A stretch of DNA of 64,000 nucleotides from Candidatus Saccharimonadales bacterium. GTDB taxonomy: Bacteria; Patescibacteriota; Saccharimonadia; Saccharimonadales; SZUA-47. The DNA lies in the NCBI GenBank assembly GCA_038211855.1, contig JBBQVE010000002.1:6332-70331 (forward strand), given 5' to 3'. How positions within the stretch are numbered: the stretch's first letter is position 1; each line of letters starts with the position of its first letter. Below the pieces are notes generated by a model that did no database searches, was not told the origin of the DNA, and saw only the letters and a list, made by a program, of their open reading frames with translations. The translations under genes and the position numbers were made by a program. Positions 1-64,000 of the stretch are shown piece after piece.

Positions 1-65
1 TTGATTTCCCCGGTCTTGTAAAGCTGATGGTTGAGCATGATCTGAAACTAGAATCGAATAGTTAG
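1..65 (+). CDS. 3' end of a gene running in from the left edge; peptide DFPGLVKLMVEHDLKLESNS resembles the C-terminus of GDP-mannose 4,6-dehydratase
   Basis: Frame 3 is open from the window edge to TAG at 63-65. Only 20 codons are visible, and the similarity is judged from memory of Gmd C-termini. Confidence 0.35.
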   Translation, partial: DFPGLVKLMVEHDLKLESNS

Positions 66-67
66 GA

Positions 68-1015
68 CTACTCGGTAGCCGAAAGAGCATAGTCATGAAT
101 CGTCTGTACAAGCGACACAGCCGGCTTCCAGCCAGTATCTTGCTGTAAGTGCTGGGCATCACCTGTAATGCGTGGCGAGTCGGGTAATGGTGCATCGTCG
201 ATAATCGTATAGTTAGTAAAGCCAAGTTCTTTTGCGATTATTTGGAAGAGATCGCGGCCATATACGGCAGTGCCGCTCGCAACATTGTAAGTTGAGACGG
301 TTAAAGTTGAGGCATTTGCCACAGCTAATAATCGGTAAGCTTTCACAACGTCACGTACATCAGTAAAATCGCGCCAAAAATTGTAAGCATCCGCAGCTGT
401 CATGCTCTCGCCATTCTTCAGAGCATTTTTAATCTGCGAGACTTTGTCGGGCACAAAGAAGCCGAGACCTTGATAAGGACCAATATGATTAAAAGGACGA
501 ACAGTGATAATATCGAGGCCGTTCGCTCTATATTCCTCAGCGAGTGCTTCAACTCGCAACTTACTTCGTATATACGGATTAGTCTCATCAACATCAGGGA
601 GTAATTTTGAAGTTTCAAGAAGCGGCATAGACTGAGCCGAATCATAGGCGAGGCCCGTACTTACGGCAATAACTCGGGCAGTCGATCCAAACGACGCCAA
701 AGTCGCATAAAGTGCTCGGTGAGCCTCCACATTTATCCGCAGCACGGCCGCTGCAACTTCAGGACTATTATTGGTGGTGGCAATGCCTGCGAGGTGGATG
801 ATCGCAGTCATTTCTTTTAGTTGTGACTTCATCCTATCCACAGCAGTTTGATCAGTTAAGTCACAAGAAATGTAGTCGTCTAGTAAATTTTTTAATCGCT
901 CATGCGGTGTTTCTTCGAGACCTAAACCAACTACTTTGTAGCCCGTTTGATGCAACTCGCGAGCCATGTGTTGCCCAACGAAGCCATTCACGCCAGTTAT
1001 AAGAATGGTAGTCAT
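68..1015 (-). CDS. NAD-dependent sugar epimerase/reductase (extended SDR); possibly a GDP-4-keto-6-deoxymannose reductase-type enzyme
   Basis: 315 aa ORF. N-terminal Rossmann motif ILITGVNGFVGQH and catalytic YIRSK (YxxxK). Convergent with the Gmd-like fragment. Confidence 0.75.
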   Translation of the reverse strand: MTTILITGVNGFVGQHMARELHQTGYKVVGLGLEETPHERLKNLLDDYISCDLTDQTAVDRMKSQLKEMTAIIHLAGIATTNNSPEVAAAVLRINVEAHRALYATLASFGSTARVIAVSTGLAYDSAQSMPLLETSKLLPDVDETNPYIRSKLRVEALAEEYRANGLDIITVRPFNHIGPYQGLGFFVPDKVSQIKNALKNGESMTAADAYNFWRDFTDVRDVVKAYRLLAVANASTLTVSTYNVASGTAVYGRDLFQIIAKELGFTNYTIIDDAPLPDSPRITGDAQHLQQDTGWKPAVSLVQTIHDYALSATE

Positions 1016-1966
1016 TTATACGGGCCTCTTTTTGTAGAGCATTGAATCGATATAGGCGATGCTCACTTTTCGATTTTTTTGTATAGTGCGACGATCAACT
1101 ATGACTTGCGGAATGAGGGTGAGGAACTTCCCAAATGATTTTATTTGAATCAAGAAGCGGCGGTGAATGATCGACGACACAAACATACGAGCACACTGGG
1201 TCGCATAAAGAGGGAGGTACTTCCAAAATAGCCATCCAGGCATGTTTTTGGCATAGAGCATATAAAAATTTTTGGTGGCATGGTAACGGGTAAAAGAGCC
1301 AAGTTGAGAGCTCGTTGCCGATATTCTATGATAGGCTCGAGCTTTGGGCGCGTAGCTAACGAGCCAGCCGGCAAGCTGTGCCCGAAAGCTAATGTCTACA
1401 TCCTCGTAGTAAGCAAAAAAGTTTTCATCAAAAATGCCAATCTTTTTTAGCAGTGCCGATCGGTAAAGACTCGCCCCACCACTGGCACTAAAAACAAATT
1501 CGTTTTTGTCATATTGTCCGATATCCTTTTGATTTCTGGCGCGGGGGAATGGCAGTCCCCAGACGGAGTAAAAATCACCGGTGCTATCAAAATGCAGTTC
1601 GTCGGTATGCAGTAACTTGCAGGTTGCGATGCCGATTTTAGCATTATCTTCAAGAGTAGTAATGAGCTCTTGCAGCCAATGCTTATCTACGGTAGCGTCA
1701 TTATTAAGCAGAGCTACAGCATCATAGCCCTGTTCAAGGGAATACCTTATGCCGGTGTTAACGCCTCCCGCAAAACCAGTGTTTTTAGGGAGCTTTATGA
1801 GATGTACCATGGGGTACTTTTTTTCGACTAAGTTAATTGAATCATCTATTGAGCCATTATCAACTACAACAATAGTAGTTTTTACGGTTTGTAAAAGCAG
1901 AGAATCCAAGCATTCGCCCAGCCATTTATCGCCGTTCCAATTAGGAATCACCACAGTTGTCCGCAT
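1016..1966 (-). CDS. glycosyltransferase family 2
   Basis: 316 aa. VVIPNWNG start, VVVDNGSIDDS, NTGFAGGVN and LLNNDA motifs typical of GT2 rhamnosyl-type transferases. Abuts the previous gene (1015/1016). Confidence 0.85.
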   Translation of the reverse strand: MRTTVVIPNWNGDKWLGECLDSLLLQTVKTTIVVVDNGSIDDSINLVEKKYPMVHLIKLPKNTGFAGGVNTGIRYSLEQGYDAVALLNNDATVDKHWLQELITTLEDNAKIGIATCKLLHTDELHFDSTGDFYSVWGLPFPRARNQKDIGQYDKNEFVFSASGGASLYRSALLKKIGIFDENFFAYYEDVDISFRAQLAGWLVSYAPKARAYHRISATSSQLGSFTRYHATKNFYMLYAKNMPGWLFWKYLPLYATQCARMFVSSIIHRRFLIQIKSFGKFLTLIPQVIVDRRTIQKNRKVSIAYIDSMLYKKRPV

Positions 1967-1986
1967 GCTATAATAGTACTTGATTT

Positions 1987-2787
1987 ATGCCACTTTTATC
2001 TAAAACAAATAAAGCAATTTTAAGCGAGATGATACGCACTGACTTCAAGTTGCGATACCAAAACTCGGTTCTCGGCTACCTGTGGTCATTATTGCGACCA
2101 CTATTATTATCACTCATCTTGTATGTCGTGTTTGTAAACTTCCTACTTATTGGAGGTAATATACGGCATTACGCGTCATATCTTCTGCTTGGAATTATGA
2201 GCTGGACCTTCTTTATTGAAATTACGATGGGTGGTGTCGGTGCAGTGGTGGCAAAGGGAGATCTGATTCGTAAAATTTCAATTCCCCGTTATTTAACTGT
2301 CGTTTCAACCTCGGCGTCGGCGCTCATTAACTTTGGTCTAAATTTTATGGTATTGATTGCCATCATGGTAGTGAGTGGGGTTGAAGTACAGGCAAAATTG
2401 CTACTTTTTATACCGCTACTACTCGTAGAGCTGTATATGCTTTCGCTGGCTCTGGCCTTTATCCTGTCAGCGGCATTTGTAAAATTTCGCGATCTCTCTT
2501 TTATCTGGGAGGTGTTTACGCAGATGTTCTTTTATTTGACGCCGATAATCTATCCAGCCAGTAAAATTCTCGACAGATACCAACATTTTGGCAAGCTCAT
2601 ATTATTGAACCCGCTGGCACAAATTATTCAGGACCTACGTTATATTTTAGTAACCCCACAGACGCAAACAACTTGGCAACAACTGGGTGGGTACGCTGTT
2701 GTACCACCGATTCTTGTCATTGGCACGGCCCTGTACGCAGTCTGGTATTTTAAGCGTGAGTCTAAGACTTTCGCGGAGAATGTTTAA
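1987..2787 (+). CDS. ABC-2 type polysaccharide/teichoic-acid export permease (Wzm/TagG-like)
   Basis: 266 aa with six predicted hydrophobic segments. N-terminal RTDFKLRYQNSVLGYLWSLLRPLL is the ABC-2 permease signature. Followed 4 nt later by the ATPase gene. Confidence 0.85.
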   Translation: MPLLSKTNKAILSEMIRTDFKLRYQNSVLGYLWSLLRPLLLSLILYVVFVNFLLIGGNIRHYASYLLLGIMSWTFFIEITMGGVGAVVAKGDLIRKISIPRYLTVVSTSASALINFGLNFMVLIAIMVVSGVEVQAKLLLFIPLLLVELYMLSLALAFILSAAFVKFRDLSFIWEVFTQMFFYLTPIIYPASKILDRYQHFGKLILLNPLAQIIQDLRYILVTPQTQTTWQQLGGYAVVPPILVIGTALYAVWYFKRESKTFAENV

Positions 2788-2790
2788 GTC

Positions 2791-3969
2791 ATGCCCGTCG
2801 CTATTTCAGTCAAAAGTGTTGCTAAGTATTTTTCTCCTTCCAAGGGCCAAAGAAGCATGAAGCAAGCAGTAACTTCGCTTTTTAGCAGCGAAAAAGCCAC
2901 CCAGAAAGATGGTTACTGGGCCTTAAAAGATGTGAGCTTTGAAGTTCAAGAAGGTGACTTTTTTGGAATAGTAGGTCGTAATGGAAGTGGCAAAAGTACC
3001 CTGTTAAAAATGATAGCAGGCGTGTATTCACCAACAAAAGGCACAATTAACGTCGAGGGAAAGTTAGTGCCATTTATTGAACTTGGTGTTGGCTTCAATC
3101 CTGAACTCACTGCTCGCGACAACGTATTTTTAAATGGTGCACTCCTAGGTTTTGACCGCGGCGAAATGGAAAACATGTATGAAGAGATCGTATCATTTGC
3201 GGAACTACAAGAACATATGGATGTGAAGCTTAAAAACTTTAGTAGCGGTATGCAAGTGCGTCTGGCCTTTTCGATAGCGATCAGGGCAAAGAGCGATGTT
3301 TTGCTTTTAGATGAGGTATTAGCAGTCGGTGATGCTGCTTTTCAGAAAAAGTGCTTTGACTATTTCCGACTACTAAAAAAGGAGAATCGAACGGTGGTTT
3401 TTATCAGCCACGACATGAACGCGATTCGCGAATATTGCACAAAAGCTGTTTTGCTAGACGAAGGACTGATAATCACTCGTGGTACGCCAGAGACGGTTGC
3501 CAAACAATATATCAAGATGTTCCAAAATGAATCTGCTAATCAAAAGGCCATGGGTGAAAAAAGATGGGGAAACGGCGTCGTAAAAATCAAAGACCTAAAA
3601 GCACACATTAAAGAAGATAAAATCGACATAAAAGTGACCTATGACGTCATGCAAGCTTGTGTGAATCCAGTACTAGGGCTGTCAGTTTTTAGTCCTGTTG
3701 GCACGAAGATTTTTGAATCAAACACGAAGTGGAAAAAGATGAAGACTGGAGAATTTAAAGCGGGTAGTGTTATTACTGCTGACTGGGAATTGCCAAATAT
3801 CTTCACGAATGGGAATAACGCTGTCACGTTGGCAGTAGCTAACGAAGACGCAACCGAGTTTTACGACTGGTGGGACGAAGCGTATAATCTTATTATTGAT
3901 AAAGACGATATTACTTCCGCGGTTACACTTCCGGAATTTAATCTTAGGATAAGTAGCTCAAATGATTAA
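2791..3969 (+). CDS. ABC exporter ATP-binding protein (Wzt/TagH-like) with an approximately 145 aa C-terminal extension
   Basis: Walker A GRNGSGKST, signature FSSGMQVRLAFS and Walker B VLLLDEVLAVGD. Residues from about 250 to 392 lie beyond the nucleotide-binding domain and look beta-rich. Confidence 0.85.
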   Translation: MPVAISVKSVAKYFSPSKGQRSMKQAVTSLFSSEKATQKDGYWALKDVSFEVQEGDFFGIVGRNGSGKSTLLKMIAGVYSPTKGTINVEGKLVPFIELGVGFNPELTARDNVFLNGALLGFDRGEMENMYEEIVSFAELQEHMDVKLKNFSSGMQVRLAFSIAIRAKSDVLLLDEVLAVGDAAFQKKCFDYFRLLKKENRTVVFISHDMNAIREYCTKAVLLDEGLIITRGTPETVAKQYIKMFQNESANQKAMGEKRWGNGVVKIKDLKAHIKEDKIDIKVTYDVMQACVNPVLGLSVFSPVGTKIFESNTKWKKMKTGEFKAGSVITADWELPNIFTNGNNAVTLAVANEDATEFYDWWDEAYNLIIDKDDITSAVTLPEFNLRISSSND

Positions 3970-4918
3970 AGACCTAGTCAAAGACAAAAGTATCAAAGAA
4001 GAGGGTGAGCGCATGGTGCCAGCGTTCCACCGCGGCAATCTCGTCTACGGTGAGCATATCTCACGCTATGAGAGCGTAAAAGAGCTGTTAAAAGACAAGA
4101 CAGTTCTTGATATTGCCTCTGGATCGGGTTACGGTACGTATTTATTAGCTGAAAAGGCCAAAAAAATCTACGGTGTTGATGTCGACGAAGATGCTGTGGA
4201 ATATGCTAAAAGAAACTACGGTGGAAAAAACATTGAATACTTGCTCGGAGATGCCGAAAAAATACCACTTGAGGATAAAAGTGTAGACGTTGTCGTAACA
4301 TTTGAAACGATCGAGCATATAAAAGACTATAAAAAGTTTATGAGAGAGATAAAGCGAGTTCTAAAGCCAGGCGGGTTTGCAGTTATTTCTACACCGAATG
4401 ATCCGGAATTTCCCGAGGGGAATCACTTTCATCTTCATGAATTTGAAGAAAAAGAGCTCGGACTGCTGATCGCTCAATACTTCAAGTACCAGAAGTTTTA
4501 CTATCAATACACTTGGCTGGCTGCTGGAATAGTGTCGGACGAAAAAGCCTCACAAGAAAAATCTTACCCACTCGATCTGCATAATGTCGCACCCGTACCA
4601 ACGACGAAGGCTATTTATTTCTTAGTTGTGTGTTCGGATGAGGCAATCTCTGCACATACAATTGATGACAGCCTATTTCTTTCGGAGCACTACAGCGCCC
4701 GCAAGAAATCGGAAGATGACACTGCAAAAAAGAACTATGTCGAGTACCTAGAAAACGAAGTCAGAAGGCTTCACAAAGTGAACGCTGTACAAATAGACAA
4801 AGTTGCTGAACTAAAGGGCAAGGCCGACCAGCTTAGAGCTGAAGTAGCAGAAATTCACAACTCAAGAGCCTGGAAAACGGTGACAAAAGTACGCAAACTA
4901 AAAGACAAACTACACTAA
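3962..4918 (+). CDS. class I SAM-dependent methyltransferase with a C-terminal coiled coil
   Basis: Motif I VLDIASGSGYG and DVVVTFETIEH. The last 70 aa or so (YVEYLENEVRRLHKVNAVQIDKVAELKGKADQLRAEVAEIHNSRAW) have heptad character. Overlaps the wzt stop by 8 nt. Confidence 0.8.
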   Translation: MIKDLVKDKSIKEEGERMVPAFHRGNLVYGEHISRYESVKELLKDKTVLDIASGSGYGTYLLAEKAKKIYGVDVDEDAVEYAKRNYGGKNIEYLLGDAEKIPLEDKSVDVVVTFETIEHIKDYKKFMREIKRVLKPGGFAVISTPNDPEFPEGNHFHLHEFEEKELGLLIAQYFKYQKFYYQYTWLAAGIVSDEKASQEKSYPLDLHNVAPVPTTKAIYFLVVCSDEAISAHTIDDSLFLSEHYSARKKSEDDTAKKNYVEYLENEVRRLHKVNAVQIDKVAELKGKADQLRAEVAEIHNSRAWKTVTKVRKLKDKLH

Positions 4919-6133
4919 ATCTTTGAAGATATCGGCCACTCGCTCTACAAAATGAGCCTTATCGTAAAGCTTGGCGCCTTTTATGTTTAACGCAACAAGC
5001 TGCTGCTTTTTACTTTCAGGCAGGTTCACAAAAGCTGAAGTAAGCGCCTCGAGCTCCTCGAGCGTATTCCAAGCATAGCCTCCGCCGCTTCGGGTCAAAA
5101 TATCCTTTTGTCCACCGCCTTCATACACGATCGGCACACAGCCAGTACTCATCGATTCAACGGTTGTTATGCCAAAATGCTCCTGCATTTCGGGATGCTT
5201 CGCTTTGCTGATCCCGTAGCCAGTCGCGTGCCAGTACATTGATGCCTCATTAAATAGTCGTTTAACGTCGGGAAAGTCAGCATTGAAATGAAAGTGCACC
5301 GGAAGTCCCTCGGCCTTTTTGAGGAGCCCGAGAATGTATCTGAGCGCCCCCGCGTCTTCGGCGACTGATCCTACAAAATGTAGCTCCCAGCCGTTTTTGT
5401 GAAGATCCTTCATCGTGCTAAAGGCTTCTAGCATGGCATCCTGACGCTTGTGATGGTTTCCGATAATTCTCTCAAAAAAGCGACCAGTATTTAAGATGAT
5501 TTTCTTTTTTTCTGATGAGTTTTTATCTGCCATATCTTCACATATTGGGTACAGAAGCTCGCTCGTAGTACCCCAGTACTCTTTTATGTAGGTAGTAGTA
5601 AATTCCGATATCGAAACAATCTCATCGTAACTTTGGACACTTTCGGTAAAGCCACGATGAATAAAGCTAAGGTAGAGTTGTCGAAGTATCCGTCGGTAAA
5701 AAGCTTTCAAGGCATTGCTCGGTTTCTTATTGGTACTCTCCAGCTTTTGAGGGAACATACATACATAGACACCAAACTTACCAAGACTCGGTAAATTGCT
5801 GTGATAACAGTGGTTTATAAACACATCAAATTTGTACTTTTTTATATAGTGAACATTGCGCTGATCATAGAAAAAGTTTTTCAGACCTATAGGTATTTTC
5901 GAACGTCTTACTATGCGCATAAACCTCGTATCAAGATCCAAGACGGTCACGCTGACTCTCGACAAATCGAGCTTAAAATATATGGCAAGCTTATCAAGAT
6001 CGACTTTCTCGTAAGTCAGCATAGTTACCTGTATTTGGTCATTTTCAGAAAGTATTTCAGCGAGGGTTAAGCACACTTTTTCGCCACCACCGCGAGTATT
6101 CAAATAAGGGTTGTATATCGCAATTGTCTTCAA
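4910..6133 (-). CDS. glycosyltransferase family 4 (GT-B fold)
   Basis: 407 aa. N-terminal IAIYNPYLNTRGGGEKV and C-terminal EHFGITTVESMSTGCVPIV (the E-x7-E region). Confidence 0.8.
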   Translation of the reverse strand: MKTIAIYNPYLNTRGGGEKVCLTLAEILSENDQIQVTMLTYEKVDLDKLAIYFKLDLSRVSVTVLDLDTRFMRIVRRSKIPIGLKNFFYDQRNVHYIKKYKFDVFINHCYHSNLPSLGKFGVYVCMFPQKLESTNKKPSNALKAFYRRILRQLYLSFIHRGFTESVQSYDEIVSISEFTTTYIKEYWGTTSELLYPICEDMADKNSSEKKKIILNTGRFFERIIGNHHKRQDAMLEAFSTMKDLHKNGWELHFVGSVAEDAGALRYILGLLKKAEGLPVHFHFNADFPDVKRLFNEASMYWHATGYGISKAKHPEMQEHFGITTVESMSTGCVPIVYEGGGQKDILTRSGGGYAWNTLEELEALTSAFVNLPESKKQQLVALNIKGAKLYDKAHFVERVADIFKDLV

Positions 6134-7164
6134 AGCAGATCCTCTTTGATTAGTTTTGTTCTCTTTAGTAAAGCATAAGGAGTGAGTAAGGCAATCGAAA
6201 GTAACATTTTTTGACTTAGGAGGAACTCCTTCAGAGCTTGTTTCTTGCCGTAACGTCCACGGAGCGATGCAACTATGTTTTTAATACGAAAGACGAAGTG
6301 ATCTTTAAGGGTTGCCTTGCAACCACTCAGGATAATTCGTAAACGGGCATTCTTTAGGAGTATTAAGACACGATTACGGGCAACAAAGTGGTTAAAGAGT
6401 ATCGAGCCTTCGACGCTTGAACCGGTGTGCACATGGTAGGCAACAGCTTTACCGGCGAAGTAAAACGTATGTCCGGCTTTTTGACCACGCCAAGATAAAT
6501 CTCCATCCTCAAAATACATAAAAAAACGACTGTCGAACATACCGACTGTATGCAAGAATTCCCGGCTAAAAAGCACGCAGGCACCGCAAAAAGCGCTAAT
6601 CTCACGATCGGTCTCGTATTGGCCTGTATCTTGCTCATTCATACCAATTTCATAGGTTGGCCAGTTACTTTTTGGCTCTAATCGTGAACCGGCGTTGTTG
6701 ATGTAGCCAGGCTTATTTAAAAACATCAATTTTACAGTAGTTACGCTCGCTTGATATTTTTGCGCCGCTATGACGAGTTCTTTTACGACGTTTTTGTCGA
6801 GTTCGAGGTCATTATTACAGACGAGTATGTATTCGCCACGGGCTTGCTTCATACCCAGATTATTACCCCCCGCGTAGCCATAATTACCTTTGTTGCAGAC
6901 AATTTTAATACGATCGTCATTTGCATACTGCTGCTGAACATATGCAACAGAGTCATCGCTCGAGGCATTATCGGTAAATAGCAGCTCCATTTTATCTCTT
7001 GCATACGTTTGAGCAGCGAAAGACTTCATAAACGGCTCTATAAAACGTTTTCCATTCCAGTTCAGAACAACTATGGACACGAGCGGGAAGTTGTCATTAG
7101 CATAGCTCGCTGCAGAGGAGGTAGTCATCCTAATAATTCTATAGGTTACTGCCTGTACGGGCAA
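6130..7164 (-). CDS. glycosyltransferase family 2
   Basis: VSIVVLNWNG, FTDNASSDDS, NYGYAGGNN, CNNDLE and FMYFEDGDLSWR. The ORF start at 7164 is TTG; the ATG at 7128 is an equally plausible start. Confidence 0.8.
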   Translation of the reverse strand: MPVQAVTYRIIRMTTSSAASYANDNFPLVSIVVLNWNGKRFIEPFMKSFAAQTYARDKMELLFTDNASSDDSVAYVQQQYANDDRIKIVCNKGNYGYAGGNNLGMKQARGEYILVCNNDLELDKNVVKELVIAAQKYQASVTTVKLMFLNKPGYINNAGSRLEPKSNWPTYEIGMNEQDTGQYETDREISAFCGACVLFSREFLHTVGMFDSRFFMYFEDGDLSWRGQKAGHTFYFAGKAVAYHVHTGSSVEGSILFNHFVARNRVLILLKNARLRIILSGCKATLKDHFVFRIKNIVASLRGRYGKKQALKEFLLSQKMLLSIALLTPYALLKRTKLIKEDLL

Positions 7165-7185
7165 GCAATCTATAGGCTACGTAAA

Positions 7186-8949
7186 CTAGTTTAGGCCAAT
7201 GTCAGGTCCGCTTAAGGTGGGCAACTGATCGTCGCTGACAAGTCTTACAGCTGCAAAGCGATAATCCAAACCAACGAAATTATAGTATGTACCAAAAGAG
7301 CGCTTCTTCATGTTTACACCAGTAGCATCAAGGTCAACTATATAAACGGTTGACCCTGCGCCCTTAAGCATTGTTCCTTCGCCATACCATGTCACTGGCC
7401 AAGTGATTGGCAGAAGATTATCACCAGCGGTCGCTATCTTAACGCTTGACCACGTGAAATGATGGCTAAATAATATGTTGCCCGAGGTCATACTGTGGCG
7501 CTCGCCGTTAATAAGGTAATAAACGATTGGGCTGTTGCTGTCACGAATGAGGGTTCCATTGGCGTGTGGCGCTAGGCTGGCACCGTAAGGATCATCAGTT
7601 GGAATAACAGTTAGTTCGCTATCGGGTATATTGAGGACTTCGCCAAACGTGTAGCCAAGCCGAACGAAATTCTCGATGCTATCGAGCGATCGCTTATGGT
7701 TTACGCCCGAGACATTTTGAATAATGTACACGATAGGTCCTGATCCACGAACAACGCTACCTTCGCGGTATTGGAGCGGTGCAGGATTGGTCGTATGTGC
7801 TGTATCGAGATCCGATGCCGCCATGAGTGAAAGATCACCCTGCGTCGCAATTTTTACTTGCCCAAAATCAAAGCCCCAGCTCATGAAAACACCCAACGAA
7901 GTTGCATAAGACGCACCACCATCCTTTAATACATAAACATGGGAGGCATTTGGTCCGGCCGCTGGACGCACGAGAGTACCATCGGGATGCGCAATTGACA
8001 ACTGACCACTGTTTGTCGATCCAAAACCGAACGTATCCTGAAAGATAGTGACAAAACTTTGATTACCATGAAAATGAGGTGTGTACCAATAAAGAGCTGC
8101 CGTCGCGCCAGTGTCGATATGTACAGTTGTGCTATCAATCGTGAAATAGCCATCATAGTAAGTGGGCTGTGCACAACCTCCCATAGCCGCCCTAGAACGA
8201 TTACCTTGCGTCATAGGTCCACCGTAACACGAAGGAGGATCGTCGGAATTGTCCCAATGGTCGCCATTCTGGGGTGCATTAGTAAGCTGTACATTCCAAG
8301 CAGTGTTTCCAAGAGCGCGTTGCTGGCCAAAACGGAGTAGCCAGGCACCATGTATAACCTGAGCAGTAAAACCAGCTTTTGAAAGGCTGTTCACACAAGT
8401 ACCACTCACTGACGTAACTTGAGAGCCTGCCGTTGTCACAACAAAATTACTATCAAAGTGCGTGCCGGTTGAGTACAGATTTGCGTTGGAATAAGAATAG
8501 GTCGTACCACCATCTGGACAGCCGTAGCCCATAGCTCCCGTGTAAGCGAGATTATCGCAACCACCGCCACCCGTGACGAGACTTTGTTCTTTCTGGAGTG
8601 TCGTTATGAGTACCTGGGGGTTAATACCATATGCCTGAGCAGCGTCATAGATAACTGCGCCTGCCGAAACGCTTTGACCATACGTATAGCCACCTGAGGG
8701 GCTATATCCTGTTGGATCAACCGACGAGAAGCCACTATTTGGGCTAATACAGCTATTTGTGTAGCGATTAAGAAACAGATTAATATCGTGTGCGTTCATC
8801 GTGGAAGTATTTTGAAACACCGAGTCACTAGCGATATTATTTTGGTCTAAAGTTGCCGCTCTAGCCTTTGTGGGCGATACACCAAAAACACCAATCATAA
8901 AAATAAGTAAGAGACTAACACGAAGTAATTTTTTGGTCATATATATCAT
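7186..8949 (-). CDS. secreted protein with a cysteine-rich N-terminal domain and four tandem C-terminal repeats of about 60 aa each
   Basis: Signal peptide MTKKLLRVSLLLIFMIGVFGVSPTKARA (alternative start 8940). The motif AAQAYGINPQVLITTLQKEQSL recalls wall-hydrolase-associated proteins. Repeats span aa 321-582. Confidence 0.7.
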   Translation of the reverse strand: MIYMTKKLLRVSLLLIFMIGVFGVSPTKARAATLDQNNIASDSVFQNTSTMNAHDINLFLNRYTNSCISPNSGFSSVDPTGYSPSGGYTYGQSVSAGAVIYDAAQAYGINPQVLITTLQKEQSLVTGGGGCDNLAYTGAMGYGCPDGGTTYSYSNANLYSTGTHFDSNFVVTTAGSQVTSVSGTCVNSLSKAGFTAQVIHGAWLLRFGQQRALGNTAWNVQLTNAPQNGDHWDNSDDPPSCYGGPMTQGNRSRAAMGGCAQPTYYDGYFTIDSTTVHIDTGATAALYWYTPHFHGNQSFVTIFQDTFGFGSTNSGQLSIAHPDGTLVRPAAGPNASHVYVLKDGGASYATSLGVFMSWGFDFGQVKIATQGDLSLMAASDLDTAHTTNPAPLQYREGSVVRGSGPIVYIIQNVSGVNHKRSLDSIENFVRLGYTFGEVLNIPDSELTVIPTDDPYGASLAPHANGTLIRDSNSPIVYYLINGERHSMTSGNILFSHHFTWSSVKIATAGDNLLPITWPVTWYGEGTMLKGAGSTVYIVDLDATGVNMKKRSFGTYYNFVGLDYRFAAVRLVSDDQLPTLSGPDIGLN

Positions 8950-9524
8950 TGTGTCACCGTTAGGTTGAGCGTGTCACTCGTTGATTGAGTTTTTCCATTT
9001 AATGTTGCAGTTGCTGTAATGCTCCAAATACCTTCACTCAGCCCTGTTGAGCCTACGTTCCATGACCAATAGGCGGTACCATCTGAATCTGTTTTTTTAT
9101 CGCCGAGTGACTTCGTTATGCCATCTTTGCTGAAGCTAATGTTGCAGGTTGCACCAGGACTGGTGATACAGGTTGATTGTTCTGCATCGGCAAGATGGGG
9201 TGCGTGGTTACTCACAAAATTGCCGTAAGGCTTTTTAGGGGGGTCAGTAGAAATGGGTGGTGGCGTCGTAGCTGGTGGTGAAGTAGGCGTCGTACCTTTG
9301 TCAGTAGTCGTTGAAGGCTGGCTGCCCTTCGTATCGACTGGAGTTGACGAACCGTTCGAAGACGAAGTCGATGCCGGGACGGTAGTAGCGTTATTACGGT
9401 GACGCAACACTACAAAAGTAGCTGTTGCAACTGCTAGCGCCAAAACAACTAAAAGAACACTATAAAGTCGGCGATTTTTTACAACCTTTGATTTGTAGCG
9501 ATAAGTTGAATTTTTGTGCTTCAT
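8946..9524 (-). CDS. membrane-anchored Ser/Thr/Pro-rich protein with a small C-terminal beta-sandwich-like domain
   Basis: Start taken at MKHKNSTYRYK. TM segment LYSVLLVVLALAVATATFVVL, an S/T/P-rich linker, then ...DGTAYWSWNVGSTGLSEGIWSITATATLNGK. Confidence 0.6.
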   Translation of the reverse strand: MKHKNSTYRYKSKVVKNRRLYSVLLVVLALAVATATFVVLRHRNNATTVPASTSSSNGSSTPVDTKGSQPSTTTDKGTTPTSPPATTPPPISTDPPKKPYGNFVSNHAPHLADAEQSTCITSPGATCNISFSKDGITKSLGDKKTDSDGTAYWSWNVGSTGLSEGIWSITATATLNGKTQSTSDTLNLTVTQ

Positions 9525-9618
9525 GACGTCTTTTTTATTTTGAAAGGAACCTGTGCATATCATACCAGCAGACGGCAGGTAAATCAAGATAATGTGTTTG
9601 GTATACTTTAGGGAGAAA

Positions 9619-11760
9619 ATGAAAAAAATACTTCATCGCTTTGAAACTATGCTCGGTTTATTGCCGCAGTGGATGCAGTCTAATTGGGCAATACTTGCTC
9701 TTTACACAGCTGTCGTCTTCATAGCACTTTCAAGCGTTCTGATTTTTCATGTAACAACATTTTTTACGAATTTGGACAACGTCAATCAGTTCTACACCTG
9801 GTATCAGAAGTTGGCTGTCGATGTACACCATGGCTTTTTGCCCATCTGGGATACGAACGTTTTTGGCGGCCAATCTTTTGCAGGCGAGCTACAGCCGGGC
9901 GTTTTCTACCCAATCAATATCCTTTGGACGTTACTTTTTGGAAGTGTGCACGGTATCTCGCAACAGGCTCTTGATTATTTGGTTGCATTACATTTTGTGA
10001 TAGCTTCATTCGGAGCTTATCTTCTTACAAAGCAGCTCGGTGCTCGCAAATGGTCGGCATTTGTTGGTGGCCTCATTTTTGCTTTTTCAGGGATGGTGGC
10101 ATTCCGCTCAATCTCACAAACAGTTATTTTCTTTGGTCTGGCGCTCATGCCATTTCCTATTTATTTCTTGGCAAAATATCACGCTCAGGCAAAAGCAAAT
10201 TGGTGGTGGCTGATAGCGTGCGGTGCTTCCCTTGGACTTATTTTATTATCTGGACACATTGACCCATTTTATTTTGCGCTACTCATACTCGGTATCTTTG
10301 AGCTGACGTATGTTTGCAAAAGGTACACTACTATTTCATCGCTACGGCGCCAACTTTTTAAGAGTTTTGTATCGTTTTGTATTATTGGTATCTCTTCGGC
10401 CATCATTGCCTTGCCACAGTTAGTCATTAGCGCCGGATATTTGCCACATGCTTATCGTATACAGGCAGTGGGGTACGCTGGCCCGGGTGAGAAGATAAGT
10501 TACCGTGACTTCTCAAAGTCATTTAATCTTGATATCCATGAAGCTGCAAACATCGTAGATCCGGTCAGCTATCAAACAAGGGACGGTAACAGCCTATTTA
10601 TTGGTTTGGTACCACTCGGTGTTCTAATTTTGACGCTTTGTTTTGCGAAGGTAAGGCTTAATAAAACAAAAATATGGGCAGAACATTCAAATTTTGCCAC
10701 TACGCTATTACTACTTAGTACTGTGGTGATGCTTGGGTATGTAACATGGTTCGCGGTTCTTTTATATGAGATTCCAGGTGTCTATCAGATAAGAGAGCTA
10801 GGACGGTACACAATCTTGTTTCATTTTGGCATGATTTTTTTGCTTGTAGCGGCACTCGAGGTTTTCGCGGAGATAAAGTTAACCAAGCGACAAAAATTGA
10901 AGACCTTCGCCGTGGGCGCGTTCTTATGGATAGACACGGCCTATCTTTTGCTTCTAAGGCACCGCATTTTTAGTCTCCACAATGCGCTACAAATAGGACT
11001 TCTATCACTGCTGTTACTATTTGTAAGCGTCATGGACTCCGAGCCTGTTAAAAAACTTGGTATTATCACTTTAGTTATATTTACTGTCTTCACAAACACC
11101 TTATGGTTCTTGCCGAATATCACACCAAAAACCGAAACACCTGCCGAATATAGTCGCATGCCCAGCAAGCTTGTAGCACTACTGGAGCAGACGAATGGCA
11201 GCTACCGGGTAGATATTCCGACGAACGCCATTCCCGTTAATACGGGGAATGTGTATAACGTACAGACAATGGGGGGATACGCTGCAACAGTCTATGCGCC
11301 ATACTATGAAGTCTTACATAAGTCAGCAGTTGACCCAGGGTTTGTTCGAGATATTTTTGGAGTAAAGCTCGTCGTTCAAAAGGAAAAACCAAGTGCAGGT
11401 CAAACGAGCGTGTATGAAGACATGAATAATCAAGTTTATATTGTAAGTCGACCATCAGCATTACCAAAGTTCTTCATGACTCTTCAGCCAGGCTCTCTAG
11501 TCCGAAGTGATTATCAGCCAATCACCTCGACGACCTTGAGTTATAACGATCATCTAGAAAAGTACAGTGTGACGATGCCGACCAACGGCACGGCTATCAT
11601 ATCGGAAATTGCCTATAGAGGCTGGACGGCTACGATTGACGGAATGAACGCAGACCTAAAGACGTATGAAGTGGCAGGTAAACCACTTTTGAAATCACTT
11701 GATTTGTCAGCTGGGACACACATAGTCGAACTTAGCTATAAGCCCTTTGGATTATTTTAA
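9619..11760 (+). CDS. YfhO-family polytopic membrane glycosyltransferase
   Basis: About 713 aa with many TM helices. N-terminal [30 protein letters not shown] is the YfhO hallmark. GGGAGA lies ahead of the ATG at 9619. Large extracytoplasmic C-terminal domain. Confidence 0.75.
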
Positions 11761-12473
11761 ATAAACAAGTTGAATCGGATGATTTCAACGATGGCCTTCA
11801 GCCCGTCTTTTAAGCCTATTTTCTTGCCTTCTTCTTTACTGCGACCATAGTAACTGATGCCGATTTCATAGACAGCCACCTTTGATTTAGCGATGCGAGC
11901 GGTAATTTCTGGTTCAAAACCAAAGCGTGCAGCTTTCAGGTCTTTGGCTAAAGTGCGGGCGAGGTCGCCACGCATCATTTTGTAGCAAGTTTCCATATCG
12001 GTGAGATTAAGTCCCGTAAACAAGTTAGAAAGCATCGTCAAAAATTTATTGGCGACTTGGTTGCGGTAATAAATTATGCGATGCGGTTCGCCGCCAATAA
12101 AACGCGACCCATAGACAACATCGGCATGTCCACGCTCAATTGGGTAAAGGAGTCGTTTATATTCTTCCGGGTCATATTCGAGGTCTGCATCCTGAATGAC
12201 AACGACGTCGCCGGTGCTTTCTAAAAGACCGCGTTTGAGGGCGGCGCCTTTACCTTGGTTATGCTCTTGAAAAATAAGCTGTAATGACTTGTTTTTGGCG
12301 GCCAGTTTTTTGAGGATATCGCGCGTTCCATCCTTAGAACCATCGTCGATGATGATAATTTCTTTTTTGGTAGAACCGAGATTGACGTCCATTACCTCGT
12401 CGATAATTTTAACTATAGTGTTTTTTTCGTTGTAGCAGGGCATGATAATTGAGAGTGTTTTCGTCTTTGCCAT
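11757..12473 (-). CDS. polyprenyl-phosphate glycosyltransferase (GT2; GtrB/CsbB/DPM1-like)
   Basis: 238 aa. [40 protein letters not shown] ribosome-binding site upstream. Confidence 0.85.
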
Positions 12474-12525
12474 AGCAGTATATTCTTCCTTTTAGTACTC
12501 GCAGATATGATAGCATATAGGGTGA

Positions 12526-12975
12526 ATGAGGGCTTATGCGAAAAACAAAATCACTACACTTTTGAAAGTAGACTTCATTCGCTTTTGCATAGTTGGCGGC
12601 ACGGGCTTTATCATCAATCTCATCTTACTAGAACTATTAAATGGCGTTTTTAAACTGCCGATTATCACTGCTCAGCTCATTGCTGCCGAAATCTCCTTAT
12701 TCAGTAATTTCATGCTGCATCATCACTGGACCTACAAAAGCAAAAAGGTTAATAAGTCACTCAGGACACTCATCATCCAATTTCATGCGACATCATGGCC
12801 AGCTATCCTCGGAAGCAGCCTGATGGTGGGAGTCGGCGTAAAGACTTTTCATTTAAAGAAAATTGAGGCACTCGCAGTAAGCTCGGCTATTGCTTTGGTT
12901 TGGAATTTTTGTTGGTCAAAATTTGTAATATGGAAAGATACTACTAATGCCGATATTAAGGAGATGGTGAAATGA
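12526..12975 (+). CDS. GtrA-family membrane protein
   Basis: 149 aa with four hydrophobic helices. FIRFCIVGGTGFIINL and WNFCWSKFVIW are motifs typical of GtrA. Confidence 0.8.
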   Translation: MRAYAKNKITTLLKVDFIRFCIVGGTGFIINLILLELLNGVFKLPIITAQLIAAEISLFSNFMLHHHWTYKSKKVNKSLRTLIIQFHATSWPAILGSSLMVGVGVKTFHLKKIEALAVSSAIALVWNFCWSKFVIWKDTTNADIKEMVK

Positions 12976-14300
12976 AGATTGCAGTTATTGGAACGGGATA
13001 TGTAGGGCTGGTGACGGGAACATGTTTTGCCGAAATGGGCAATGACGTAACGTGTGTAGATATTGATGAAGCAAAGGTAAAAAAAATGCAGGCCGGTCAG
13101 GTGCCAATATACGAACCAGATTTGGAGTCGCTATTTAAGCGCAACATCAAAGAGGAACGCTTACACTTCACGACTGATCTTACAGCGGGTATTGAAGGTG
13201 CTAAAGTCTTGTTTCTTGCCCTGCCAACACCTCCGGGCGAAGATGGTTCGGCTGATCTTTCTTACATTCTTGGTGTTGCAGATCAACTTGGTCCTCTACT
13301 GAAGGACTACTCAATTGTAATCGACAAAAGTACCGTGCCAGTTGGAACTGCCGAGCGCGTTCGTAATCACATCGCTAAACATGCCAAAGTTGAATTTAGT
13401 GTTGTCTCGAATCCAGAGTTTTTGCGAGAAGGTTTTGCGGTGGCTGACTTTATGAAGCCAGACCGCGTCGTTATTGGTACGGATTCGGAAAAGGCTAAGG
13501 GAATACTCGAAGATTTGTATGCGCCATTTGTACGTCAAGGTAACCCCATCTACTTCATGGACGAACGTTCGGCCGAAATGACGAAGTATGCTGCAAATGC
13601 CTTCCTGGCTACCAAAATTTCATTCATGAACGAAATTGCGAACCTGTGTGAACTGCTAGGTGCAGACGTTGATGCTGTTCGACTTGGCATTGGGTCTGAC
13701 GAGCGCATTGGCAAACGCTTCCTGTTTCCGGGAATCGGTTATGGCGGTAGCTGTTTTCCAAAAGATGTGATGGCGCTGCACAAAACCGCCCTCGATAACG
13801 ACTATACTTTCAAGATTCTTGAAGCTGTAACAGAGGTAAATATGTACCAGAAGCAGCGTCTGGTTAATAAAGTGAATAAGTACTACGATGCTAACATCGA
13901 AGGTAAAGTCTTTGCACTATGGGGCTTGGCCTTTAAGCCCGATACAGACGATATTCGTGAGGCAGCGGCACTTGAAATTGTCAAAGATATTACTCAAGCC
14001 GGTGGTAAGATTGTAGCTTATGACCCAGAGGCTATGCCAAACGTCCAAACGTCCAATAGTGATAATAAGAATCTGACCTTTGCGAAAGATGAATACAGCG
14101 CACTTGAAGGCGCCGACGCGCTTTTGATTGCGACAGAATGGGAGCAATTCCGCGCGCCGGATTTTGCCAAGATGAAGCGATTACTAAAACACAATGTCAT
14201 TTTTGATGGTCGCAATTTGTACAATCGTGATCAAATGGCCGACGAAGGCTTTTACTACAATAGTATTGGCAGAAATGTGGTAGTTAGTGGCAAAGAATAG
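12972..14300 (+). CDS. ugd: UDP-glucose 6-dehydrogenase
   Basis: MKIAVIGTGYVGLV, GGSCFPKD with the catalytic Cys, and 442 aa. ATGA overlap with gtrA. Confidence 0.92.
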   Translation: MKIAVIGTGYVGLVTGTCFAEMGNDVTCVDIDEAKVKKMQAGQVPIYEPDLESLFKRNIKEERLHFTTDLTAGIEGAKVLFLALPTPPGEDGSADLSYILGVADQLGPLLKDYSIVIDKSTVPVGTAERVRNHIAKHAKVEFSVVSNPEFLREGFAVADFMKPDRVVIGTDSEKAKGILEDLYAPFVRQGNPIYFMDERSAEMTKYAANAFLATKISFMNEIANLCELLGADVDAVRLGIGSDERIGKRFLFPGIGYGGSCFPKDVMALHKTALDNDYTFKILEAVTEVNMYQKQRLVNKVNKYYDANIEGKVFALWGLAFKPDTDDIREAAALEIVKDITQAGGKIVAYDPEAMPNVQTSNSDNKNLTFAKDEYSALEGADALLIATEWEQFRAPDFAKMKRLLKHNVIFDGRNLYNRDQMADEGFYYNSIGRNVVVSGKE

Positions 14301-15240
14301 AGTTCTGATTGCGGGCGGAGCTGGTTTTCTCGGTTCGTTTTTGTGCGATTATTATATAGAGCATGGTTACGTGGTTGATTGTGTTGATAACCTTTGTACT
14401 GGTTCCGAAAACAATATTGCTCACTTAAAGAACAATCCTGATTTTCGCTTTATAAATCATGACATTGTGCAAGACTTCCCGAATGAAATAACAGATCAAA
14501 CGTACATGTATATTCTGAATATGGCATCACCTGCCAGCCCACCGCATTATCAACGACTTTCTATTGAAACCTTGCAAGTTGGTTCAGTTGGTACGCTTAA
14601 TCTTCTCGAACTGACTCGAGCCTCAAAAGGCCGCTTTTTTCAGGCCTCTACGAGCGAAGTCTATGGCGATCCAGAAGTCCATCCGCAACCAGAAAGCTAT
14701 AAAGGAAGTGTAAATACGTATGGTCCGCGCAGTATGTATGACGAATCAAAACGGTATGCAGAGGCACTGATTTATGCCCACCGTCACAAATACGGTACCA
14801 ACACAGTCATCGCTCGCTTCTTCAATACTTATGGCCCGCGCATGGATCCGAAAGACGGCCGTGTGGTGTCTAACTTTATCGTACAAGCTCTTTCTGGTGT
14901 TCCACTTACTGTCTACGGTGATGGTAAGCAGACGCGAAGTTTTTGCTACGTAGATGATCTGATAATTGGCATCACTAAACTAATTGAGTCGAACGAAGAA
15001 GGCCCAATGAACCTTGGTAATCCGGGCGAATTTACGATGCTTGAACTGGCCGAAAAAATCTTAGCACAAATCGGCAGTGCGTCCGAAATCATACATCTGC
15101 CTTTGCCTGGTGACGACCCAACCCAGCGCAAACCAGTTATCGACTACGCAAAAAAAGCTCTTGCGTGGGAGCCAACGATTCCACTCGAAGAAGGTCTCAA
15201 GAAGACCATTGCTTACTTTGCGATGTATGTAAACGACTAA
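14287..15240 (+). CDS. UDP-glucuronate decarboxylase (UDP-xylose synthase)
   Basis: RVLIAGGAGFLGSFLCD, ASTSEVYGDP, YDESKRYAE. Immediately follows ugd. Confidence 0.87.
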   Translation: MAKNRVLIAGGAGFLGSFLCDYYIEHGYVVDCVDNLCTGSENNIAHLKNNPDFRFINHDIVQDFPNEITDQTYMYILNMASPASPPHYQRLSIETLQVGSVGTLNLLELTRASKGRFFQASTSEVYGDPEVHPQPESYKGSVNTYGPRSMYDESKRYAEALIYAHRHKYGTNTVIARFFNTYGPRMDPKDGRVVSNFIVQALSGVPLTVYGDGKQTRSFCYVDDLIIGITKLIESNEEGPMNLGNPGEFTMLELAEKILAQIGSASEIIHLPLPGDDPTQRKPVIDYAKKALAWEPTIPLEEGLKKTIAYFAMYVND

Positions 15241-15290
15241 TTTCTCTAGTCTTGTGTTCAATTTATAATTTTGATGTTAAAGTAGTAGCG

Positions 15291-16244
15291 ATGCTAAAGC
15301 TTACAAAAACAAAAAACTGGCTGCTTGGAGCCTTGTTGTTGGCGGTTATACCTGTTGCACTTACCGTCTCAGGACACAAAGTCTATGCAGAAGATACTAA
15401 CAGCTATCCGTGGATTCGACCCGTTAGTTGGCTTGACCAAGTCATTTCAAGCCCAACTGGGGGTACTGGACAGGGGCACATCGGCGTAGACCTTTTGTTA
15501 GGTAGTTCTAATCAGTCGTACGATCCTTGTCATAATAGCTCCGATCCATTTATATCTGGCTGCCAAAACTCAGGGGGATATTACAAGGTACTAAAGTACA
15601 ATTCATCGGGCAATGAATTTCCATATGGAATATTTATCGACAATACAAACGGAAGTGCCAGCCACTACTGGGCCAAGCGCACCGGAGTAGTGTTTCTAGA
15701 AATCTATCCTTATTCTATTCCCGTAAGTGCACCACTTTCTGGGTATCGGCTTGATCCAGGTGCTTGTGGTTGTGCGGTGTACGGTGGCCTAGAGGTGGTT
15801 ATCAAAGACTGGAAGGGTTCGTCCGCTCCGGGAAGTGCTTATTCAGCAAATATTGGTACTTTACGAACCACGAGTTTGACTGAACCTGACGTCGGCAAGA
15901 TGAATGGTTACATTAAGCGAAATGGTACAAATGTGGGTGCAGGCATCGCCAACACTGATTGGTTCGGACAGGACAGCAGTACGGCGCGTTCTAGCGGTGG
16001 ATTCCCGGTCTTTAGTTTTGCATCTTGGCCAACAAACGCCGATGGGTATTACACGTCGGGACCGGTGCTAAAGGGCAATTATCATTTTTATGTAACAGAC
16101 AATGGTCCGACAAATACTGGTCCAACGCGTAAAGTTGAATGCTTCGGCATTGGTGTCAAAGGAACTTCAGATAGAATGGATATGGAGCTGACGCAGCAAC
16201 ACTTTGGTCTGGATGGACCCGGCCGCCAATGTTATGATCGCTAG
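15291..16244 (+). CDS. secreted hypothetical protein
   Basis: The start is taken at MLKLTKTKNWLLGALLLAVIPVALTVSGHKVYA, which is a signal peptide. The annotated upstream extension overlaps the uxs-like gene. No recognisable catalytic motif. Confidence 0.6.
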   Translation: MLKLTKTKNWLLGALLLAVIPVALTVSGHKVYAEDTNSYPWIRPVSWLDQVISSPTGGTGQGHIGVDLLLGSSNQSYDPCHNSSDPFISGCQNSGGYYKVLKYNSSGNEFPYGIFIDNTNGSASHYWAKRTGVVFLEIYPYSIPVSAPLSGYRLDPGACGCAVYGGLEVVIKDWKGSSAPGSAYSANIGTLRTTSLTEPDVGKMNGYIKRNGTNVGAGIANTDWFGQDSSTARSSGGFPVFSFASWPTNADGYYTSGPVLKGNYHFYVTDNGPTNTGPTRKVECFGIGVKGTSDRMDMELTQQHFGLDGPGRQCYDR

Positions 16245-16246
16245 CC

Positions 16247-17113
16247 CTAGGCTTGATTGGCTAAGTTAAGTAAGTAATGACCATATCCGGATTTTTTGAG
16301 TGGTTCAGCGATGTGGATGAGTTGATCGCGAGTTATAAAGCCTTGTCGGAAGGCGGTTTCTTCAATGCAGCCTATCTTGAGGCCTTGACGATCTTCGATG
16401 ACTTGTACGAACTGACTTGCTTGATTGAGGCTGGCAAACGTGCCCGTGTCGAGCCAAGCTGTGCCGCGGTCTAGCAGCTGTACTTTTAACTTTCCAGCTC
16501 GCAAATAGGCATTGTGGATTTCTGTAATTTCTATTTCGCCACGTTCACTCGGCTTGACGTTCTTAGCGATTTCTACGACGTCATTATCAAAAAAGTAGAG
16601 ACCAGGAATGGCATAGTTTGATTTTGGTTTAAGTGGCTTTTCTTCGATGCTGACGACTTTCATATTTTCATCAAACTCAACAATGCCGTAGCGTTCCGGA
16701 TCCGCAACTTGATACCCAAAAATTACCCCGCCGTCTGGGTTGTTTGCCGCCACAATTTTTTCATCAATATCACTGCCGTAGAAGATATTATCACCAAGTA
16801 CCATAGCGACTTTGTCATCACCAATAAAGTCTGCGCCAACAATGAATGCATCGGCCAATCCACGCGGTGTATCTTGGATTTTATAGGTAAAATTACAACC
16901 GATGCGATCACCACTGCCCAAGAGTTGCTCGAAGCGAGGTAAGTCCTGCGGTGTACTGATAATGAGGATATCGCGGATCCCAGCGCCCATGAGTGTAGAA
17001 AGCGGGTAATAAATCATCGGCTTATCGTAGAGCGGGATTAACTGTTTACTTACGCCAAGTGTAATCGGATAAAGACGCGTACCCGAACCACCTGCTAAAA
17101 TGATACCTTTCAT
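16247..17113 (-). CDS. rfbA: glucose-1-phosphate thymidylyltransferase
   Basis: MKGIILAGGSGTRLYPIT and 288 aa. Last gene of the rfbBCDA run. Confidence 0.93.
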   Translation of the reverse strand: MKGIILAGGSGTRLYPITLGVSKQLIPLYDKPMIYYPLSTLMGAGIRDILIISTPQDLPRFEQLLGSGDRIGCNFTYKIQDTPRGLADAFIVGADFIGDDKVAMVLGDNIFYGSDIDEKIVAANNPDGGVIFGYQVADPERYGIVEFDENMKVVSIEEKPLKPKSNYAIPGLYFFDNDVVEIAKNVKPSERGEIEITEIHNAYLRAGKLKVQLLDRGTAWLDTGTFASLNQASQFVQVIEDRQGLKIGCIEETAFRQGFITRDQLIHIAEPLKKSGYGHYLLNLANQA

Positions 17114-17964
17114 GTGGCTAACTCCTTCTTTATATATTCGCCAAGATCCTGCTTCCAGTCATGCGGAGTGAAACCGGCGGCTTTGATTTTACTGAGGTCG
17201 AGGCTGCTTTGGAGGGGTCGTGGGGCTATGTTTGCTTTGCCAGCAAAATACTCAGCGGTTGTCGTATCGGTCACTGTGTTTTTTAGACCGGCCTGACTAT
17301 AAATCTCACGTGTGATGTCAGCCCAAGAGGCGGCCTCGCCCTCGTTGGAGACGTTGTAACTGCCAAACGGTGCACTGGTCGTCAGCAAGTGGTCAATAGC
17401 CGAGACAAGTGTTGAGGTGAAGGTCAAGCGACCGATTTGATCTGAAACAACTGTAGGATTCACGCCTTTATTGCCGAGCTCGTACATGGTACGGACGAAG
17501 TTCTTGCCTTCACCGATGACCCACGAAGTCCGCAAAATATAAAACTTTGGAGCAAGAGAGACAATGAGATCGCCGGCTGCTTTGGTTGAACCATAGACAG
17601 ATAGTGGTGAAAATGCCTCATCTTCGAGATGATTATGCACAGTACCATCAAACACATAGTCAGTTGAAACATGCACCAGTATCGCATCGTATTCGGCGGC
17701 AGCTGCCACGAGATTGGCGACGGCATCGGCATTGACTGCCCAGGCCATGGGTCGACCTTCTAAAGTTTCAGCACCATCAACGTTCGTGTAAGCGGCGGCA
17801 TTGAGAATGACTTTTATGCCGCTCCAATCATAGGCAGCCACGGAATCTTTGTCAGTAATATTAAGCTCATCGATGTCAGCCCATTTCGCACGAGGGTACT
17901 GCGCTTGTAAAGCCAGACCTAATTGGCCTTTTGCACCGATGATAAATACTTCTTCGTCGTTCAC
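17110..17964 (-). CDS. rfbD: dTDP-4-dehydrorhamnose reductase
   Basis: 284 aa. IIGAKGQLG, STDYVFDG, YGSTKAAGD. Confidence 0.9.
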   Translation of the reverse strand: MNDEEVFIIGAKGQLGLALQAQYPRAKWADIDELNITDKDSVAAYDWSGIKVILNAAAYTNVDGAETLEGRPMAWAVNADAVANLVAAAAEYDAILVHVSTDYVFDGTVHNHLEDEAFSPLSVYGSTKAAGDLIVSLAPKFYILRTSWVIGEGKNFVRTMYELGNKGVNPTVVSDQIGRLTFTSTLVSAIDHLLTTSAPFGSYNVSNEGEAASWADITREIYSQAGLKNTVTDTTTAEYFAGKANIAPRPLQSSLDLSKIKAAGFTPHDWKQDLGEYIKKELAT

Positions 17965-18560
17965 TGGAAGTGCTCCGGAAACAGTTCGCGCATAGTTTTA
18001 TTCTGTTGATCCTTTAACGACACTATCTGGTCTTCTTTACCGATAGGCCACTGGATATTCAAGTCAGGATCTGCATAATTAACGGCAATATATTGCCCAG
18101 AGTAAGCTTTTTCGGCACTCCACACACCGTTGACACAGTAGACGTAAAAAACATCTTCATCAGAGATCGCCTGTGTGGAATTCCCAACGCCTTTTGGAAT
18201 AAATAGCATTTTTGTGTCATCAAGTTCGATAGTCTCTACCTGGCCAAAAGTTGCAGAGTCTTCCCGTAGGTCGACCATGGCACAAAAAACGCGCCCCTGA
18301 ACAGTGTGAACGACTTTATCGTATGGCTCGGCGTGAATTGCGCGGATGGTGCCTTTTTTGGAACGCGCAATACCGAGCTGCTGCGGCGTGACTGCCGGCA
18401 AGCCAAGCTCTTGCATCGCCTCAGTCTGCCAGACTTCGGTGAAGCGGCCGCGGGGGTCTTCGAAAATGTTCAAATCAAAGATAAGCATGCCATCAAATTT
18501 CGTCTTGTGGACGGCGCGACTACTCACTTGTAAAATATCAGATTTGTTATCAGTCATCAT
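17961..18560 (-). CDS. rfbC: dTDP-4-dehydrorhamnose 3,5-epimerase
   Basis: Cupin-type sequence (RGRFTEVWQ ... IRAIHAEPYDK ... GVGNSTQ). The start is taken at MMTDNK because the longer ORF start overlaps rfbB. Confidence 0.88.
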   Translation of the reverse strand: MMTDNKSDILQVSSRAVHKTKFDGMLIFDLNIFEDPRGRFTEVWQTEAMQELGLPAVTPQQLGIARSKKGTIRAIHAEPYDKVVHTVQGRVFCAMVDLREDSATFGQVETIELDDTKMLFIPKGVGNSTQAISDEDVFYVYCVNGVWSAEKAYSGQYIAVNYADPDLNIQWPIGKEDQIVSLKDQQNKTMRELFPEHFQ

Positions 18561-19572
18561 TGTTTCCGTCTTTTGTCTTGTACATGACATGTTCACGCAT
18601 CAGGTCAAATCTCTCGGAAAAGCTTTGCCACCATGGTTCATTACTCGTGTACCAATCAACAGTCTTCTTGATACCTTCTTCAAAAGACACGCTCTGTTTC
18701 CAGCCAAGGGTCTTTTCTATATAGCTTGGATCGATGTCATAGCGCATGTCATGCCCCGGGCGGTCGGTAACGAACTGAATCTGATCATGCGGCTTGCCAA
18801 GTGCTTCCAAGATAGCCCGAGCGACTTCAAGGCCACTCTTTTGGGCGGCACCACCAACACAGTATGTTTGACCAACCTCACCGTTGTGAAGAGCTAAATC
18901 TATTGCCGCACAATGGTCCTCAACAAACAGATAGTCACGAACAGCTGTACCGTTGCCGTACACGGGCAAAAGCTCATTGTGCATAGCCTTGGCGATAAAG
19001 ACCGGAATGATGCGACCTGGAGAGTCCCACGGACCATAATTGTTAGAACAGTTGGTGATTGTATAAGGTAGGCCGTAGCTTTCGCCGTAAGCCCGTACAA
19101 TATGGTCGCTCGATGCTTTGGAAGCTGCATAAGGGCTTCGCGGACTGTAAGGCGTTTGCTCATTGAATCGTAGGTTACTACCGAGTTCTAGGCTGCCAAA
19201 CACTTCATCGGTTGAGACGTGGTGAAAGCGCTTCACTCCTTGCTGAAGCGCAGCTCGGGCCAGACTATCAGTACCTAAGATATTCGATTGTAGAAATGGT
19301 CCTGGATCAGCAATTGAACGGTCGACGTGTGTGTAGGCAGCAAAGTGTACCACCCAGTCGACGCCTTTCAACAAAGTATTCATCGCATCAAAGTCACATA
19401 TGTCGGCCTTATGAAAAGTAATTTTATCTTTGACGGCCTCCAAGCGACCCTCATCACCAGCGTAAGTAAGAGCGTCCACGACAGATATTTTATAGTCGGG
19501 GTATTTATGTACCAGATAATGTACGAAGTTTGAGCCGATAAATCCTGCACCGCCCGTAACAAGTATTTCCAT
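18550..19572 (-). CDS. rfbB: dTDP-glucose 4,6-dehydratase
   Basis: ILVTGGAGFIGSNFVHYL, VSTDEVFG, YAASKASSDH and 340 aa. Confidence 0.93.
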   Translation of the reverse strand: MEILVTGGAGFIGSNFVHYLVHKYPDYKISVVDALTYAGDEGRLEAVKDKITFHKADICDFDAMNTLLKGVDWVVHFAAYTHVDRSIADPGPFLQSNILGTDSLARAALQQGVKRFHHVSTDEVFGSLELGSNLRFNEQTPYSPRSPYAASKASSDHIVRAYGESYGLPYTITNCSNNYGPWDSPGRIIPVFIAKAMHNELLPVYGNGTAVRDYLFVEDHCAAIDLALHNGEVGQTYCVGGAAQKSGLEVARAILEALGKPHDQIQFVTDRPGHDMRYDIDPSYIEKTLGWKQSVSFEEGIKKTVDWYTSNEPWWQSFSERFDLMREHVMYKTKDGNNDD

Positions 19573-19642
19573 AGATGTAAGTATAACAAATTGGCCGAAC
19601 AGTTTGGGATTTAATCGTCGTGGCGCGTGGTACTATGTCACC

Positions 19643-20680
19643 ATGATTGTCGTTGTGATAGCCGGAGGATCGGGGACACGCTTGTGGCCACTATCTACAC
19701 CGAATTTCCCAAAACATCTCCTTTCTATAGCAGGCAACAAAAGTCTTCTGCAGGAAACGATCGAAAGGGTTTTGAAAGTCGCAAATGCCGAAAAAATCTT
19801 CGTAATCTCAGAAGTATCACACAGTAAACATGTGCACGATCAAATAATAGAGATACCAAAAGAAAATCTCATTGCTGAACCATGCCGACGAGGCACAGCA
19901 AGTTGTATAGCTTGGGGATTGAGTGAAGTAAAAAAACGAGGCTTTAGCGAAACGGAGCCAGTGTTGTTTCTTTGGGCGGATAGCCTCATCCGTAATAGTG
20001 ATGGTTTTGCAGCGAGTGCACTGAAAGCTGGCGAAGTTGCCGTCGAGAAGCAATCAATAGTCTTTATTGGCGCCGAACCTACTTACCCTTCAACTGGCCT
20101 TGGCTATATGCAAAAAGGCAGTCAGATTAATGGCTGGCGCGGTATTTACGAACTTGAGCAGTTTGTAGAAAAACCAAACAAGAAAAAAGCTGACACTTAT
20201 TTTCAGAGTGGTGATTATCTCTGGAATACGGGGTATCTCGTCGGTACAATTCGTGATTTTGAAAGGGAATTTGATACTGTCGCTCCCGATATGGCAGCTC
20301 GTTATAAAAAGCTGAGCGAAGCCAAGGACATTGTAAGCGCCTATGAATCGCTCGAGAGCAATGCTATAGACTACGTTTTTTCTGAGATGCTAAAGGATGC
20401 GATTGTACTGCAAGGCAGCTTCGATTGGATGGATATTGGTTCATTTGGAGACCTCCACGACGTGAGCCTGCAAGATGAACAGGGTAACTTCATTTATGGA
20501 CCTACAGTTGAGCTTGAGAGTACAACCAATAGCTACATAAGAAACGATACAGAGGTTCCATTGGCCGTTATCGGAGTTGATAATATAGTCGTAGTAAGTA
20601 CGGCTAACGGTGTACTTGTTACAAATAAAAACTATGCACAAAAAGTAGGTGATGTCGCAAAACGACTCCAGACGCCATAG
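19643..20680 (+). CDS. manC: mannose-1-phosphate guanylyltransferase (no isomerase domain)
   Basis: MIVVVIAGGSGTRLWPLS is the conserved N-terminus. The TTG ORF start at 19604 adds 13 unconserved residues. Confidence 0.85.
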   Translation: MIVVVIAGGSGTRLWPLSTPNFPKHLLSIAGNKSLLQETIERVLKVANAEKIFVISEVSHSKHVHDQIIEIPKENLIAEPCRRGTASCIAWGLSEVKKRGFSETEPVLFLWADSLIRNSDGFAASALKAGEVAVEKQSIVFIGAEPTYPSTGLGYMQKGSQINGWRGIYELEQFVEKPNKKKADTYFQSGDYLWNTGYLVGTIRDFEREFDTVAPDMAARYKKLSEAKDIVSAYESLESNAIDYVFSEMLKDAIVLQGSFDWMDIGSFGDLHDVSLQDEQGNFIYGPTVELESTTNSYIRNDTEVPLAVIGVDNIVVVSTANGVLVTNKNYAQKVGDVAKRLQTP

Positions 20681-20694
20681 TTAGAGAGAGCATG

Positions 20695-22041
20695 TTAGGA
20701 TTCGATTATTTTTGTCACGCGACTGACTATGTCGTCAAGTTCGGTGGCCGTTTTGGCCTCGGCGTTTAAGCGCAGGAGAGGTTCGGTATTACTGCCGCGA
20801 ACGTTAAACCAGTAGTTAGGGTAGTTTACTGAAAGACCGTCGAGTTCGTCCTGTTCACCGTCCGAGAAAAAAGACTTTAACTTTGTGAGGATAGCAGCTT
20901 TATCAGTCACCTTAAAGTTAGTCTCACTTATCTGTACATAGGTAGATCGCAACGGCTTGGCGATTTCACTCAGTGGCTTATGAGCGATGCTTGCCAAGTA
21001 GAGGACAATGATTGCGGCAATCATACCAGAGTCAGCACTATAATTATCGGCAAAATAATAGTGTCCGCTGTGCTCACCGGCCATAATCGCCTTATATACA
21101 CGCATTTCAGCCTTAATGTAGCTATGGCCTACTTTTGTCCTTACGGCCGTTCCCCCGGCTCGTTCAATTGCCTCAATGGCTGCTCGCCCACAAATGGCAT
21201 TATGCAATACGACTGCGCCGGGGTGTTTGCTCAGGAAATATTCAGCCAATAGACCAGTAACCACCGTGCCACTTAGGGGCTCTCCTTTTTCGTCGATTAC
21301 AACTGCGCGGTCGCCATCGCCATCAAATGCCAAGCCTGCATCACATTTTTTCTTCTTGACCATAGCTTGCACATCAACGAGATTTTTTGGCTCTAGTGGA
21401 TTTGCGATGTGATTAGGAAATGTTCCATCAGGCTCAAAAAACATCTCGGTGACTGCAAAAGGTACAAATGGTTCAAGCTCAGAAAAAATGGTACCCGCCA
21501 TACCGTTTCCTGCATCAACCGCAACCGAAAGTGGCTCAAGAGCATCGACGTCAACAAAAGACAACACATGTGAAATCCACTCATCGACAACCGATGCAGC
21601 CGTTACCTTACCAAGAGTGGTTACTGTTTTAAAAGAATGATCTTGGACGGCTTTTTTAATGTCTAAGAGACCTGACTCAATCCCAACTGCCTTTGCTTGA
21701 TCTCGACAGAATTTGATCCCGTTATATTCTCCCGGATTATGGCTCGCGGTTATCATCGCGCCTCCGGCCAAATCAAAGTGTCCAACTGCAAAATAAATCA
21801 TGTCTGAAGTAACGCGACCGATGTTCATAACATCACGCCCCTGAGTGGTTAATCCAGTTATGAGTGCTTGAGCGAGCTGTTCAGAATCCGGTCGCATATC
21901 ATAGCCAATTGCAATAACGCCTTCTAGTGGCAACCAGTCGGCAAATGCCTTACCGATTCCAGTCAGGACTTCTTCGTTGAGCTCACTACCCACCTTGCCA
22001 CGGACGTCATATGCTAAAAATATATCATCGAGAACAGACAT
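20695..22041 (-). CDS. phosphomannomutase/phosphoglucomutase
   Basis: Active-site TASHNPGEYNGIKF, metal loop FDGDGDR, and 448 aa. Confidence 0.9.
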   Translation of the reverse strand: MSVLDDIFLAYDVRGKVGSELNEEVLTGIGKAFADWLPLEGVIAIGYDMRPDSEQLAQALITGLTTQGRDVMNIGRVTSDMIYFAVGHFDLAGGAMITASHNPGEYNGIKFCRDQAKAVGIESGLLDIKKAVQDHSFKTVTTLGKVTAASVVDEWISHVLSFVDVDALEPLSVAVDAGNGMAGTIFSELEPFVPFAVTEMFFEPDGTFPNHIANPLEPKNLVDVQAMVKKKKCDAGLAFDGDGDRAVVIDEKGEPLSGTVVTGLLAEYFLSKHPGAVVLHNAICGRAAIEAIERAGGTAVRTKVGHSYIKAEMRVYKAIMAGEHSGHYYFADNYSADSGMIAAIIVLYLASIAHKPLSEIAKPLRSTYVQISETNFKVTDKAAILTKLKSFFSDGEQDELDGLSVNYPNYWFNVRGSNTEPLLRLNAEAKTATELDDIVSRVTKIIES

Positions 22042-22088
22042 TTATCCCCCTTATAGCACTTTTATTATACGTCAGCCCAGCGTTCATT

Positions 22089-23096
22089 TTATTTCTTGTT
22101 AAGTACCAGTTGCCAGTTCCAAGCATCGCGCATAGAATCGTCCAGCGTCCGCTTGGTCTGCCAGCCGAGTACTGCCCGAGACTTGGTTGTATCGGCCCAC
22201 GTCTTCACGACATCGCCTGGGCGGCGCGGCCCGATCTTGTAAGGCACTTTTACGCAGTTGACGCGCTCAAACGTATCGATAAGTTCTTGCACGGTGTTAC
22301 CTTTGCCAGTACCGATATTCAGCACGGTAAAAGGCGTTTCCGTTTTATCGATAAAATTCACTGCCGCCACATGCGCCTCGGCCAAGTCTATAATGTGAAT
22401 AAAGTCGCGCACGCACGTTCCATCAGGAGTGTCATAGTCGTTGCCGTAGACGGTGAGTTCACCACGAAGGCCAGCGGCAGCCTGCGTCAGGAGGGGCACA
22501 AGCACAGTTGTTGTGCCTTTGGGTTGTTCACCAAGTTTACTGCTGGGATGAGCGCCAACAGGATTAAAGTAGCGCAGGGCAATCGTTTGCAAACCAACTG
22601 CCGGAGCGGTGTCTTTAAGGATTTGTTCGCACATCTGCTTGGTGGCGCCGTAGGGACTTTCGGCTGGTTTTAGCGGTGTTTCTTCAGTGACTGGGCAGAT
22701 ATCTGGCTCGCCATACACCGTACAGGATGAAGAAAACACGAGCTTCCCTTTGCCATTTGTCTTCATGATTTCAAGGATGGTGAGTAAAGTTTCGAGATTG
22801 CTTCGATAGTAGCGGAGCGGATCGGCGACGGAGTCGCTGACTGACTTTAGGGCGGCAAAGTGGACGACGGCATCGGGCTTTTCGGCATCCCACACCTTTT
22901 TCATAAAGATTTTGTCGATGGCGTCACCTTCGTAAAATGCCAAGTCGGGAGTCGTCATCTCGCGCAGCGTCTCGATTACAGAAGGCTCGCTATTGTTAAA
23001 ATTATCGACGATAACAGGGATATGACCTGCTTCAAATAGCGCCAAGGTTGTGTGTGAGCCGATATAACCGGCACCGCCAGTGACGAGTACTTTCAT
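22089..23096 (-). CDS. galE: UDP-glucose 4-epimerase
   Basis: MKVLVTGGAGYIGSHT, SSSCTVYG, YGATKQMCE and 335 aa. Confidence 0.9.
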   Translation of the reverse strand: MKVLVTGGAGYIGSHTTLALFEAGHIPVIVDNFNNSEPSVIETLREMTTPDLAFYEGDAIDKIFMKKVWDAEKPDAVVHFAALKSVSDSVADPLRYYRSNLETLLTILEIMKTNGKGKLVFSSSCTVYGEPDICPVTEETPLKPAESPYGATKQMCEQILKDTAPAVGLQTIALRYFNPVGAHPSSKLGEQPKGTTTVLVPLLTQAAAGLRGELTVYGNDYDTPDGTCVRDFIHIIDLAEAHVAAVNFIDKTETPFTVLNIGTGKGNTVQELIDTFERVNCVKVPYKIGPRRPGDVVKTWADTTKSRAVLGWQTKRTLDDSMRDAWNWQLVLNKK

Positions 23097-23101
23097 ACTT
23101 C

Positions 23102-24250
23102 TTATTCTACCGTAGTGTCCTCGTCCGCTTCAGAACTTATCTGCCCAAATTTTTCTTTTGTTGCAGCATTGATGACCTTCTTCATGCGTTTACGGAACAG
23201 CGCAGGAGTGAAGTGGGCGGCTTTTTTAGTGATAACAGTCTCATTCCAGGTTTTTTTCTCAGCCTGCGTTAGGGCTGTTACTAAACTATCAACAGTTTGC
23301 TCATTAAAAAAGAGGCCTGTTTTACCCTGCTGAACATATTCTAGAGCTCCACCGGCTTTATATGCAATCACAGGAGTACCAGCTGCCATAGCCTCGACGG
23401 GTGTAATGCCAAAATCATCAATACAGGGAAACAAATAACCCTTGGCTTCTTGAAAATAGCGGACCATGCGAGCATCAGAGACATTCGTATTAAAGGTTAC
23501 AGTCGAGCCTGCCATTGCTACCAATTTCTCGTGCTCTGGACCGTTGCTGGCAACAATCAAAGGAAGATTGAGCTTAGTAGCGGCAGCGACGGCTAGATCA
23601 ACTCTTTTATACGGTGTTTGACGGGCAGCGACGACATAGGCAGTTCGTTTGGTTTCAGACTTCTTCGTGAAACGTTCTACGGCCACAGGAGGAAAAACGA
23701 CACTCGCATCTCGGTGATAGTACTTCTTGATCTCAGCTGCAATGTGATGTGAATTCGCTACCATAACATCAGGTCGCTGAGCAGCTTTTAAGTCCCAGGC
23801 ACGCATCGGTGCCAGCAGCCATTTCAGGCCAAATCGAACAAAGGGATCGAGTTTACCGAAACCAGGCGTCTTGAGGTATTCTTCATACCGACTCCAATAA
23901 TAGTGTGTCGGCGCATGGCAATAATTGATGTGCAGGACGCCCTCGGGTACTTTGATGCCCTTGGCCTCGGCGCCACTGCTGCTGATCACCACGTCATAGG
24001 CGCTAAAATCGAGGCTCTCAAACCACCTTTGTCGCAAAAAAGGCACGAACTTGCGAATTTTACGGAACAAAGGCCAATCAAGATAGCCCATGATGAGTGT
24101 ACGGTGTTGCAGTTTTTGGTACCACTCATTACTCATGCAGGACGTGTACAGCGGGGCATCAGGATACATTTCTAGCAACTGCTCAACGACCTTTTCGGCG
24201 CCGCCCATCAGCATCCAGTCATGTACAATTGCCACACGCAGCTCTGTCAT
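23102..24250 (-). CDS. glycosyltransferase family 4
   Basis: VAIVHDWMLMGGAEKV N-terminus and C-terminal DDFGITPVEAMAAGTPVIA. Confidence 0.8.
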   Translation of the reverse strand: MTELRVAIVHDWMLMGGAEKVVEQLLEMYPDAPLYTSCMSNEWYQKLQHRTLIMGYLDWPLFRKIRKFVPFLRQRWFESLDFSAYDVVISSSGAEAKGIKVPEGVLHINYCHAPTHYYWSRYEEYLKTPGFGKLDPFVRFGLKWLLAPMRAWDLKAAQRPDVMVANSHHIAAEIKKYYHRDASVVFPPVAVERFTKKSETKRTAYVVAARQTPYKRVDLAVAAATKLNLPLIVASNGPEHEKLVAMAGSTVTFNTNVSDARMVRYFQEAKGYLFPCIDDFGITPVEAMAAGTPVIAYKAGGALEYVQQGKTGLFFNEQTVDSLVTALTQAEKKTWNETVITKKAAHFTPALFRKRMKKVINAATKEKFGQISSEADEDTTVE

Positions 24251-24253
24251 GTA

Positions 24254-25699
24254 TTAATCTACGCGCCTTTCGATAATTCGTTTTAGTACCTGTACGAACG
24301 TTTTTAATAATATGACGATATCGAACCAAAAGCTCCAGTTCTGCACATAATAAATGTCGAGTTTACGCCGTTCTTCAACCGGAATATTATTGCGACCGGA
24401 AATCTGGGCGAGGCCGGTGAGTCCCGATTTGACGCTTAAAATTAGATTCTTTAGAGGATACTCTTCAAGATCACTGGCAATCAAGGCGCGAGGTCCTACG
24501 AGGCTGATATCACCTTTTAAAATGTTAAATAACTGAGGTAGCTCATCAAGAGAAGTAGCACGCAAGAAATTACCAAACTTACCAATACGTGGGTCATTCG
24601 GCAAGAAATTACCGTGCTTTGTGAACTTTTCAAACAGATCTGGACGACCCATTTTTGTAAACGCGTCTACTGGATCGAGGCCGTTGTATTTGTGTCGGTG
24701 TGTGCGGAATTTATAAATATTAAAAGTCGTATTAAAGCGAGTCAGACGTTGTTGTTTAAGCAAAACGTCGCCGCCATCAAAAATCTTAAGATAGAGTGCT
24801 AGCAAGAGCATGATTGGCGAGGTGACGATGATACCTATAATCGATGTCAAGATGTCTAGCAACCGCTTGGCGATGCGCCCCCAGCCGACCAATGCAGTCT
24901 GGTGCACAGATACGACTGGGATGTTCTGGAGCAGCCCGATGTCGACCTTACCAACAAACACATTGTTATTGCCTGGCACAAAACGGTAGGCCATATGGTG
25001 TTCTTGGGCATAGCTCAATATCTCGTCATTCTCATTGGTATCGGCGAACAGTTCGGACTGCACGACACTCTGAATCGTATGTTTTTGGAGGGCTTCGATT
25101 GCTTCCTCAAAACTAGCGAACTGCTTTTTGGCCGGAATGTCTGCAAAATGATGATGGCCGCTGACCACTCCGACGACCGTATAACCGGTAAGTCCGGTAT
25201 GGGAAAGGCTGTGGTAGAGCTCGTTGGTAATCGGTGTGCCACCGACGAGTAGCACATGGTTAACGCCGATGCCGCGGGCAAATAGACTACGCCGAGATGC
25301 CCGCAATAGGGTCCGCGAAAAGAGCACCAACAACATACTGATAATCAAACCATACACCGGTACCAAACGGGCCGGAAAGATGGTACGGTTGAGGACGTAG
25401 CCGCTGGAAAGCAGGAACAAAGTACCTATAAAACTACCGATGGCGATACGGGCGGCCTCGCTAAAGCGGTTCTCATAGACTTCGCTCTTATACATGTTAA
25501 GAAAGCCAAAAATCATCAGCCAGAATGGGAGCAAGACAAGGAAGATAAGTAAGTAGGTGTGCGCCGGAACTTGCGCCGGTAGTGGGCGAGTATCCAATTT
25601 TACACGAATGATATAAGCGAGGATAAAGGCGGCCACCAAAGAGACAAAGTCGCCGATAAGCAAGATAAAGCTATAAAGAAGCGATGAGTTATTTTTCAT
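24254..25699 (-). CDS. undecaprenyl-phosphate sugar phosphotransferase (WbaP-type initiating transferase)
   Basis: N-terminal TM bundle, a central linker and a C-terminal bacterial sugar-transferase domain (SLDELPQLFNILKGDISLVGPRA). The start is taken at MKNNSS; the longer ORF overlaps the divergent gtrA-like gene. Confidence 0.85.
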   Translation of the reverse strand: MKNNSSLLYSFILLIGDFVSLVAAFILAYIIRVKLDTRPLPAQVPAHTYLLIFLVLLPFWLMIFGFLNMYKSEVYENRFSEAARIAIGSFIGTLFLLSSGYVLNRTIFPARLVPVYGLIISMLLVLFSRTLLRASRRSLFARGIGVNHVLLVGGTPITNELYHSLSHTGLTGYTVVGVVSGHHHFADIPAKKQFASFEEAIEALQKHTIQSVVQSELFADTNENDEILSYAQEHHMAYRFVPGNNNVFVGKVDIGLLQNIPVVSVHQTALVGWGRIAKRLLDILTSIIGIIVTSPIMLLLALYLKIFDGGDVLLKQQRLTRFNTTFNIYKFRTHRHKYNGLDPVDAFTKMGRPDLFEKFTKHGNFLPNDPRIGKFGNFLRATSLDELPQLFNILKGDISLVGPRALIASDLEEYPLKNLILSVKSGLTGLAQISGRNNIPVEERRKLDIYYVQNWSFWFDIVILLKTFVQVLKRIIERRVD

Positions 25700-25736
25700 C
25701 AGTGACTTTATTATAACCTGATACACTAGGGTTAGC

Positions 25737-26198
25737 ATGAGCGTAAATAAAAATCTTCGCCGGCGCATCATCCAGTTTGTCGAATACATGGTGGCTGGCG
25801 GTGCCTACTTCTGGACCGGCTATCTTGTATTCTTCTTGCTCGATAAGGGGTTGCACTGGAATTTATTTGCCGTGACGATGGTTTCCAGCCTTTGCGGTTG
25901 GACGGTCAATTTCATGCTGCAGCGCTACTGGGTGTTCAAGAATCCGAAGTCCCGCGAGCACATGGGGCAGACCACTTGGCGTTATATCATCATTACGCTC
26001 GTCGATTTTGGGCTCAATTATCTCATATTATATGGCTTGAATAAGGTGCACATCGGCTCACTTAGAATTAATCCATACATCGGACAATTTATCTCGAGTG
26101 GCTTTTTTACAGTCTGGAACTATCTGTGGTACCGCTATTGGGTGTTTCCTGAGCGTTACCAGCCCAAGCATAAAGGGAAGAAGAAGGCTCGTCGATGA
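25737..26198 (+). CDS. GtrA-family membrane protein (second paralogue)
   Basis: 153 aa. QFVEYMVAGGAYFWTGY, WTVNFMLQRYWVF and four helices. Confidence 0.75.
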   Translation: MSVNKNLRRRIIQFVEYMVAGGAYFWTGYLVFFLLDKGLHWNLFAVTMVSSLCGWTVNFMLQRYWVFKNPKSREHMGQTTWRYIIITLVDFGLNYLILYGLNKVHIGSLRINPYIGQFISSGFFTVWNYLWYRYWVFPERYQPKHKGKKKARR

Positions 26199-26641
26199 AC
26201 CCGTCTATAACCCCGTCGTTGAGACCCACCAAAAAGCAGAAGGAACTACTGGAGTTTATCGAAACGTTTATTAGTATTCACGGCTACAGTCCCAGTTACC
26301 GCGAAATCATGAATGGTCTCAGTTACAACTCAGTGGCGACGGTGGCGTTGCACGTCAATAATCTGATCAAACGCGGCCACTTGATAAAACGTGAGAATTC
26401 CGCCCGCTCACTCGAACCCGTCAAAGGTGCGATTGAGGCAGTGAGTAGCGAAGTATCACCCAATGACGCTGCCTGGATGTTCAAACACGTTGAAGCCCGC
26501 TTCAAAACAGCCGAATCGGCGTTTGAACAACATATAGTTGACGAAATATATGTGTTGATTGGCGCGATAAAAGTCCTCGGTTTCTCGGATCAAGCCATGG
26601 CGTATGTCGTCCGACTCAAACAACTTGAACAAAAGACATGA
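26195..26641 (+). CDS. LexA-type winged-helix DNA-binding domain protein lacking the S24 peptidase domain
   Basis: KKQKELLEFIETFISIHGYSPSYREIMNGLSYNSVATVALHVNNLIKRGHLIK matches the LexA N-terminal domain. The C-terminal 70 aa are helical, with no Ala-Gly cleavage site or Ser/Lys dyad. ATGA overlaps on both sides. Confidence 0.6.
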   Translation: MNPSITPSLRPTKKQKELLEFIETFISIHGYSPSYREIMNGLSYNSVATVALHVNNLIKRGHLIKRENSARSLEPVKGAIEAVSSEVSPNDAAWMFKHVEARFKTAESAFEQHIVDEIYVLIGAIKVLGFSDQAMAYVVRLKQLEQKT

Positions 26642-27477
26642 GAAAACTAGCAATCTTTGATATCGACGGAACGATTGCCAGGCACGGCGTCATAGACCCA
26701 ACCGCGATCGATGGTATCAAGCACCTCCAGTCGATGGGCTACACCACCACGCTCTGCACGGGGCGCGGCTACTTTCCAATGCGAAATGCAATTGGCGCAG
26801 CCTTTCACGAGGTCGTATCCGACGATGCCTTGATTGTACTGGAGCATGGCGCACGAATTGTCACCAAGGCAGGCAAAACGGTTTTTGCTGAGTACCTCGG
26901 GTTTTATGAAATCGATTACATTATTGATTTTATTCGAGCCAACATCGATATTTTGCGGTTCTCTTGGTACAACCCAGAAGACGTGTCGCGAAAATTACAG
27001 ATGTGGCGGAAAGATCCGAATGATGCCGACGAGCTCCACAAAAAACATGGTGACTACTCTGAGATCTTCAGCTGCTCACTCACCGACTACAAAGAACGCC
27101 TTATGACAGAAAAAGTCGCCAACATCGAGGCCCGACTAGCATCGCACGTCAAGGTGCACAATCTAAAGCTGGCACTGACGCACACGCCGGTAAACGTGTT
27201 GTTCCTTGACGATAACATGAGTTTCCTGAAGAACAATATGAATAAGGGGATTGCTATTCTGTATCTGTTAAAACACTTGCATGTTGCATACGATGACCTG
27301 CTAGTTGCCGGCAATGCAATCAATGACGTCGAAATGCTTGATCTGGATGCAGGACGCCGTATTCTGGTCGGCCCTGCCGACGAGCGGACTACGGTTCTAG
27401 CCTATTTGTCGAACCACGAATCTATTATCCAGATCGACTCGCCGACAGACCTCGGTCAATATCTTCAAACGTTTTAG
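26638..27477 (+). CDS. HAD-superfamily (Cof-type) phosphatase
   Basis: LAIFDIDGTI (motif I), TLCTGRG (motif II), GNAINDVEM (motif IV). Confidence 0.75.
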   Translation: MRKLAIFDIDGTIARHGVIDPTAIDGIKHLQSMGYTTTLCTGRGYFPMRNAIGAAFHEVVSDDALIVLEHGARIVTKAGKTVFAEYLGFYEIDYIIDFIRANIDILRFSWYNPEDVSRKLQMWRKDPNDADELHKKHGDYSEIFSCSLTDYKERLMTEKVANIEARLASHVKVHNLKLALTHTPVNVLFLDDNMSFLKNNMNKGIAILYLLKHLHVAYDDLLVAGNAINDVEMLDLDAGRRILVGPADERTTVLAYLSNHESIIQIDSPTDLGQYLQTF

Positions 27478-27534
27478 CTCGTCGTGTACGGAGGCGTGCT
27501 ACAATAAGTAAAGTCAACCATACACGAGGCATAG

Positions 27535-27759
27535 ATGTTTATTAAGGATAAAGGCCATACCATTCGCAATACCGTTCGCGAGAAGCGAGCGGTCGCACAT
27601 ATGACGCAAGATGATCTGGCGACGGCGGTCAATGCAACTCGTCAGACGATAATTTCTATAGAAAAAGGCAACTATGTACCCAGTGTATTGCTGGCGCTTA
27701 AATTGTCAGAAGTGCTCAAACACACAGTCGAGGAGCTGTTCCGCTATGAAAAAATATAA
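27535..27759 (+). CDS. XRE-family helix-turn-helix transcriptional regulator (YozG-like, 74 aa)
   Basis: MTQDDLATAVNATRQTIISIEKGNYVPSVLLALKLSEVL. GAGG lies 6 nt upstream of the ATG. Confidence 0.85.
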   Translation: MFIKDKGHTIRNTVREKRAVAHMTQDDLATAVNATRQTIISIEKGNYVPSVLLALKLSEVLKHTVEELFRYEKI

Positions 27760-28111
27760 GAACGGCTTAGATATTGTTTTGGTGTTGCTTCTGGCCATCA
27801 TTAGTTTGTTTACAATTGCACCGAAGCAACTGGTCATGCCGACTTCCCTCCAAATGGCTTTGTTCGTCATTGCCTTCGGTTTTGTCAGTGCATTTGTGGT
27901 GCTTGTCTGGCGCGAAGATCCAGCCGACGAGCGTGAAGCCGAGCATCAACATGAAGCCAGCCGCGCTGCCTATCTGGCAGGCTGCTCATTGTTGATAGTG
28001 GCGATGGTCGTACAAGGCTTTCGCCATCACCTCGATCCAGTCATCCCACTCGCACTTTTCTTGATGATAGTAACTAAGCTTGGAATACAGAGATATAAAG
28101 ACAAAAAGTAA
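27746..28111 (+). CDS. small membrane protein co-transcribed with the XRE regulator
   Basis: The start at MKKYKNG overlaps the HTH gene end by 14 nt. Four hydrophobic segments. This pairing is common for YozG-type regulators. Confidence 0.6.
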   Translation: MKKYKNGLDIVLVLLLAIISLFTIAPKQLVMPTSLQMALFVIAFGFVSAFVVLVWREDPADEREAEHQHEASRAAYLAGCSLLIVAMVVQGFRHHLDPVIPLALFLMIVTKLGIQRYKDKK

Positions 28112-28118
28112 AGTCAAC

Positions 28119-28147
28119 TTGACATTATCTTCAACCTTTTCTATGCT
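28119..28147 (+). promoter_or_regulatory. sigma-70-type promoter candidate: TTGACA, 17-nt spacer, TATGCT
   Basis: TTGACA at 28119-28124 and TATGCT at 28142-28147 with an exact 17-nt spacer. It lies 30 nt upstream of the ATG at 28177. Confidence 0.5.
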
Positions 28148-28176
28148 TAAGCGGAGATAAATTAAATGGGGGTTCT

Positions 28177-28359
28177 ATGAACAAAAAACAAATGATAGCA
28201 ATCGCGGTCGCATTGGTGCTTGTTTCAGGAATAGGTGCTTATGCCTATGGGCGACATCAAGCAAATGTCGCTGCTCATAATGAGATGATGATGCAGCAGG
28301 ACGCCATGAAGAAGGCTGATGCCGCCAAGATGGGTGATGCGATGGAAAAGGGTATGTAA
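28177..28359 (+). CDS. membrane-anchored Met-rich mini-protein (60 aa)
   Basis: One TM segment (MIAIAVALVLVSGIGAYAY), then a tail with 7 Met in 30 aa (NEMMMQQDAMKKADAAKMGDAMEKGM). The stop overlaps the next start (TAATG). Confidence 0.5.
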   Translation: MNKKQMIAIAVALVLVSGIGAYAYGRHQANVAAHNEMMMQQDAMKKADAAKMGDAMEKGM

Positions 28360-30056
28360 TGGTACTTCTGCTGCTTGCTTTTGTCGCCGGGATACTCACG
28401 GCATTGGCGCCTTGTGTGCTGCCACTCTTGCCGGTCATTATTGGCGGCACGCTCGGTGGCGGCAAAAAGCAGAAAAACCGACCTTACATTATTGCCGGGT
28501 CACTGGCGGCCTCTCTGTTCCTTTTTACCTTGCTACTCAAAGCAACCAGCCTCTTTCTGAATGTTCCGTCGCACACCTGGACTTACGTTTCGGGCGGCAT
28601 TATTATCGTGCTTGGCCTTGTGGCGGTGTTTCCGGCGCTCTGGGAGGCGGTGGTTATCAAGTTCAATTGGCAGGCCAGTTCGCAGCGGTTGTTCGGCAAA
28701 AGTACCAAACAAACGGGCTGGTTGGGTGCAGTTTTAACTGGCGCAGCTCTCGGGCCAGTCTTCTCGAGCTGTAGTCCAACCTACGCTTTTATTCTGGCAA
28801 CCGTTTTGCCGCGCAACTTCGTGAGCGGTCTGTTGTATATGGTGGTGTATTGTCTTGGTTTGGTCGCCGTTCTTTTGCTTGTATCAGTGTACGGGCGTCG
28901 GTTTATCTCTCGCTTCCATTGGGCGGCTAATCCGCATAGCATGTTCCGCCGATTGCTCGGTCTGCTATTTATTGTTGTGGGTGTGTTTATTATTATTGGC
29001 TGGGATAAAAAGGTTGAGCTATGGGTGGACGATCACATCCCGTTCAGCGTGACGAATCTCGACCAAAAACTCGTCGAGAAAAACAAAAAGAGTATCGGAG
29101 CCGATACAAGCGTCTATTCAACACCGGCTCAACCCGGCACCAGCGATCCAAAGCTTTTCAACGTTCGACCTGTCGCGGCGCCAGAACTAACAGGACTCAG
29201 CTCCTGGATAAATAGTAGCCCGCTCACCTTGGCTGGGCTCAAGGGCAAAGTCGTGCTGATAGATTTTTGGACGTATAGCTGTATTAACTGCGTCCGCACA
29301 CTGCCACATGTCGAAAAGTGGTATGAAACCTACAAAGACAAAGGCTTTGTGGTGATTGGGGTGCATGCACCGGAGTTCTCGTTTGAACACGTTGCAAAGA
29401 ATGTCGAAAACGGCGTGAAAGAGAATAATCTCACTTATCCTGTGGCACTTGATAATGATCTTGCTACGTGGAATGCCTTCGGTAATCAGTATTGGCCAGC
29501 CCACTATCTGATCGACAAAAACGGCGATGTACGTGCAGCGCACTTTGGCGAAGGTGGGTATGAAGATACCGAAAAAGCGATTCAAATTCTGCTTGGTGAG
29601 AGTGGCACGCCGCTGTCCGAACCTGCCAGCGATCCGCACCAAAACGCCAGTACGACGCCCGAGACGTACTTTGGCACGCAGCGCGCCCAGAACTACGTTG
29701 GTACGCCGCAACTGTCAGCTACCAACGGAACATACGCCGCTGCTACTTCGCTAATGATGAACCAGTGGAGTCTTGGGGGCGGCTGGCTGGTTGATCAGGA
29801 TAAGGTTACGAGCCAAAACCGAGCAGCAAGCCTAGACTTCCGTGTCAGTGCCAAAGACGTGTATGTCGTGGCGAGTGTTCCGGACGGCATGCCAGCAGCA
29901 AAAATAGCGATTACCATCAATAATTCGACCACCTATATGACGGTTGACGGCTCAAACCTCTACCATATCGCCGCGTTTGGCTCGTTTCAAGATGCTACAC
30001 TGCATCTGACGGTGCCAGTAGGCGTCTCGCTGCACACATTTACATTTGGCAGCTGA
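28359..30056 (+). CDS. DipZ-like fusion of a CcdA/DsbD-type thiol-reductant transporter, a thioredoxin-like domain and a C-terminal beta domain
   Basis: LTALAPCVLPLLPV and FSSCSPTYAF (CcdA Cys pair), a redoxin domain with WTYSCINCVRTLPHV, and 565 aa. Confidence 0.8.
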   Translation: MVLLLLAFVAGILTALAPCVLPLLPVIIGGTLGGGKKQKNRPYIIAGSLAASLFLFTLLLKATSLFLNVPSHTWTYVSGGIIIVLGLVAVFPALWEAVVIKFNWQASSQRLFGKSTKQTGWLGAVLTGAALGPVFSSCSPTYAFILATVLPRNFVSGLLYMVVYCLGLVAVLLLVSVYGRRFISRFHWAANPHSMFRRLLGLLFIVVGVFIIIGWDKKVELWVDDHIPFSVTNLDQKLVEKNKKSIGADTSVYSTPAQPGTSDPKLFNVRPVAAPELTGLSSWINSSPLTLAGLKGKVVLIDFWTYSCINCVRTLPHVEKWYETYKDKGFVVIGVHAPEFSFEHVAKNVENGVKENNLTYPVALDNDLATWNAFGNQYWPAHYLIDKNGDVRAAHFGEGGYEDTEKAIQILLGESGTPLSEPASDPHQNASTTPETYFGTQRAQNYVGTPQLSATNGTYAAATSLMMNQWSLGGGWLVDQDKVTSQNRAASLDFRVSAKDVYVVASVPDGMPAAKIAITINNSTTYMTVDGSNLYHIAAFGSFQDATLHLTVPVGVSLHTFTFGS

Positions 30057-30113
30057 CAGACCATACTTTAAGCGTAAGAACTTTACTTAGTTAATTAATT
30101 TGAGGAGATATCA

Positions 30114-30680
30114 ATGGCAGATACAATCCATATTGCTGTATTAATCGGCACGACTCGTGAACAACGTAAATCTGTTCACGCAGCACGTCTTGTGGCCGAA
30201 GTTGGCGCAGCACTCGAGGGTGTAACGACTGAACTCGTCGACCCAAAGGATTTTAATTTTCCTGGTGACGGCAATGATCCAGAAGGTCAGGACGCTCGTT
30301 ATAGTGAAATAACCAAAAACGCCGACGCTTTTTTTATTATCACGCCTGAGTATAATCATAGTTTTCCTGGTTCGCTGAAGCGCATGCTCGACAGCGAATT
30401 GAAGAATTATATTCACAAGCCGGTGGCCATTGCCGGTGCTAGCAGTGGCATGTGGGGCGGTGTGCGGGCTGTTGAATCTCTGGTTCCTGCCGTGCGCGAG
30501 CTTGGGCTGGTTGTCACCTTTGGCAGTGTCTATTTTCCGAAAGTGCAGGATCTGTTTGATGAATCCGGTAAGCTCCTGAACGATTTCTATAAAGGTTCGG
30601 TTGAGAAGGCTTATGCTGAACTGATTTGGATGGCCAAAGCCCTCAAGCCTGCCCGCGAGGCTGATACGCCAGCTGCGTAG
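30114..30680 (+). CDS. NAD(P)H-dependent FMN reductase family protein
   Basis: IAVLIGTTREQRKS, FFIITPEYNHSFPGSLK. GAGGAG ribosome-binding site. Confidence 0.8.
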   Translation: MADTIHIAVLIGTTREQRKSVHAARLVAEVGAALEGVTTELVDPKDFNFPGDGNDPEGQDARYSEITKNADAFFIITPEYNHSFPGSLKRMLDSELKNYIHKPVAIAGASSGMWGGVRAVESLVPAVRELGLVVTFGSVYFPKVQDLFDESGKLLNDFYKGSVEKAYAELIWMAKALKPAREADTPAA

Positions 30681-31262
30681 TTACACGATTTGGGTATGAA
30701 ACAGGTGAAGGAGGTGGTTGTAGTGCGACGCACCGTACCACACATCTAAGCCGACAATTACAAAAAAGAGAAGTCTCTCGATGTTTTTACCCGTCGTTAT
30801 TCGAAGTAACTTGAACGGTGGAAAGCCAAATTTCATAGGGAGGGGCAGCAACCACGGCACGCCTTCTTTGGTGAGGGTGTCCATGATAAGGTGTGATACC
30901 ATGCCAATTAAAAATGCCAGCCATACCAAACGAGTATCAACCGAACGCATAATCGGCTGCAAAAAGTGTAGTAGTAAACGAGACAAGAACGCGAACAGAC
31001 CCAGACCAACAATAGAATGGGTTAAAAAACGATGACCGCCGAGCATTTTGTCGATTAATTTCCCAAAATAACCCCCAACCGGTAAGTTACGCCAAAACGG
31101 TGCGGTTGGTTGATCTATATCAGGCGTTATGCCGCCAATCTGGTTGGCCAAAAGCGATATCAACAGTGTTGAAAGAGTAATTTTATGGTCACCGCTCCCC
31201 ACAGCTAAGACAATAATCGCCAAGGCGTTAAAAGCGGCAAGGTCGTGTGTGCGGGCTGTCAT
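30681..31262 (-). CDS. membrane-bound metal-dependent hydrolase (YdjM/DUF457-like)
   Basis: Polytopic, with HRFLTHS and SHLIMDTLTKEGV motifs. The ATG at 31262 is preferred over the GTG at 31268. Confidence 0.65.
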   Translation of the reverse strand: MTARTHDLAAFNALAIIVLAVGSGDHKITLSTLLISLLANQIGGITPDIDQPTAPFWRNLPVGGYFGKLIDKMLGGHRFLTHSIVGLGLFAFLSRLLLHFLQPIMRSVDTRLVWLAFLIGMVSHLIMDTLTKEGVPWLLPLPMKFGFPPFKLLRITTGKNIERLLFFVIVGLDVWYGASHYNHLLHLFHTQIV

Positions 31263-31292
31263 GCCCACATGATAGCAAAGATAAGCGGTATA

Positions 31293-31547
31293 TTAGGCGC
31301 GATGGCGCAATGCTTTCACGATAGCAATCAGAATAATCGAGCCAACTATGGCTACAATTAGGCTATAGACATTAAAACCCGTCACGCCGCTACTGCCGAG
31401 CTTATTCATGATAAAGCCGCCAAGTACGGCACCAACTATACCAACAACAATATTCAATAATGCACCTTGCTCACCGTCAGTCCGCATAATGATTGATGCG
31501 ATCCAGCCCGCGATAGCGCCGAAGATAATCCAAGCTATAAAGTTCAT
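31293..31547 (-). CDS. GlsB/YeaQ/YmgE-family (transglycosylase-associated) small membrane protein
   Basis: 84 aa. IIFGAIAGWIASIIM ... VVGIVGAVLGGFI. GGAGGA ribosome-binding site. Confidence 0.85.
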   Translation of the reverse strand: MNFIAWIIFGAIAGWIASIIMRTDGEQGALLNIVVGIVGAVLGGFIMNKLGSSGVTGFNVYSLIVAIVGSIILIAIVKALRHRA

Positions 31548-31609
31548 TAAATGTATCCTCCATATCTATTTATTGTCCTTGAATACTAGTCTATGTAATC
31601 AGTTTTAAT

Positions 31610-31627
31610 CTGTAAATAATGTTACAG
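31610..31627. promoter_or_regulatory. CRP/FNR-type palindrome candidate: cTGTAA, 6-nt spacer, TTACAg
   Basis: A 6-bp perfect inverted repeat with a 6-nt spacer, 58 nt upstream of the Crp/Fnr-family gene. One mismatch per half-site against TGTGA-N6-TCACA. Confidence 0.35.
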
Positions 31628-31684
31628 CTGCATTTTTGGTGACAAATGACCGGAGAATGACTAGAGTCGAGTATAATTAAGGGA

Positions 31685-32347
31685 ATGGAAGCCGAAGATC
31701 TGAAAAAACATTTTCCCGAGCTCACGAGCCGTTTCTTTAGTGCCGGTGAAACAATCCTCTATCAAGGGGAGCTGCCGCGGACTGCTTACGTCGTGAAATC
31801 AGGTCTTATTAAGATATATAGTATTTCGGTCAATGGTGAAGAGCGCATCGTCGATTTCGGTGTTGGTGGCGAGATTCTGGCCAGTTCCTGGGTGTTCGGT
31901 AATGCCTCCAGCACGCTCTATTACTACCAGGCGATTGAAGATTGTGATCTGTATGAAATCTCGCGCAGCGATTTGCTGACCTATCTAAAGACCTCCAAAG
32001 CAGCCTCAGTTATGTTAGAACGGGTGAACGGCCAGTATACAGCCGCGATGCTACGCATCACCGCCCTCGAACAAGCCCGCGCCCGCGATAAGATTCTCTT
32101 TACATTTTATTATCTGCTGCAGCGCTTTGGTAAAGAAATCGTTCCTGGTTGGTACACGATTCACTTATCGCTGACCCACCAAATGGTTGCCGACCTCGTT
32201 GGGCTGACCCGCGAAACCACCGCCGTCGAACTCAGTAGTATCAAAAAAACGAAAGTTCTCTCCTATAAGAGACAAAAATACCTCGTCCACAAAAACCGCC
32301 TGCTGAAAGCAATCGGCGAAGACACCTTCGCGAACATCACCTTTTAG
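31685..32347 (+). CDS. Crp/Fnr-family transcriptional regulator
   Basis: N-terminal cNMP-binding-type beta-roll and C-terminal HTH (LTHQMVADLVGLTRETTAVELSSI). No N-terminal Cys cluster, so it is not an FNR-type O2 sensor. Confidence 0.85.
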   Translation: MEAEDLKKHFPELTSRFFSAGETILYQGELPRTAYVVKSGLIKIYSISVNGEERIVDFGVGGEILASSWVFGNASSTLYYYQAIEDCDLYEISRSDLLTYLKTSKAASVMLERVNGQYTAAMLRITALEQARARDKILFTFYYLLQRFGKEIVPGWYTIHLSLTHQMVADLVGLTRETTAVELSSIKKTKVLSYKRQKYLVHKNRLLKAIGEDTFANITF

Positions 32348-32442
32348 CTAGTGTCTTCCCGAGAGCTTGTGCTTGTATGACTCTAAGCGTCCACCAACGT
32401 AGAAGGTTTGTGCGGATTACGGCCCTTATGGGCATGCAGGGG

Positions 32443-32811
32443 TTACTTTTTGAGTTCTTCGTCGACGATGTTGTTGAGTGTTTTGGGAGTGGCCCATGCC
32501 TTCAGGACGTATTTGGAGGCGCCCAAGGTAAAGGCTTCCTCGGCTTCTTTTTGCATGTCGAGGTTGCTAAAAATAATCACTTTTACGTCAGGGTGATTCT
32601 TTTTTAGACCATAAGCTTTTAAGAAACCGAGACCGTCCAGGACCGGCATCAGGAGGTCGAGCAAAATGAGGTCAGGTTGTAAGGTTTTAGCTGCATCGAG
32701 TCCTTCCTGGCCGTTAAACGCCACACCAACCTCGTGGCCAGCTTTTTCGAGAATCATTTGAAAGGCATCGGCCAACATCTTCTCGTCTTCTACTATCAGT
32801 ATTTTCGCCAT
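32443..32811 (-). CDS. stand-alone receiver-domain response regulator (CheY-like, 122 aa)
   Basis: KILIVEDE, DLILLDLLMP with the phospho-acceptor Asp, and IIFSNL. No output domain. Confidence 0.9.
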   Translation of the reverse strand: MAKILIVEDEKMLADAFQMILEKAGHEVGVAFNGQEGLDAAKTLQPDLILLDLLMPVLDGLGFLKAYGLKKNHPDVKVIIFSNLDMQKEAEEAFTLGASKYVLKAWATPKTLNNIVDEELKK

Positions 32812-32814
32812 CTT

Positions 32815-34611
32815 TTACTCCTGCTCTTTGGTTACTTTTTTGCCTGCTTCCGGTGCAATTGCTTTTGGCCGGGGAAGTATAATCGTAAACTCTGACCCTA
32901 TTGTATGCTCTGAAGTGACCTTTATTCTACCATTATGAAGTTCTACAACACGTCTGGCCAAATAAAGACCGAGTCCATTCCCCATGGCATGTGCCGATAA
33001 CGGGTTGTCGAGCCGTGAAAACTTCTTGAATAAATCAGGCATCTGCTTCTTGCTAATGCCTACACCAGTATCGGTGACTTTGATGTGAATGTTACGGGGC
33101 GTGATTTTCAGTGCAACATCAATTTTACCAGCTTCGGGTGTGTATTTTATGGCATTACTAATGAGATTACTAATGGCCATGCGCAAGTAGAGTTCGTCGG
33201 CGTCGTAATATAGTGGGGTGCTCGGGAGATGCAGCATGAGCTGATGTCGTTTTTCATTACTAGCAGAGCGCTGTTCTTCGCCTGCCTCACGAACGAGCTG
33301 TATTAAGTCAACACTGCGCGGTATAAGGCGCAGTTTGCCGGCGTCGGCATTGGCCACGTAGAGCATCTCATTCACAGTCCGCAGCTGGCGCTCGTTATTG
33401 TCGTAGGCCTTCTGAATCAGCTTTTTCTGATCTTTATTTAGTTCACCACCATAGCCCTCAATCGCCATAATAATGTATTGTTTCACGGCGGTGGCAGGTG
33501 TTCGTAGCTGATGAGCTGCCAAGGCCAGCAGGTCATCTTTTACCATCTGTACTTCACTATCTTTTGCCTGACGAAGCGATCGAACCCGGCCGAACAGAAG
33601 GATATATATCAGGGCGCTAGAACTGAGGCTCAAAATGATACCAGCAGTGAGAATAATACCAGGGCGGGTACGGGCCTGCGCAGATATGATAGCTTGTGGT
33701 ACCTGTACGGCAAGCGACCACGTGCGCGAGTAGATGGTGAATTTGGTAGCGGAGGCAGCAGTTTTCCCATCGTAGCCGTTGCTCGAAAAGAGGACTTTAT
33801 TTAGTTCAAGATCGGCACTATCGTAGATGACAAAGTTATCCTTTATGCTCGGCACACTCGCCAATATCTGCTTAAAGAGATCATTTGTCTGGAAGCCAGC
33901 AAAGACATAGCCTGTAAGCGGGCAGTTTACTCGAATGGCTAACTTTTCTGCACAGCTGCTCTCGTACACTGGAAAGTACATCTGGAAGGCATCCTCTTTT
34001 ATGGGGGCACTGCCAGGGAGCGGTGCTATCTCGCCCGTGATTACCACCTTGTCATTTTTGGCCGACATATCGAACGCAGACCGACGTTCGGTATCGGCAT
34101 TCATGTCAAAACCGATGGCAGCCGTATTACCCTGTAGTTGTGGCTCAATATACTGAATTGGAATATAGCTTGCTCGAGTACCAGCTGGCGTGATTGAGAA
34201 ATCTGCTTGATCGTTCTGCTTCTCGGCCGCCACATATTGTTGTACATTGTCATTTGTAAGCAACGGTGCATAGCCGATTGCTCGCACACCCGGAAAACGA
34301 GTCTGAATATCGTAAGTTGAAATAATAGCATGAAAGTCATCTCGACTGACCGGATGCGAAGTCTCCAGCAAGGCGGCCGTGCCACGCAAAACCTCCTCGT
34401 ATGAGGCGAGGTGGCTGGTGATGAGATCCTGCAATGTGGAAACATGTCGGGTGACAAGAGTATTTTGATCGCGATGTACGTCCTGCCTTGCAGTTACCCA
34501 GACCCAGATTGAAACGACCAGCATTGCAGCCAGAACAGCGAGCGTAGGCAGGATACAAAGCAAAAGAGCGTCTTTGTTGAACCGGTTGTTGCGAGAATTA
34601 TTAGTGAGCAT
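32815..34611 (-). CDS. membrane sensor histidine kinase with an extracytoplasmic CHASE domain
   Basis: Two TM segments flank about 270 aa containing FSITPAGTRASYIPIQYIEPQ...AIGFDMNADTERRSAF (CHASE pattern). H-box LAAHQLRTPATAV. HATPase motifs NLISNAIKY, DTGVGI, GNGLGL. Confidence 0.85.
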   Translation of the reverse strand: MLTNNSRNNRFNKDALLLCILPTLAVLAAMLVVSIWVWVTARQDVHRDQNTLVTRHVSTLQDLITSHLASYEEVLRGTAALLETSHPVSRDDFHAIISTYDIQTRFPGVRAIGYAPLLTNDNVQQYVAAEKQNDQADFSITPAGTRASYIPIQYIEPQLQGNTAAIGFDMNADTERRSAFDMSAKNDKVVITGEIAPLPGSAPIKEDAFQMYFPVYESSCAEKLAIRVNCPLTGYVFAGFQTNDLFKQILASVPSIKDNFVIYDSADLELNKVLFSSNGYDGKTAASATKFTIYSRTWSLAVQVPQAIISAQARTRPGIILTAGIILSLSSSALIYILLFGRVRSLRQAKDSEVQMVKDDLLALAAHQLRTPATAVKQYIIMAIEGYGGELNKDQKKLIQKAYDNNERQLRTVNEMLYVANADAGKLRLIPRSVDLIQLVREAGEEQRSASNEKRHQLMLHLPSTPLYYDADELYLRMAISNLISNAIKYTPEAGKIDVALKITPRNIHIKVTDTGVGISKKQMPDLFKKFSRLDNPLSAHAMGNGLGLYLARRVVELHNGRIKVTSEHTIGSEFTIILPRPKAIAPEAGKKVTKEQE

Positions 34612-34726
34612 ACCTTATGTCGAACCTTTTGTGGTTACGCTTAAGTATAGGTCAAAAAACAAGAATGAGTGTAAGAAAAACTACACTCATTCTTTGAAAT
34701 GTGGATATGGAGAATTGATTGACGGA

Positions 34727-34816
34727 CTATTCGAACGACCACATGTTACCTGGCCGGAAAGGGCTCGGGACATATGATAGATAGGTATTCTCGGCAGCGT
34801 TGGTGGGATTAAACAT
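34727..34816 (-). CDS. candidate 29-aa micro-ORF (MFNPTNAAENTYLSYVPSPFRPGNMWSFE)
   Basis: AAGGAGA lies 4 nt upstream of the ATG at 34816, 18 nt after the stop of the 48-aa ORF. No other support. Confidence 0.25.
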   Translation of the reverse strand: MFNPTNAAENTYLSYVPSPFRPGNMWSFE

Positions 34817-34834
34817 TGTTTCTCCTTGCGCCGG

Positions 34835-34981
34835 CTAGATGCCCTTTTGTTTACGTGAGAGTTCGCGCTGTTTATCGCGCATCTTGGCTTCCATTTTGAG
34901 TGCCCATTTGGTAGCGAGGCGGTCATAAATATCCATGCGCTCTACTTCCGATACATAACGTGTTGATGTTGACCTGCTCAT
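34835..34981 (-). CDS. unannotated 48-aa basic protein (MSRSTSTRYVSEVERMDIYDRLATKWALKMEAKMRDKQRELSRKQKGI)
   Basis: Not in the ORF track because it is under 60 aa. AAGGAGG lies 9 nt upstream of the ATG at 34981. It sits between the two kinase genes on the same strand. Confidence 0.4.
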   Translation of the reverse strand: MSRSTSTRYVSEVERMDIYDRLATKWALKMEAKMRDKQRELSRKQKGI

Positions 34982-35049
34982 TGCGAGATTCCTCCTTATT
35001 GATACGTCCTAAGCTTAAGCGTATTTTTAAATTTGAGCTGTGAAATTTC

Positions 35050-36162
35050 TTACGTTTTGTTTGCGACTTCTTGGCGGCGTTTATCGGGAATGTTGACGGT
35101 GAAGGTGGTGCCCTTATCGGGTTGAGAGCTTACTTTAATAGTGCCGCCATGTAGCAAAATAATCTTATTGGCCCAATAGAGACCGAGGCCGGTTCCACTT
35201 ACCATCAGCGATAACGGATTGTACAACCGAGAGAACTTCTGAAAAACCTTCGGAATATCTGCTTTTGCGATACCAACGCCGTCATCTTGTACTGCAATAA
35301 CGACACCCTCTACACGCTGCTTGAGCGTCACGCGAATCGCTTTCTTATCAGGCGTATACTTGCTAGCGTTATCAATGATGTTTTCAAGCACCATGCGCAC
35401 ATTCTTGGAGTCTAGCGATGCGTGAATAGGCGTACCAGCATGGTCGAAAAACACGGTTTGATGGCGGTGCTCGAATTTGTAAGCCTGCTCATTTATTACG
35501 TCCTGAATAAGCTGTGTTAGATTCGTATCTTCGCGTTCAATGCGTACCTGACCAGCATCAACATGAGCAACCTTCAGCAGATCATTCACAATCGTAATCT
35601 GGCGTTCGTTGCTGTCATATATGCTTTGGAGCATCGACATCTGCGGTCGGCTCAGCGGGCCGGCATATTCCTCCATGAGCATGCTTGTGTACTGTTTAAC
35701 CCCTGTAGCGGGGGTGCGCAACTGGTGGCTGGCGAGTGAGATAAATTCATCCTTGGCTTTTTCAAGCGCCTCTTCTTCTGTCACATCACGGAAGACCTCA
35801 ATTGCGCCGCTCGGCAAGCCATCGATGAGGACCGGTGAAACCGTAGAGTCGACGGTAATTCGCGTTCCATCTTTGCGGCGATAGTAAATACGCGCGCGCA
35901 CGATTTTTCCCGTCATGAACACCATTGTGATTGGCCGCTCTAGATTTGGAATAATTGTTCCATCTTCGTTCTCGGACTGAATAGTCGAAGGGTACCATTT
36001 GCCCATGACATCATCAGAAGAGCAGTTTAAAATATCAAGGGCCATTTTATTGATTCGGGAGACATTACCATGAGCGTCAGTAACGATCGCACCTTCGCCA
36101 ATGCTCGTAAATAGAGCATCGGATTCGGCCTTACCGCGCTTCAGCGATTCGTATTCTGTCAT
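35050..36162 (-). CDS. soluble PAS-domain sensor histidine kinase
   Basis: No TM segment. PAS region (SIGEGAIVTDAHGNV...), H-box LASHQLRTPATGV, HATPase motifs NIIDNASKY, DDGVGI, GTGLGL. Confidence 0.88.
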   Translation of the reverse strand: MTEYESLKRGKAESDALFTSIGEGAIVTDAHGNVSRINKMALDILNCSSDDVMGKWYPSTIQSENEDGTIIPNLERPITMVFMTGKIVRARIYYRRKDGTRITVDSTVSPVLIDGLPSGAIEVFRDVTEEEALEKAKDEFISLASHQLRTPATGVKQYTSMLMEEYAGPLSRPQMSMLQSIYDSNERQITIVNDLLKVAHVDAGQVRIEREDTNLTQLIQDVINEQAYKFEHRHQTVFFDHAGTPIHASLDSKNVRMVLENIIDNASKYTPDKKAIRVTLKQRVEGVVIAVQDDGVGIAKADIPKVFQKFSRLYNPLSLMVSGTGLGLYWANKIILLHGGTIKVSSQPDKGTTFTVNIPDKRRQEVANKT

Positions 36163-36177
36163 GGTGCTACTCCGCGA

Positions 36178-36456
36178 CTAAGCCGCACCCTTTCCTTTTG
36201 ATGTTTCGTTTGTAGTCAGAGCGATTCCACGAAGATCTTGAGCAAAAGTATCAACCAGTTCTTGGTTTTCAGTGAGAAGGGCAAGCGTTAGTTTTACCCA
36301 GCTGGTGAGCTCAGGAATATCTTGCTTGGTAATTTTCTCAGGTTCTTTGCTGAGATGCATGAGTATCTGCCGACGGATAAAGCGTTCGGCGGCCGGACCA
36401 AGGTACTCAACGCTGGTATCGACGACTTTTTGGTAGAGGTTTTTTGCTGGCGCCAC
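36178..36456 (-). CDS. hypothetical 92-aa cytoplasmic protein
   Basis: GTG start preceded by GAGGAAG. Wedged between the membrane protein gene and the PAS kinase gene (3-nt and 15-nt gaps). Confidence 0.55.
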   Translation of the reverse strand: MAPAKNLYQKVVDTSVEYLGPAAERFIRRQILMHLSKEPEKITKQDIPELTSWVKLTLALLTENQELVDTFAQDLRGIALTTNETSKGKGAA

Positions 36457-36458
36457 TT

Positions 36459-37382
36459 TCAGACTTCCTCAATCTTTCTCATTCGTTTTGCACCAAGTAC
36501 GAGCAGGCCGAAACCGACGGCATACAGGGCGATGAGCATGTAGACGACCACGAGCAATGGAGTCAGATGGAGGTGGTAGAATCGCGACGAGAGCATAGTC
36601 ATCGACTGTACAAGGATATTAACGAGAATGACAACAAGGATACCCGCCGACAAGTAGCGGAGTGACTTGCGGTACAGCCTCCCTTTTACATTGTGCTGGT
36701 ATGAACTGGTGTAGTAGGCCGCCAAAACGCCCCGAAACCAGGTATAAAGATACGGTGTTGCGATACTGATAATAATCAGCCAGTTTGGGAGGTGGTAGAC
36801 ATTCATTGGATCGCCTCCATCGGCAGGACGAGCAATAATCAGCCAACTGAAGATACTGCTGAGGAGGATGATACCGAGGGCCCATATGCCCGGACTATAG
36901 CCACGGATTTTATTACGCTTCACAAGCAAAGTCAGCTTTTCGGCACCGCGACTGATAGTGACGAAGGCGCACAGAGGCAGAATAAGTAAGAGATAGTTTT
37001 TTGAGATTGTCAGCGGAATAAAAAATGAGGGATGCTGAACAGTCAAAAGATTAACGAGCGACGCTATGACCGAATTTAACGGCAGGCTGAAGGCCAGGAA
37101 GCCGAGGCCACGAGCGATTTGATCGAAAGCCTGGCCTTCGGCAGTTTTCCGAATAACCCGCGCATAATCTCTAAACACGCTGAACCCGTAGTAGGCGCTA
37201 TACCAGACAAGTGCGAGGGGTATGATGGTACTGAGACTGAGAAAATAGCTCTTTGACTGCGTCAAGTGGTATTTGAGATATGTTGTGCTATCGGCCGGTC
37301 CTAGTAAGACGATAAGTGCATAGATAAGTGTCAGGCAAATGAACAAAATAAACAGTGTACGCTTCTTCACACGCTCTCCCAC
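36459..37382 (-). CDS. polytopic membrane protein of unknown function (about 8 TM)
   Basis: 307 aa with hydrophobic segments throughout. First gene of the run leading into the PAS kinase. Confidence 0.7.
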   Translation of the reverse strand: MGERVKKRTLFILFICLTLIYALIVLLGPADSTTYLKYHLTQSKSYFLSLSTIIPLALVWYSAYYGFSVFRDYARVIRKTAEGQAFDQIARGLGFLAFSLPLNSVIASLVNLLTVQHPSFFIPLTISKNYLLLILPLCAFVTISRGAEKLTLLVKRNKIRGYSPGIWALGIILLSSIFSWLIIARPADGGDPMNVYHLPNWLIIISIATPYLYTWFRGVLAAYYTSSYQHNVKGRLYRKSLRYLSAGILVVILVNILVQSMTMLSSRFYHLHLTPLLVVVYMLIALYAVGFGLLVLGAKRMRKIEEV

Positions 37383-37529
37383 GATTAATAGGTCCTACTG
37401 TAAACACATCTGAACATATATTCGTCTTATAGTACATCTCTTCTGTGCATAAATGTCTGTGAGTTTGCTTACAGCGCGGTTCTTATCAAAAAATTTACAA
37501 TGGTAGTGCTAATACAAGGAGTGGTCACA

Positions 37530-37649
37530 ATGGCAGATATGAAAGACAAAATGAAAAATAAGATGAATGAGGCCGACAACAAGGCACATGAACTAAAGGG
37601 AAGAATCGAGCAAAAGCGGAAGGATATGTCGAAAGACAAATCTATTTAG
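37530..37649 (+). CDS. candidate 39-aa Lys/Met/Asp-rich small protein ([39 protein letters not shown])
   Basis: AAGGAG lies 8 nt upstream of the ATG. Below the ORF-track cutoff. Its composition is reminiscent of small general-stress proteins. Confidence 0.4.
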
Positions 37650-37719
37650 CTCATTTGGGATGAGTGTTTTTGGAGGAGGGCCTGCGAGGGTCCTCTTCTT
37701 TTTATTGGGGGTATATACT

Positions 37720-37924
37720 AGATGCAATGACGAAAAAAGTGGTGGCCAACGCCAGCGCATCGTGATTGCTCGGATCATGCTCAAAAACGCCCCGATATTA
37801 CTACTCGATGAGGCAACTAGCGCACTTGATAGTGAAAGTAAAAAGTCATTCAAGAAGCATTGGCTGTGCAGATGAAAAAACGTACAGCTTGGGCACGCCA
37901 GTCCGGCGGCTTTATGGAGACTTG
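37720..37924 (+). pseudogene. relic of an ABC-exporter nucleotide-binding domain (signature through D-loop only, then frameshifted and truncated)
   Basis: The frame of 37660-37875 reads [37 protein letters not shown] (ABC signature, Walker B, D-loop). The next frame continues [12 protein letters not shown], as expected after the D-loop. There is no Walker A and no TM domain. Confidence 0.55.
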
Positions 37925-37934
37925 AAAAGCCGCT

Positions 37935-39098
37935 CTACAAGCCCTTAGTCGTGGCGAATAAGTGTTCTTCGGTTTCGTGGCGGCGGATGAGCTGATGCTG
38001 CCCGTTCGGACGCACGATGACTTCACCAGCGCGCAGTCTGAAATTGTAGTTGTGAGAATTAGCACGTGAGTGTGCACCAGCGTCGTGAATTACCATAAGA
38101 TCACCGGGTTGAATGCTCGCAGGCAATGAACGGTCTTTAAACATTTTGTCAGTATTGGCACACATCGAGCCGACGACATGCATGGGCCGAGTTAAATCAC
38201 CATCACGACCAAGAATATTGATGTGATGATAAGCCGCTGTGACGGTTGCGAGCCGAGCCATATTGTTGATAGAAGTATCGATTTGCAAATATGGTGCGTG
38301 AGATTCAATGATTCCGTGGGTCACACGTGTAAGTAAGTAGCCATTTGGGCCGGTAATAAATCGTCCATTCTCTGTCAGTATTGGTACACCTAGATGACCA
38401 AGCTCCGATTCAATGGCTTGTCCGACGGCAGCAACATCAACCGGATCTTCCTCTGGTGAATAGTTGATGCCGAGTCCACCACCAACATTAATAAAGCTGA
38501 TTTCTAGGCCGAATAATGTTGAAGCTTTATCGGCAAGTTCGCGCATCATTTTAGCCGTTTCAGCAAAAGAATCAGGCTCTTTTTCATTGCTGACCACCAT
38601 CGTATGAAGACCAAGCCGTTCGACACCGCCACGCCTCATTGCCTGTAAGGCATCCAAGACGTGCTCTTCAGTGTCACCGAACTTAGATTGCTGAGGATCA
38701 CCGATGATATCGTTGCCTTGTTTGATAGCACCTGGGTTATAACGGATGGCCATACTGGTTGGCAAGCCACCGAGAGCCTGTGCTACCTGTTCAACGTAGG
38801 GAAGTTTATCAACATTAATAATCGCCCCTAACCCACTTGCCAACTGGTAATCCCGGTCGGGTGTATTATTTGAGCTATAAAAAATTCCGTGACCACCGAC
38901 CTCAGTTTGATCTACCATCATAAGTTCACCACGAGAACTGCAGTCAAAACCCATGCCTGTGTCATATATAATGCGTAGAATTTCTGGCGTAGGAGTAGCC
39001 TTGACTGCAAAATGATTGACGTATTGAGGACTCCAGCGAAAGGCTTCATGTAAGGCTTTGGCGTTGGTTTCTATACCAAGCTGGTCATAGACAAACAC
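37935..39098 (-). CDS. PLP-dependent Orn/DAP/Arg-family decarboxylase (diaminopimelate decarboxylase-like); the conserved N-terminus is interrupted upstream by an in-frame TAA
   Basis: INVGGGLGINY, ENGRFITGP, VVGSMCANTDK, HDAGAHSRANSHNYNFR. The intact ORF starts at GTG 39098; the upstream interruption is described in the findings. Confidence 0.8.
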   Translation of the reverse strand: MFVYDQLGIETNAKALHEAFRWSPQYVNHFAVKATPTPEILRIIYDTGMGFDCSSRGELMMVDQTEVGGHGIFYSSNNTPDRDYQLASGLGAIINVDKLPYVEQVAQALGGLPTSMAIRYNPGAIKQGNDIIGDPQQSKFGDTEEHVLDALQAMRRGGVERLGLHTMVVSNEKEPDSFAETAKMMRELADKASTLFGLEISFINVGGGLGINYSPEEDPVDVAAVGQAIESELGHLGVPILTENGRFITGPNGYLLTRVTHGIIESHAPYLQIDTSINNMARLATVTAAYHHINILGRDGDLTRPMHVVGSMCANTDKMFKDRSLPASIQPGDLMVIHDAGAHSRANSHNYNFRLRAGEVIVRPNGQHQLIRRHETEEHLFATTKGL

Positions 39099-39180
39099 AG
39101 GCGTGCCATGAACCTCGGCTATTTCTTGTAGTTACTCTGGTGCGAAGGGAAGTACCTTATCGACTGACATGAACTTAATA

Positions 39181-39211
39181 GTAACATAAAAAACATAATT
39201 TACAAATTATG
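39181..39211 (-). terminator. weak AT-rich hairpin plus T-tract after msrA
   Basis: The minus strand reads CATAATTTGTAAATTATG followed by TTTTTTA, 5 nt after the msrA stop. The stem is almost all A/T, so stability is low. Confidence 0.25.
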
Positions 39212-39215
39212 AACT

Positions 39216-39734
39216 CTAGTCTTTTATGCGTTCGGCGAATTTTTTGCGTAGTTTTTCGAGCTTGGGATTGATGATGATCTGGCAAAAGTCCGGACGATTA
39301 ATCTCATAATTATTATGATAGTCTGAGGCAGCATAGAAGCTCTTAAATGGGGAGATTTCTGTAACGATTTTATTATTCCAGATAGGCTGATATTTTTGTA
39401 ATTCGGCTTCAATTATCTGTTTCTGAGCTTCATCCGCGTAAAAAATAACAGAGCGATATTGTGTTCCGACATCGACGCCTTGTCTGTTAAGGGTAGTTGG
39501 ATCATGAAGCGTCCAAAAAATTTCCAAAATTTCCACTAACGCAATAATTTCTGGATTATATGTAAGTCTCACGACTTCGGCGTGACCAGTATTTTCTGAA
39601 TAGATCTGTTCATCGGTAGGATTCGGTATGTCACCACCGCTATATCCTTGTTCTACAGAGCTTATGCCCTTAACAAGCTTATAGGCAGCATCAAAGCACC
39701 AGAAGCAGCCACCGCCCAAAACAATTGATTCCAT
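39216..39734 (-). CDS. msrA: peptide-methionine (S)-S-oxide reductase
   Basis: GGGCFWC active site, HAEVVRLTYNP, and 172 aa. Confidence 0.92.
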   Translation of the reverse strand: MESIVLGGGCFWCFDAAYKLVKGISSVEQGYSGGDIPNPTDEQIYSENTGHAEVVRLTYNPEIIALVEILEIFWTLHDPTTLNRQGVDVGTQYRSVIFYADEAQKQIIEAELQKYQPIWNNKIVTEISPFKSFYAASDYHNNYEINRPDFCQIIINPKLEKLRKKFAERIKD

Positions 39735-39937
39735 GAAACTAGTATACGCTGGCTAACGAGTCATTCGTGCGCGCAAAACTGCTTTTACAGCATCAATGTC
39801 TTTTTCGACCGTTATAAAACCGCCACTCGAACGCTTCTCAAGTCCTTCACCGGGATCTCGTGTACTAACATAGTCACTCATATAGTCCAGATTAGATCAT
39901 CGATTAACGGATAGCAAGCATGAGCAGCGTGAGTCAT

Positions 39938-40816
39938 TTACACCAGATAATGCGTGATAGAAATCATGAGGCTAAATATAAGCAGTGCAAGCAATGAAAA
40001 ACCAAATATCTGTTTGCCCCATTTATCATTATTTTTTGTCGAGAAGCCTTTAATAGCCAGCCGTAGCCATAGCGCACAGACCGTCAGCATGACACCCAGG
40101 TATATATAGCCTGCGTAGTGAAATGCGGTGAGTGAACAGGCTGCGAGTGCAAAAAGGACTGTATAAAACAGTATGTGTCGTTTTGTGGCGGCGATACCTC
40201 GTTTGGCTGGCAATATGGGCAAACCAGCTTCCGTATAGTCTTTAAGTCGGTAGATGCCGATAGCGTAAAAATGTGGCATTTGCCAAGCGGCCATAATCAA
40301 AAATAGGAGGAGGGCCAATACATCAAAGCGGCCAGTCACGGCGCAGTAGCCGGCCACCAGCGAGGTGGCGCCAGATATACTACCAACGAGCGTACCGTGC
40401 ACGGAGGTGCGCTTAAAATAGCCGTAGAGCACTACATAAGAAAAGATACCGACTGCGCCTATTATGACCGTCAGGGCGTTCGTGTAAGCGGCCAACAGCC
40501 AGAATCCTAGTACACCAAGTACGCAGGCGTATGTAATCGCGGCGGCTATAGAAATCTCACCCGTGACAAGCGCGCGATTTTTGGTGCGGTCCATCTTTCT
40601 ATCAATCCCGCGATCCAAATAATTATTGAACACACAGGCGCTGGCAATAATCAGCGCGGTCCCCGTAAGCGTGGCTAGCAACTTCCAGAAATCCACATGG
40701 CCTTTACTCGCCAGCAAAAAGCCGGCCGCCGCCGTCATGAGATTACCACGGATAATACCGGGCTTTGTCAGCTGGTAGTAATGCCGAAAGGTGTCGATTG
40801 TCTGATTTCCTTTCAC
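39938..40816 (-). CDS. cyoE: protoheme IX farnesyltransferase (heme O synthase)
   Basis: UbiA-fold protein, NNYLDRGIDRKMDRTKNRALV, nine TM segments. Last gene of the cyo operon (ATGA overlap). Confidence 0.9.
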   Translation of the reverse strand: MKGNQTIDTFRHYYQLTKPGIIRGNLMTAAAGFLLASKGHVDFWKLLATLTGTALIIASACVFNNYLDRGIDRKMDRTKNRALVTGEISIAAAITYACVLGVLGFWLLAAYTNALTVIIGAVGIFSYVVLYGYFKRTSVHGTLVGSISGATSLVAGYCAVTGRFDVLALLLFLIMAAWQMPHFYAIGIYRLKDYTEAGLPILPAKRGIAATKRHILFYTVLFALAACSLTAFHYAGYIYLGVMLTVCALWLRLAIKGFSTKNNDKWGKQIFGFSLLALLIFSLMISITHYLV

Positions 40817-41475
40817 GGTGTAACGGTAAATGTACCTGCCACACTGTCATCAAGGTGATCGTGAAACGTATAAGTTCCTGCCTGGTTGAGTGTTAAAGTT
40901 TTTGGGTATTTCTTTTGAACGGATAACTCTTCGACGCCACCATATATTTCGTGGTGAGGATGTGGCCCAAACGCAACATCGCGTACTACCGTATCTTCGT
41001 TCACAAACGTGAGTGTATCGCATAATTTCGCCTGTGTACTCTGGGGGCTCACTTTGCCATCCTTGAAAGTAACGATGTGACTCGCTTTAATCTCTTGGCA
41101 GGCACCAGTCTGAACGCCGTTGACCTGTGAGATGCCCTCATCCTGCGAGAGCTTTTTGGTGACTTGTGCCGCTGTTGGTGACATAGCGTAACGTAAGTTA
41201 TTCATAATAAATATTGAGCCTAAGACGACCACCAGAATGGTACCAACTGTAAAAACAAAGAAAGTGATGTTGTAGAGCGGCTTTGGCCCCCGGCCAAGGT
41301 GCAAGAAGAAGAATATTTGAACCGCCATCTGCAGCACCGCAAATCCCAGAATCGTTGCCAGCAGTGTAGTACCGGTGACGGACTTATTCACCACGAGATA
41401 ATACGGAATAGCCGTGAATACTAAAGATAAAAAGAATCCAAATATGTAGGATTTTAATGACCCGTGTTCGCTCAT
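40813..41475 (-). CDS. cyoD: cytochrome bo-type quinol oxidase subunit IV fused to a C-terminal extracytoplasmic cupredoxin-like domain of about 125 aa
   Basis: Residues 1-91 carry three TM helices with the CyoD pattern (SYIFGFFLSLVFTAIPYYLV, LQMAVQIFFFLHLG). Residues 92-220 are soluble and beta-rich (HIVTFKDGKVSP...LTFVNEDTVVRDVAFGPHPHH...GTYTFHDHLDDSVAGTFTVTP). Confidence 0.8.
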   Translation of the reverse strand: MSEHGSLKSYIFGFFLSLVFTAIPYYLVVNKSVTGTTLLATILGFAVLQMAVQIFFFLHLGRGPKPLYNITFFVFTVGTILVVVLGSIFIMNNLRYAMSPTAAQVTKKLSQDEGISQVNGVQTGACQEIKASHIVTFKDGKVSPQSTQAKLCDTLTFVNEDTVVRDVAFGPHPHHEIYGGVEELSVQKKYPKTLTLNQAGTYTFHDHLDDSVAGTFTVTP

Positions 41476-42062
41476 ACGAAGGCCCTCAAGTACACAAAGG
41501 TAAAGATAAATATCCAGACAATATCCAAAAAGTGCCAGAACAGGCTGAGCAAAGTCAATTTGCGCACCATATGAGTGCTAAGACCGCGCTTTTTGACAAA
41601 TATCAAGGTTATTGCCATCCATAGTAAGCCCGAGATGATGTGTAGCCCGTGCGTCCCAACCAGAGCGAAGAATGACGAAAAGAAGGCATTGCTGCTGATG
41701 GTGTGTCCGGCACGGATAAACTCAGTAAATTCCTTTAGTTCCAGTCCCAAGAAGGATATGCCCAAGAGAAATGTCAGGCCAAACCAAGAAAAAACTTGCT
41801 TCTTGTTGCCAGCACGAGCAGCAATCATAGCGACGCCACATGTAAAGCTGCTCGTCAGTAGAATGAGCGTTTCGGCCAGGGCGAGGTGAAGGCTAAAGAG
41901 ATCGCGGCCCGTCGGACCACCGAGCGTATTGTCGTGTAGCACTGCATAGACCGCAAAGAGCACGGCGAACATCAGAAGGTCGGTCATTAAGTAGACCCAA
42001 AAACCGAATAGCACCCGCTCGGTTGCAGCTTCTTCGTGCGCAGCTTCCGTCACTGCTACCAT
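41472..42062 (-). CDS. cyoC: cytochrome bo-type quinol oxidase subunit III
   Basis: Five TM helices, FGFWVYLMTDLLMF, LHIISGLLWM. The start is taken at MVAVTE, overlapping the cyoB stop by 7 nt. Confidence 0.88.
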   Translation of the reverse strand: MVAVTEAAHEEAATERVLFGFWVYLMTDLLMFAVLFAVYAVLHDNTLGGPTGRDLFSLHLALAETLILLTSSFTCGVAMIAARAGNKKQVFSWFGLTFLLGISFLGLELKEFTEFIRAGHTISSNAFFSSFFALVGTHGLHIISGLLWMAITLIFVKKRGLSTHMVRKLTLLSLFWHFLDIVWIFIFTFVYLRAFV

Positions 42063-44146
42063 GTGCGCCACCGTTTGTTCCTCGCAATGTCGAGGGCCCA
42101 TGCCACTACAATCTTAATAAATTCCCATAAGCCCATGTCTTCATCGGAGTCTGCTCCCTTCGCTCCGTGCAAAGCATGCATTTTCTTGCTGCTTGCAACG
42201 GCAAGTTTTTCTACCTCAGCAGCCGGTATGGTATATTCGGTATTTTCATCAAACGTACGCATAATCGTGAATATAATAATCCCAAGAAATCCTACAACAG
42301 CTAGCCAGTTTACGTGCCACACAAACCCAAAGCCGACCAAAAAAGCGAAGCCTGAAATGTAGATGCCTGATGCCGTGCTCTTGGGCATATGGATGTCTTC
42401 ATAGATGACTTTTGGTATGCCTTTTTGCTTCATGTCGAGGAACGCATCACGACTGGTCACTTCCGGAATGACGGCAAAGTTATAAGACGGCGCAGGTGAG
42501 GGGACGGACCATTCCAAGGTTCGTCCATCCCAGGGGTCGCCAGTGGTATCGATCAGTCGTCTTTTTTGCATGAAACTGGCGATGATTTGGATGATTTGGA
42601 GCGCTAGTCCGGAGGCAATGACGAGCCCACCAATAAACGCCATGATGAAAAAGGGCTGGTAATGGGTGGAAGCATCATAGTGGTCGAGCCTTCTGGTGGC
42701 ACCCATCAGTCCAAGCACATAGAGCGGCGTAAAGGCCATCAGAAAGCCAATGAACCAGCACCAGAACGCATACTTTCCGATACGCTCGTTCAGTCGGAAT
42801 CCAGCAATTTTCGGGAACCAATACGATATGCCCGCAAAGATCCCAAACAACACACCGCCAACAACCATCGTGTGAAAGTGCGCCACCAAAAACAGACTGT
42901 TGTGCAACTGAAAATCAACTGGTGGGACGGCCAACATCACACCCGCCATACCGCCAACTGCAAACAAACCCACGAAGCCCATGAACCACAACATTGGCGT
43001 CGAGAACTTTATTTTGCCTCTGTACATGGTGGCAATCCAGGTAAAGAATAAGACCGACGTTGGAATGGCGATAATTATGGTCATGAGCCCAAAAAAGGCA
43101 CTGACATCAGCACTGGAACCCATTGTAAAGAAGTGGTGGAGCCAGACCGACAGCGCGAAGGCTGAGACGCCGATCATACCGACAACGTTGGACATATAAC
43201 TGGCCGAGGCCTTTCGACTGAAGGTAGATACGATTTCTGAAAACACGCCAAACGATGGCAACATTAAGATATACACTTCAGGGTGTCCCCACATCCAAAT
43301 GAGGTTGGTGTACATCATGGCGTTGCCACCAAGATTCGTCGTGAAGAAATGCGCGCCAAAATAGCGGTCCAAGAACATCAGCAGCAACGCCATCGTGAGT
43401 AATGGAAAAACAGTGACCGCCATGATCATGCTACACAGTGATCCCCAGGTAAAGAGTGGCATTTTGCGGAGTGTCATGCCGGGCGCGCGCATTCGGAGGA
43501 TTGTCATAATAAAGTTAATCGCACCAAGCGTTGTGCCAACACCAGAAATCAGCAGGCTCCACAGCCAATAATCCACCCCCGTTCCTGGGCTGAATTGTAT
43601 TCCTGACAGTGGAGCAACCGCCAACCAGCCAGTCGCGGCGTATTGCCCACCGAGTACAAAGAACATGTTCACCATGACAACACCAGCGATAAATAACCAG
43701 AACCCTAGCGTATTCAAAAATGGCGATGCCAGGTCGCGCGCACCAATCTGCAAAGGAACAATGTAGTTTATCAGTCCGAATATCAAGGCCATCGCCACAA
43801 AGAACACCATGATGTTGCCGTGGGCCGTAAAGATCTGTTGGTAGTGGTCCGCCGAGAGGATGCCGTGAGAAGATCCCGACGATAAAGCTTGATGGAGCCA
43901 CATAATGAGCACATCGAGGCCGCCGCGCAGGAGCATGAAGCCACCAACCAGGAAGTACATAATGCCAATCTTTTTTGGATCAACAGAGGTTAGCCATTCA
44001 TTCCACAGCCATTTCCAGCGTTTCATACGGGTGATGACAATCACCGCAAACAGTATCATAGCTCCAAAGCCGAGGGTTCCCGCAATGGTCACCCACTCAT
44101 GCGGTAAGGCGTTGGCGTCGAGCCGACCTAAAAGAAATTCTCTCAT
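42056..44146 (-). CDS. cyoB: cytochrome bo-type quinol oxidase subunit I (heme-copper oxidase)
   Basis: 696 aa. WMWGHPEVYILMLP (CuB His), WLHHFFTMG, LVAHFHTMVVGG (heme ligands). Confidence 0.95.
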   Translation of the reverse strand: MREFLLGRLDANALPHEWVTIAGTLGFGAMILFAVIVITRMKRWKWLWNEWLTSVDPKKIGIMYFLVGGFMLLRGGLDVLIMWLHQALSSGSSHGILSADHYQQIFTAHGNIMVFFVAMALIFGLINYIVPLQIGARDLASPFLNTLGFWLFIAGVVMVNMFFVLGGQYAATGWLAVAPLSGIQFSPGTGVDYWLWSLLISGVGTTLGAINFIMTILRMRAPGMTLRKMPLFTWGSLCSMIMAVTVFPLLTMALLLMFLDRYFGAHFFTTNLGGNAMMYTNLIWMWGHPEVYILMLPSFGVFSEIVSTFSRKASASYMSNVVGMIGVSAFALSVWLHHFFTMGSSADVSAFFGLMTIIIAIPTSVLFFTWIATMYRGKIKFSTPMLWFMGFVGLFAVGGMAGVMLAVPPVDFQLHNSLFLVAHFHTMVVGGVLFGIFAGISYWFPKIAGFRLNERIGKYAFWCWFIGFLMAFTPLYVLGLMGATRRLDHYDASTHYQPFFIMAFIGGLVIASGLALQIIQIIASFMQKRRLIDTTGDPWDGRTLEWSVPSPAPSYNFAVIPEVTSRDAFLDMKQKGIPKVIYEDIHMPKSTASGIYISGFAFLVGFGFVWHVNWLAVVGFLGIIIFTIMRTFDENTEYTIPAAEVEKLAVASSKKMHALHGAKGADSDEDMGLWEFIKIVVAWALDIARNKRWRTW

Positions 44147-45048
44147 TCATGCTCCGTATGCAGGCCGTGCGACCCGCTGTATTTAACGACCGTATTCGCG
44201 TACAGGTTTGATTCAGCAGTGGCGAACACTGCTGCAGGATTGCTCTCACTGGGGGTAAGCAGCTTTTCATAGGCTGCTGCATCGAGCGTTGCGGAAGACT
44301 GTTTTACGCTCTGCACCCACTGGTCAAAATCCTGCCCTGAACTGGCACGAGTCGTGAACTGCATGCCGGCAAAACCAGCACCATTAATTTCGGTAGATCG
44401 GCCTGTGTAGTCGCCGAGCGAGTCAGCTTCAAGATTCAGTCGGTTAACGTGTCCGGTCATCGCGTACAATTGACCACCTAAATGGGGAATCCAGAATGAA
44501 CTCATCGGGGTTTCATCAGCCGTGAGGTCAAATTGCAGTGGCGTACCGACCGGGACTTGGATAAAGTTAACCGTCGCAATGTTTTGTTCAGGATAGATAA
44601 AAAGCCACTTCCAGCGCAGCGCAATCACTTGGATTGTTAATGGCTTTACAGCGCTCGCAATCGCCTTCTGCGGAGCAAGCTGATGCGCGGCGGGCCACAT
44701 AATTGAGACCAGTAGTAGCATCGTAATTGAGGGAAGCGCCCAGATCGTGAATACGAGCGATTTGTCATGATGGGGCTGAGGGTCATGGACCGCTTTTTGA
44801 TTCGACTCACGGTATTTCCAGGCAAAAAAGAAAAACAAAAACAGGGCTGGCACTGCAATTTCTAATAATATAAGGACTGTACGCAGCATAAGGCGGTATT
44901 CTTCAGTCGCTATCAAACCCTTCGGATGCAGCAGCGCCACATCAGTACCTCGCAACAGTATAGTGATAAGCAATCCTAGCCCAGCGAGTATAACAAAAGG
45001 GAGCCATACTGGATTGCTTGAAGTAAGTTTGCTTTTGCTTTTTGACAT
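44143..45048 (-). CDS. cyoA: quinol oxidase subunit II (lacks CuA ligands)
   Basis: Two TM segments plus a cupredoxin domain. SSFWIPHLGGQLYAMTGHVNRLNL...STEINGAGFAGMQF parallels E. coli CyoA and has no CxxxC-H-M CuA site. Confidence 0.9.
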   Translation of the reverse strand: MSKSKSKLTSSNPVWLPFVILAGLGLLITILLRGTDVALLHPKGLIATEEYRLMLRTVLILLEIAVPALFLFFFFAWKYRESNQKAVHDPQPHHDKSLVFTIWALPSITMLLLVSIMWPAAHQLAPQKAIASAVKPLTIQVIALRWKWLFIYPEQNIATVNFIQVPVGTPLQFDLTADETPMSSFWIPHLGGQLYAMTGHVNRLNLEADSLGDYTGRSTEINGAGFAGMQFTTRASSGQDFDQWVQSVKQSSATLDAAAYEKLLTPSESNPAAVFATAESNLYANTVVKYSGSHGLHTEHE

Positions 45049-45135
45049 TCCTACAATTTCACCACTGTTTAAAATTAAACATAACTACGTTCACTATAGC
45101 ATGATGGCCGCTGGCTTAGTAGGAGACAATTTGGG

Positions 45136-46131
45136 TTATTTAACGAGTAAGCTTAACAGGAGGCCAAGGACAAAAAGACCACCGGTCACACGGTTAGCGC
45201 GGAAGGCGTGGCCGGCGAGATAGGTTGGCCAGGCCTCGGCCGGGAAGTCTTTTGGTTTGGTGGTTGGCCGCTTTTTGCGAAAGACTTTTACGGCTTTGAT
45301 AACGGCGGGTATGCCGAGGAGAATCACCAGCATCGGGAACTTGAGCCAACCGACTGCAACCAGTAAAGTGACTAACACAAGCTGGCCGACCAGCATCCCG
45401 ATAACGGCAGCCCGGGCCTTTGGCTCACCCAAAAGAACAGGTAATGTATGAATACCCTTCTTTTTATCCTCAGGTAACTTGTCGGTGTGTTTGCCGAACA
45501 AAACAGTGGTGGCGCCAATAGCGTAGACGGCACCAATCACAGCAATCTTCCATGACCAATTCTCAGTCATGACAAAATAGGTGCCTGCAACCATCAGTGG
45601 TCCCCAAACCAATAAGACAGTCGGCTCACCAAGGCCGATATATTTGAGTGGCCAGGTGTAAAACAGCACGAAAAACGCACCAATCAGAGTCAGCCATATG
45701 ACACCAACGCCTGACATCAGAAAGAGTGCAAAGGCACACAGTACTGCGAGCAGGCCGGTAAAGGCTATGACTGCGCGCATCTTCTTCTTGGACCACAGCC
45801 CATTTTCGACGACCTGTGGGCCATACATCGTACGGAAGTAGTTATTGTTGTCAACGCCACGAGCGGTGTCGGTGTAGTCATTTACCAGGTTATTGGTCGC
45901 ATGCGCCAAGACGAGCCCAAGCGCACATAACAAATACTTTGGCCAACTAAATGCATGATCGCCAGCTGCTAAGATAGCCCCGACGGTGGCGGAGAAAAAA
46001 GTCATTAAAAATACAGCTGAACGAGAGGCAACCAGCCACTGTGCAACCGGGTCGAGCTTTAAAAACTCCTCGTCTGACATTCTCAGAATTGTCCGTAGCG
46101 CTTTGCCCCAAATCGATATATTTACACTCAT
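45136..46131 (-). CDS. UbiA-family aromatic prenyltransferase (MenA-like)
   Basis: NNLVNDYTDTARGVD (NxxxDxxxD motif), a second Asp-rich region near KHTDKLPEDKKKG, and 8-9 TM segments. Confidence 0.72.
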   Translation of the reverse strand: MSVNISIWGKALRTILRMSDEEFLKLDPVAQWLVASRSAVFLMTFFSATVGAILAAGDHAFSWPKYLLCALGLVLAHATNNLVNDYTDTARGVDNNNYFRTMYGPQVVENGLWSKKKMRAVIAFTGLLAVLCAFALFLMSGVGVIWLTLIGAFFVLFYTWPLKYIGLGEPTVLLVWGPLMVAGTYFVMTENWSWKIAVIGAVYAIGATTVLFGKHTDKLPEDKKKGIHTLPVLLGEPKARAAVIGMLVGQLVLVTLLVAVGWLKFPMLVILLGIPAVIKAVKVFRKKRPTTKPKDFPAEAWPTYLAGHAFRANRVTGGLFVLGLLLSLLVK

Positions 46132-47009
46132 GGTTTTAATACTACCATAGCATTCAGAAGTTGTTCGAGGCGCATCGTGTCTTTGCCCAGCCCTGCGAGC
46201 GCTTTCGTGGCTGTGGCGAGCTCTTTTTTGAGAGCCTTCTGCGCACCTATCAATCCCAGAACGGTGACGTAATTTGGTTTATTGTTCTGTTCGTCTTTGT
46301 GGGCGTCCTTGCCGCTTTGCTGTTCGGTTTCAGTCGCATCGATGATGTCATCGCGGATCTGGTAGGCGATGCCAAAGGCGCGCGCGAAATCCTCTAACGA
46401 CTTTTGTTCCTGGTTATTTGCACCGCCCAAGATTGCGCCATATGTAGCTGCAAGCATAAACAACGAGCCAGTCTTTAGCTCATAACACTGTCGAAGGTCC
46501 TTGAGCGACTGCTGTTTGTTAAAGGCAAAAAGATCCATATATTGACCAAGTACGAGGCCATCTTTGCCGATGTATTTCGTTGTCGCTTCAATCAGTGGTG
46601 CGGCTTCCGAGGTGCCGGCAAGAATGTGAAATGACTCGACCCATAAAGCAGCGCTGGCCAGAATGGTCGTCGCGTCACCAAACAGCACATGATTGGTTTT
46701 TTTGCCGCGGCGGTATTCAGCGTCATCCATTGATGGCAAGTCATCGAGCATAAGTGAGCCGGCATGAACAAGTTCAATCGCACAAGCCGTATCGGCGACC
46801 TCTGTGGCGGTCCCACCAAACAGCTCATACGTCATCAATACCATAATTGGACGAAGCCGTTTCCCCTTCAGGAAGATGGTGTGTTTGAGCGACTTATCAA
46901 GTGTTGGAAAACGTCGGTAATTTCCAGAAGTCTTCAGTAATTTTAAAAGCGTCTTGTCGACGAGTTTTTTATGCGCCTCTAAGTACGCATCAAGCGGAAG
47001 TGTTCCCAT
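46128..47009 (-). CDS. trans-polyprenyl diphosphate synthase
   Basis: First Asp-rich motif LMLDDLPSMDD and second QIRDDIID. 293 aa. Confidence 0.88.
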   Translation of the reverse strand: MGTLPLDAYLEAHKKLVDKTLLKLLKTSGNYRRFPTLDKSLKHTIFLKGKRLRPIMVLMTYELFGGTATEVADTACAIELVHAGSLMLDDLPSMDDAEYRRGKKTNHVLFGDATTILASAALWVESFHILAGTSEAAPLIEATTKYIGKDGLVLGQYMDLFAFNKQQSLKDLRQCYELKTGSLFMLAATYGAILGGANNQEQKSLEDFARAFGIAYQIRDDIIDATETEQQSGKDAHKDEQNNKPNYVTVLGLIGAQKALKKELATATKALAGLGKDTMRLEQLLNAMVVLKP

Positions 47010-47030
47010 TACCTTTTAGTATAACTGCTG

Positions 47031-48218
47031 TTATGAGTTGCGCTGGCAAATCGTACAGGAGTTTTCGGTTTTTTCGGAATTTGACCAAATGGTGAAGGCT
47101 CGGATTGGACCAAGTACATCAGAGTATCCAATGTAATCAGCGGCCAGCCGAATCAAGGCGGGCAGAAAGCCATGTATTGAGAATTTCTTATATTGCAGCA
47201 CAGCCCAGCGTTTGTCGATCGGTATGACAGAAACGGGATTCCACTCATACAGCGTTGGACGACCCCAGCCACGAATACGCGCAACTATATCCCTTGCAAC
47301 GAAGTTCGCGTTCCAGATAGCGGTAAGCGCCAAGCCGCCATGCGCGGTTGCAGCACTGTCACCGGCGACGTACAGATGATCGCGAGTCATCAAATGCTCG
47401 TTCACGACGACTCGTCCGCGTTTGTTCAGTTCAAATAAATCAGGGTGCTTGGCGTAGAAGGGGTTGTTGGCGGTGCCAGCCGTCCATATCACGGTGTGCG
47501 TCTTGATGGGGCCTCGTGATGTGTTAAGACTGCTGGCTGTTTCTCGTGTGACAGTTGTGTCTGTGAGGATTTTGACGCCGTGTTTTTCGAGTCGCTTTTG
47601 GGCAGCTCGTGATGCAGCCTCAGGTAACATCGGGAGAATACGAGGAGCAGCCTCCACCAGCCAAATGTTGACGCCGTGTTTTTTGACGCCGTGTTTTTTA
47701 GCAATATGCTTAATGTAAATTCCCAGGCCTCCCGCCAGTTCGCACCCAGTTGGGCCCGCGCCAACAATCACATAGTTCTGGTCAGCTTCTGCATTGCTCG
47801 TGACATGGCTGTGTAAAAAAGCGCGGAGCTTGGCGATCTCCTCGGGCCCCTTCATGCCGTAGGAATGCTCGGGAATGCCTTCGATATGGAAGTATGTTGT
47901 AACCGAACCAAGCGCAAAGACGGCATAATCATATTTGAGAGCTTGGCCACCTGCGGTAGTGACGACCTTCAAGGTGGTATCGACATTTTTTACACTATCA
48001 ACGATGAGATCGGTCCGGGGGTGATCGAGTAATATCCACTCAAGTGGTATCCGTGATGCGCCCAGTTTGAAGCCGGTTGCCGAACGATACATCGCCGGGT
48101 AGTAGCGAAAGTCTGGCCGATCGTTAATAATCGTGATATTGATATCTTTTTGATTTTTGAGTTTTCGGGCCAAGCGGACGCCTGCAAAGCCGCCGCCGGC
48201 AATAACTACATGTTTCAT
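47031..48218 (-). CDS. ndh: type II NADH:quinone oxidoreductase (NDH-2)
   Basis: Two dinucleotide folds: VVIAGGGFAGV and YVIVGAGPTGCELAG. 395 aa. Confidence 0.88.
   Translation of the reverse strand: MKHVVIAGGGFAGVRLARKLKNQKDINITIINDRPDFRYYPAMYRSATGFKLGASRIPLEWILLDHPRTDLIVDSVKNVDTTLKVVTTAGGQALKYDYAVFALGSVTTYFHIEGIPEHSYGMKGPEEIAKLRAFLHSHVTSNAEADQNYVIVGAGPTGCELAGGLGIYIKHIAKKHGVKKHGVNIWLVEAAPRILPMLPEAASRAAQKRLEKHGVKILTDTTVTRETASSLNTSRGPIKTHTVIWTAGTANNPFYAKHPDLFELNKRGRVVVNEHLMTRDHLYVAGDSAATAHGGLALTAIWNANFVARDIVARIRGWGRPTLYEWNPVSVIPIDKRWAVLQYKKFSIHGFLPALIRLAADYIGYSDVLGPIRAFTIWSNSEKTENSCTICQRNS
47668..47697. repeat. perfect 2 x 15-bp tandem duplication inside ndh (TTGACGCCGTGTTTT x2)
   Basis: Read directly: 47668-47682 equals 47683-47697. 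It encodes KKHGV-KKHGV. A third 16-nt copy lies at 47572-47587. Confidence 0.95.
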
Positions 48219-48288
48219 TACCTAAAACTATACCAGAAAAGCAGTAGCGTGTTGCTAAAACCCGTTAACATCTTTAAGCTTATGGTAT

Positions 48289-49941
48289 ATGAGTGATATA
48301 AAAACAGATTTGAAATCCCTTATTCTAGGTGATGTTGATGATAGCGATGAGACGAGAGATTTCCATAGTCACGATGCCAGTATGTTCGAGATGAAGCCCG
48401 AGCTGGTCGTCTTTCCAAAAGATACCGCTGACGTCCAGAAAATTGTGAAGTATGTCGCAGCCAACAAGAAAAACAATCCAACACTCTCGCTCACCATGCG
48501 TAGCGCCGGAACCGATATGTCAGGCGCTGCCGTCAACGACTCAATCATCATGAACATGAACAAATACTTCACGCGTATTGAAGAGGTCGGCGAGCAGTCC
48601 AGCCGCGCGCAGCCAGGAGTATTTTATCGTGATTTTGAAAAAGCTACGCTCGAAAAGGGTGTGCTGATGCCAAGTTTTCCGGCTTCACGCGATCTCTGTA
48701 CAATCGGTGGGATGGTCAATAATAATGCCGGTGGTGAGCGTTCACTCGTTTACGGAAAGACCGACGGCTTCGTTGAAGAATTGAAGGTTGTTTTTGCAGA
48801 CGGCAATGAGTATACCGTCAAACCGCTCAATAAAGCCGAACTGACCGCCAAAATGTCACAGCAGGACTTTGAAGGCAAGGTGTACCGGGATGTCTTTGAG
48901 CTAGTTGATAAAAATTATGATGCCATTAAGGCGGCCAAACCGGGTGTCAGCAAAGACTCGACTGGCTACCATATGTGGGATGTGTGGGACCGCGAAACTG
49001 GCCGCTTTGAGCTCAACCGTCTTATTACTGGCTCGCAAGGGACGCTCGGCGTCACGACTGACATCACTTTTCGGATGGTGCCTGCACCGAAGCACTCCGG
49101 TACTCTGGTTGTTTTTCTGCGTAGTATTGATGACCTCGGCACGTTGATTAACAAGGTCATGGAAGACAAACCAGCAACATTTGAGGGTTTTGATAACTAT
49201 ACATTGATGCTCAGCTTCAAGCTGTTCTTCTTCTTTCACAAAACGCTGGGGTGGTTTGGCATGGCCAAGCTCGGTATCCAGCTGATTCCTGATGCGCTCA
49301 AGTTAATGCGCGGTATTCCTAAGATGGTGTTACTCATCGAATTTACGGGCGACACACCCGATGAGGTCAAACAGAAGGTTCACAAGATGCACACAGACAT
49401 GAAAGAGTTTGGCCATGAAGCCTTGTTTGAAGAAGATGAAACCGAGGCGAAAGCGGCAAAATTCTGGATTATGCGCCGCCAAAGCTTCAATATTCTGCGC
49501 CAAAAGGTCCACGATAAGCACACCGCACCGTTCATGGATGATTTGATCGTACCGCCAGCAATCGTACCGCAGTTTTTACCTGAAATCCGGGCCGTAATTA
49601 CTAAATACAAACTCTTGGCAACTATCGCCGGTCACATGGGCGACGGCAACTTCCACATTATTCCCCTCATGAAAATTGAAGATCCAAAAGAGAAGGCCAA
49701 GCTCGAACCGGCTATGAAAGAAATCAATGATATCGTCCTGAAATATAAGGGTTCGTTATCTGGTGAGCATAACGATGGCATGATTCGCGGACCATGGCTA
49801 CAAAAGATGTATGGCCCAGAAGTCTTTGGCTACTTCAAACAGGTAAAGCACATCTTTGACCCTGAAAACATCTTCAACCCGCACAAAAAGTCCGACGCTG
49901 TTTGGGAATACAGCATGGCTCACTTGCGTGAGCACTTCTAG
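48289..49941 (+). CDS. FAD-linked oxidase (GlcD/D-lactate dehydrogenase family)
   Basis: FAD-binding PCMH-type region (VVFPKDTADVQKIVKYV...RSAGTDMSGAAV) and C-terminal GSLSGEHNDGMIR. Confidence 0.85.
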   Translation: MSDIKTDLKSLILGDVDDSDETRDFHSHDASMFEMKPELVVFPKDTADVQKIVKYVAANKKNNPTLSLTMRSAGTDMSGAAVNDSIIMNMNKYFTRIEEVGEQSSRAQPGVFYRDFEKATLEKGVLMPSFPASRDLCTIGGMVNNNAGGERSLVYGKTDGFVEELKVVFADGNEYTVKPLNKAELTAKMSQQDFEGKVYRDVFELVDKNYDAIKAAKPGVSKDSTGYHMWDVWDRETGRFELNRLITGSQGTLGVTTDITFRMVPAPKHSGTLVVFLRSIDDLGTLINKVMEDKPATFEGFDNYTLMLSFKLFFFFHKTLGWFGMAKLGIQLIPDALKLMRGIPKMVLLIEFTGDTPDEVKQKVHKMHTDMKEFGHEALFEEDETEAKAAKFWIMRRQSFNILRQKVHDKHTAPFMDDLIVPPAIVPQFLPEIRAVITKYKLLATIAGHMGDGNFHIIPLMKIEDPKEKAKLEPAMKEINDIVLKYKGSLSGEHNDGMIRGPWLQKMYGPEVFGYFKQVKHIFDPENIFNPHKKSDAVWEYSMAHLREHF

Positions 49942-49944
49942 CCA

Positions 49945-51585
49945 ATGAGACAGTTTGGCGAACTTGGGCTGGCTGGACCAATGCTTGATGAGCTCATTCG
50001 AAACGAGCAAAGTAACACAGCACAAGAGCTTGAACAAATCCGTCAACTTGACCCAGCCCTCCAACCAGATTCGGTAAATGATGCAGCACATCCCTCAGAA
50101 GCTACGACGCCAAACATGGACGAGGCAATCAAAAAGCTGGAAGCCGACGGCGGCATAGATGCACACAAAAATCGCTACGGCCCAAATGGTGGCACGTGTC
50201 CCTTTTTGAGCACGATGGGTAAAGCTGGTCTGGATCTTGTTGAGAGCCTTGAAAAAGTGAAGGCCACACCAACGCCGGCCGAAGGCAAGTCATTAGAGGA
50301 ATTAGTCGCCGAAAAGAGGGCAGCAAAAGCTGTTGCCAAAGCCGCCAAAGAAGCCGCAGAGACCAAAGAGACAGCAGAAATTATTGTTCATCAGGAAAGA
50401 GCTACAGAAGTTGCGGCAGCAATTATTCCAAGGCCAGAGACAGGACTGATAAAGCGGGAGGAACCATTCATCATCGAAGTGGTAAAGCGACGTACTGAAA
50501 GGTCTGTGTTGTCCGAGGCGATTGTTATGCCAGAAGCTGCCTTGGCGGTGGCACAAGAGATTCAGGGCAGAATTGTAGAGCCTGTCATCTCATCTCCTGT
50601 CGTAACAAATGTAGAAGTCGCACCGAAAAAGCTCGAAGACTTAAAAGTTACAAAAAAGATTCCAGCTAGGCCAATCATCGTTGCGATTCGAAAGCCAGTT
50701 TCGCGAACGATATCTAAGACTATAGTGAAAAGCGCCATTACTTCAGCGCAAAAACCAAAAGTTTTACTAACTAGGAACGAAGTGCGGACGATTAAAAAAC
50801 CGACGGTGCGAGTGCTCAAGAATCTTCATCAGGCAGTTCGCACTTATGAACCGGTTATTGAAGTAGCGCCTCAGGCCATTTTAGAGTTTAATCAACCGGC
50901 TGTTTATAGGGTAGATGAAGCACCTCAGCAGGTAGCCCTAGAGCAGGAAGCCGATGTTACTCCCCAAATTCTGTCCTTTGTGCCAGTGGCGAGCATTGAA
51001 AAAGATAATCAGACGGCTGCTCCCCAGCAAGTGCAAAGTGAGGTGCTTGCGTTAGGGCCACTGCAGAAAGATGGTCTTGCGCTACACGAAAGTGTGATAA
51101 TCCATACTCCTGCTATCACTGAAGAAATAAGTACTGCTTATGTAGATAAGTTGGAGCAAGACTTTACTTTAACCTTAGAAAACAAACAAAAATTCACTAT
51201 AGCGATTGAAGGTATCTCGCAGTTAATTCAAGAACTCGTCACAGAATCAGCAGAAGCAGTGCCGCTGGTTAAGGTAAAAGAAGTCGAAGTTCTATGCAAA
51301 AAACTTTTCGACAATATGGGTTTTAAACCAAGCGATGAAATGATTAAATCAATCATCCGTGACCTTAAAGCAAAAGTCGTTAAGTCGGCCGAGCAGGAAG
51401 ATAAAATATCCATGGATATTCTCAACTATCGGGGCACTAGTGAACATCGGGCAAAAGTCGCGGCAACATTACAATCACATCTCTTGAAAATGGCTAGTCA
51501 AAGAAGAGGTCGTTTTCATGACATCAGTAAAATTATTGTCCGTCATCTTCACGACTCGTTCTTTGGTGAGGCGTTCGCTGCCTAA
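49945..51585 (+). CDS. hypothetical 546-aa protein, largely low-complexity and predicted disordered
   Basis: A long ORF starting 3 nt after the FAD-oxidase stop. Rich in A/E/K/V/P/Q with no recognisable domain. Confidence 0.6.
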   Translation: MRQFGELGLAGPMLDELIRNEQSNTAQELEQIRQLDPALQPDSVNDAAHPSEATTPNMDEAIKKLEADGGIDAHKNRYGPNGGTCPFLSTMGKAGLDLVESLEKVKATPTPAEGKSLEELVAEKRAAKAVAKAAKEAAETKETAEIIVHQERATEVAAAIIPRPETGLIKREEPFIIEVVKRRTERSVLSEAIVMPEAALAVAQEIQGRIVEPVISSPVVTNVEVAPKKLEDLKVTKKIPARPIIVAIRKPVSRTISKTIVKSAITSAQKPKVLLTRNEVRTIKKPTVRVLKNLHQAVRTYEPVIEVAPQAILEFNQPAVYRVDEAPQQVALEQEADVTPQILSFVPVASIEKDNQTAAPQQVQSEVLALGPLQKDGLALHESVIIHTPAITEEISTAYVDKLEQDFTLTLENKQKFTIAIEGISQLIQELVTESAEAVPLVKVKEVEVLCKKLFDNMGFKPSDEMIKSIIRDLKAKVVKSAEQEDKISMDILNYRGTSEHRAKVAATLQSHLLKMASQRRGRFHDISKIIVRHLHDSFFGEAFAA

Positions 51586-51878
51586 GTAGGCTTTGGTATG
51601 TGCCCACCTTCTTGTAGGAGTGTAGTCGTCCAGCGTCTGAGTTCCGCTACTTTTGCCGGGTCGATTTTCTTTGGATCGATCTTAAATTCTCTAAAGCAGT
51701 AGCCAACGCCTTCTCTGACATGTCCTGAATAACCATGCATTCCCATATCAAGGCCGGCAAAATCTTCGTAGTCCATTAGTTCCAAAAGCAAATCTGCCGT
51801 CGCAAGGTCTTCAGGGGGTACGACGATTTCAGGCATACCTTCTTTTTCTGGTGTCATGAGTCTCATTATAAGGCACAC
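51582..51878 (-). CDS. hypothetical small acidic protein (about 91-98 aa)
   Basis: ORF with a GTG start at 51878. The ATG at 51857 is preceded by TATAAT at a 7-nt spacing. No recognisable motifs. Confidence 0.5.
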   Translation of the reverse strand: MCLIMRLMTPEKEGMPEIVVPPEDLATADLLLELMDYEDFAGLDMGMHGYSGHVREGVGYCFREFKIDPKKIDPAKVAELRRWTTTLLQEGGHIPKPT

Positions 51879-51888
51879 GCCCGCCTAA

Positions 51889-52188
51889 TTACAAAGTGAC
51901 AGATTTTTGCGTAACAGCAATAATGTCTCCCGCATCGAGCCAGCGGTAGGGGCAATTGCTGCAGGAATCAATCATTGTTTGGCCACCGTTATAAGGGATT
52001 TTTCCCATTGGATTGCCGCATGAAGGGCAGGTGATGGCGGTTTGGGTCTGCTCGACAAATTTCACGATACTTACAGAAATATCTACGGCTTGCTTTACTT
52101 CGCCGGCGCCGTTCTGCACGGCATACAGCTGATTATCGACAATCTCCCAGCTGATGAGATGTCCGCTCAGCGAGGAAGATCCATACAT
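51889..52188 (-). CDS. zinc-ribbon protein (CPxC...CxxC, TFIIB-type ribbon pattern)
   Basis: CPSCGNPMGKIPYNGGQTMIDSCSNCPYRWLDAGDI matches the CPxCg...id.C..C.g.WLD pattern. Confidence 0.55.
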   Translation of the reverse strand: MYGSSSLSGHLISWEIVDNQLYAVQNGAGEVKQAVDISVSIVKFVEQTQTAITCPSCGNPMGKIPYNGGQTMIDSCSNCPYRWLDAGDIIAVTQKSVTL

Positions 52189-52223
52189 AGCTTAAGTGTC
52201 ATACAGATGAGTCTATGACTCAC

Positions 52224-52763
52224 TTATTTTGGCATTGTCGCGTAAACACCGAGCCAGTTTTGGGCGATTTCTCTCTGAGCAGTCGCAAGGTCTATCACTC
52301 CGTCACAGACTTCCTTATGCAGGTAGTTTTCGGTTTGATCTTTTTGGTGAAAGCCTGGGAGCGGAGCTGCCAGTTCAGGCCAAAGATTGGCGATATCATT
52401 CGAGCCTCCCAGTTCGAGGCTGACTAGATGATCAACCTCATACTGTCCGCTCGCATGCGACGTAATTCCATATTCCGTGTAGTCTTTTTTCTTCTCTGAA
52501 TCAGGTACATTGCGTACTTTTGAGGAGTAGCCGGCTGTGCAGATTTCAGCTTTTGTGGCCGTCGAAAGGATTGCCCCAGGCGTGCAAGTAGCCTCGGGCA
52601 GGGCATTATGCGCTACGCATCCGTCGGTTTTTGTTTGCGCTCCAATCGGCACCGATGACTCCGGTGGCAGTGAGCTTGGAACGCTAGATTCAGTTCCTAA
52701 TACTCCTTTGGTACTGTTCGGTTGGATCGAATGACGCGAGCCAACAAAGACGACTCCTGCCAC
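52224..52763 (-). CDS. membrane-anchored or secreted HNH (His-Me finger) nuclease-like protein
   Basis: YEVDHLVSLELGGSNDIANLWPE ... HQKDQTENYLHKEVCDG. The hydrophobic N-terminus continues upstream of the GTG at 52763. Confidence 0.65.
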   Translation of the reverse strand: MAGVVFVGSRHSIQPNSTKGVLGTESSVPSSLPPESSVPIGAQTKTDGCVAHNALPEATCTPGAILSTATKAEICTAGYSSKVRNVPDSEKKKDYTEYGITSHASGQYEVDHLVSLELGGSNDIANLWPELAAPLPGFHQKDQTENYLHKEVCDGVIDLATAQREIAQNWLGVYATMPK

Positions 52764-52873
52764 GACAAGTGCAACAACGACACCGGCAAAAATAAGCGCA
52801 CGCCGTTGCTTCTTTTCAATCGTTTGAATACGAGGTTCTTGTTCGATGCTTTAAGCTTACGCTTATTTTCCTA

Positions 52874-53551
52874 TTAAACGAACTTTGCAACTTTTCCGTG
52901 GAGCAGTTCTGTGCCTAGTTCAACAATCTGCGGCTCGGTCATGGCTTCTAAGTCACAGTTCTTGGTGGCTACAATCCGGTGCGCGATTTCTGAATAGTCC
53001 TTGTGAATCACTTCGAGCAGATGGTCCGAAGCGCGGCTTGATCCGGTGCCATGGCTCAAAATGACGATACGTTTGCTGGGCAGAATTTCTTTGATGACGG
53101 ACTCAAAATATTCGGCATCCTCGGGCGGGTTTGAGTCGTTGAAAGGGGCGGTTTTGGCCGTTTTATGCAAGATTCTGCCACTGCTCAGATTGGCGTGAAG
53201 GTGTACCAGCGATTCTGATTCGCTCCCAGGGTTATGACAAATAAATGCCTTGTGGTAGTCGATTGCCACGATGGCGCCTTCGACGGTATCTGCGTCATCA
53301 GATTCGGGTCGGGCGCTAAGACGCAGAAAGTGGCGCAGCTTAAGCACTTCTTCAATATCGAGCACTTTGTGATGAGAGCGTTCAAAGACTAAGCTGTGGT
53401 CATTGCGCGAAAAATGATAATTGCCGTTCTTCTCTTCGTGCAAGAGGCCAATAGAGGCCAACGCTGGAATCAGTTCAGACCATTCAATGTTTCGGGCAAT
53501 TGGATGAGCAGATAGTTCACTTAAAGTGTGAAGGTGTTTTTTTTCGGACAT
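52874..53551 (-). CDS. hypothetical two-domain protein (N-terminal HicA/YcfA-like pattern; C-terminal host-attachment/eRF1-like pattern)
   Basis: 225 aa. HPIARNIEWSELIPALASIGLL...HHKVLDIEEVLKLRHFL, then AIVAIDYHKAF...RIVILSHGTGSSRASDHLLEVI. The domain guesses are from memory only. Confidence 0.55.
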   Translation of the reverse strand: MSEKKHLHTLSELSAHPIARNIEWSELIPALASIGLLHEEKNGNYHFSRNDHSLVFERSHHKVLDIEEVLKLRHFLRLSARPESDDADTVEGAIVAIDYHKAFICHNPGSESESLVHLHANLSSGRILHKTAKTAPFNDSNPPEDAEYFESVIKEILPSKRIVILSHGTGSSRASDHLLEVIHKDYSEIAHRIVATKNCDLEAMTEPQIVELGTELLHGKVAKFV

Positions 53552-53631
53552 TTGACTCGATTCTGAATCTATAAAAGACTCATTTAAGCTACATTTTCAG
53601 TAAACGCCTTTTGCATAATAAAAGCTGTACG

Positions 53632-54642
53632 TTATGTTGCAGGAGCTGCTTCATCTTCGGTTGGTTTGATGGGTTTTTTACGGATAATCTCGTAGCGCTG
53701 ACCAGTCAGGGCAGATTCCATATAGTCATCGTTTAAGAGATTTACAAAGCGGTCTAAGGCTTTGCTGTCTTCGATAATAATAGCCCCAGAGTCATCTTGC
53801 ATTAGATCGATGTCTAGTTCTTCGGCGTGGTCAATAATCTCTTGTTGCTTGACGTGGTCAGTCTCGATTTTCTGTAGTTTGCGAATGACGTTCTTTTTGC
53901 CGGCAACCATCATCTGCAAGGTGACGCCTTCGGGGAAGCTGAGGCGGAAGTTGGTTTCGATAGCTTGGACCTTCTTTTCGGCGATACTCGCTTCCTTAGC
54001 GTCATAGCCAAAGAGCTGTTTGAGCCGAGTCTGACTAAAAACGTACATGTCTTGGTCGAGAATCAAAAGCTGGTTATCCATAGGAATACGCAGGGCGGCA
54101 TCGGCATCGAATGGCACGAACTTACCTTCCCGAATCATCCAGCCGGCTCGGCCACCCATGATATTGGCCTGCGGTAGCACTTTTACCAGATAAATTTGTT
54201 GCTTGATCGATGGGTGAGTCACGCGCGCAATGATGCCTTTCATACGCTTGAAGTCATGCTCTGCTTCCTTAAAGGTTTCGATTTCGTGTTCTTGAGTCTT
54301 GAGCCAGTTGATGGCTTCGCGGGCCTTTTCGACTTTGAACAACTGCGTGCGTTGCAAGACACCTTCTTCGTCTTCGGCCTCCTCAAACCCACGCACAACT
54401 AAGCCAGTTTCGGCACCATCTAAAATGTATTCCAGAATACCATCGATAAATAACGGCTCAAGGCTTTTGCGTAGTTCTTTGGCAATCGTCGTTTTATACA
54501 AAGTAAATTTCTTGCTCATCAAAAATAGGTCGATTTTAAGCTCGCCTTTGTACTGCACCAAATTATTTGCCCAAGCAAACACGTCGGTTTCTTTATAATT
54601 ATCAATGTCCGCCTGATCCGGCGCGAGAATATCTTCTGCCAT
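53632..54642 (-). CDS. DUF4868/KwaB-like protein (tentative)
   Basis: 336 aa. Its size and blocks LLILDQDMYVFSQTRLKQLFGYD and LLNDDYMESALTGQRYE resemble my recollection of DUF4868. AAAGG ribosome-binding site. Confidence 0.55.
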   Translation of the reverse strand: MAEDILAPDQADIDNYKETDVFAWANNLVQYKGELKIDLFLMSKKFTLYKTTIAKELRKSLEPLFIDGILEYILDGAETGLVVRGFEEAEDEEGVLQRTQLFKVEKAREAINWLKTQEHEIETFKEAEHDFKRMKGIIARVTHPSIKQQIYLVKVLPQANIMGGRAGWMIREGKFVPFDADAALRIPMDNQLLILDQDMYVFSQTRLKQLFGYDAKEASIAEKKVQAIETNFRLSFPEGVTLQMMVAGKKNVIRKLQKIETDHVKQQEIIDHAEELDIDLMQDDSGAIIIEDSKALDRFVNLLNDDYMESALTGQRYEIIRKKPIKPTEDEAAPAT

Positions 54643-54712
54643 AAATGAAATACCTTTTTGTTTTTATAGTCGGTTACAAGTGTAGCTTATTTTTCGGCGA
54701 TTTGGTAGCGAG

Positions 54713-55240
54713 CTAGGCAATAAAATCGATCGTTTCAAACAGATTTGGACCTTTGTTGGATGGATGCATAAATACAGCCATGCGCATCTGCGAAATCGTG
54801 ATTTGGTATGCGATATAATTACCTGCAGACAGTTTTGACAGAGGCGGTGTACCGGCGAAGCTGCTTGATTCCGCGGACTGGAGCATGTGTAAAAATGACT
54901 TCTGAGCCAAGACTTTATCGCTGATTATTTTTGCTTTGCCCGTAATCTGAACGCTCGTCTGTGTTGGTGACTCATACACAACCAACATGACGTGATTGTT
55001 AAACTGAAGATCGTCATTTTTCTTCGTACGTCGCTTTGTCGTGAATAGTATCGTATCATCTTCCTGGATTGAAAAATAAATAACCGTTGCCTGTGGATTG
55101 CCATCTGGGTCGACAGTTGCGAGCACGCCGATGGGGTGCATGTTTAAAAAGTCTCTAATTCTTTTTTCACTCGTTGCTCGTGCCGATATGTTATGGTCCA
55201 ACAAAGGTATGTGCATGATTATTTCTCCATTATTCTCCAT
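54713..55240 (-). CDS. pyridoxamine 5'-phosphate oxidase-family (FMN-binding split-barrel) protein
   Basis: IRDFLNMHPIGVLATVDPDGNPQATVIYF...ILFTTKRRTKKNDDL. The start is taken at MENNG (or MHIPLL at 55216). The upstream ORF extension runs through the palindrome and is not credible. Confidence 0.7.
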   Translation of the reverse strand: MENNGEIIMHIPLLDHNISARATSEKRIRDFLNMHPIGVLATVDPDGNPQATVIYFSIQEDDTILFTTKRRTKKNDDLQFNNHVMLVVYESPTQTSVQITGKAKIISDKVLAQKSFLHMLQSAESSSFAGTPPLSKLSAGNYIAYQITISQMRMAVFMHPSNKGPNLFETIDFIA

Positions 55241-55262
55241 ACTATCTAGGTATTTTCCGACT

Positions 55263-55309
55263 ATCACCGTGCCTAGAATCACAGTATGTGTGATTCTAGG
55301 CACGGTGAT
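55263..55309. repeat. perfect inverted repeat with 21-bp arms and a 5-nt centre (ATCACCGTGCCTAGAATCACA gtatg TGTGATTCTAGGCACGGTGAT)
   Basis: Verified base by base. It lies in the 112-bp divergent intergenic region between 55240 (-) and 55353 (+). Confidence 0.97.
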
Positions 55310-55352
55310 GTACGCGTAGAAGTGCTTAACTAGATACGTCAGGAGGCATGAT

Positions 55353-55862
55353 ATGTATGAATCACTCACATCAAACAACTTGCACCGAAGCAGGCTTATG
55401 AACCTAAGGAAGATTTGGCTACCAAAGCGACCCCATAAGCTCACGCACAAGCAAAGAATTGCACTCGAGCTACGAAAACTCGGCGTGTCCGAATTTGCTA
55501 TGTACCGAATGGAAAGTCGCTACCTACCAACAATCATTCATGACAAAGAGCATCTTAGGGGTGTTGTGTATGGCCACTGCAAGGTTGGTTTTGCGATGCT
55601 CGTGGCAACCGATAGGCGAGTCATATTTTTTGACAAGAAGCCGCTTTTTGTAAATAAGGATGAACTTACTTATGATGTCGTAAGTGGGGTAAGTTTTAGT
55701 GCTGCCGGTCTTGGATCGACGGTCACATTGCATACTCGCGTTAATGATTACACACTGCGTACGTTCAACAGAAAATGTGCTTCGACTTTCGTCGCATATA
55801 TTGAATCACGACGTTTGGAGCACTTGCAGGGTGATGCTCGGAGGGCAGTCACCTTATTATAG
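55353..55862 (+). CDS. bacterial PH-domain (YokE-like) protein
   Basis: AGGAGG lies 6 nt upstream. LRGVVYGHCKVGFAMLVATDRRVIFFDKKPLFVNKDELTYDVVSGVSF fits the bPH pattern. Confidence 0.6.
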   Translation: MYESLTSNNLHRSRLMNLRKIWLPKRPHKLTHKQRIALELRKLGVSEFAMYRMESRYLPTIIHDKEHLRGVVYGHCKVGFAMLVATDRRVIFFDKKPLFVNKDELTYDVVSGVSFSAAGLGSTVTLHTRVNDYTLRTFNRKCASTFVAYIESRRLEHLQGDARRAVTLL

Positions 55863-55871
55863 TCGGGCTGC

Positions 55872-56681
55872 TTAGCTAAGAAGCGCACCACCGTCAACGA
55901 CTATCTGGCTACCAGTCATATATGACGCCATGCCTGATGCCAGAAACAGCACAACTGTGCCGATTTCATCCGGCGTGCCCATCCGACGCATCGGCAGTTT
56001 TATCATAAAAGCTTCGGATTGTTTTTGTTTTTCTTGATCCGTCGCGGGCTGCATGGCGGCAACGCCGGGTGTCAGAATCCCGCCGGGAGCGACTGCGTTT
56101 ACCCAGATATTGTATGGCGCCAGTTCCAAGGCGGAGTTTTTAGTAAAGCCCCACACGCCATGTTTAGAGGCATCATAATGTGCTAAACCAACCATCGAAG
56201 GGTGAACGGCATCGATTGAAGTAATATTGACGATGCGTCCTCCCGTTCCCTGTTGTTTCATAACCTCGGCCACGTACTTGGTCGTCAAAAAGACGCTGCG
56301 CAGGTTCACGTGCATGACGCGTTCAAATTGTTCGGCCGTCATGTGTGCCACCGGTGCAGGTGGATAAATCCCAGCGTTATTTACAAGTATATCTACGGTA
56401 CCAAACTGTATCCGGCACTCGCCGATCATGTTGATGACTTGTTCTTCAGAGGAAACATCCGTCTCGATGGCTGCAGCAGTCCAGCCCTTATCGCTGAGTG
56501 CTTGAGCTGCTTGCCGGGCGGCCACTACATCGGTATCGGCTAGTAATACTTTGGCACCTGCTTCGGCCAACCGAGCAGCGATTCCGTAACCGATACCCTT
56601 CGCACCACCGGTGACGATCGCCGTTTTACCGTTCAAAGAAAGTAACTCAGTGATGCTGGGTAGTTGCTGCTGGCTCGCCAT
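55872..56681 (-). CDS. short-chain dehydrogenase/reductase (FabG/glucose-1-dehydrogenase-like)
   Basis: TGGAKGIGYG, NNAG, YDASKHG and 269 aa. Confidence 0.9.
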   Translation of the reverse strand: MASQQQLPSITELLSLNGKTAIVTGGAKGIGYGIAARLAEAGAKVLLADTDVVAARQAAQALSDKGWTAAAIETDVSSEEQVINMIGECRIQFGTVDILVNNAGIYPPAPVAHMTAEQFERVMHVNLRSVFLTTKYVAEVMKQQGTGGRIVNITSIDAVHPSMVGLAHYDASKHGVWGFTKNSALELAPYNIWVNAVAPGGILTPGVAAMQPATDQEKQKQSEAFMIKLPMRRMGTPDEIGTVVLFLASGMASYMTGSQIVVDGGALLS

Positions 56682-56939
56682 ATATCTCGATTCTAGGCTG
56701 TTTGAAACCTGCTTACGTAGGCCTCCAGTTAATACTAAAAGGAGATTAAAAGATGTACGTTATGTTGCAATCAAAACATTCGCGTTCGTTGCATTTTACG
56801 TTGGAAACACCGTCGTTTTTGTAGAAGGCGTAGATTTGCTTGTTCGTTAACTGAACGGCGCAAGTTGTATGCCTCCGTTTGAAGTGCAGATAGCCAGGTT
56901 CGTCGTATCTGAAATAATTCAGATAACCAAGAACATAGT

Positions 56940-57771
56940 ATGATAAAAATATCATCAAAAAAGTTCTCGCTCTTTTTATTACCTTTCTGGCTGTATGTGG
57001 CGGCTCGGCACATGCCGCAATCAACGGCTGGGTGGGTACACCTTCGCCGGCTGCTTGGTGGTCATTTAGCGCGCCAGCTACGACGCTATCTGGCGATATC
57101 ACCATCGAGCAGGACAATACGACGGGGTATACGCCACCTTCAACCTGCAATCTGATGATGGCACGCAGAAGGTTTGGCGTGCTGACATCGCCAACAAATC
57201 AACTGGCGCATCAACGCCTATCGGATCTATCAATGTGCCATCGGGTCACGGCAGAATCAAGCCGAACGTTTCAACCTTTCACGAAAGATTTAGCGGCAGT
57301 ACCGACAGCTGCGAAGCACTTGAACCGTCAAGGGCACGCCTCAACAACATAAAACTCGGCGGCAACCTGGGTAAGATTTATTCAACGACGGTCGGCACGG
57401 CCAGATTGTGTGCGAACTCAGGTGTAGCGACGGCCAATAATGAGTTTTTGAGCTGGTTCAATGCTGCCCCGGCTGTGGCAGCCACACCCGTAGTGGCGAC
57501 TCCAACGGTTATGCCGACGATTCAGACCCAAACAACGCCACAAGTAACCACCGTGCAGCCTGCAAATAAGGTTGTCGCAAAGCCGACTGCAGTTACAAAA
57601 CTCGTGGACAGTATCTTGCCAAGAGTGGGCGGTTTGATTGTGCTGCTTTCTGGGGGAGCATATGTTCTAAGAAAGAAGTCGCTCAGGCCGCCCAGACATG
57701 CTCAGTTCGATGCGCCACACGTCGTTGACCCGGCCGCTAGTGTGCCGAGCGATCCAACCCGCTTACCATAA
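56940..57771 (+). pseudogene. cell-surface protein (signal peptide ... LPRVG plus TM plus RKK anchor) split over three reading frames by two single-base shifts in homopolymers
   Basis: ATG 56940 gives MIKISSKK in frame 0. The signal peptide VLALFITFLAVCGGSAHA is in the -1 frame after the A6 run at 56957-56962. The protein-like sequence moves another -1 at GGGG 57124-57127. The C-terminal anchor lies in the frame of 57235-57771. Confidence 0.65.
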
Positions 57772-57779
57772 TGTGGGAT

Positions 57780-58307
57780 TTAGGCTTCGAGGAGGGCGCC
57801 GTTTTTCGAAACATCAGGTACGCAGCACATGCTCCGGTTAAAGCAGCAGGGTCTGCGTAAGCCATTTTTGAGCTTCGAAGCAGACACTACGATACGTTTT
57901 GCGCGAGTGTCGGCATTTGCGGTCGAACCGATCCAACGGAGCCATTCCCAGCGCGCCATTGGTGTGACGTCATCCCAGAGATGCTTTGTTTCAGGATTAG
58001 TAACGAGTCCGGTTTTTACATCTGTTGGGATAGCAGGTTCTGGCCAGTCTTTGGCGGCTTCAATGGATAGCTTGACGGTGTCGCCTACATTCGATTTTAT
58101 GGCTTTTTGCATCGTCTTATCGACATGTAGCCAGTGGCCACCACGCCCATCAGGTCCGAGAGCGTTCAAAAACTCAAAGTCGTCAATAGTCCCTTTAACC
58201 ATGACCTGTCCGCGTGAAGGGAGCTTAGCGCTGGCACTTTGCGGCAACTTGGCAATAATCCAAGTATTGATTTCAGAAAGTGTCGTTTCAAAGTTTATGG
58301 ATGGCAT
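57780..58307 (-). CDS. DUF1905 plus YdeI/OmpD-associated family protein
   Basis: N-terminal beta-barrel pattern (KLPSRGQVMVKGTIDDFEF) and C-terminal KRIVVSASKLKNGLRRPCCF. Confidence 0.72.
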   Translation of the reverse strand: MPSINFETTLSEINTWIIAKLPQSASAKLPSRGQVMVKGTIDDFEFLNALGPDGRGGHWLHVDKTMQKAIKSNVGDTVKLSIEAAKDWPEPAIPTDVKTGLVTNPETKHLWDDVTPMARWEWLRWIGSTANADTRAKRIVVSASKLKNGLRRPCCFNRSMCCVPDVSKNGALLEA

Positions 58308-58347
58308 GTATATCTATGATACCAGTAGATGTCTTGCACTTAGTCGA

Positions 58348-58650
58348 CTAGTTTGGTTTGTCGCTGGATCTGGGCCGGTAGAGAAGGAAAACCATGTAGG
58401 CTTGTAAAATGATGCTCACAACAGGGAGCAAAAGTAACTTCCAGTCAATTTTACCGACAGAGATTGCTGCCAACACGACGCTAAAGGTGCCGATAAGCCA
58501 GGAAATTCTCGTCTCGGTTTCTGGTTGTATCTTGGCCTTCTTGAAGGTCGGTAACAATGCCACGGTGTCTGCAACGACACTCGCCAGAATGCTATAAACT
58601 GGCGATCTCAGGATGAGCCACAAGGCAACGCCCAGTAGGCAGACCAGCAA
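58348..58650 (-). CDS. small membrane protein (3 TM, 100 aa)
   Basis: TTG start with GGAG 11 nt upstream. Hydrophobic throughout. Confidence 0.45.
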   Translation of the reverse strand: MLVCLLGVALWLILRSPVYSILASVVADTVALLPTFKKAKIQPETETRISWLIGTFSVVLAAISVGKIDWKLLLLPVVSIILQAYMVFLLYRPRSSDKPN

Positions 58651-58706
58651 ACAAATTCATTCTCCGAAGAGGATCCATAAATAGTTTATTTTGTTATAGT
58701 TAATTC

Positions 58707-59897
58707 ATGCTTAAAAAAATACCTGGCTCGGTGTATATTCTCGGTGCCGTCAGTTTCTTTAATGATGTCGCCAGCGAAATGCTCTACCCAATCATGCCAA
58801 TCTTTTTGACGCAGGTGCTTGGCGCGCCGGTCGCAGTTTTGGGCCTTATTGAAGGTATTTCTGACGGCAGCGCAGCTATTTTTAAGATTATCTTTGGACG
58901 ATGGTCTGACCGGCTTGGTAAGCGCAAGCCATTCGTATTTTTTGGCTACTCAGCGTCGGCCGTTTCTAAACTTGTAATCGCTCTCTCCAACATCTGGGGC
59001 GTGGTGTTTATTGGACGGGTGATAGATAAGTTTGGCAAAGGCTTACGCACTGGTGCGAGAGACGCATTATTATTGGATGCATCAAATGAGAAGAACCGCG
59101 GCTTAGTATTTGGCGTTCATAGTAGTATGGACAGCGCTGGTGCGGTCGTCGGCCCACTCATCGCGCTCGTATTACTCCATACCTTCAACGGTAACATCCG
59201 CAGAATCCTTTTTGTCGCAGTTATTCCAACGCTTATTGGCGTACTACTCATATCTTTTGTGCGCGAAACAAAACACCCAAAAACCGAAAAAGTCAGTACT
59301 ACGCCACTGCCAAAAATGAGCCTTAAAACATTGCCGAAGGAACTAAAGATATTTTTGGTGGCCAGTGGATTGTTTTCTTTAGGCAATAGTTCAGATAGCT
59401 TTCTGATTTTGCGCTCAAAGAATTTGGGCCTGAGTTTGTCATTTGTTGTGCTGGCCTATGTCGTTTATAACATCGTCTATACCGTCGCCTCGATACCGGC
59501 AGGAAGCCTGGCCGATAAGATAGGACCGAAGCGCGTCTTTATAGCTGGCGTTATCATATACGTCTTGGTGTACATCGGCTTTGCATTCAACAAATCTACG
59601 GCGAATATATGGTGGCTTTTTGCGGTGTACGGCCTCTACATTGCTCTTACCGACGGTGTGTCTAAGGCACTTGTTGGCCAATACATCAGCAAGAAAGAAG
59701 CCGGTGGCATCTATGGCCTACTGCAAACTATTAACAGCGCAGGTATTCTGCTCGCTTCAATAGTCGGTGGGCTACTGTGGTCAACTATTGGTCCTTGGGC
59801 GACCTTCGCGTTCGGTGCAGTCGCAGCTGGCTTGGCTTTGTTGGTCTTTTTGTTCGCTGCTACGAGCACGCATCGCATATCTCCACAAAACTCATAA
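58707..59897 (+). CDS. MFS transporter
   Basis: 396 aa, 12 TM segments, and the loop motif GRWSDRLGKRKP between TM2 and TM3. Confidence 0.88.
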   Translation: MLKKIPGSVYILGAVSFFNDVASEMLYPIMPIFLTQVLGAPVAVLGLIEGISDGSAAIFKIIFGRWSDRLGKRKPFVFFGYSASAVSKLVIALSNIWGVVFIGRVIDKFGKGLRTGARDALLLDASNEKNRGLVFGVHSSMDSAGAVVGPLIALVLLHTFNGNIRRILFVAVIPTLIGVLLISFVRETKHPKTEKVSTTPLPKMSLKTLPKELKIFLVASGLFSLGNSSDSFLILRSKNLGLSLSFVVLAYVVYNIVYTVASIPAGSLADKIGPKRVFIAGVIIYVLVYIGFAFNKSTANIWWLFAVYGLYIALTDGVSKALVGQYISKKEAGGIYGLLQTINSAGILLASIVGGLLWSTIGPWATFAFGAVAAGLALLVFLFAATSTHRISPQNS

Positions 59898-59930
59898 AGT
59901 TATTTTGTCTTTTATAAGGTGGAGAATTTA

Positions 59931-61091
59931 TTAAGCATGTTTATGAACATCTGCCGGCTTCGCGTTCATCATTTTGAGCATCATCGGGCCGCCCGTCCGT
60001 AAAAATCGAAACACTAACGCTCCCGCTATGACCAAGAACACGATGTTTAGTACGGTGGTGTAATTCCAGCTCACTGCTGCGTCCAAGACTTTGGCATTGC
60101 GTAGATGCGGCGTTAGATGCAACAAAGCAAAAAGTCCTTCAATGATGTAACCGGCGACGACCATCGCCGCGTAAAAGGTAGCAAATAAGAAACCGGCCAT
60201 TTTCCAGCCGTAGTATTTGGCGTAGATACGAATAATTGGCAGGATGATCAGGTCAGCGAAAATAAAGCTGATGACACCCCCAAAGCTTATGCCGCCATTC
60301 CAGAGCACAGCCGCCAACGGCACATTTCCAACGCTACAGACAAACGAAATAACTGCGATTAGTGGCCCCACCAATGGCCCCCAAGCAGCAGCCACCAACG
60401 GGTGCTTCACAAAAAAGAATGTTTGCCAAAAGTGCGATGGTACCCACGCTGCTAATGCACCTGCAATCAATAAGCCAAGGACAATATCTGTCCAAATTGA
60501 TGCCCAGTCCATGACAAAGAAGTGACTGGTCGCCGTACGCCCAGCCGGAGATTTTAGCTTCTGCCAGATACTCTGGTTACCTTCAACTGCCATATCATCC
60601 ATGGCAGCGTGACCCTCCATACGGCCGGCTATGTCTTTGTTGGCTTGTGCGCGAGCTTCGCGTACCATACGCTTCGTTAAAAAACGACGGAATACTATCG
60701 CCAAGAGCGCAATCATTATGGGGCCACCTGCAAATTCGGCCGCCGTAAATTGCCAGCCGAGGAGTAAAACCATAATAATGCCCAGTTCAATCACCAGATT
60801 GGTGCTGGCCATCTCAAACGCCATAGCGGAGGTAAAGTTACCACCTTTTTTGAATATTGAGCGAGCTAATGCGACGGAAGCGTAGGAGCAGGAACTTGAG
60901 GCTGCGCCGAGCAAACTGGCTTTCACGATCGTCTTCGGGGAATCGTCGGGTAATAGTTTCGCCATCTGCTTGTGTGATACCACAGCTTGTATAACACCAC
61001 TCAGCGTGAAGCCGAGTATAAGTGGCCATAGTATCTCCCAAGACATCGCAAAGGACATCCCTAGTGCGTGCAGTAGTGCGTGTATAATCAT
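59931..61091 (-). CDS. Cys-containing permease (ArsP/DUF318-type predicted permease)
   Basis: 386 aa, polytopic. AASSSCSYASVALARSIF and VCSVGNVPLAAVLW are paired Cys motifs. Sits 8 nt downstream of the metal-sensor gene. Confidence 0.7.
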   Translation of the reverse strand: MIIHALLHALGMSFAMSWEILWPLILGFTLSGVIQAVVSHKQMAKLLPDDSPKTIVKASLLGAASSSCSYASVALARSIFKKGGNFTSAMAFEMASTNLVIELGIIMVLLLGWQFTAAEFAGGPIMIALLAIVFRRFLTKRMVREARAQANKDIAGRMEGHAAMDDMAVEGNQSIWQKLKSPAGRTATSHFFVMDWASIWTDIVLGLLIAGALAAWVPSHFWQTFFFVKHPLVAAAWGPLVGPLIAVISFVCSVGNVPLAAVLWNGGISFGGVISFIFADLIILPIIRIYAKYYGWKMAGFLFATFYAAMVVAGYIIEGLFALLHLTPHLRNAKVLDAAVSWNYTTVLNIVFLVIAGALVFRFLRTGGPMMLKMMNAKPADVHKHA

Positions 61092-61099
61092 AATGTCTT

Positions 61100-61384
61100 T
61101 TATCTGGCTCGATTGGAGCTTAATTCATAAAGTTTGAGGAGTTCTTCGACTGCTTCGTCAGTCCGCTTATTATCATTGCTCTGCATTTTTTCAGTGAGAT
61201 GTGTACGGACGTGATTTTCGAGAATAAGTTTATTAAGTGAGCCGAGCGAGGCTTGGATGGCGAGACTCTGTGTCAGGATATCCATACAGTACTCCTCATT
61301 TTCTATCATTTTTTGCAGGCCACGCATTTGGCCTTCTAGTATTTTGGTGCGGTGCAAAGAACGCTTTTTTAGACCTACAATCAT
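61100..61384 (-). CDS. CsoR/RcnR-family metal-sensing transcriptional repressor
   Basis: RTKILEGQMRGLQKMIENEEYCMDILTQSLAIQASL...ENHVRTH. The ligand pattern is Cys...His-x3-His (RcnR-like rather than the Cys-His-Cys of CsoR). The start is taken at MIVGLKK. Confidence 0.85.
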   Translation of the reverse strand: MIVGLKKRSLHRTKILEGQMRGLQKMIENEEYCMDILTQSLAIQASLGSLNKLILENHVRTHLTEKMQSNDNKRTDEAVEELLKLYELSSNRAR

Positions 61385-61396
61385 ACCTAAATTATA

Positions 61397-61411
61397 TACC
61401 CCATAGGGGTA
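61397..61411. promoter_or_regulatory. CsoR/RcnR-type operator candidate TACCCC-ATA-GGGGTA
   Basis: Perfect 6-bp G/C-tract inverted repeat, 13 nt upstream of the repressor ATG, inside the 72-bp divergent intergenic region. Confidence 0.6.
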
Positions 61412-61456
61412 CTTTGTATAATGTCTATCTTGCACCGCTCCTGTTACAATTGGCAT

Positions 61457-63439
61457 ATGTTTAAAACTAGGGTCATGTTGTGCTTCACCTGCTTAGTTCT
61501 GTTGATGACTCCGGTTTTTGCGCAGGCCCAAAGCGTCTATCTCAAGGATAATTTAGGTGCCTTAGTCCAGCCAACATTACCGCCTAAAACGGTTGTATTG
61601 ACCTTTGACGACGGCCCCTCCAAATACACGCCGCAAATCTTGGCCATTTTAAAGCAAAAAAAGGTTCATGCAACGTTCTTTATAGTGGGGAACCAGGCAG
61701 TCCAGCATCCTTTTCTTAAAGAAATGTACGACGATGGCAATGAAATCGGCAACCATACTTACAGTCACCCCGATCTCACAAAGTTAGCCACATGGCGCAT
61801 GAAGCTCGAGCTTAATCTGACACGAATCATTATTAGTTCACAAATACATCATTCGACAAGGCTGTTTCGACCGCCATTTTTAGGGTCAGATGCTTTGGTG
61901 CCTGCACAATCAGCGGTGATAAACCGGGCAGCGGACTTGGGGTATGTCACCGTTGGCGAAACAATTGATTCCGAAGATTGGCGTCGGCCGGGCGCCGAGC
62001 AGATTGTTGAGAATGCATCGGCGGGTGGCGGCATAATCCTGCTTCATGATAGTGGTGGCGACCGCAGTCAAACGGTTAATGCTCTCCCTCGAATTATAGA
62101 TTTTTATCAGAGCAGTGGATTTAAGTTTGCAACAGTAGGCGAAGCGCTTGGTAGCTCCCGATCAGATGTGATGCCGGCTTTGACAAGCGGCGAACGGGCG
62201 ATTGCCCTGCTTGCCCGCGTGCTTTTAGCTGCCAGTGCAGGGATGAGCAATGGACTACGCTGGTTTATCGTCATATTGATTATTGCGAGTTTCGCGCGCT
62301 TCTTTTTGGTGATGGCAGCAGCCATCATCCAATCGCGTAGGAAAAATAAGTTTGACGGTACCTTGGAGCCGCCGGCATGCAGTATATTGATGCCGGCCTA
62401 TAACGAAGCTACCGTCATACAAAGTTGTTTGAAGTCCGTACTAGCAAGTCAGTACCCACGTTTTGAGGTGATAGTCATCGATGACGGTTCAAAGGATGCC
62501 ACTTTTGAGCTCGCCAACCAAGAACAGGACCCTCGTTTGCGGGTGCTACGAAAGGAAAACGGCGGCAAAGCTTCAGCCCTTAATCTTGGTATATCTGAGG
62601 CGCAGGCACCGATCATCATCGCGATTGATGCCGATACGGTCTTCAGGGTTGATACTGTCGCACACCTGATGCGTCATTTTGCCAACCCCAAAGTCGGGGC
62701 AGTCTCAGGCAATACAAAAATCGTCAACCGGCACACGCTGATTACCAAACTGCAGTCGATCGAATATATTGTGGGCTTTAATCTTGACCGCCGAATGGGT
62801 GATTTGCTTGATTGTATTACCGTTGTTCCGGGTGCCGTCGGCGCTTTCCGGAAGTCTTTGCTCTATACAATAGGTGGCTTTACTTTTGATACGCTTGCCG
62901 AAGACACTGATCTGACGCTGTCGATTAAGGAGACCGGCGCTAAAATTGTTTATGATTCGGAAGCTGTCGCCTTAACTGAAGCTCCGTCGACAATCGACGA
63001 TCTGCTCAAACAACGCTTCCGCTGGACGTTCGGTACCATGCAAGCTGTCTGGAAGCATAAGCGATCATTCCTTAATCCAAAAAGAGGAAGTCTGGGCTTG
63101 GTGGGCTTGCCATACTTACTGTTCTTCCAGATTATTTTTCCGCTGTTTGCACCACTCTTTGACCTGGCTTTGATCGTCGGTTTGTTGCATCATCAGTACA
63201 AACTGATGATCGTCAGCTTTGTTATTTATACTGTGGCGGATGTGGTGACCGCGGCAATTGCGCTTAAACTCGACAAAGAAAAGCTGACCAGCCTCTGGAT
63301 TTTAATTCCACAAAGGCTTTTTTACCGCCAACTGATGTACTACGTGATTGTTCGTTCATTCGTAAACGTTTTAAAAGGCCGCTTGGTACATTGGGGCAAG
63401 CTTGAGCGTAAGGGTACTGACTTGGCTAAGTTTTCGTAG
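61457..63439 (+). CDS. fusion of a NodB-type polysaccharide deacetylase and a processive family-2 glycosyltransferase (PgaC/IcaA/chitin-synthase-like)
   Basis: Signal peptide MFKTRVMLCFTCLVLLMTPVFAQA. LTFDDGPS and GNHTYSHPDL (deacetylase). ILMPAYNE, VIDDGSKD, AIDADT and QRFRW (processive GT2). C-terminal TM helices. Confidence 0.85.
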   Translation: MFKTRVMLCFTCLVLLMTPVFAQAQSVYLKDNLGALVQPTLPPKTVVLTFDDGPSKYTPQILAILKQKKVHATFFIVGNQAVQHPFLKEMYDDGNEIGNHTYSHPDLTKLATWRMKLELNLTRIIISSQIHHSTRLFRPPFLGSDALVPAQSAVINRAADLGYVTVGETIDSEDWRRPGAEQIVENASAGGGIILLHDSGGDRSQTVNALPRIIDFYQSSGFKFATVGEALGSSRSDVMPALTSGERAIALLARVLLAASAGMSNGLRWFIVILIIASFARFFLVMAAAIIQSRRKNKFDGTLEPPACSILMPAYNEATVIQSCLKSVLASQYPRFEVIVIDDGSKDATFELANQEQDPRLRVLRKENGGKASALNLGISEAQAPIIIAIDADTVFRVDTVAHLMRHFANPKVGAVSGNTKIVNRHTLITKLQSIEYIVGFNLDRRMGDLLDCITVVPGAVGAFRKSLLYTIGGFTFDTLAEDTDLTLSIKETGAKIVYDSEAVALTEAPSTIDDLLKQRFRWTFGTMQAVWKHKRSFLNPKRGSLGLVGLPYLLFFQIIFPLFAPLFDLALIVGLLHHQYKLMIVSFVIYTVADVVTAAIALKLDKEKLTSLWILIPQRLFYRQLMYYVIVRSFVNVLKGRLVHWGKLERKGTDLAKFS

Positions 63440-63902
63440 GTTGGTGGCTCTGGCCATAAGTGCTGTTGCCTGGATTTAGCGGCTTATTGGCTTGGCCGGC
63501 TGGAGTTGTTGTGGGCGTAGGTGTCGTTACTGGAGTGACAACTAGTGGCTGGCTTGTGGAGTCAGCAGGTGAGTTGGAAGCTGATTGCCCTGTCGTTGTA
63601 GATGCATTGTTTGCTGTTTGTTGCGCTGTAGGGGAAGCGCTCGATTTCGCGGACGTTGTAGTTCGCTTGGATGCGTTGGCTGCAGGTTTCGAATTAGTCG
63701 CCGATAACACGCTTGGTTGAATCGTTTTCTGCGGATTGCTGACATGGAAAGGTGATGGCAATGCAAAACCACCCCAAGCAGGAAAGTAAAGCAATGAAGC
63801 TGTCGCCAATACGCCAATAGGCACCAATACGGTAGTACTCAGCACGCCAGTGCCAAATTTAATGTGCTTCCACCGCTTGCCTGATTCATCAAGGAATATC
63901 AT
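63426..63902 (-). CDS. membrane-anchored Ser/Thr/Pro/Ala-rich protein
   Basis: The start at MIFLDESGKRWKH is preceded by TATAAT at a 6-nt spacing. One TM segment followed by a low-complexity S/T/P/A tail. Overlaps the 3' end of the synthase gene by 14 nt. Confidence 0.55.
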   Translation of the reverse strand: MIFLDESGKRWKHIKFGTGVLSTTVLVPIGVLATASLLYFPAWGGFALPSPFHVSNPQKTIQPSVLSATNSKPAANASKRTTTSAKSSASPTAQQTANNASTTTGQSASNSPADSTSQPLVVTPVTTPTPTTTPAGQANKPLNPGNSTYGQSHQPTKT

Positions 63903-64000
63903 ACAAATATTATAGCATAATAAGTAATATTTGTGAACCTGTGCGTATAAACACAAGACGAAACGTTTTACAGATAGTATTAATGTAGTTCGGACATGAG

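Follow-up and report, generated by a model that had tools for sequence, protein, structure and literature searches.

The DNA analysed here, a stretch of 64,000 nucleotides (the window), belongs to a soil member of the Saccharibacteria (TM7, candidate phyla radiation, CPR) of the order Saccharimonadales. An earlier note on it had listed eleven genes with a TANNNT hexamer 6 or 7 nt before the ATG and four more with a longer spacer, and had read the hexamers as promoters of leaderless mRNAs. All 15 hexamer/ATG pairs are present in the sequence. The spacer between hexamer and ATG is 6 nt in manC, the ydjM-like gene, msrA, the MFS transporter, the rcnR/csoR-like gene, the deacetylase-GT2 fusion and the S/T/P-rich gene, and 7 nt in rfbB, the crp-like gene, the lysA-like gene and a 98-aa gene. 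The four additional cases hold as well, with spacers of 8 nt (ndh, SDR, ydeI) and 10 nt (wbaP).

Genes preceded by a -10-like hexamer

The divergent genes rfbB and manC are separated by an intergenic region of 70 bp. That region holds an extended -10 element for each of them: TGTTATACT (19588-19580), 7 nt from ATG 19572 of rfbB (feature 19570..19588, minus strand), and TGGTACTAT (19628-19636), 6 nt from ATG 19643 of manC (19628..19645, plus strand). The Pfam Epimerase domain begins with HMM position 1 at residue 3 of rfbB, whose 340-aa protein is found in public gene calls, and NTP_transferase begins with HMM position 2 at residue 3 of manC, whose 345-aa product is found in the NCBI calls. The -10 box of rfbB is kept 6-9 nt from the start in eight relatives (57-82% identity). 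The manC orthologues have TGTTATGAT at 6 nt (locus L166) and TACTAT at 8 nt (L164).

Upstream of the ydjM-like gene (31260..31277, minus strand), TGCTATCAT is placed 6 nt from ATG 31262. The Pfam YdjM domain begins with HMM position 1 at residue 1 of its 193-aa product, which is in public calls, and the orthologues have TGTTATAGT at 6 nt (L167) and TAGACT at 8 nt (L168). In msrA (39732..39746, minus strand; TATACT, 6-nt spacer, ATG 39734), the distance is exactly 6 nt in three genomes that have three different hexamers, those of the orthologues being TAAGAT (L167) and TAAAAT (L168); Pfam PMSR begins with HMM position 2 at residue 4, and public calls include the 172-aa product. The MFS transporter (58692..58709, plus strand) has TGTTATAGT 6 nt from ATG 58707, Pfam MFS_1 from residue 14 and a 396-aa product in public calls. 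The fusion of a polysaccharide deacetylase with a GT2 domain (61442..61459, plus strand), a 660-aa product in the NCBI calls, has TGTTACAAT 6 nt from ATG 61457.

The csoR/rcnR-like gene (61382..61411, minus strand) has TATAAT (61396-61391) at 6 nt from ATG 61384. A palindrome, TACCCC-ATA-GGGGTA (61397-61411), directly adjoins this -10 box; it may resemble published CsoR operators and is a candidate operator of the CsoR type. Pfam Trns_repr_metal begins with HMM position 2 at residue 6, and the 94-aa version of the protein is absent from public calls. ATG 61456 was rejected as an alternative start of csoR, because the operator-like palindrome would then become coding and because, in the short form, the Pfam domain starts as early as residue 6.

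Two of the eleven genes make weaker cases than they had been presented as, although their hexamers are in place. The crp-like gene (31672..31687, plus strand) has TATAAT separated by 7 nt (taaggga) from ATG 31685, and its product of 220 aa has a length common to its homologues; in three orthologues (88, 84 and 74% identity), however, the start is SD-led and the hexamer is missing. The frame of the lysA-like gene (39168..39186, minus strand; TGTTACTAT, 7-nt spacer, ATG 39170) runs into an in-frame stop, the TAA of codon 13 (39134-39132). A 91/98-aa ORF (51855..51870, minus strand; TATAAT, 7-nt spacer, ATG 51857) and the S/T/P-rich ORF (63900..63917, minus strand; TGCTATAAT, 6-nt spacer, ATG 63902) gave no match in the Pfam search and have starts that are absent from public calls; in the former, both gene and start are unsupported.

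Among the genes with longer spacers, the wbaP-like gene (25697..25715, minus strand; 481-aa product in the NCBI calls) has TATAAT 10 nt from ATG 25699, as for a short leader, and no SD. Its orthologues have TATAAT at 7 nt (L169) or TGTTACAAT/TGGTACAAT at 12-14 nt (L163, L164, L166). In ndh (48216..48235, minus strand), TGGTATAGT is 8 nt from ATG 48218, Pfam Pyr_redox_2 begins with HMM position 2 at residue 3 and the product is in public calls; in L170, ndh is preceded by TATAAT at a distance of 7 nt. The SDR gene (56679..56695, minus strand; TAGAAT, ATG 56681) and the ydeI-like gene (DUF1905+OmdA; 58305..58324, minus strand; TGGTATCAT, ATG 58307) also have 8-nt spacers, the exact start of the latter being absent from public calls. 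The ORF opposite ydeI (57829-58407, plus strand) was rejected as a real gene, as Pfam backs the gene on the minus strand.

The earlier list was incomplete, as it missed at least three cases at 6-7 nt and several at 9-12 nt. A GT2 glycosyltransferase gene (1964..1978, minus strand) has TACTAT (1978-1973) 6 nt from ATG 1966; Pfam Glycos_transf_2 begins with HMM position 1 at residue 4, and public calls include the product of 316 aa. Divergent from it is an ABC-2 (Wzm-like) permease gene (1966..1989, plus strand) with TGCTATAAT at 12 nt from ATG 1987 and no SD. The two promoters overlap, with 20 bp between the two ATGs. A 317-aa ORF (15275..15293, plus strand) has TGTTAAAGT 7 nt from ATG 15291; this product is in public calls, and the ORF track has GTG 15165 as an alternative. 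Another GT2 gene (7126..7141, minus strand; TAGAAT, 7-nt spacer, ATG 7128; 332-aa product in the NCBI calls) lies within a same-strand row of genes and is preceded by a 57-nt gap. Spacers of 9 nt are found at two GtrA-like genes, one at 12508..12528 (plus strand; TGATAGCAT, ATG 12526) and one at 25719..25739 (plus strand; TGATACACT, ATG 25737) that is divergent from wbaP. An FAD-linked oxidase gene (48275..48291, plus strand; TAAGCT, 8-nt spacer, ATG 48289) is divergent from ndh; in L172 its TAAGCT is at 6 nt. The 713-aa ORF at 9599..9621 (plus strand; TGGTATACT, ATG 9619) is ambiguous between a short leader and an SD, its 11-nt spacer containing GGGAG. Searches of the whole window for tRNA and Rfam families gave no match, and no hexamer is explained by an RNA gene.

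Excess over chance

The arrangement could be an artefact of chance, composition or annotation, arising from AT-rich intergenic DNA, from the stop codons of upstream genes and from start codons chosen with the hexamer as a guide. Some starts in the earlier note had been chosen through the pattern. Three matches that were found blind to the hexamer also fit this explanation: the TAG of TAGAAT is at the upstream gene's stop before 23096, the hexamer lies within the upstream gene before 46131, and it is TAGTTT before 61456. The excess nonetheless persists when starts are assigned by a hexamer-blind rule (ORFs of 80 aa or more are chosen greedily, and each is started at its first ATG). With these starts, TANNNT stands 6 or 7 nt before the ATG in 13 of the 68 genes in the window. 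Spacers 12-39 of these upstream regions predict 3.5 genes (binomial p 4e-5), and shuffling predicts 3.2, with a maximum of 9 over 500 shuffles. The window holds 2157 further ATG triplets, and 2.9% of them have TANNNT at spacer 6-7 (Fisher p 2e-7). When the window was pooled with eight close-relative loci, the arrangement was found at 5% of second in-frame ATGs and at 2.6% of gene-body ATGs. The rough estimate in the earlier note, that a few percent of genes should show the pattern by chance, is correct by these controls (2.6-5%, and about 3.5 of 68 expected).

The TANNNT peak in the window is at spacers 6-8, with a mode of 6-7, and the modal spacer is 6 both in close relatives and in other CPR loci. 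The enrichment at 6-7 nt is real, but the description "exactly 6-7 nt" was too narrow for what is a continuum from 6 to 12 nt. Across the whole window, ATG occurs 6, 5, 8, 4, 7 and 5 times at spacers 6-11 downstream of TGNTANNNT, compared with 2.5 per spacer, whereas the counts of GTG at spacers 6-9 are 0, 0, 0 and 0. ATG is the start codon in all 23 curated candidates. By the curated count, about 17-23 of the roughly 33-35 transcription units in the window (about half) have a -10 box 6-12 nt before the ATG and so probably belong to the leaderless or near-leaderless type, and in the curated map almost every candidate either is divergent or comes after a gap. The automatic split, made with a crude and noisy ORF caller, places 10/13 candidates and 34/55 other genes at the head of an operon, a difference that is not significant.

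A first small set of Saccharibacteria loci (L002, L003, L043, L049) held too few genes for a profile. A metagenome scan retrieved 80 loci with the deacetylase-GT2 fusion. At 57-75% GC and 35-48% identity these are not Saccharibacteria; they were of no use for a clade profile and serve as a rough positive control only, in which the same peak is seen at 5-9 nt.

Promoter character and ribosome-binding sites

A TGn sequence directly precedes the hexamer (TG at -15/-14, as in an extended -10 element) in 9/15 of the cases first listed, 14/23 of the curated and 6/13 of the blind candidates, where 1/16 is expected (p 7e-5). The TG of an extended -10 contacts sigma, and we know of no role for it in translation. 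Four or more of the six positions of TTGACA are matched at 16-18 nt in only 30% of candidates, compared with 11.5% of control hexamers; the -35 box is mostly absent or weak at the candidates. A scan of 19-32.5 kb for consensus -35/-10 promoters and terminators gave sites that were not above shuffles. The -35 comparison in other CPR loci was dropped as non-discriminating, since the upstream hexamers there are probably promoters too. The candidates fit the extended -10 class, in which the -35 is dispensable or weak.

The claim that these genes lack a Shine-Dalgarno (SD) sequence is borne out: none of the 15 has an SD core. With blind starts, SD cores in the window are found at 0/13 candidates and 14/55 other genes (p 0.055 for the window alone), and in close relatives at 0/18 candidates and 50/141 other genes (p 9e-4). 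Two modes of initiation coexist, as the earlier note had said, internal genes and genes with long leaders being preceded by clear GGAGG-type sites. In PGM 22041, GT2 12473, XRE 27535, ORF 28177 and PNPOx 55214, the SD is found between the ATG and the best -10 box, which lies 21-44 nt upstream; cyoA 45048, also with a distant -10 box, has only a weak AGGA. Several spacers contain G-rich runs (taaggga, tttaggta, ttagggagaaa; in orthologues ggagggtat and ggaggc), which, should transcription begin elsewhere, might act as SDs or be remnants of them.

Pfam domains begin at residues 1-6 in manC, rfbB, ydjM, msrA, ndh, csoR and the GT2 at 1966. The ATGs are therefore not movable downstream, and upstream alternatives would bring in non-homologous residues. 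Public gene calls are identical to 18/22 proposed starts; the callers chose differently for the 91-aa ORF, the 94-aa csoR and the S/T/P-rich ORF (and the ydeI-like gene). The Pfam boundaries, the public calls, the TG enrichment and the conservation in orthologues are all independent of the choices made in the earlier note. The positional, TG, SD and ATG-versus-GTG tests have already largely refuted chance or artefact as an explanation, and we regard it as highly improbable.

The hexamer could instead work in RNA, as an A/U-rich non-SD translation signal within longer leaders that are transcribed from promoters further upstream. The weakness of the -35 boxes would agree with such a role, and non-SD motifs near the start are described for some bacteria, for example Bacteroidetes (GeneMarkS-2 group B; PMC6028130). 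The group B motifs, however, precede all genes, internal ones included, whereas internal operon genes here are without the motif and use GGAGG instead. The motif also shows the T1-A2-T6 pattern of a promoter plus the upstream TG. Furthermore, the intergenic regions of the divergent pairs (70 bp for rfbB/manC, 20 bp for 1966/1987 and 72 bp for csoR/GT2) are too small to leave room for other promoters. A signal in RNA thus appears very unlikely.

Discussion

The positional excess, the TGn extension, the missing SD, the Pfam boundaries, the public calls and the conservation in orthologues support the leaderless-promoter reading of the earlier note. The short divergent intergenic regions, the palindrome beside the csoR -10 box and the SDs of genes with a distant -10 box fit it as well. 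We consider it likely that the hexamers are genuine -10 elements near the ATG and that the first genes are translated from leaderless or near-leaderless mRNA. RNA polymerase normally initiates about 7 nt past the -10 hexamer, and it is from this canonical distance of ~7 nt that we infer a 5' end at the ATG. The elements would be of the sigma-70 type and belong for the most part to the extended -10 class (TGnTAnnnT), the -35 being weak or absent. At a spacer of 6-7 nt the transcript would begin on the A of the ATG, and at 8-12 nt a few bases before it. The first gene of a unit would then be read from a leaderless or near-leaderless mRNA without SD pairing, the ribosome presumably binding the 5'-terminal AUG directly. 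Downstream operon genes, and units whose promoter lies at least 20 nt upstream, would rely on GGAGG-type sites or on coupling through overlapping stops. In the orthologues of rfbB, msrA, ydjM, manC and ndh, the -10 box is kept at 6-9 nt while the spacer sequence has diverged. Against this reading stand the unconserved arrangement at crp, the in-frame stop in lysA, the three starts at odds with public callers, the G-rich runs in several spacers, the mostly missing -35 box and the rarity of the 6-7 nt pattern in more distant Saccharimonadales loci, where only about 4/60 called genes have it.

A closely related possibility is that the promoters are real but mostly give very short leaders of 2-8 nt, the AUG being 5'-proximal and not strictly 5'-terminal. 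The continuum of spacers from 6 to 12 nt agrees with this, as do the shifts of the spacer among orthologues of one gene (rfbB 6-9 nt, wbaP 7-14 nt; 6-14 nt overall) and the variation of +/-2 nt in the distance from -10 to start site that is given for bacteria (PMC12641261). The modal spacer, however, is 6 in relatives and other CPR and 6-7 in the window, which points to a usual start on the A of the ATG. This mode equals that of experimentally verified leaderless genomes, in which the spacer is 6-8 nt (PMC6028130). Predominantly short leaders are, on balance, unlikely, and strictly or nearly leaderless transcripts are the reading that we prefer.

The arrangement matches the TA-led ("group C") type of leaderless gene start already known from other bacteria, here in a new lineage. 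Published surveys take TANNNT, its first T lying about 12 bp ahead of the start, as the mark of leaderless genes in bacteria (PMC3160421; PMC6028130). In the Actinobacteria and Deinococcus-Thermus (PMC3160421; PMC6028130; PMC4007540), this first T is likewise ~12 nt (spacer 6-8) before first-in-operon starts without an SD, internal genes are SD-led, and 20-50% of genes or operons belong to the class; orthologues swap between SD-led and leaderless starts, like crp here. The Saccharibacteria/Patescibacteria do not appear in the consulted portions of those surveys' tables. At 46% GC, the present genome has an informative TATAAT-like middle and frequent TGn, whereas the high-GC phyla have a bare TAnnnT; it uses ATG only, whereas mycobacteria use GTG as well. 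In the known leaderless genomes the start sites were verified experimentally, whereas here they are predicted from the sequence. A full-text literature search for leaderless starts in Saccharibacteria or CPR found no report, only reference-list or unrelated matches, and the GeneMarkS-2 tables or PMID 35975994 (TM7x transcriptome) may already list them.

With the extended -10 promoters of E. coli and Gram-positive bacteria (TGnTATAAT), the candidates share the TG one base before the hexamer and the weak or missing -35. In model organisms such promoters usually drive leadered mRNAs, whereas here they are set against the start codon. Archaeal leaderless genes (GeneMarkS-2 group D) are also first-in-operon genes whose start codon lies at a constant distance from a promoter element, but theirs is a TATA box ~26 nt upstream, served by the archaeal transcription apparatus, and the element in the present genome is a bacterial Pribnow box at ~10 nt. 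The phage lambda cI mRNA (from PRM) and isolated leaderless mRNAs of E. coli are similar in being AUG-first and translated without an SD (PMC10491246); these are rare exceptions in an SD-dominated genome, whereas here the type is a major class.

The peak recurs in loci of other CPR lineages. In 11 Microgenomates loci, retrieved originally with a different aim, TANNNT stands 6-7 nt ahead of the first ATG in 47 of 226 genes (21%). The peak is sharp, with 31 cases at spacer 6 over a background of 7.4 (p 2e-11), and many of these genes have textbook TTGACA-17-TATAAT promoters. The peak is weaker in Parcubacteria-like loci. Whether leaderless or near-leaderless initiation is a major, possibly ancestral, mode of expression across the CPR (Patescibacteria), beyond this one genome, is in our view an evenly balanced question. 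If it is, the CPR would join the Actinobacteria and Deinococcus-Thermus as a leaderless-rich lineage, in agreement with proposals that place the CPR inside the Terrabacteria, and this would be relevant to their reduced ribosomes and to the misannotation of start codons in CPR MAGs. Besides these reduced ribosomes, CPR bacteria have few regulators. If their leaderless class is large, much of the initiation of translation in them would take place without SD pairing, and translation would be coupled directly to promoter strength. Saccharibacteria are becoming genetically tractable, and a natural expression cassette for them would be an extended -10 promoter fused to the ATG. The distribution of leaderless genes would gain a lineage, one in which crp orthologues switch mode within 74-88% identity.

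Gene callers that are tuned to the SD would misplace starts in such genomes, and treating a Saccharibacteria/CPR genome as "group C-like" would improve the annotation of thousands of MAGs. In the window, longer alternative starts are offered by the ORF track or by public calls for manC, ydjM, csoR, the gene at 15291 and others.

Position of the hexamer relative to the start codon

The TANNNT hexamer had been placed 6–7 nt before the ATG of eleven genes and 8–10 nt before that of four more. The coordinates of all 15 hexamer/ATG pairs were exact (15/15), with a spacer (the nucleotides between hexamer and ATG) of 6 or 7 nt in the 11 main cases and of 8–10 nt in the 4 extra ones. In order to avoid circularity, enrichment was assessed at starts selected blindly to the hexamer, for which ORFs were chosen greedily by length and the first ATG of each was taken, the upstream sequence being disregarded. 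TANNNT was present at spacer 6 or 7 in 13 of the 68 blind starts in the window, against 3.5 expected from other spacers in the same upstream regions (p = 4e-5); shuffling (n = 500) gave a mean of 3.2 and a maximum of 9. Among the other 2157 ATG triplets of the window, 2.9% had the hexamer at this spacing (Fisher p = 2e-7). For the window and eight close relatives combined, the TANNNT rate was 13.6% at first ATGs, 5.3% at second in-frame ATGs and 2.6% at intragenic ATGs. A start-agnostic count of ATG and GTG by spacer, downstream of 141 TGNTANNNT sites in the window, gave 6, 5, 8, 4, 7 and 5 ATGs at spacers 6–11, compared to 2.5 per spacer elsewhere, and no GTG at any of spacers 6–9. The hexamer near the ATG is thus real and the observation is confirmed, but the spacing is not "exactly 6–7" nt, as the earlier note had it: distances run continuously from 6 to about 12 nt. 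By a partly subjective count on our curated map, a -10 box lies at 6–8 nt in 17–18 of about 33–35 transcription units and at 9–12 nt in five further units, and about ten units are leadered, with a Shine-Dalgarno (SD) sequence.

Promoter features of the hexamers

Several independent features point to promoters over base composition as the source of these hexamers. The extended -10 element TGn, a feature that had gone unnoticed, precedes 9 of the 15 hexamers listed earlier, 14 of the 23 in our curated list and 6 of the 13 at blind starts (1/16 expected by chance; p = 7e-5). The TG dinucleotide of the extended -10 is a sigma-factor contact, and we know of no role for it in translation. The curated hexamers are near TATAAT: TATAAT itself (six), TATACT and TACTAT (three each), TATAGT, TATCAT and TAGAAT (two each), and TACAAT, TAAAGT, TAGCAT, TACACT and TAAGCT (one each). 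An SD core is absent from all blind candidates and is found in 25% of the other window genes and in 35% in the relatives. Divergent gaps are short (70 bp for rfbB/manC, 20 bp for ATGs 1966/1987, and 72 bp for csoR and the deacetylase-GT2 fusion) and leave no room for other promoters.

There are two classes of promoter. In six genes an SD intervenes between the ATG and a distant best -10 box: PGM (ATG 22041; TATAAT at 23 nt, SD AAGGGGGA), a GT2 gene (ATG 12473; TGCTATCAT at 33 nt, SD AAGGAAG), an XRE gene (ATG 27535; TGCTACAAT at 29 nt, SD GAGG), an ORF at 28177 (TTGACA-17-TATGCT, SD GGGGG), a PNPOx-like gene (ATG 55214; TAGTAT at 19 nt, SD GGAGAA) and cyoA (45048; TGCTATAGT at 44 nt, with only a weak AGGA beside the ATG). 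A near promoter without SD, as opposed to a far promoter with one, is what the leaderless model predicts, in which the mRNA would begin at or next to the start codon. Taken together, these sequence features support the promoter and leaderless interpretation of the earlier note.

Start codons and revision of the gene list

The Pfam domain begins within residues 1–6 of seven of the proposed proteins: residue 3 corresponds to HMM position 2 in manC and ndh and to position 1 in rfbB, residue 1 to position 1 in YdjM, residue 4 to position 2 in MsrA and to position 1 in the GT2 protein from ATG 1966, and residue 6 to position 2 in csoR. By exact-sequence look-up, the public gene calls on the source contig have the identical start in 18 of 22 candidates. 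Those that differ are a 91-aa ORF, the 94-aa csoR, the S/T/P-rich ORF and ydeI. The matching starts include ATG 15291 (plus strand; TGTTAAAGT at 7 nt) and ATG 7128 (minus strand; TAGAAT at 7 nt), both of which the ORF track would have lengthened. These two had been missed earlier, together with ATG 1966 (minus strand; TACTAT at 6 nt) and, at spacers of 8–12 nt, five plus-strand starts (1987, 9619, 12526, 25737 and 48289).

The lysA entry (ATG 39170; 39132–39170, minus strand) stands only in part. Its hexamer is in place and may still be a promoter, but the frame is interrupted by a TAA at codon 13 (39134–39132). The residues on either side of the stop, MSVDKVLPFAPE and LQEIAEVHGTPVFVYD, are conserved-looking and resemble those of a normal LysA N-terminus. 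The gene would be either broken or started at GTG 39098; the TAA may be due to a nonsense mutation or to an error of sequencing, or translation may re-initiate at that GTG. The syntenic relative L167 lacks lysA.

Conservation in relatives and other lineages

Loci of relatives were retrieved through RfbB and Crp homologues. A -10 box lies 6–9 nt before the rfbB ATG in all eight relatives, with unrelated spacer sequences and different upstream neighbors: TGTTATACT (L002) and TGCTATACT (L163) at 7 nt, TATACT (L167), TAGAAT (L164) and TACAAT (L166) at 6 nt, and TGCTATAAT (L162) and TGCTATACT (L003) at 9 nt. The msrA spacer is exactly 6 nt with three hexamers (TATACT, TAAGAT and TAAAAT). For ydjM, TGnTAnnnT is kept at 6 nt in L167, and TAGACT lies 8 nt from the ATG in L168; the manC spacer measures 6 nt in L166 and 8 nt in L164, TATAAT precedes the ndh start of L170 by 7 nt, and the wbaP spacer ranges from 7 to 14 nt. 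The exception is crp. The window gene (31685) has TATAAT 7 nt before its ATG, whereas its relatives at 88, 84 and 74% identity are SD-led (CAGGAG, GGGAG and GAGGGG; L167 10001, L168 3942 and L169 10001), without the hexamer. The difference has the appearance of a recent change in initiation mode among close relatives, and such switching between orthologues has been described for leaderless genes (PMC3160421).

The same blind test was applied to loci around rfbB from other lineages, in small samples with similar gene neighborhoods throughout. The eight close relatives had TANNNT at 6–7 nt in 18/159 genes, 13 of them at spacer 6 alone (p = 4e-3), and more distant Saccharimonadales had the pattern in only about 4/60 called genes. 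In 11 Microgenomates loci (L015, L017, L021–L023, L025, L032, L033, L045, L050 and L052) the count was 47/226, with 31 at spacer 6 against a background of 7.4 (p = 2e-11), many of them textbook TTGACA-17-TATAAT promoters placed 6 nt ahead of the ATG. Parcubacteria-like loci gave 15/124 (p = 6e-3). The excess was not significant in unnamed Patescibacteria loci or in 15 non-CPR loci (15/277); TG preceded none of the 15 non-CPR candidates and 18/76 candidates from all 26 other-CPR loci. The Microgenomates excess suggests that leaderless mRNAs are frequent elsewhere in the CPR; the CPR-wide reading is a lead and not a result.

The window signature is the one published as the in-silico marker by which leaderless genes of bacteria are recognized, a TANNNT whose first T lies about 12 bp upstream of the start (Zheng et al.; PMC3160421). 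GeneMarkS-2 assigns to group C those genomes in which a Pribnow box lies 6–8 nt from the first gene of an operon, a group that takes in 90% of the Actinobacteria and 97% of the Deinococcus-Thermus (PMC6028130). In Deinococcus deserti and Mycobacterium tuberculosis the arrangement has been verified by dRNA-seq (PMC4007540, PMC3898074). This kind of gene start is thus well known. In the full text of about 8 million papers we found no link of Saccharibacteria or any CPR lineage to leaderless mRNAs, an earlier mention in supplementary tables or TM7x transcriptome work being possible; the excerpted text of a promoter survey with 188 RNA-seq-inferred start sites of N. lyticus does not comment on leaders (PMC12641261). 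The window would thus present a known architecture in a lineage, Saccharibacteria, that is new for it. It is of practical use for annotating start codons in MAGs of the CPR, and its possible extension across the CPR as a whole is moderately interesting.

Source lineage, gene content and candidate operators

The window has a GC content of 46–47%. In protein searches, its RfbB shares 76% identity with its counterpart in an uncultured Candidatus Saccharibacteria MAG (L002), with other Saccharibacteria and CPR bacteria next in order, and relatives at 71–88% identity form a dense series, some of them named Candidatus Saccharimonadales. The window therefore belongs to a soil-type member of the Saccharibacteria (TM7, Patescibacteria/CPR). 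By Pfam, the first 27 kb are a cell-envelope polysaccharide cluster (rfbABCD, manC, PGM, wbaP, Wzm/Wzt, many glycosyltransferases and two GtrA-like genes). Beyond it are two-component systems, a crp-like regulator, msrA, a lysA-like gene, a cytochrome oxidase operon, polyprenyl synthase with UbiA, ndh, a KwaB-like protein, an MFS transporter, a csoR-like repressor with an ArsP-type permease, and the deacetylase-GT2 fusion. An aerobic respiratory module within a CPR genome (39938–48218, minus strand) comprises the oxidase operon (COX2, COX1, COX3, COX4_pro and UbiA/CyoE-like), the polyprenyl synthase, a second UbiA prenyltransferase and type II NADH dehydrogenase; L167–L169 and L171 have it too. 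The KwaB-like protein (53632–54642, minus strand) matches PF16162 (E = 5.5e-14), a family of Kiwa anti-phage defense, and no obvious KwaA partner was identified adjoining its gene. The 80 best metagenomic homologues of the deacetylase-GT2 fusion (61457–63439; L082–L161) are 35–48% identical, all on Actinobacteria-like contigs of 57–75% GC. High-GC bacteria, which are the usual hosts of Saccharibacteria, may have been the source of the gene.

A palindrome, TACCCC-ATA-GGGGTA (61397–61411), abuts the csoR -10 box between the divergent csoR-like/ArsP-permease operon and the fusion gene, which fits the expectation for an autoregulated repressor and counts as a further promoter feature at csoR. The palindrome is a candidate operator of the CsoR type, with a resemblance to known CsoR operators. 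At 1964–1989, where only 20 bp separate the ATGs of a GT2 gene and a divergent Wzm-like ABC-2 permease gene, the minus-strand -10 box TACTAT and the plus-strand -10 box TGCTATAAT overlap each other, and the latter has its TG within the start codon of the opposite gene. The 13 nt of AAGTAAAGTCAAC are repeated exactly at two promoters (27506–27518 and 28106–28118, plus strand; 0.08 matches expected by chance), once just 3' of the -10 box of the unlisted 72-aa XRE/HTH_3 gene (ATG 27535) and once overlapping the -35 box (TTGACA) of the 28177 ORF. The repeat probably serves as the operator for the XRE regulator. For the PNPOx-like gene, the long ORF start at 55450 was rejected in favor of ATG 55214 (minus strand). 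The divergent region between this gene and a bPH-domain gene (ATG 55353, plus strand) holds a perfect inverted repeat with an 18-bp stem (55265–55307; CACCGTGCCTAGAATCAC-acatact-GTGATTCTAGGCACGGTG), which could act as an operator or form a bidirectional hairpin.

Follow-up and report, generated by a model that had tools for sequence, protein, structure and literature searches.

A DUF3472 surface-protein gene spread over three frames in a Saccharibacteria-like genome is probably a recent pseudogene

Why should the pieces of what looks like one gene for a secreted protein lie in three successive reading frames, with both breaks falling on homopolymers? The question is posed by positions 56940-57771 on the plus strand of the window, that is, the whole 64,000-nucleotide stretch of DNA analysed here. 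A sequence-only reading of the window had offered four options: slipped-strand phase variation of a surface antigen, programmed ribosomal frameshifting, recent pseudogenisation, or two local sequencing errors. The third is supported by a missing domain core, by the homology of both remaining halves to one protein family, and by the broken frames. We put at about 85% the probability that the locus is a recently inactivated DUF3472 surface-protein gene in a Saccharibacteria-like genome; set against intact homologues, it has both a broken reading frame and a loss of conserved sequence. The features on which the argument turns are as follows.

56940..56963, plus strand: frame A, with the sole canonical start codon and the charged n-region (MIKISSKK) of the former signal peptide, ending in the A6 run
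56963..57130, plus strand: frame B, with the signal-peptide core and the N-terminal strands of the DUF3472 domain (AINGWVGTPSPAAWW...ITIEQDNTTGY)
57124..57138, plus strand: deletion junction (GGGGTATACGCCACC), at which about 232 nt (3n+1) of ancestral sequence, or about 77 core residues, are missing
57127..57771, plus strand: frame C, with the C-terminal half of the DUF3472 domain, linker, anchor, RKK, tail and stop
57235..57771, plus strand: GTG ORF of 178 codons, a probable 3′ fragment of the decayed gene, present at NCBI as predicted protein P0001 on a contig of 103,986 bp
about 57460-57615, plus strand: Pro/Thr/Val-rich linker in frame C
about 57625-57669, plus strand: hydrophobic anchor of 15 residues in frame C (VGGLIVLLSGGAYVL)

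The sequence and its translations contain all the landmarks that had been described, namely three frames, the ATG at 56940 followed by MIKISSKK, the A6 run, and GGGG at 57124-57127. Translation from that ATG gives MIKISSKK and continues as an Arg-rich ORF of 71 codons closing at 57155, which has no homologues and which, beyond 56963, scores −22.3 bits over 56964-57155 in a frame-specific, three-periodic Markov model trained on 46 long ORFs of the window. The −1 frame, frame B, reads VLALFITFLAVCGGSAHA-AINGW... (in a longer reading, ...KKVLALFITFLAVCGGSAHAAINGWVGTPSPAAWWSFSAPATTLSGDITIEQDNTTGY...) and encodes at 56963-57016 a signal peptide with a hydrophobic core, a hydropathy peak at residues 6-14 and an AHA-A cleavage site. 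From the TAG at 56936-56938 to the hydrophobic core, frame B has no ATG, GTG or TTG, just as had been claimed. Translation of frame B could also begin at a non-canonical ATC (56951 or 56954), which would not rescue the gene. The two frames join at tcAAAAAAG (56955-56963), whose A6 run occupies 56958-56963 and which in frame 0 holds the heptamer A-AAA-AAG (56957-56963), again as had been read. Frame C is open from GGGG to the stop codon at 57769-57771; its 214 codons contain no stop, a result equalled by only one in 20,000 composition-preserving shuffles.

The Markov model ranks the frames in the same order along the gene, favouring B over 56964-57126 (+6.1 bits versus −16.4 and −11.4) and C over 57235-57771 (−9.6 versus −101 and −92). 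Even in the right frames the absolute coding score is near zero and below that of every clearly real gene of the window, and a simple segmentation labelled 56656-57888 as non-coding. With a GC content of 0.55 versus 0.47 in the window, the near-zero score makes this a compositionally atypical gene; atypical composition does not date the decay. A minus-strand ORF at 56746-57150 was considered as a gene in its own right and set aside, as it belongs to no family and has a poor coding score.

At the first break, a single added A would link MIKISSKK to VLALF... and yield a conventional signal peptide comparable to those of the homologues (MKNKFRSLALL..., MKIGRLALFISAF...), so that the loss of one base from an A7 run is the simplest reading. 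An exhaustive HMMER search with the frame-C translation against 1.84 billion cluster representatives returned, at E≤1e-3, the ORF itself and 33 distant homologues (34 proteins in all), the best of which, P0002, matches at E 8.8e-22 with 41% identity (phmmer). All eight homologues that we checked against Pfam carry DUF3472 (PF11958, E 1e-9 to 1e-14), scoring 36-55 bits against a cut-off of 24.8, and some have Big_7 or PA14 modules besides. Their usual layout is a signal peptide, DUF3472, a Pro/Thr-rich linker, a C-terminal transmembrane helix and a basic cytoplasmic tail. Both halves of the locus belong to this family: frame B residues 25-64 are 55% identical to P0002 residues 13-52 (BLASTP, E 3e-13), and 33 family members could be placed on frame C by tblastn, where a TFHERF motif lies at 57274-57291. 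These matches indicate that the locus descends from the DUF3472 family. As it stands it is not recognisable as an intact member: the core segment is absent and there is no model match above the gathering score, the reconstructed 277-residue protein finding nothing in Pfam at E≤0.1, PF11958 included, and the frame-C translation nothing at E≤0.01.

The same homologues redefine the second break, which had been taken for a slip from G5 to G4 in an otherwise complete gene. That account does not hold, as alignment with the homologues exposes a deletion of about 232 nt. By tblastn, P0002 residues 2-52 fall on window positions 56978-57130 in frame B (E 1.5e-9) and residues 133-240 on 57139-57462 in frame C, leaving 8 nt where P0002 has 80 residues (53-132). 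The missing length, about 77 codons plus 1 nt (3n+1), shows against each homologue that spans this part of the gene and is an estimate from proteins of only 41-55% identity; being 3n+1, it changes frame B to frame C. When the target is aligned with nine homologues (MAFFT), it alone is gapped, over about 90 columns that span the best-conserved part of the family (GYxGLQTxG...KIAIFSIWGA...GEGxGYSxRIxYPW...TY). Six of 19 invariant or near-invariant positions, as defined on a 32-sequence family alignment, are lost with it (Y68, G70, Q72, G112, W123 and Y129 in P0002 numbering). In the retained parts most conserved residues, including the TFHER glutamate, are kept, and two conserved positions have changed, V198 becoming A and F200 becoming L. 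In structural terms, the AlphaFold model of P0002 is a 16-strand beta-sandwich with pLDDT above 90 over about residues 30-210, and the deletion contains its strands 53-61, 66-76, 82-92, 96-99, 104-108 and 114-120 together with the start of 128-138.

Codon-level comparison with the P0002 gene (L008) places the junction within GGGGTATAC, which could reflect the loss of 232 nt at once or, in two steps, an in-frame deletion and then the loss of a single nucleotide. In either case a fifth G would not be expected to restore a functional domain, and the two single-base repairs together leave the core missing because about 77 residues have been deleted. A 4-nt GTAT microhomology at the junction is a mere guess from the P0002 gene and is not claimed here. 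A repeat search found no direct repeats around the locus to explain misassembly or deletion, and a 232-nt deletion without flanking repeats is not a typical assembly artefact.

Downstream of the domain, frame C runs through the linker into the anchor, RKK, a 30-residue tail and the stop at 57769-57771. The LPRVGG motif, hydrophobic segment and RKK that had been noted in this C-terminal part are indeed there, and the view of a surface-anchored protein is reasonable insofar as it implies a secreted, anchored ancestor; a sortase-type anchor is not. A sortase sorting signal was rejected as the motif reads LPRVG, which lacks the Thr that LPXTG has at position 4, as 30 residues follow RKK, and as the homologues have no LPXTG and instead end in a transmembrane helix and cytoplasmic tail. 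These features agree better with a type-I membrane anchor than with sorting by sortase.

The GTG ORF deserves a separate word, for it is the only piece of the gene present as a predicted protein (P0001) in the public protein collection. Matches to homologues start at frame C residues 4-16, and by phmmer the homology reaches 36 codons upstream of the GTG at 57235. No SD-like sequence precedes that codon; Shine-Dalgarno strength is uninformative here, many intact genes of the window having none. The ORF is thus best read as the 3′ fragment of the decayed gene and probably not as a separate gene. A word-indexed protein search with the target returned only this 178-residue ORF itself, and a search of the same kind with the family alignment gave two already known homologues and no closer relative. 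Scanning metagenome contigs with the reconstructed protein found nothing, and no orthologue of the target was found in the genomes or metagenomes scanned.

What the intact protein may have done can be approached through its relatives of known structure. A profile of the homologues matches PDB chains 8PN3, 8PMU and 8PN5 ("DUF3472 domain-containing protein") at E ~1e-8 and 4QHW at 7e-7, and a Foldseek search with a modelled homologue lists the same entries first, followed by glutamic peptidases, among them scytalidoglutamic peptidase (eqolisins) and neprosin. The three chains are HC7, described in PMC13003899 as a di-glutamate mucinase of Bacillus cereus, for which PMC12518865 and PMC13003899 cite Narimatsu et al. 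(Nat Catal 2024) as the primary paper. HC7 is the only biochemically characterised DUF3472 member. In the HMMER alignment the invariant Glu of TFHER aligns with the catalytic Glu200 of HC7, the residue mutated in the E200A crystal structures; the window still encodes this Glu at 57283-57285, and the GLQ and GEG motifs are gone. On this alignment, a plausible ancestor is an extracellular hydrolase related to glutamic peptidases in type and anchored in the membrane. Its intact relatives P0002-P0034 form a subgroup with a signal peptide, a C-terminal transmembrane anchor and the invariant TFHER Glu. They may be surface hydrolases of the glutamic type that cleave glycoproteins or peptides, and these membrane-anchored proteins could merit study in their own right; the window copy is probably dead.

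Taken together, the preferred reading, a recent pseudogene, would run as follows. The ancestor probably encoded a signal peptide, a DUF3472 beta-sandwich of about 220 residues, a Pro/Thr-rich stalk, a C-terminal transmembrane anchor and a short cytoplasmic tail. One lesion would be the internal deletion at 57124-57138, which would have cost the 16-strand sandwich six complete strands and some of a seventh, with the GLQ...AIFSIW...GEG...W...Y core, and also shifted the frame. The other would be the base lost in the A run at codons 7-8, separating the start codon from the signal peptide, so that the ATG would now give a 71-residue nonsense peptide, and nothing at the locus would need to work. 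The order and exact size of these events, their reality as mutations rather than read errors, and the absence of expression are what we infer. The decay appears to be recent, since the retained frames are still free of stops. Open frames and kept conserved residues fit a very recent event; a truncated variant still in use would fit them too.

The surroundings fit a gene whose loss would be tolerated. The pseudogene locus lies between a divergently transcribed SDR gene (55872-56681) and a DUF1905/YdeI gene, and the wider neighbourhood includes a KwaB-like defence protein, a PNPOx-like protein and an MFS transporter in addition to the DUF1905/YdeI protein. The SDR gene product is 70% and 66% identical to those of two Candidatus Saccharibacteria MAGs. 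A 20-kb locus of the first, OY970151.1 (L001), also carries the bPH-domain gene and the cytochrome oxidase operon found in the window, with up to 76% amino acid identity. Neither of these two nearest Saccharibacteria MAGs has a homologue of the target at the corresponding place, and the gene order around the SDR gene differs; the gene therefore seems dispensable and accessory, in a variable stretch. Other features of the window are listed here.

53632-54642, minus strand: KwaB-like protein (Kiwa anti-phage system; PF16162 E 5.5e-14, PADLOC KwaB E 6.5e-19)
39938-45048, minus strand: cytochrome oxidase operon (COX1 42056-44146, COX3 41472-42101)
51892-52191, minus strand: Zn-ribbon ORF (PF13453)
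52227-52850, minus strand: ORF of 179-208 codons, with an HNH-like motif (EVDHLVSLELGGSN) after a hydrophobic N-terminus
37597-37930, plus strand: relic of an ABC-transporter ATPase gene, inside a 550-bp gap between ORFs (37395-37938)

The ORFs adjoining the KwaB-like gene have no match to a KwaA model, so that the arrangement is not a canonical kwaA-kwaB pair. The cytochrome oxidase operon has its counterpart in OY970151.1 at 13210-17923. A further 1.3 kb of low coding score on the minus strand, 51585-52877, which holds the Zn-ribbon and HNH-like ORFs, resembles the target locus in its atypical composition. A plus-strand ORF of 23 codons (56753-56824, MYVMLQSKHSRSLHFTLETPSFL) lies in the intergenic region that separates the SDR gene from the pseudogene; it is preceded by a strong AAGGAGA Shine-Dalgarno sequence and may represent a leader peptide or a remnant, or have arisen by chance. 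Neither the Rfam nor the tRNA scan returned a match in the window, and a scan for promoters and terminators gave nothing above chance, with one sigma-70-like site at 56891-56918.

Which of the other explanations could still account for the broken frames? The one that survives best, and that we nevertheless regard as unlikely, is that both breaks are consensus or sequencing errors, the true tracts being A7 and G5 and the real gene a 277-codon frame that represents an in-frame deletion variant. Both breaks do lie on homopolymers, one base at each restores a single frame, and no stop codons have accumulated; in addition, the related MAG L001 bears an MFD isolate label, which we take to be linked to a long-read sequencing project. 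Against this, the window holds more than 200 comparable or longer homopolymers (112 A/T runs of at least six and 130 G/C runs of at least four) and no intact gene is broken at any of them, G4 is short for a homopolymer error, and the repaired protein, without about 77 core residues and six conserved positions, fails the DUF3472 model. As the repair leaves the core absent, the gene would still be degenerate even if both breaks were sequencing errors.

The quality of the assembly can be judged from the rest of the window, which is dense in long ORFs. Overlapping ORF pairs on the same strand were checked as possible split genes; eight of the nine ORFs involved are essentially full-length Pfam domains of distinct families, the ninth (15165-16244) has no Pfam match, and none of the nine is half of a split gene. 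The assembly is not indel-prone. It had been stated that no other gene of the window is frameshifted, which is right for the intact genes and fails for the truncated ABC-ATPase relic, the only other frame break found in the window. Of the 137 positions of the ABC_tran model (PF00005), 37597-37872 covers the final 30 alone, and the expected continuation lies in another frame after an A5 run (37840-37844). This relic is the second decayed gene in the window. One-base losses from A runs are thus confined to two loci with gross structural damage, which is the pattern of neutral decay rather than of random read error, and the indirect evidence favours real lesions.

Second, and considerably less probable than sequencing error, is slipped-strand phase variation, in which slippage in the A tract at codons 7-8 would turn a surface protein ON or OFF within the population and the assembly would have caught the OFF state. 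In its favour, the gene is one for a secreted, membrane-anchored protein and has the tract at its 5′ end, the classical position of contingency tracts. Tracts with high switching rates in known contingency loci are longer than A6 or A7, so that the one here is short by comparison, and among 112 A/T runs of at least six it is not distinctive; no paralogous family of such genes exists within the window. More damaging, the ON (A7) frame would still meet the 3n+1 junction, and its product would be without the domain core.

A slimmer chance again attaches to the idea that the locus is still expressed, with ribosome or polymerase slipping at A6 and at G-GGG, and a product of 277 residues that is anchored in the membrane and whose DUF3472 sandwich is deliberately shortened. 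If true, a Saccharibacteria-like (CPR) bacterium would have a surface protein that is recoded twice.

The specific mechanism that had been proposed, a programmed −1 ribosomal frameshift of the dnaX type at A-AAA-AAG, repeated at G-GGG to give a full-length product, fares worst. The heptamer does fit X-XXY-YYZ in frame 0, and the GGG codon could re-pair one base back within G4. However, AAAAAAG occurs 45 times on the two strands of the window taken together, and 11 copies of A-AAA-AAG stand in the same X-XXY-YYZ phase inside its intact, well-scoring genes, so the heptamer itself carries no information. The 17 nt before it (56940-56956, ATGATAAAAATATCATC) contain a single G and no SD-like or GGAG-like element, the nearest predicted hairpin begins 26 nt downstream rather than the 5-9 nt of known dnaX-type cases, and the slip site lies just 6 codons past the start. 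What the second site holds is the junction of a deletion rather than a conserved recoding signal, the inefficiencies of two obligatory shifts would multiply, and the 33 homologues are ordinary single-frame proteins, neither the two-frame architecture nor the shift site having been found among those retrieved. With in-phase copies in intact genes, no stimulators and a trans-frame product that lacks the conserved domain core, we give this proposal the least credence of all.

As a probable recent pseudogene, the locus can be compared with known systems. Two homopolymer frame breaks can mimic recoding or phase variation, and distant homologues expose the deletion scar; for the rest, gene loss of this kind, still under way in a reduced Saccharibacteria-like genome, is routine and an ordinary phenomenon. 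With the dnaX-type −1 frameshift it shares the heptamer sequence and phase, but that system has an SD-like element and a stem-loop, whereas here there are no stimulators, there is no conservation, and the product would be defective. Its likeness to a sortase LPXTG signal consists in an LP motif, a hydrophobic stretch and basic residues, yet the sortase signal sits at the extreme C-terminus and this locus has 30 more residues after RKK. HC7 offers the closest comparison among DUF3472 proteins, to which both retained halves of the locus are homologous; HC7 has carbohydrate-binding modules where the closest homologues of the locus have a C-terminal transmembrane anchor instead, and the window copy is without about 77 core residues, split over three frames and below the family model. 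With bacterial pseudogenes formed by deletion and homopolymer indel, the locus shares intact homologues elsewhere, a broken frame and a lost conserved segment; its retained frames are still open and a second relic with the same types of lesion lies in the same window, and from such pseudogenes it shows no material difference.
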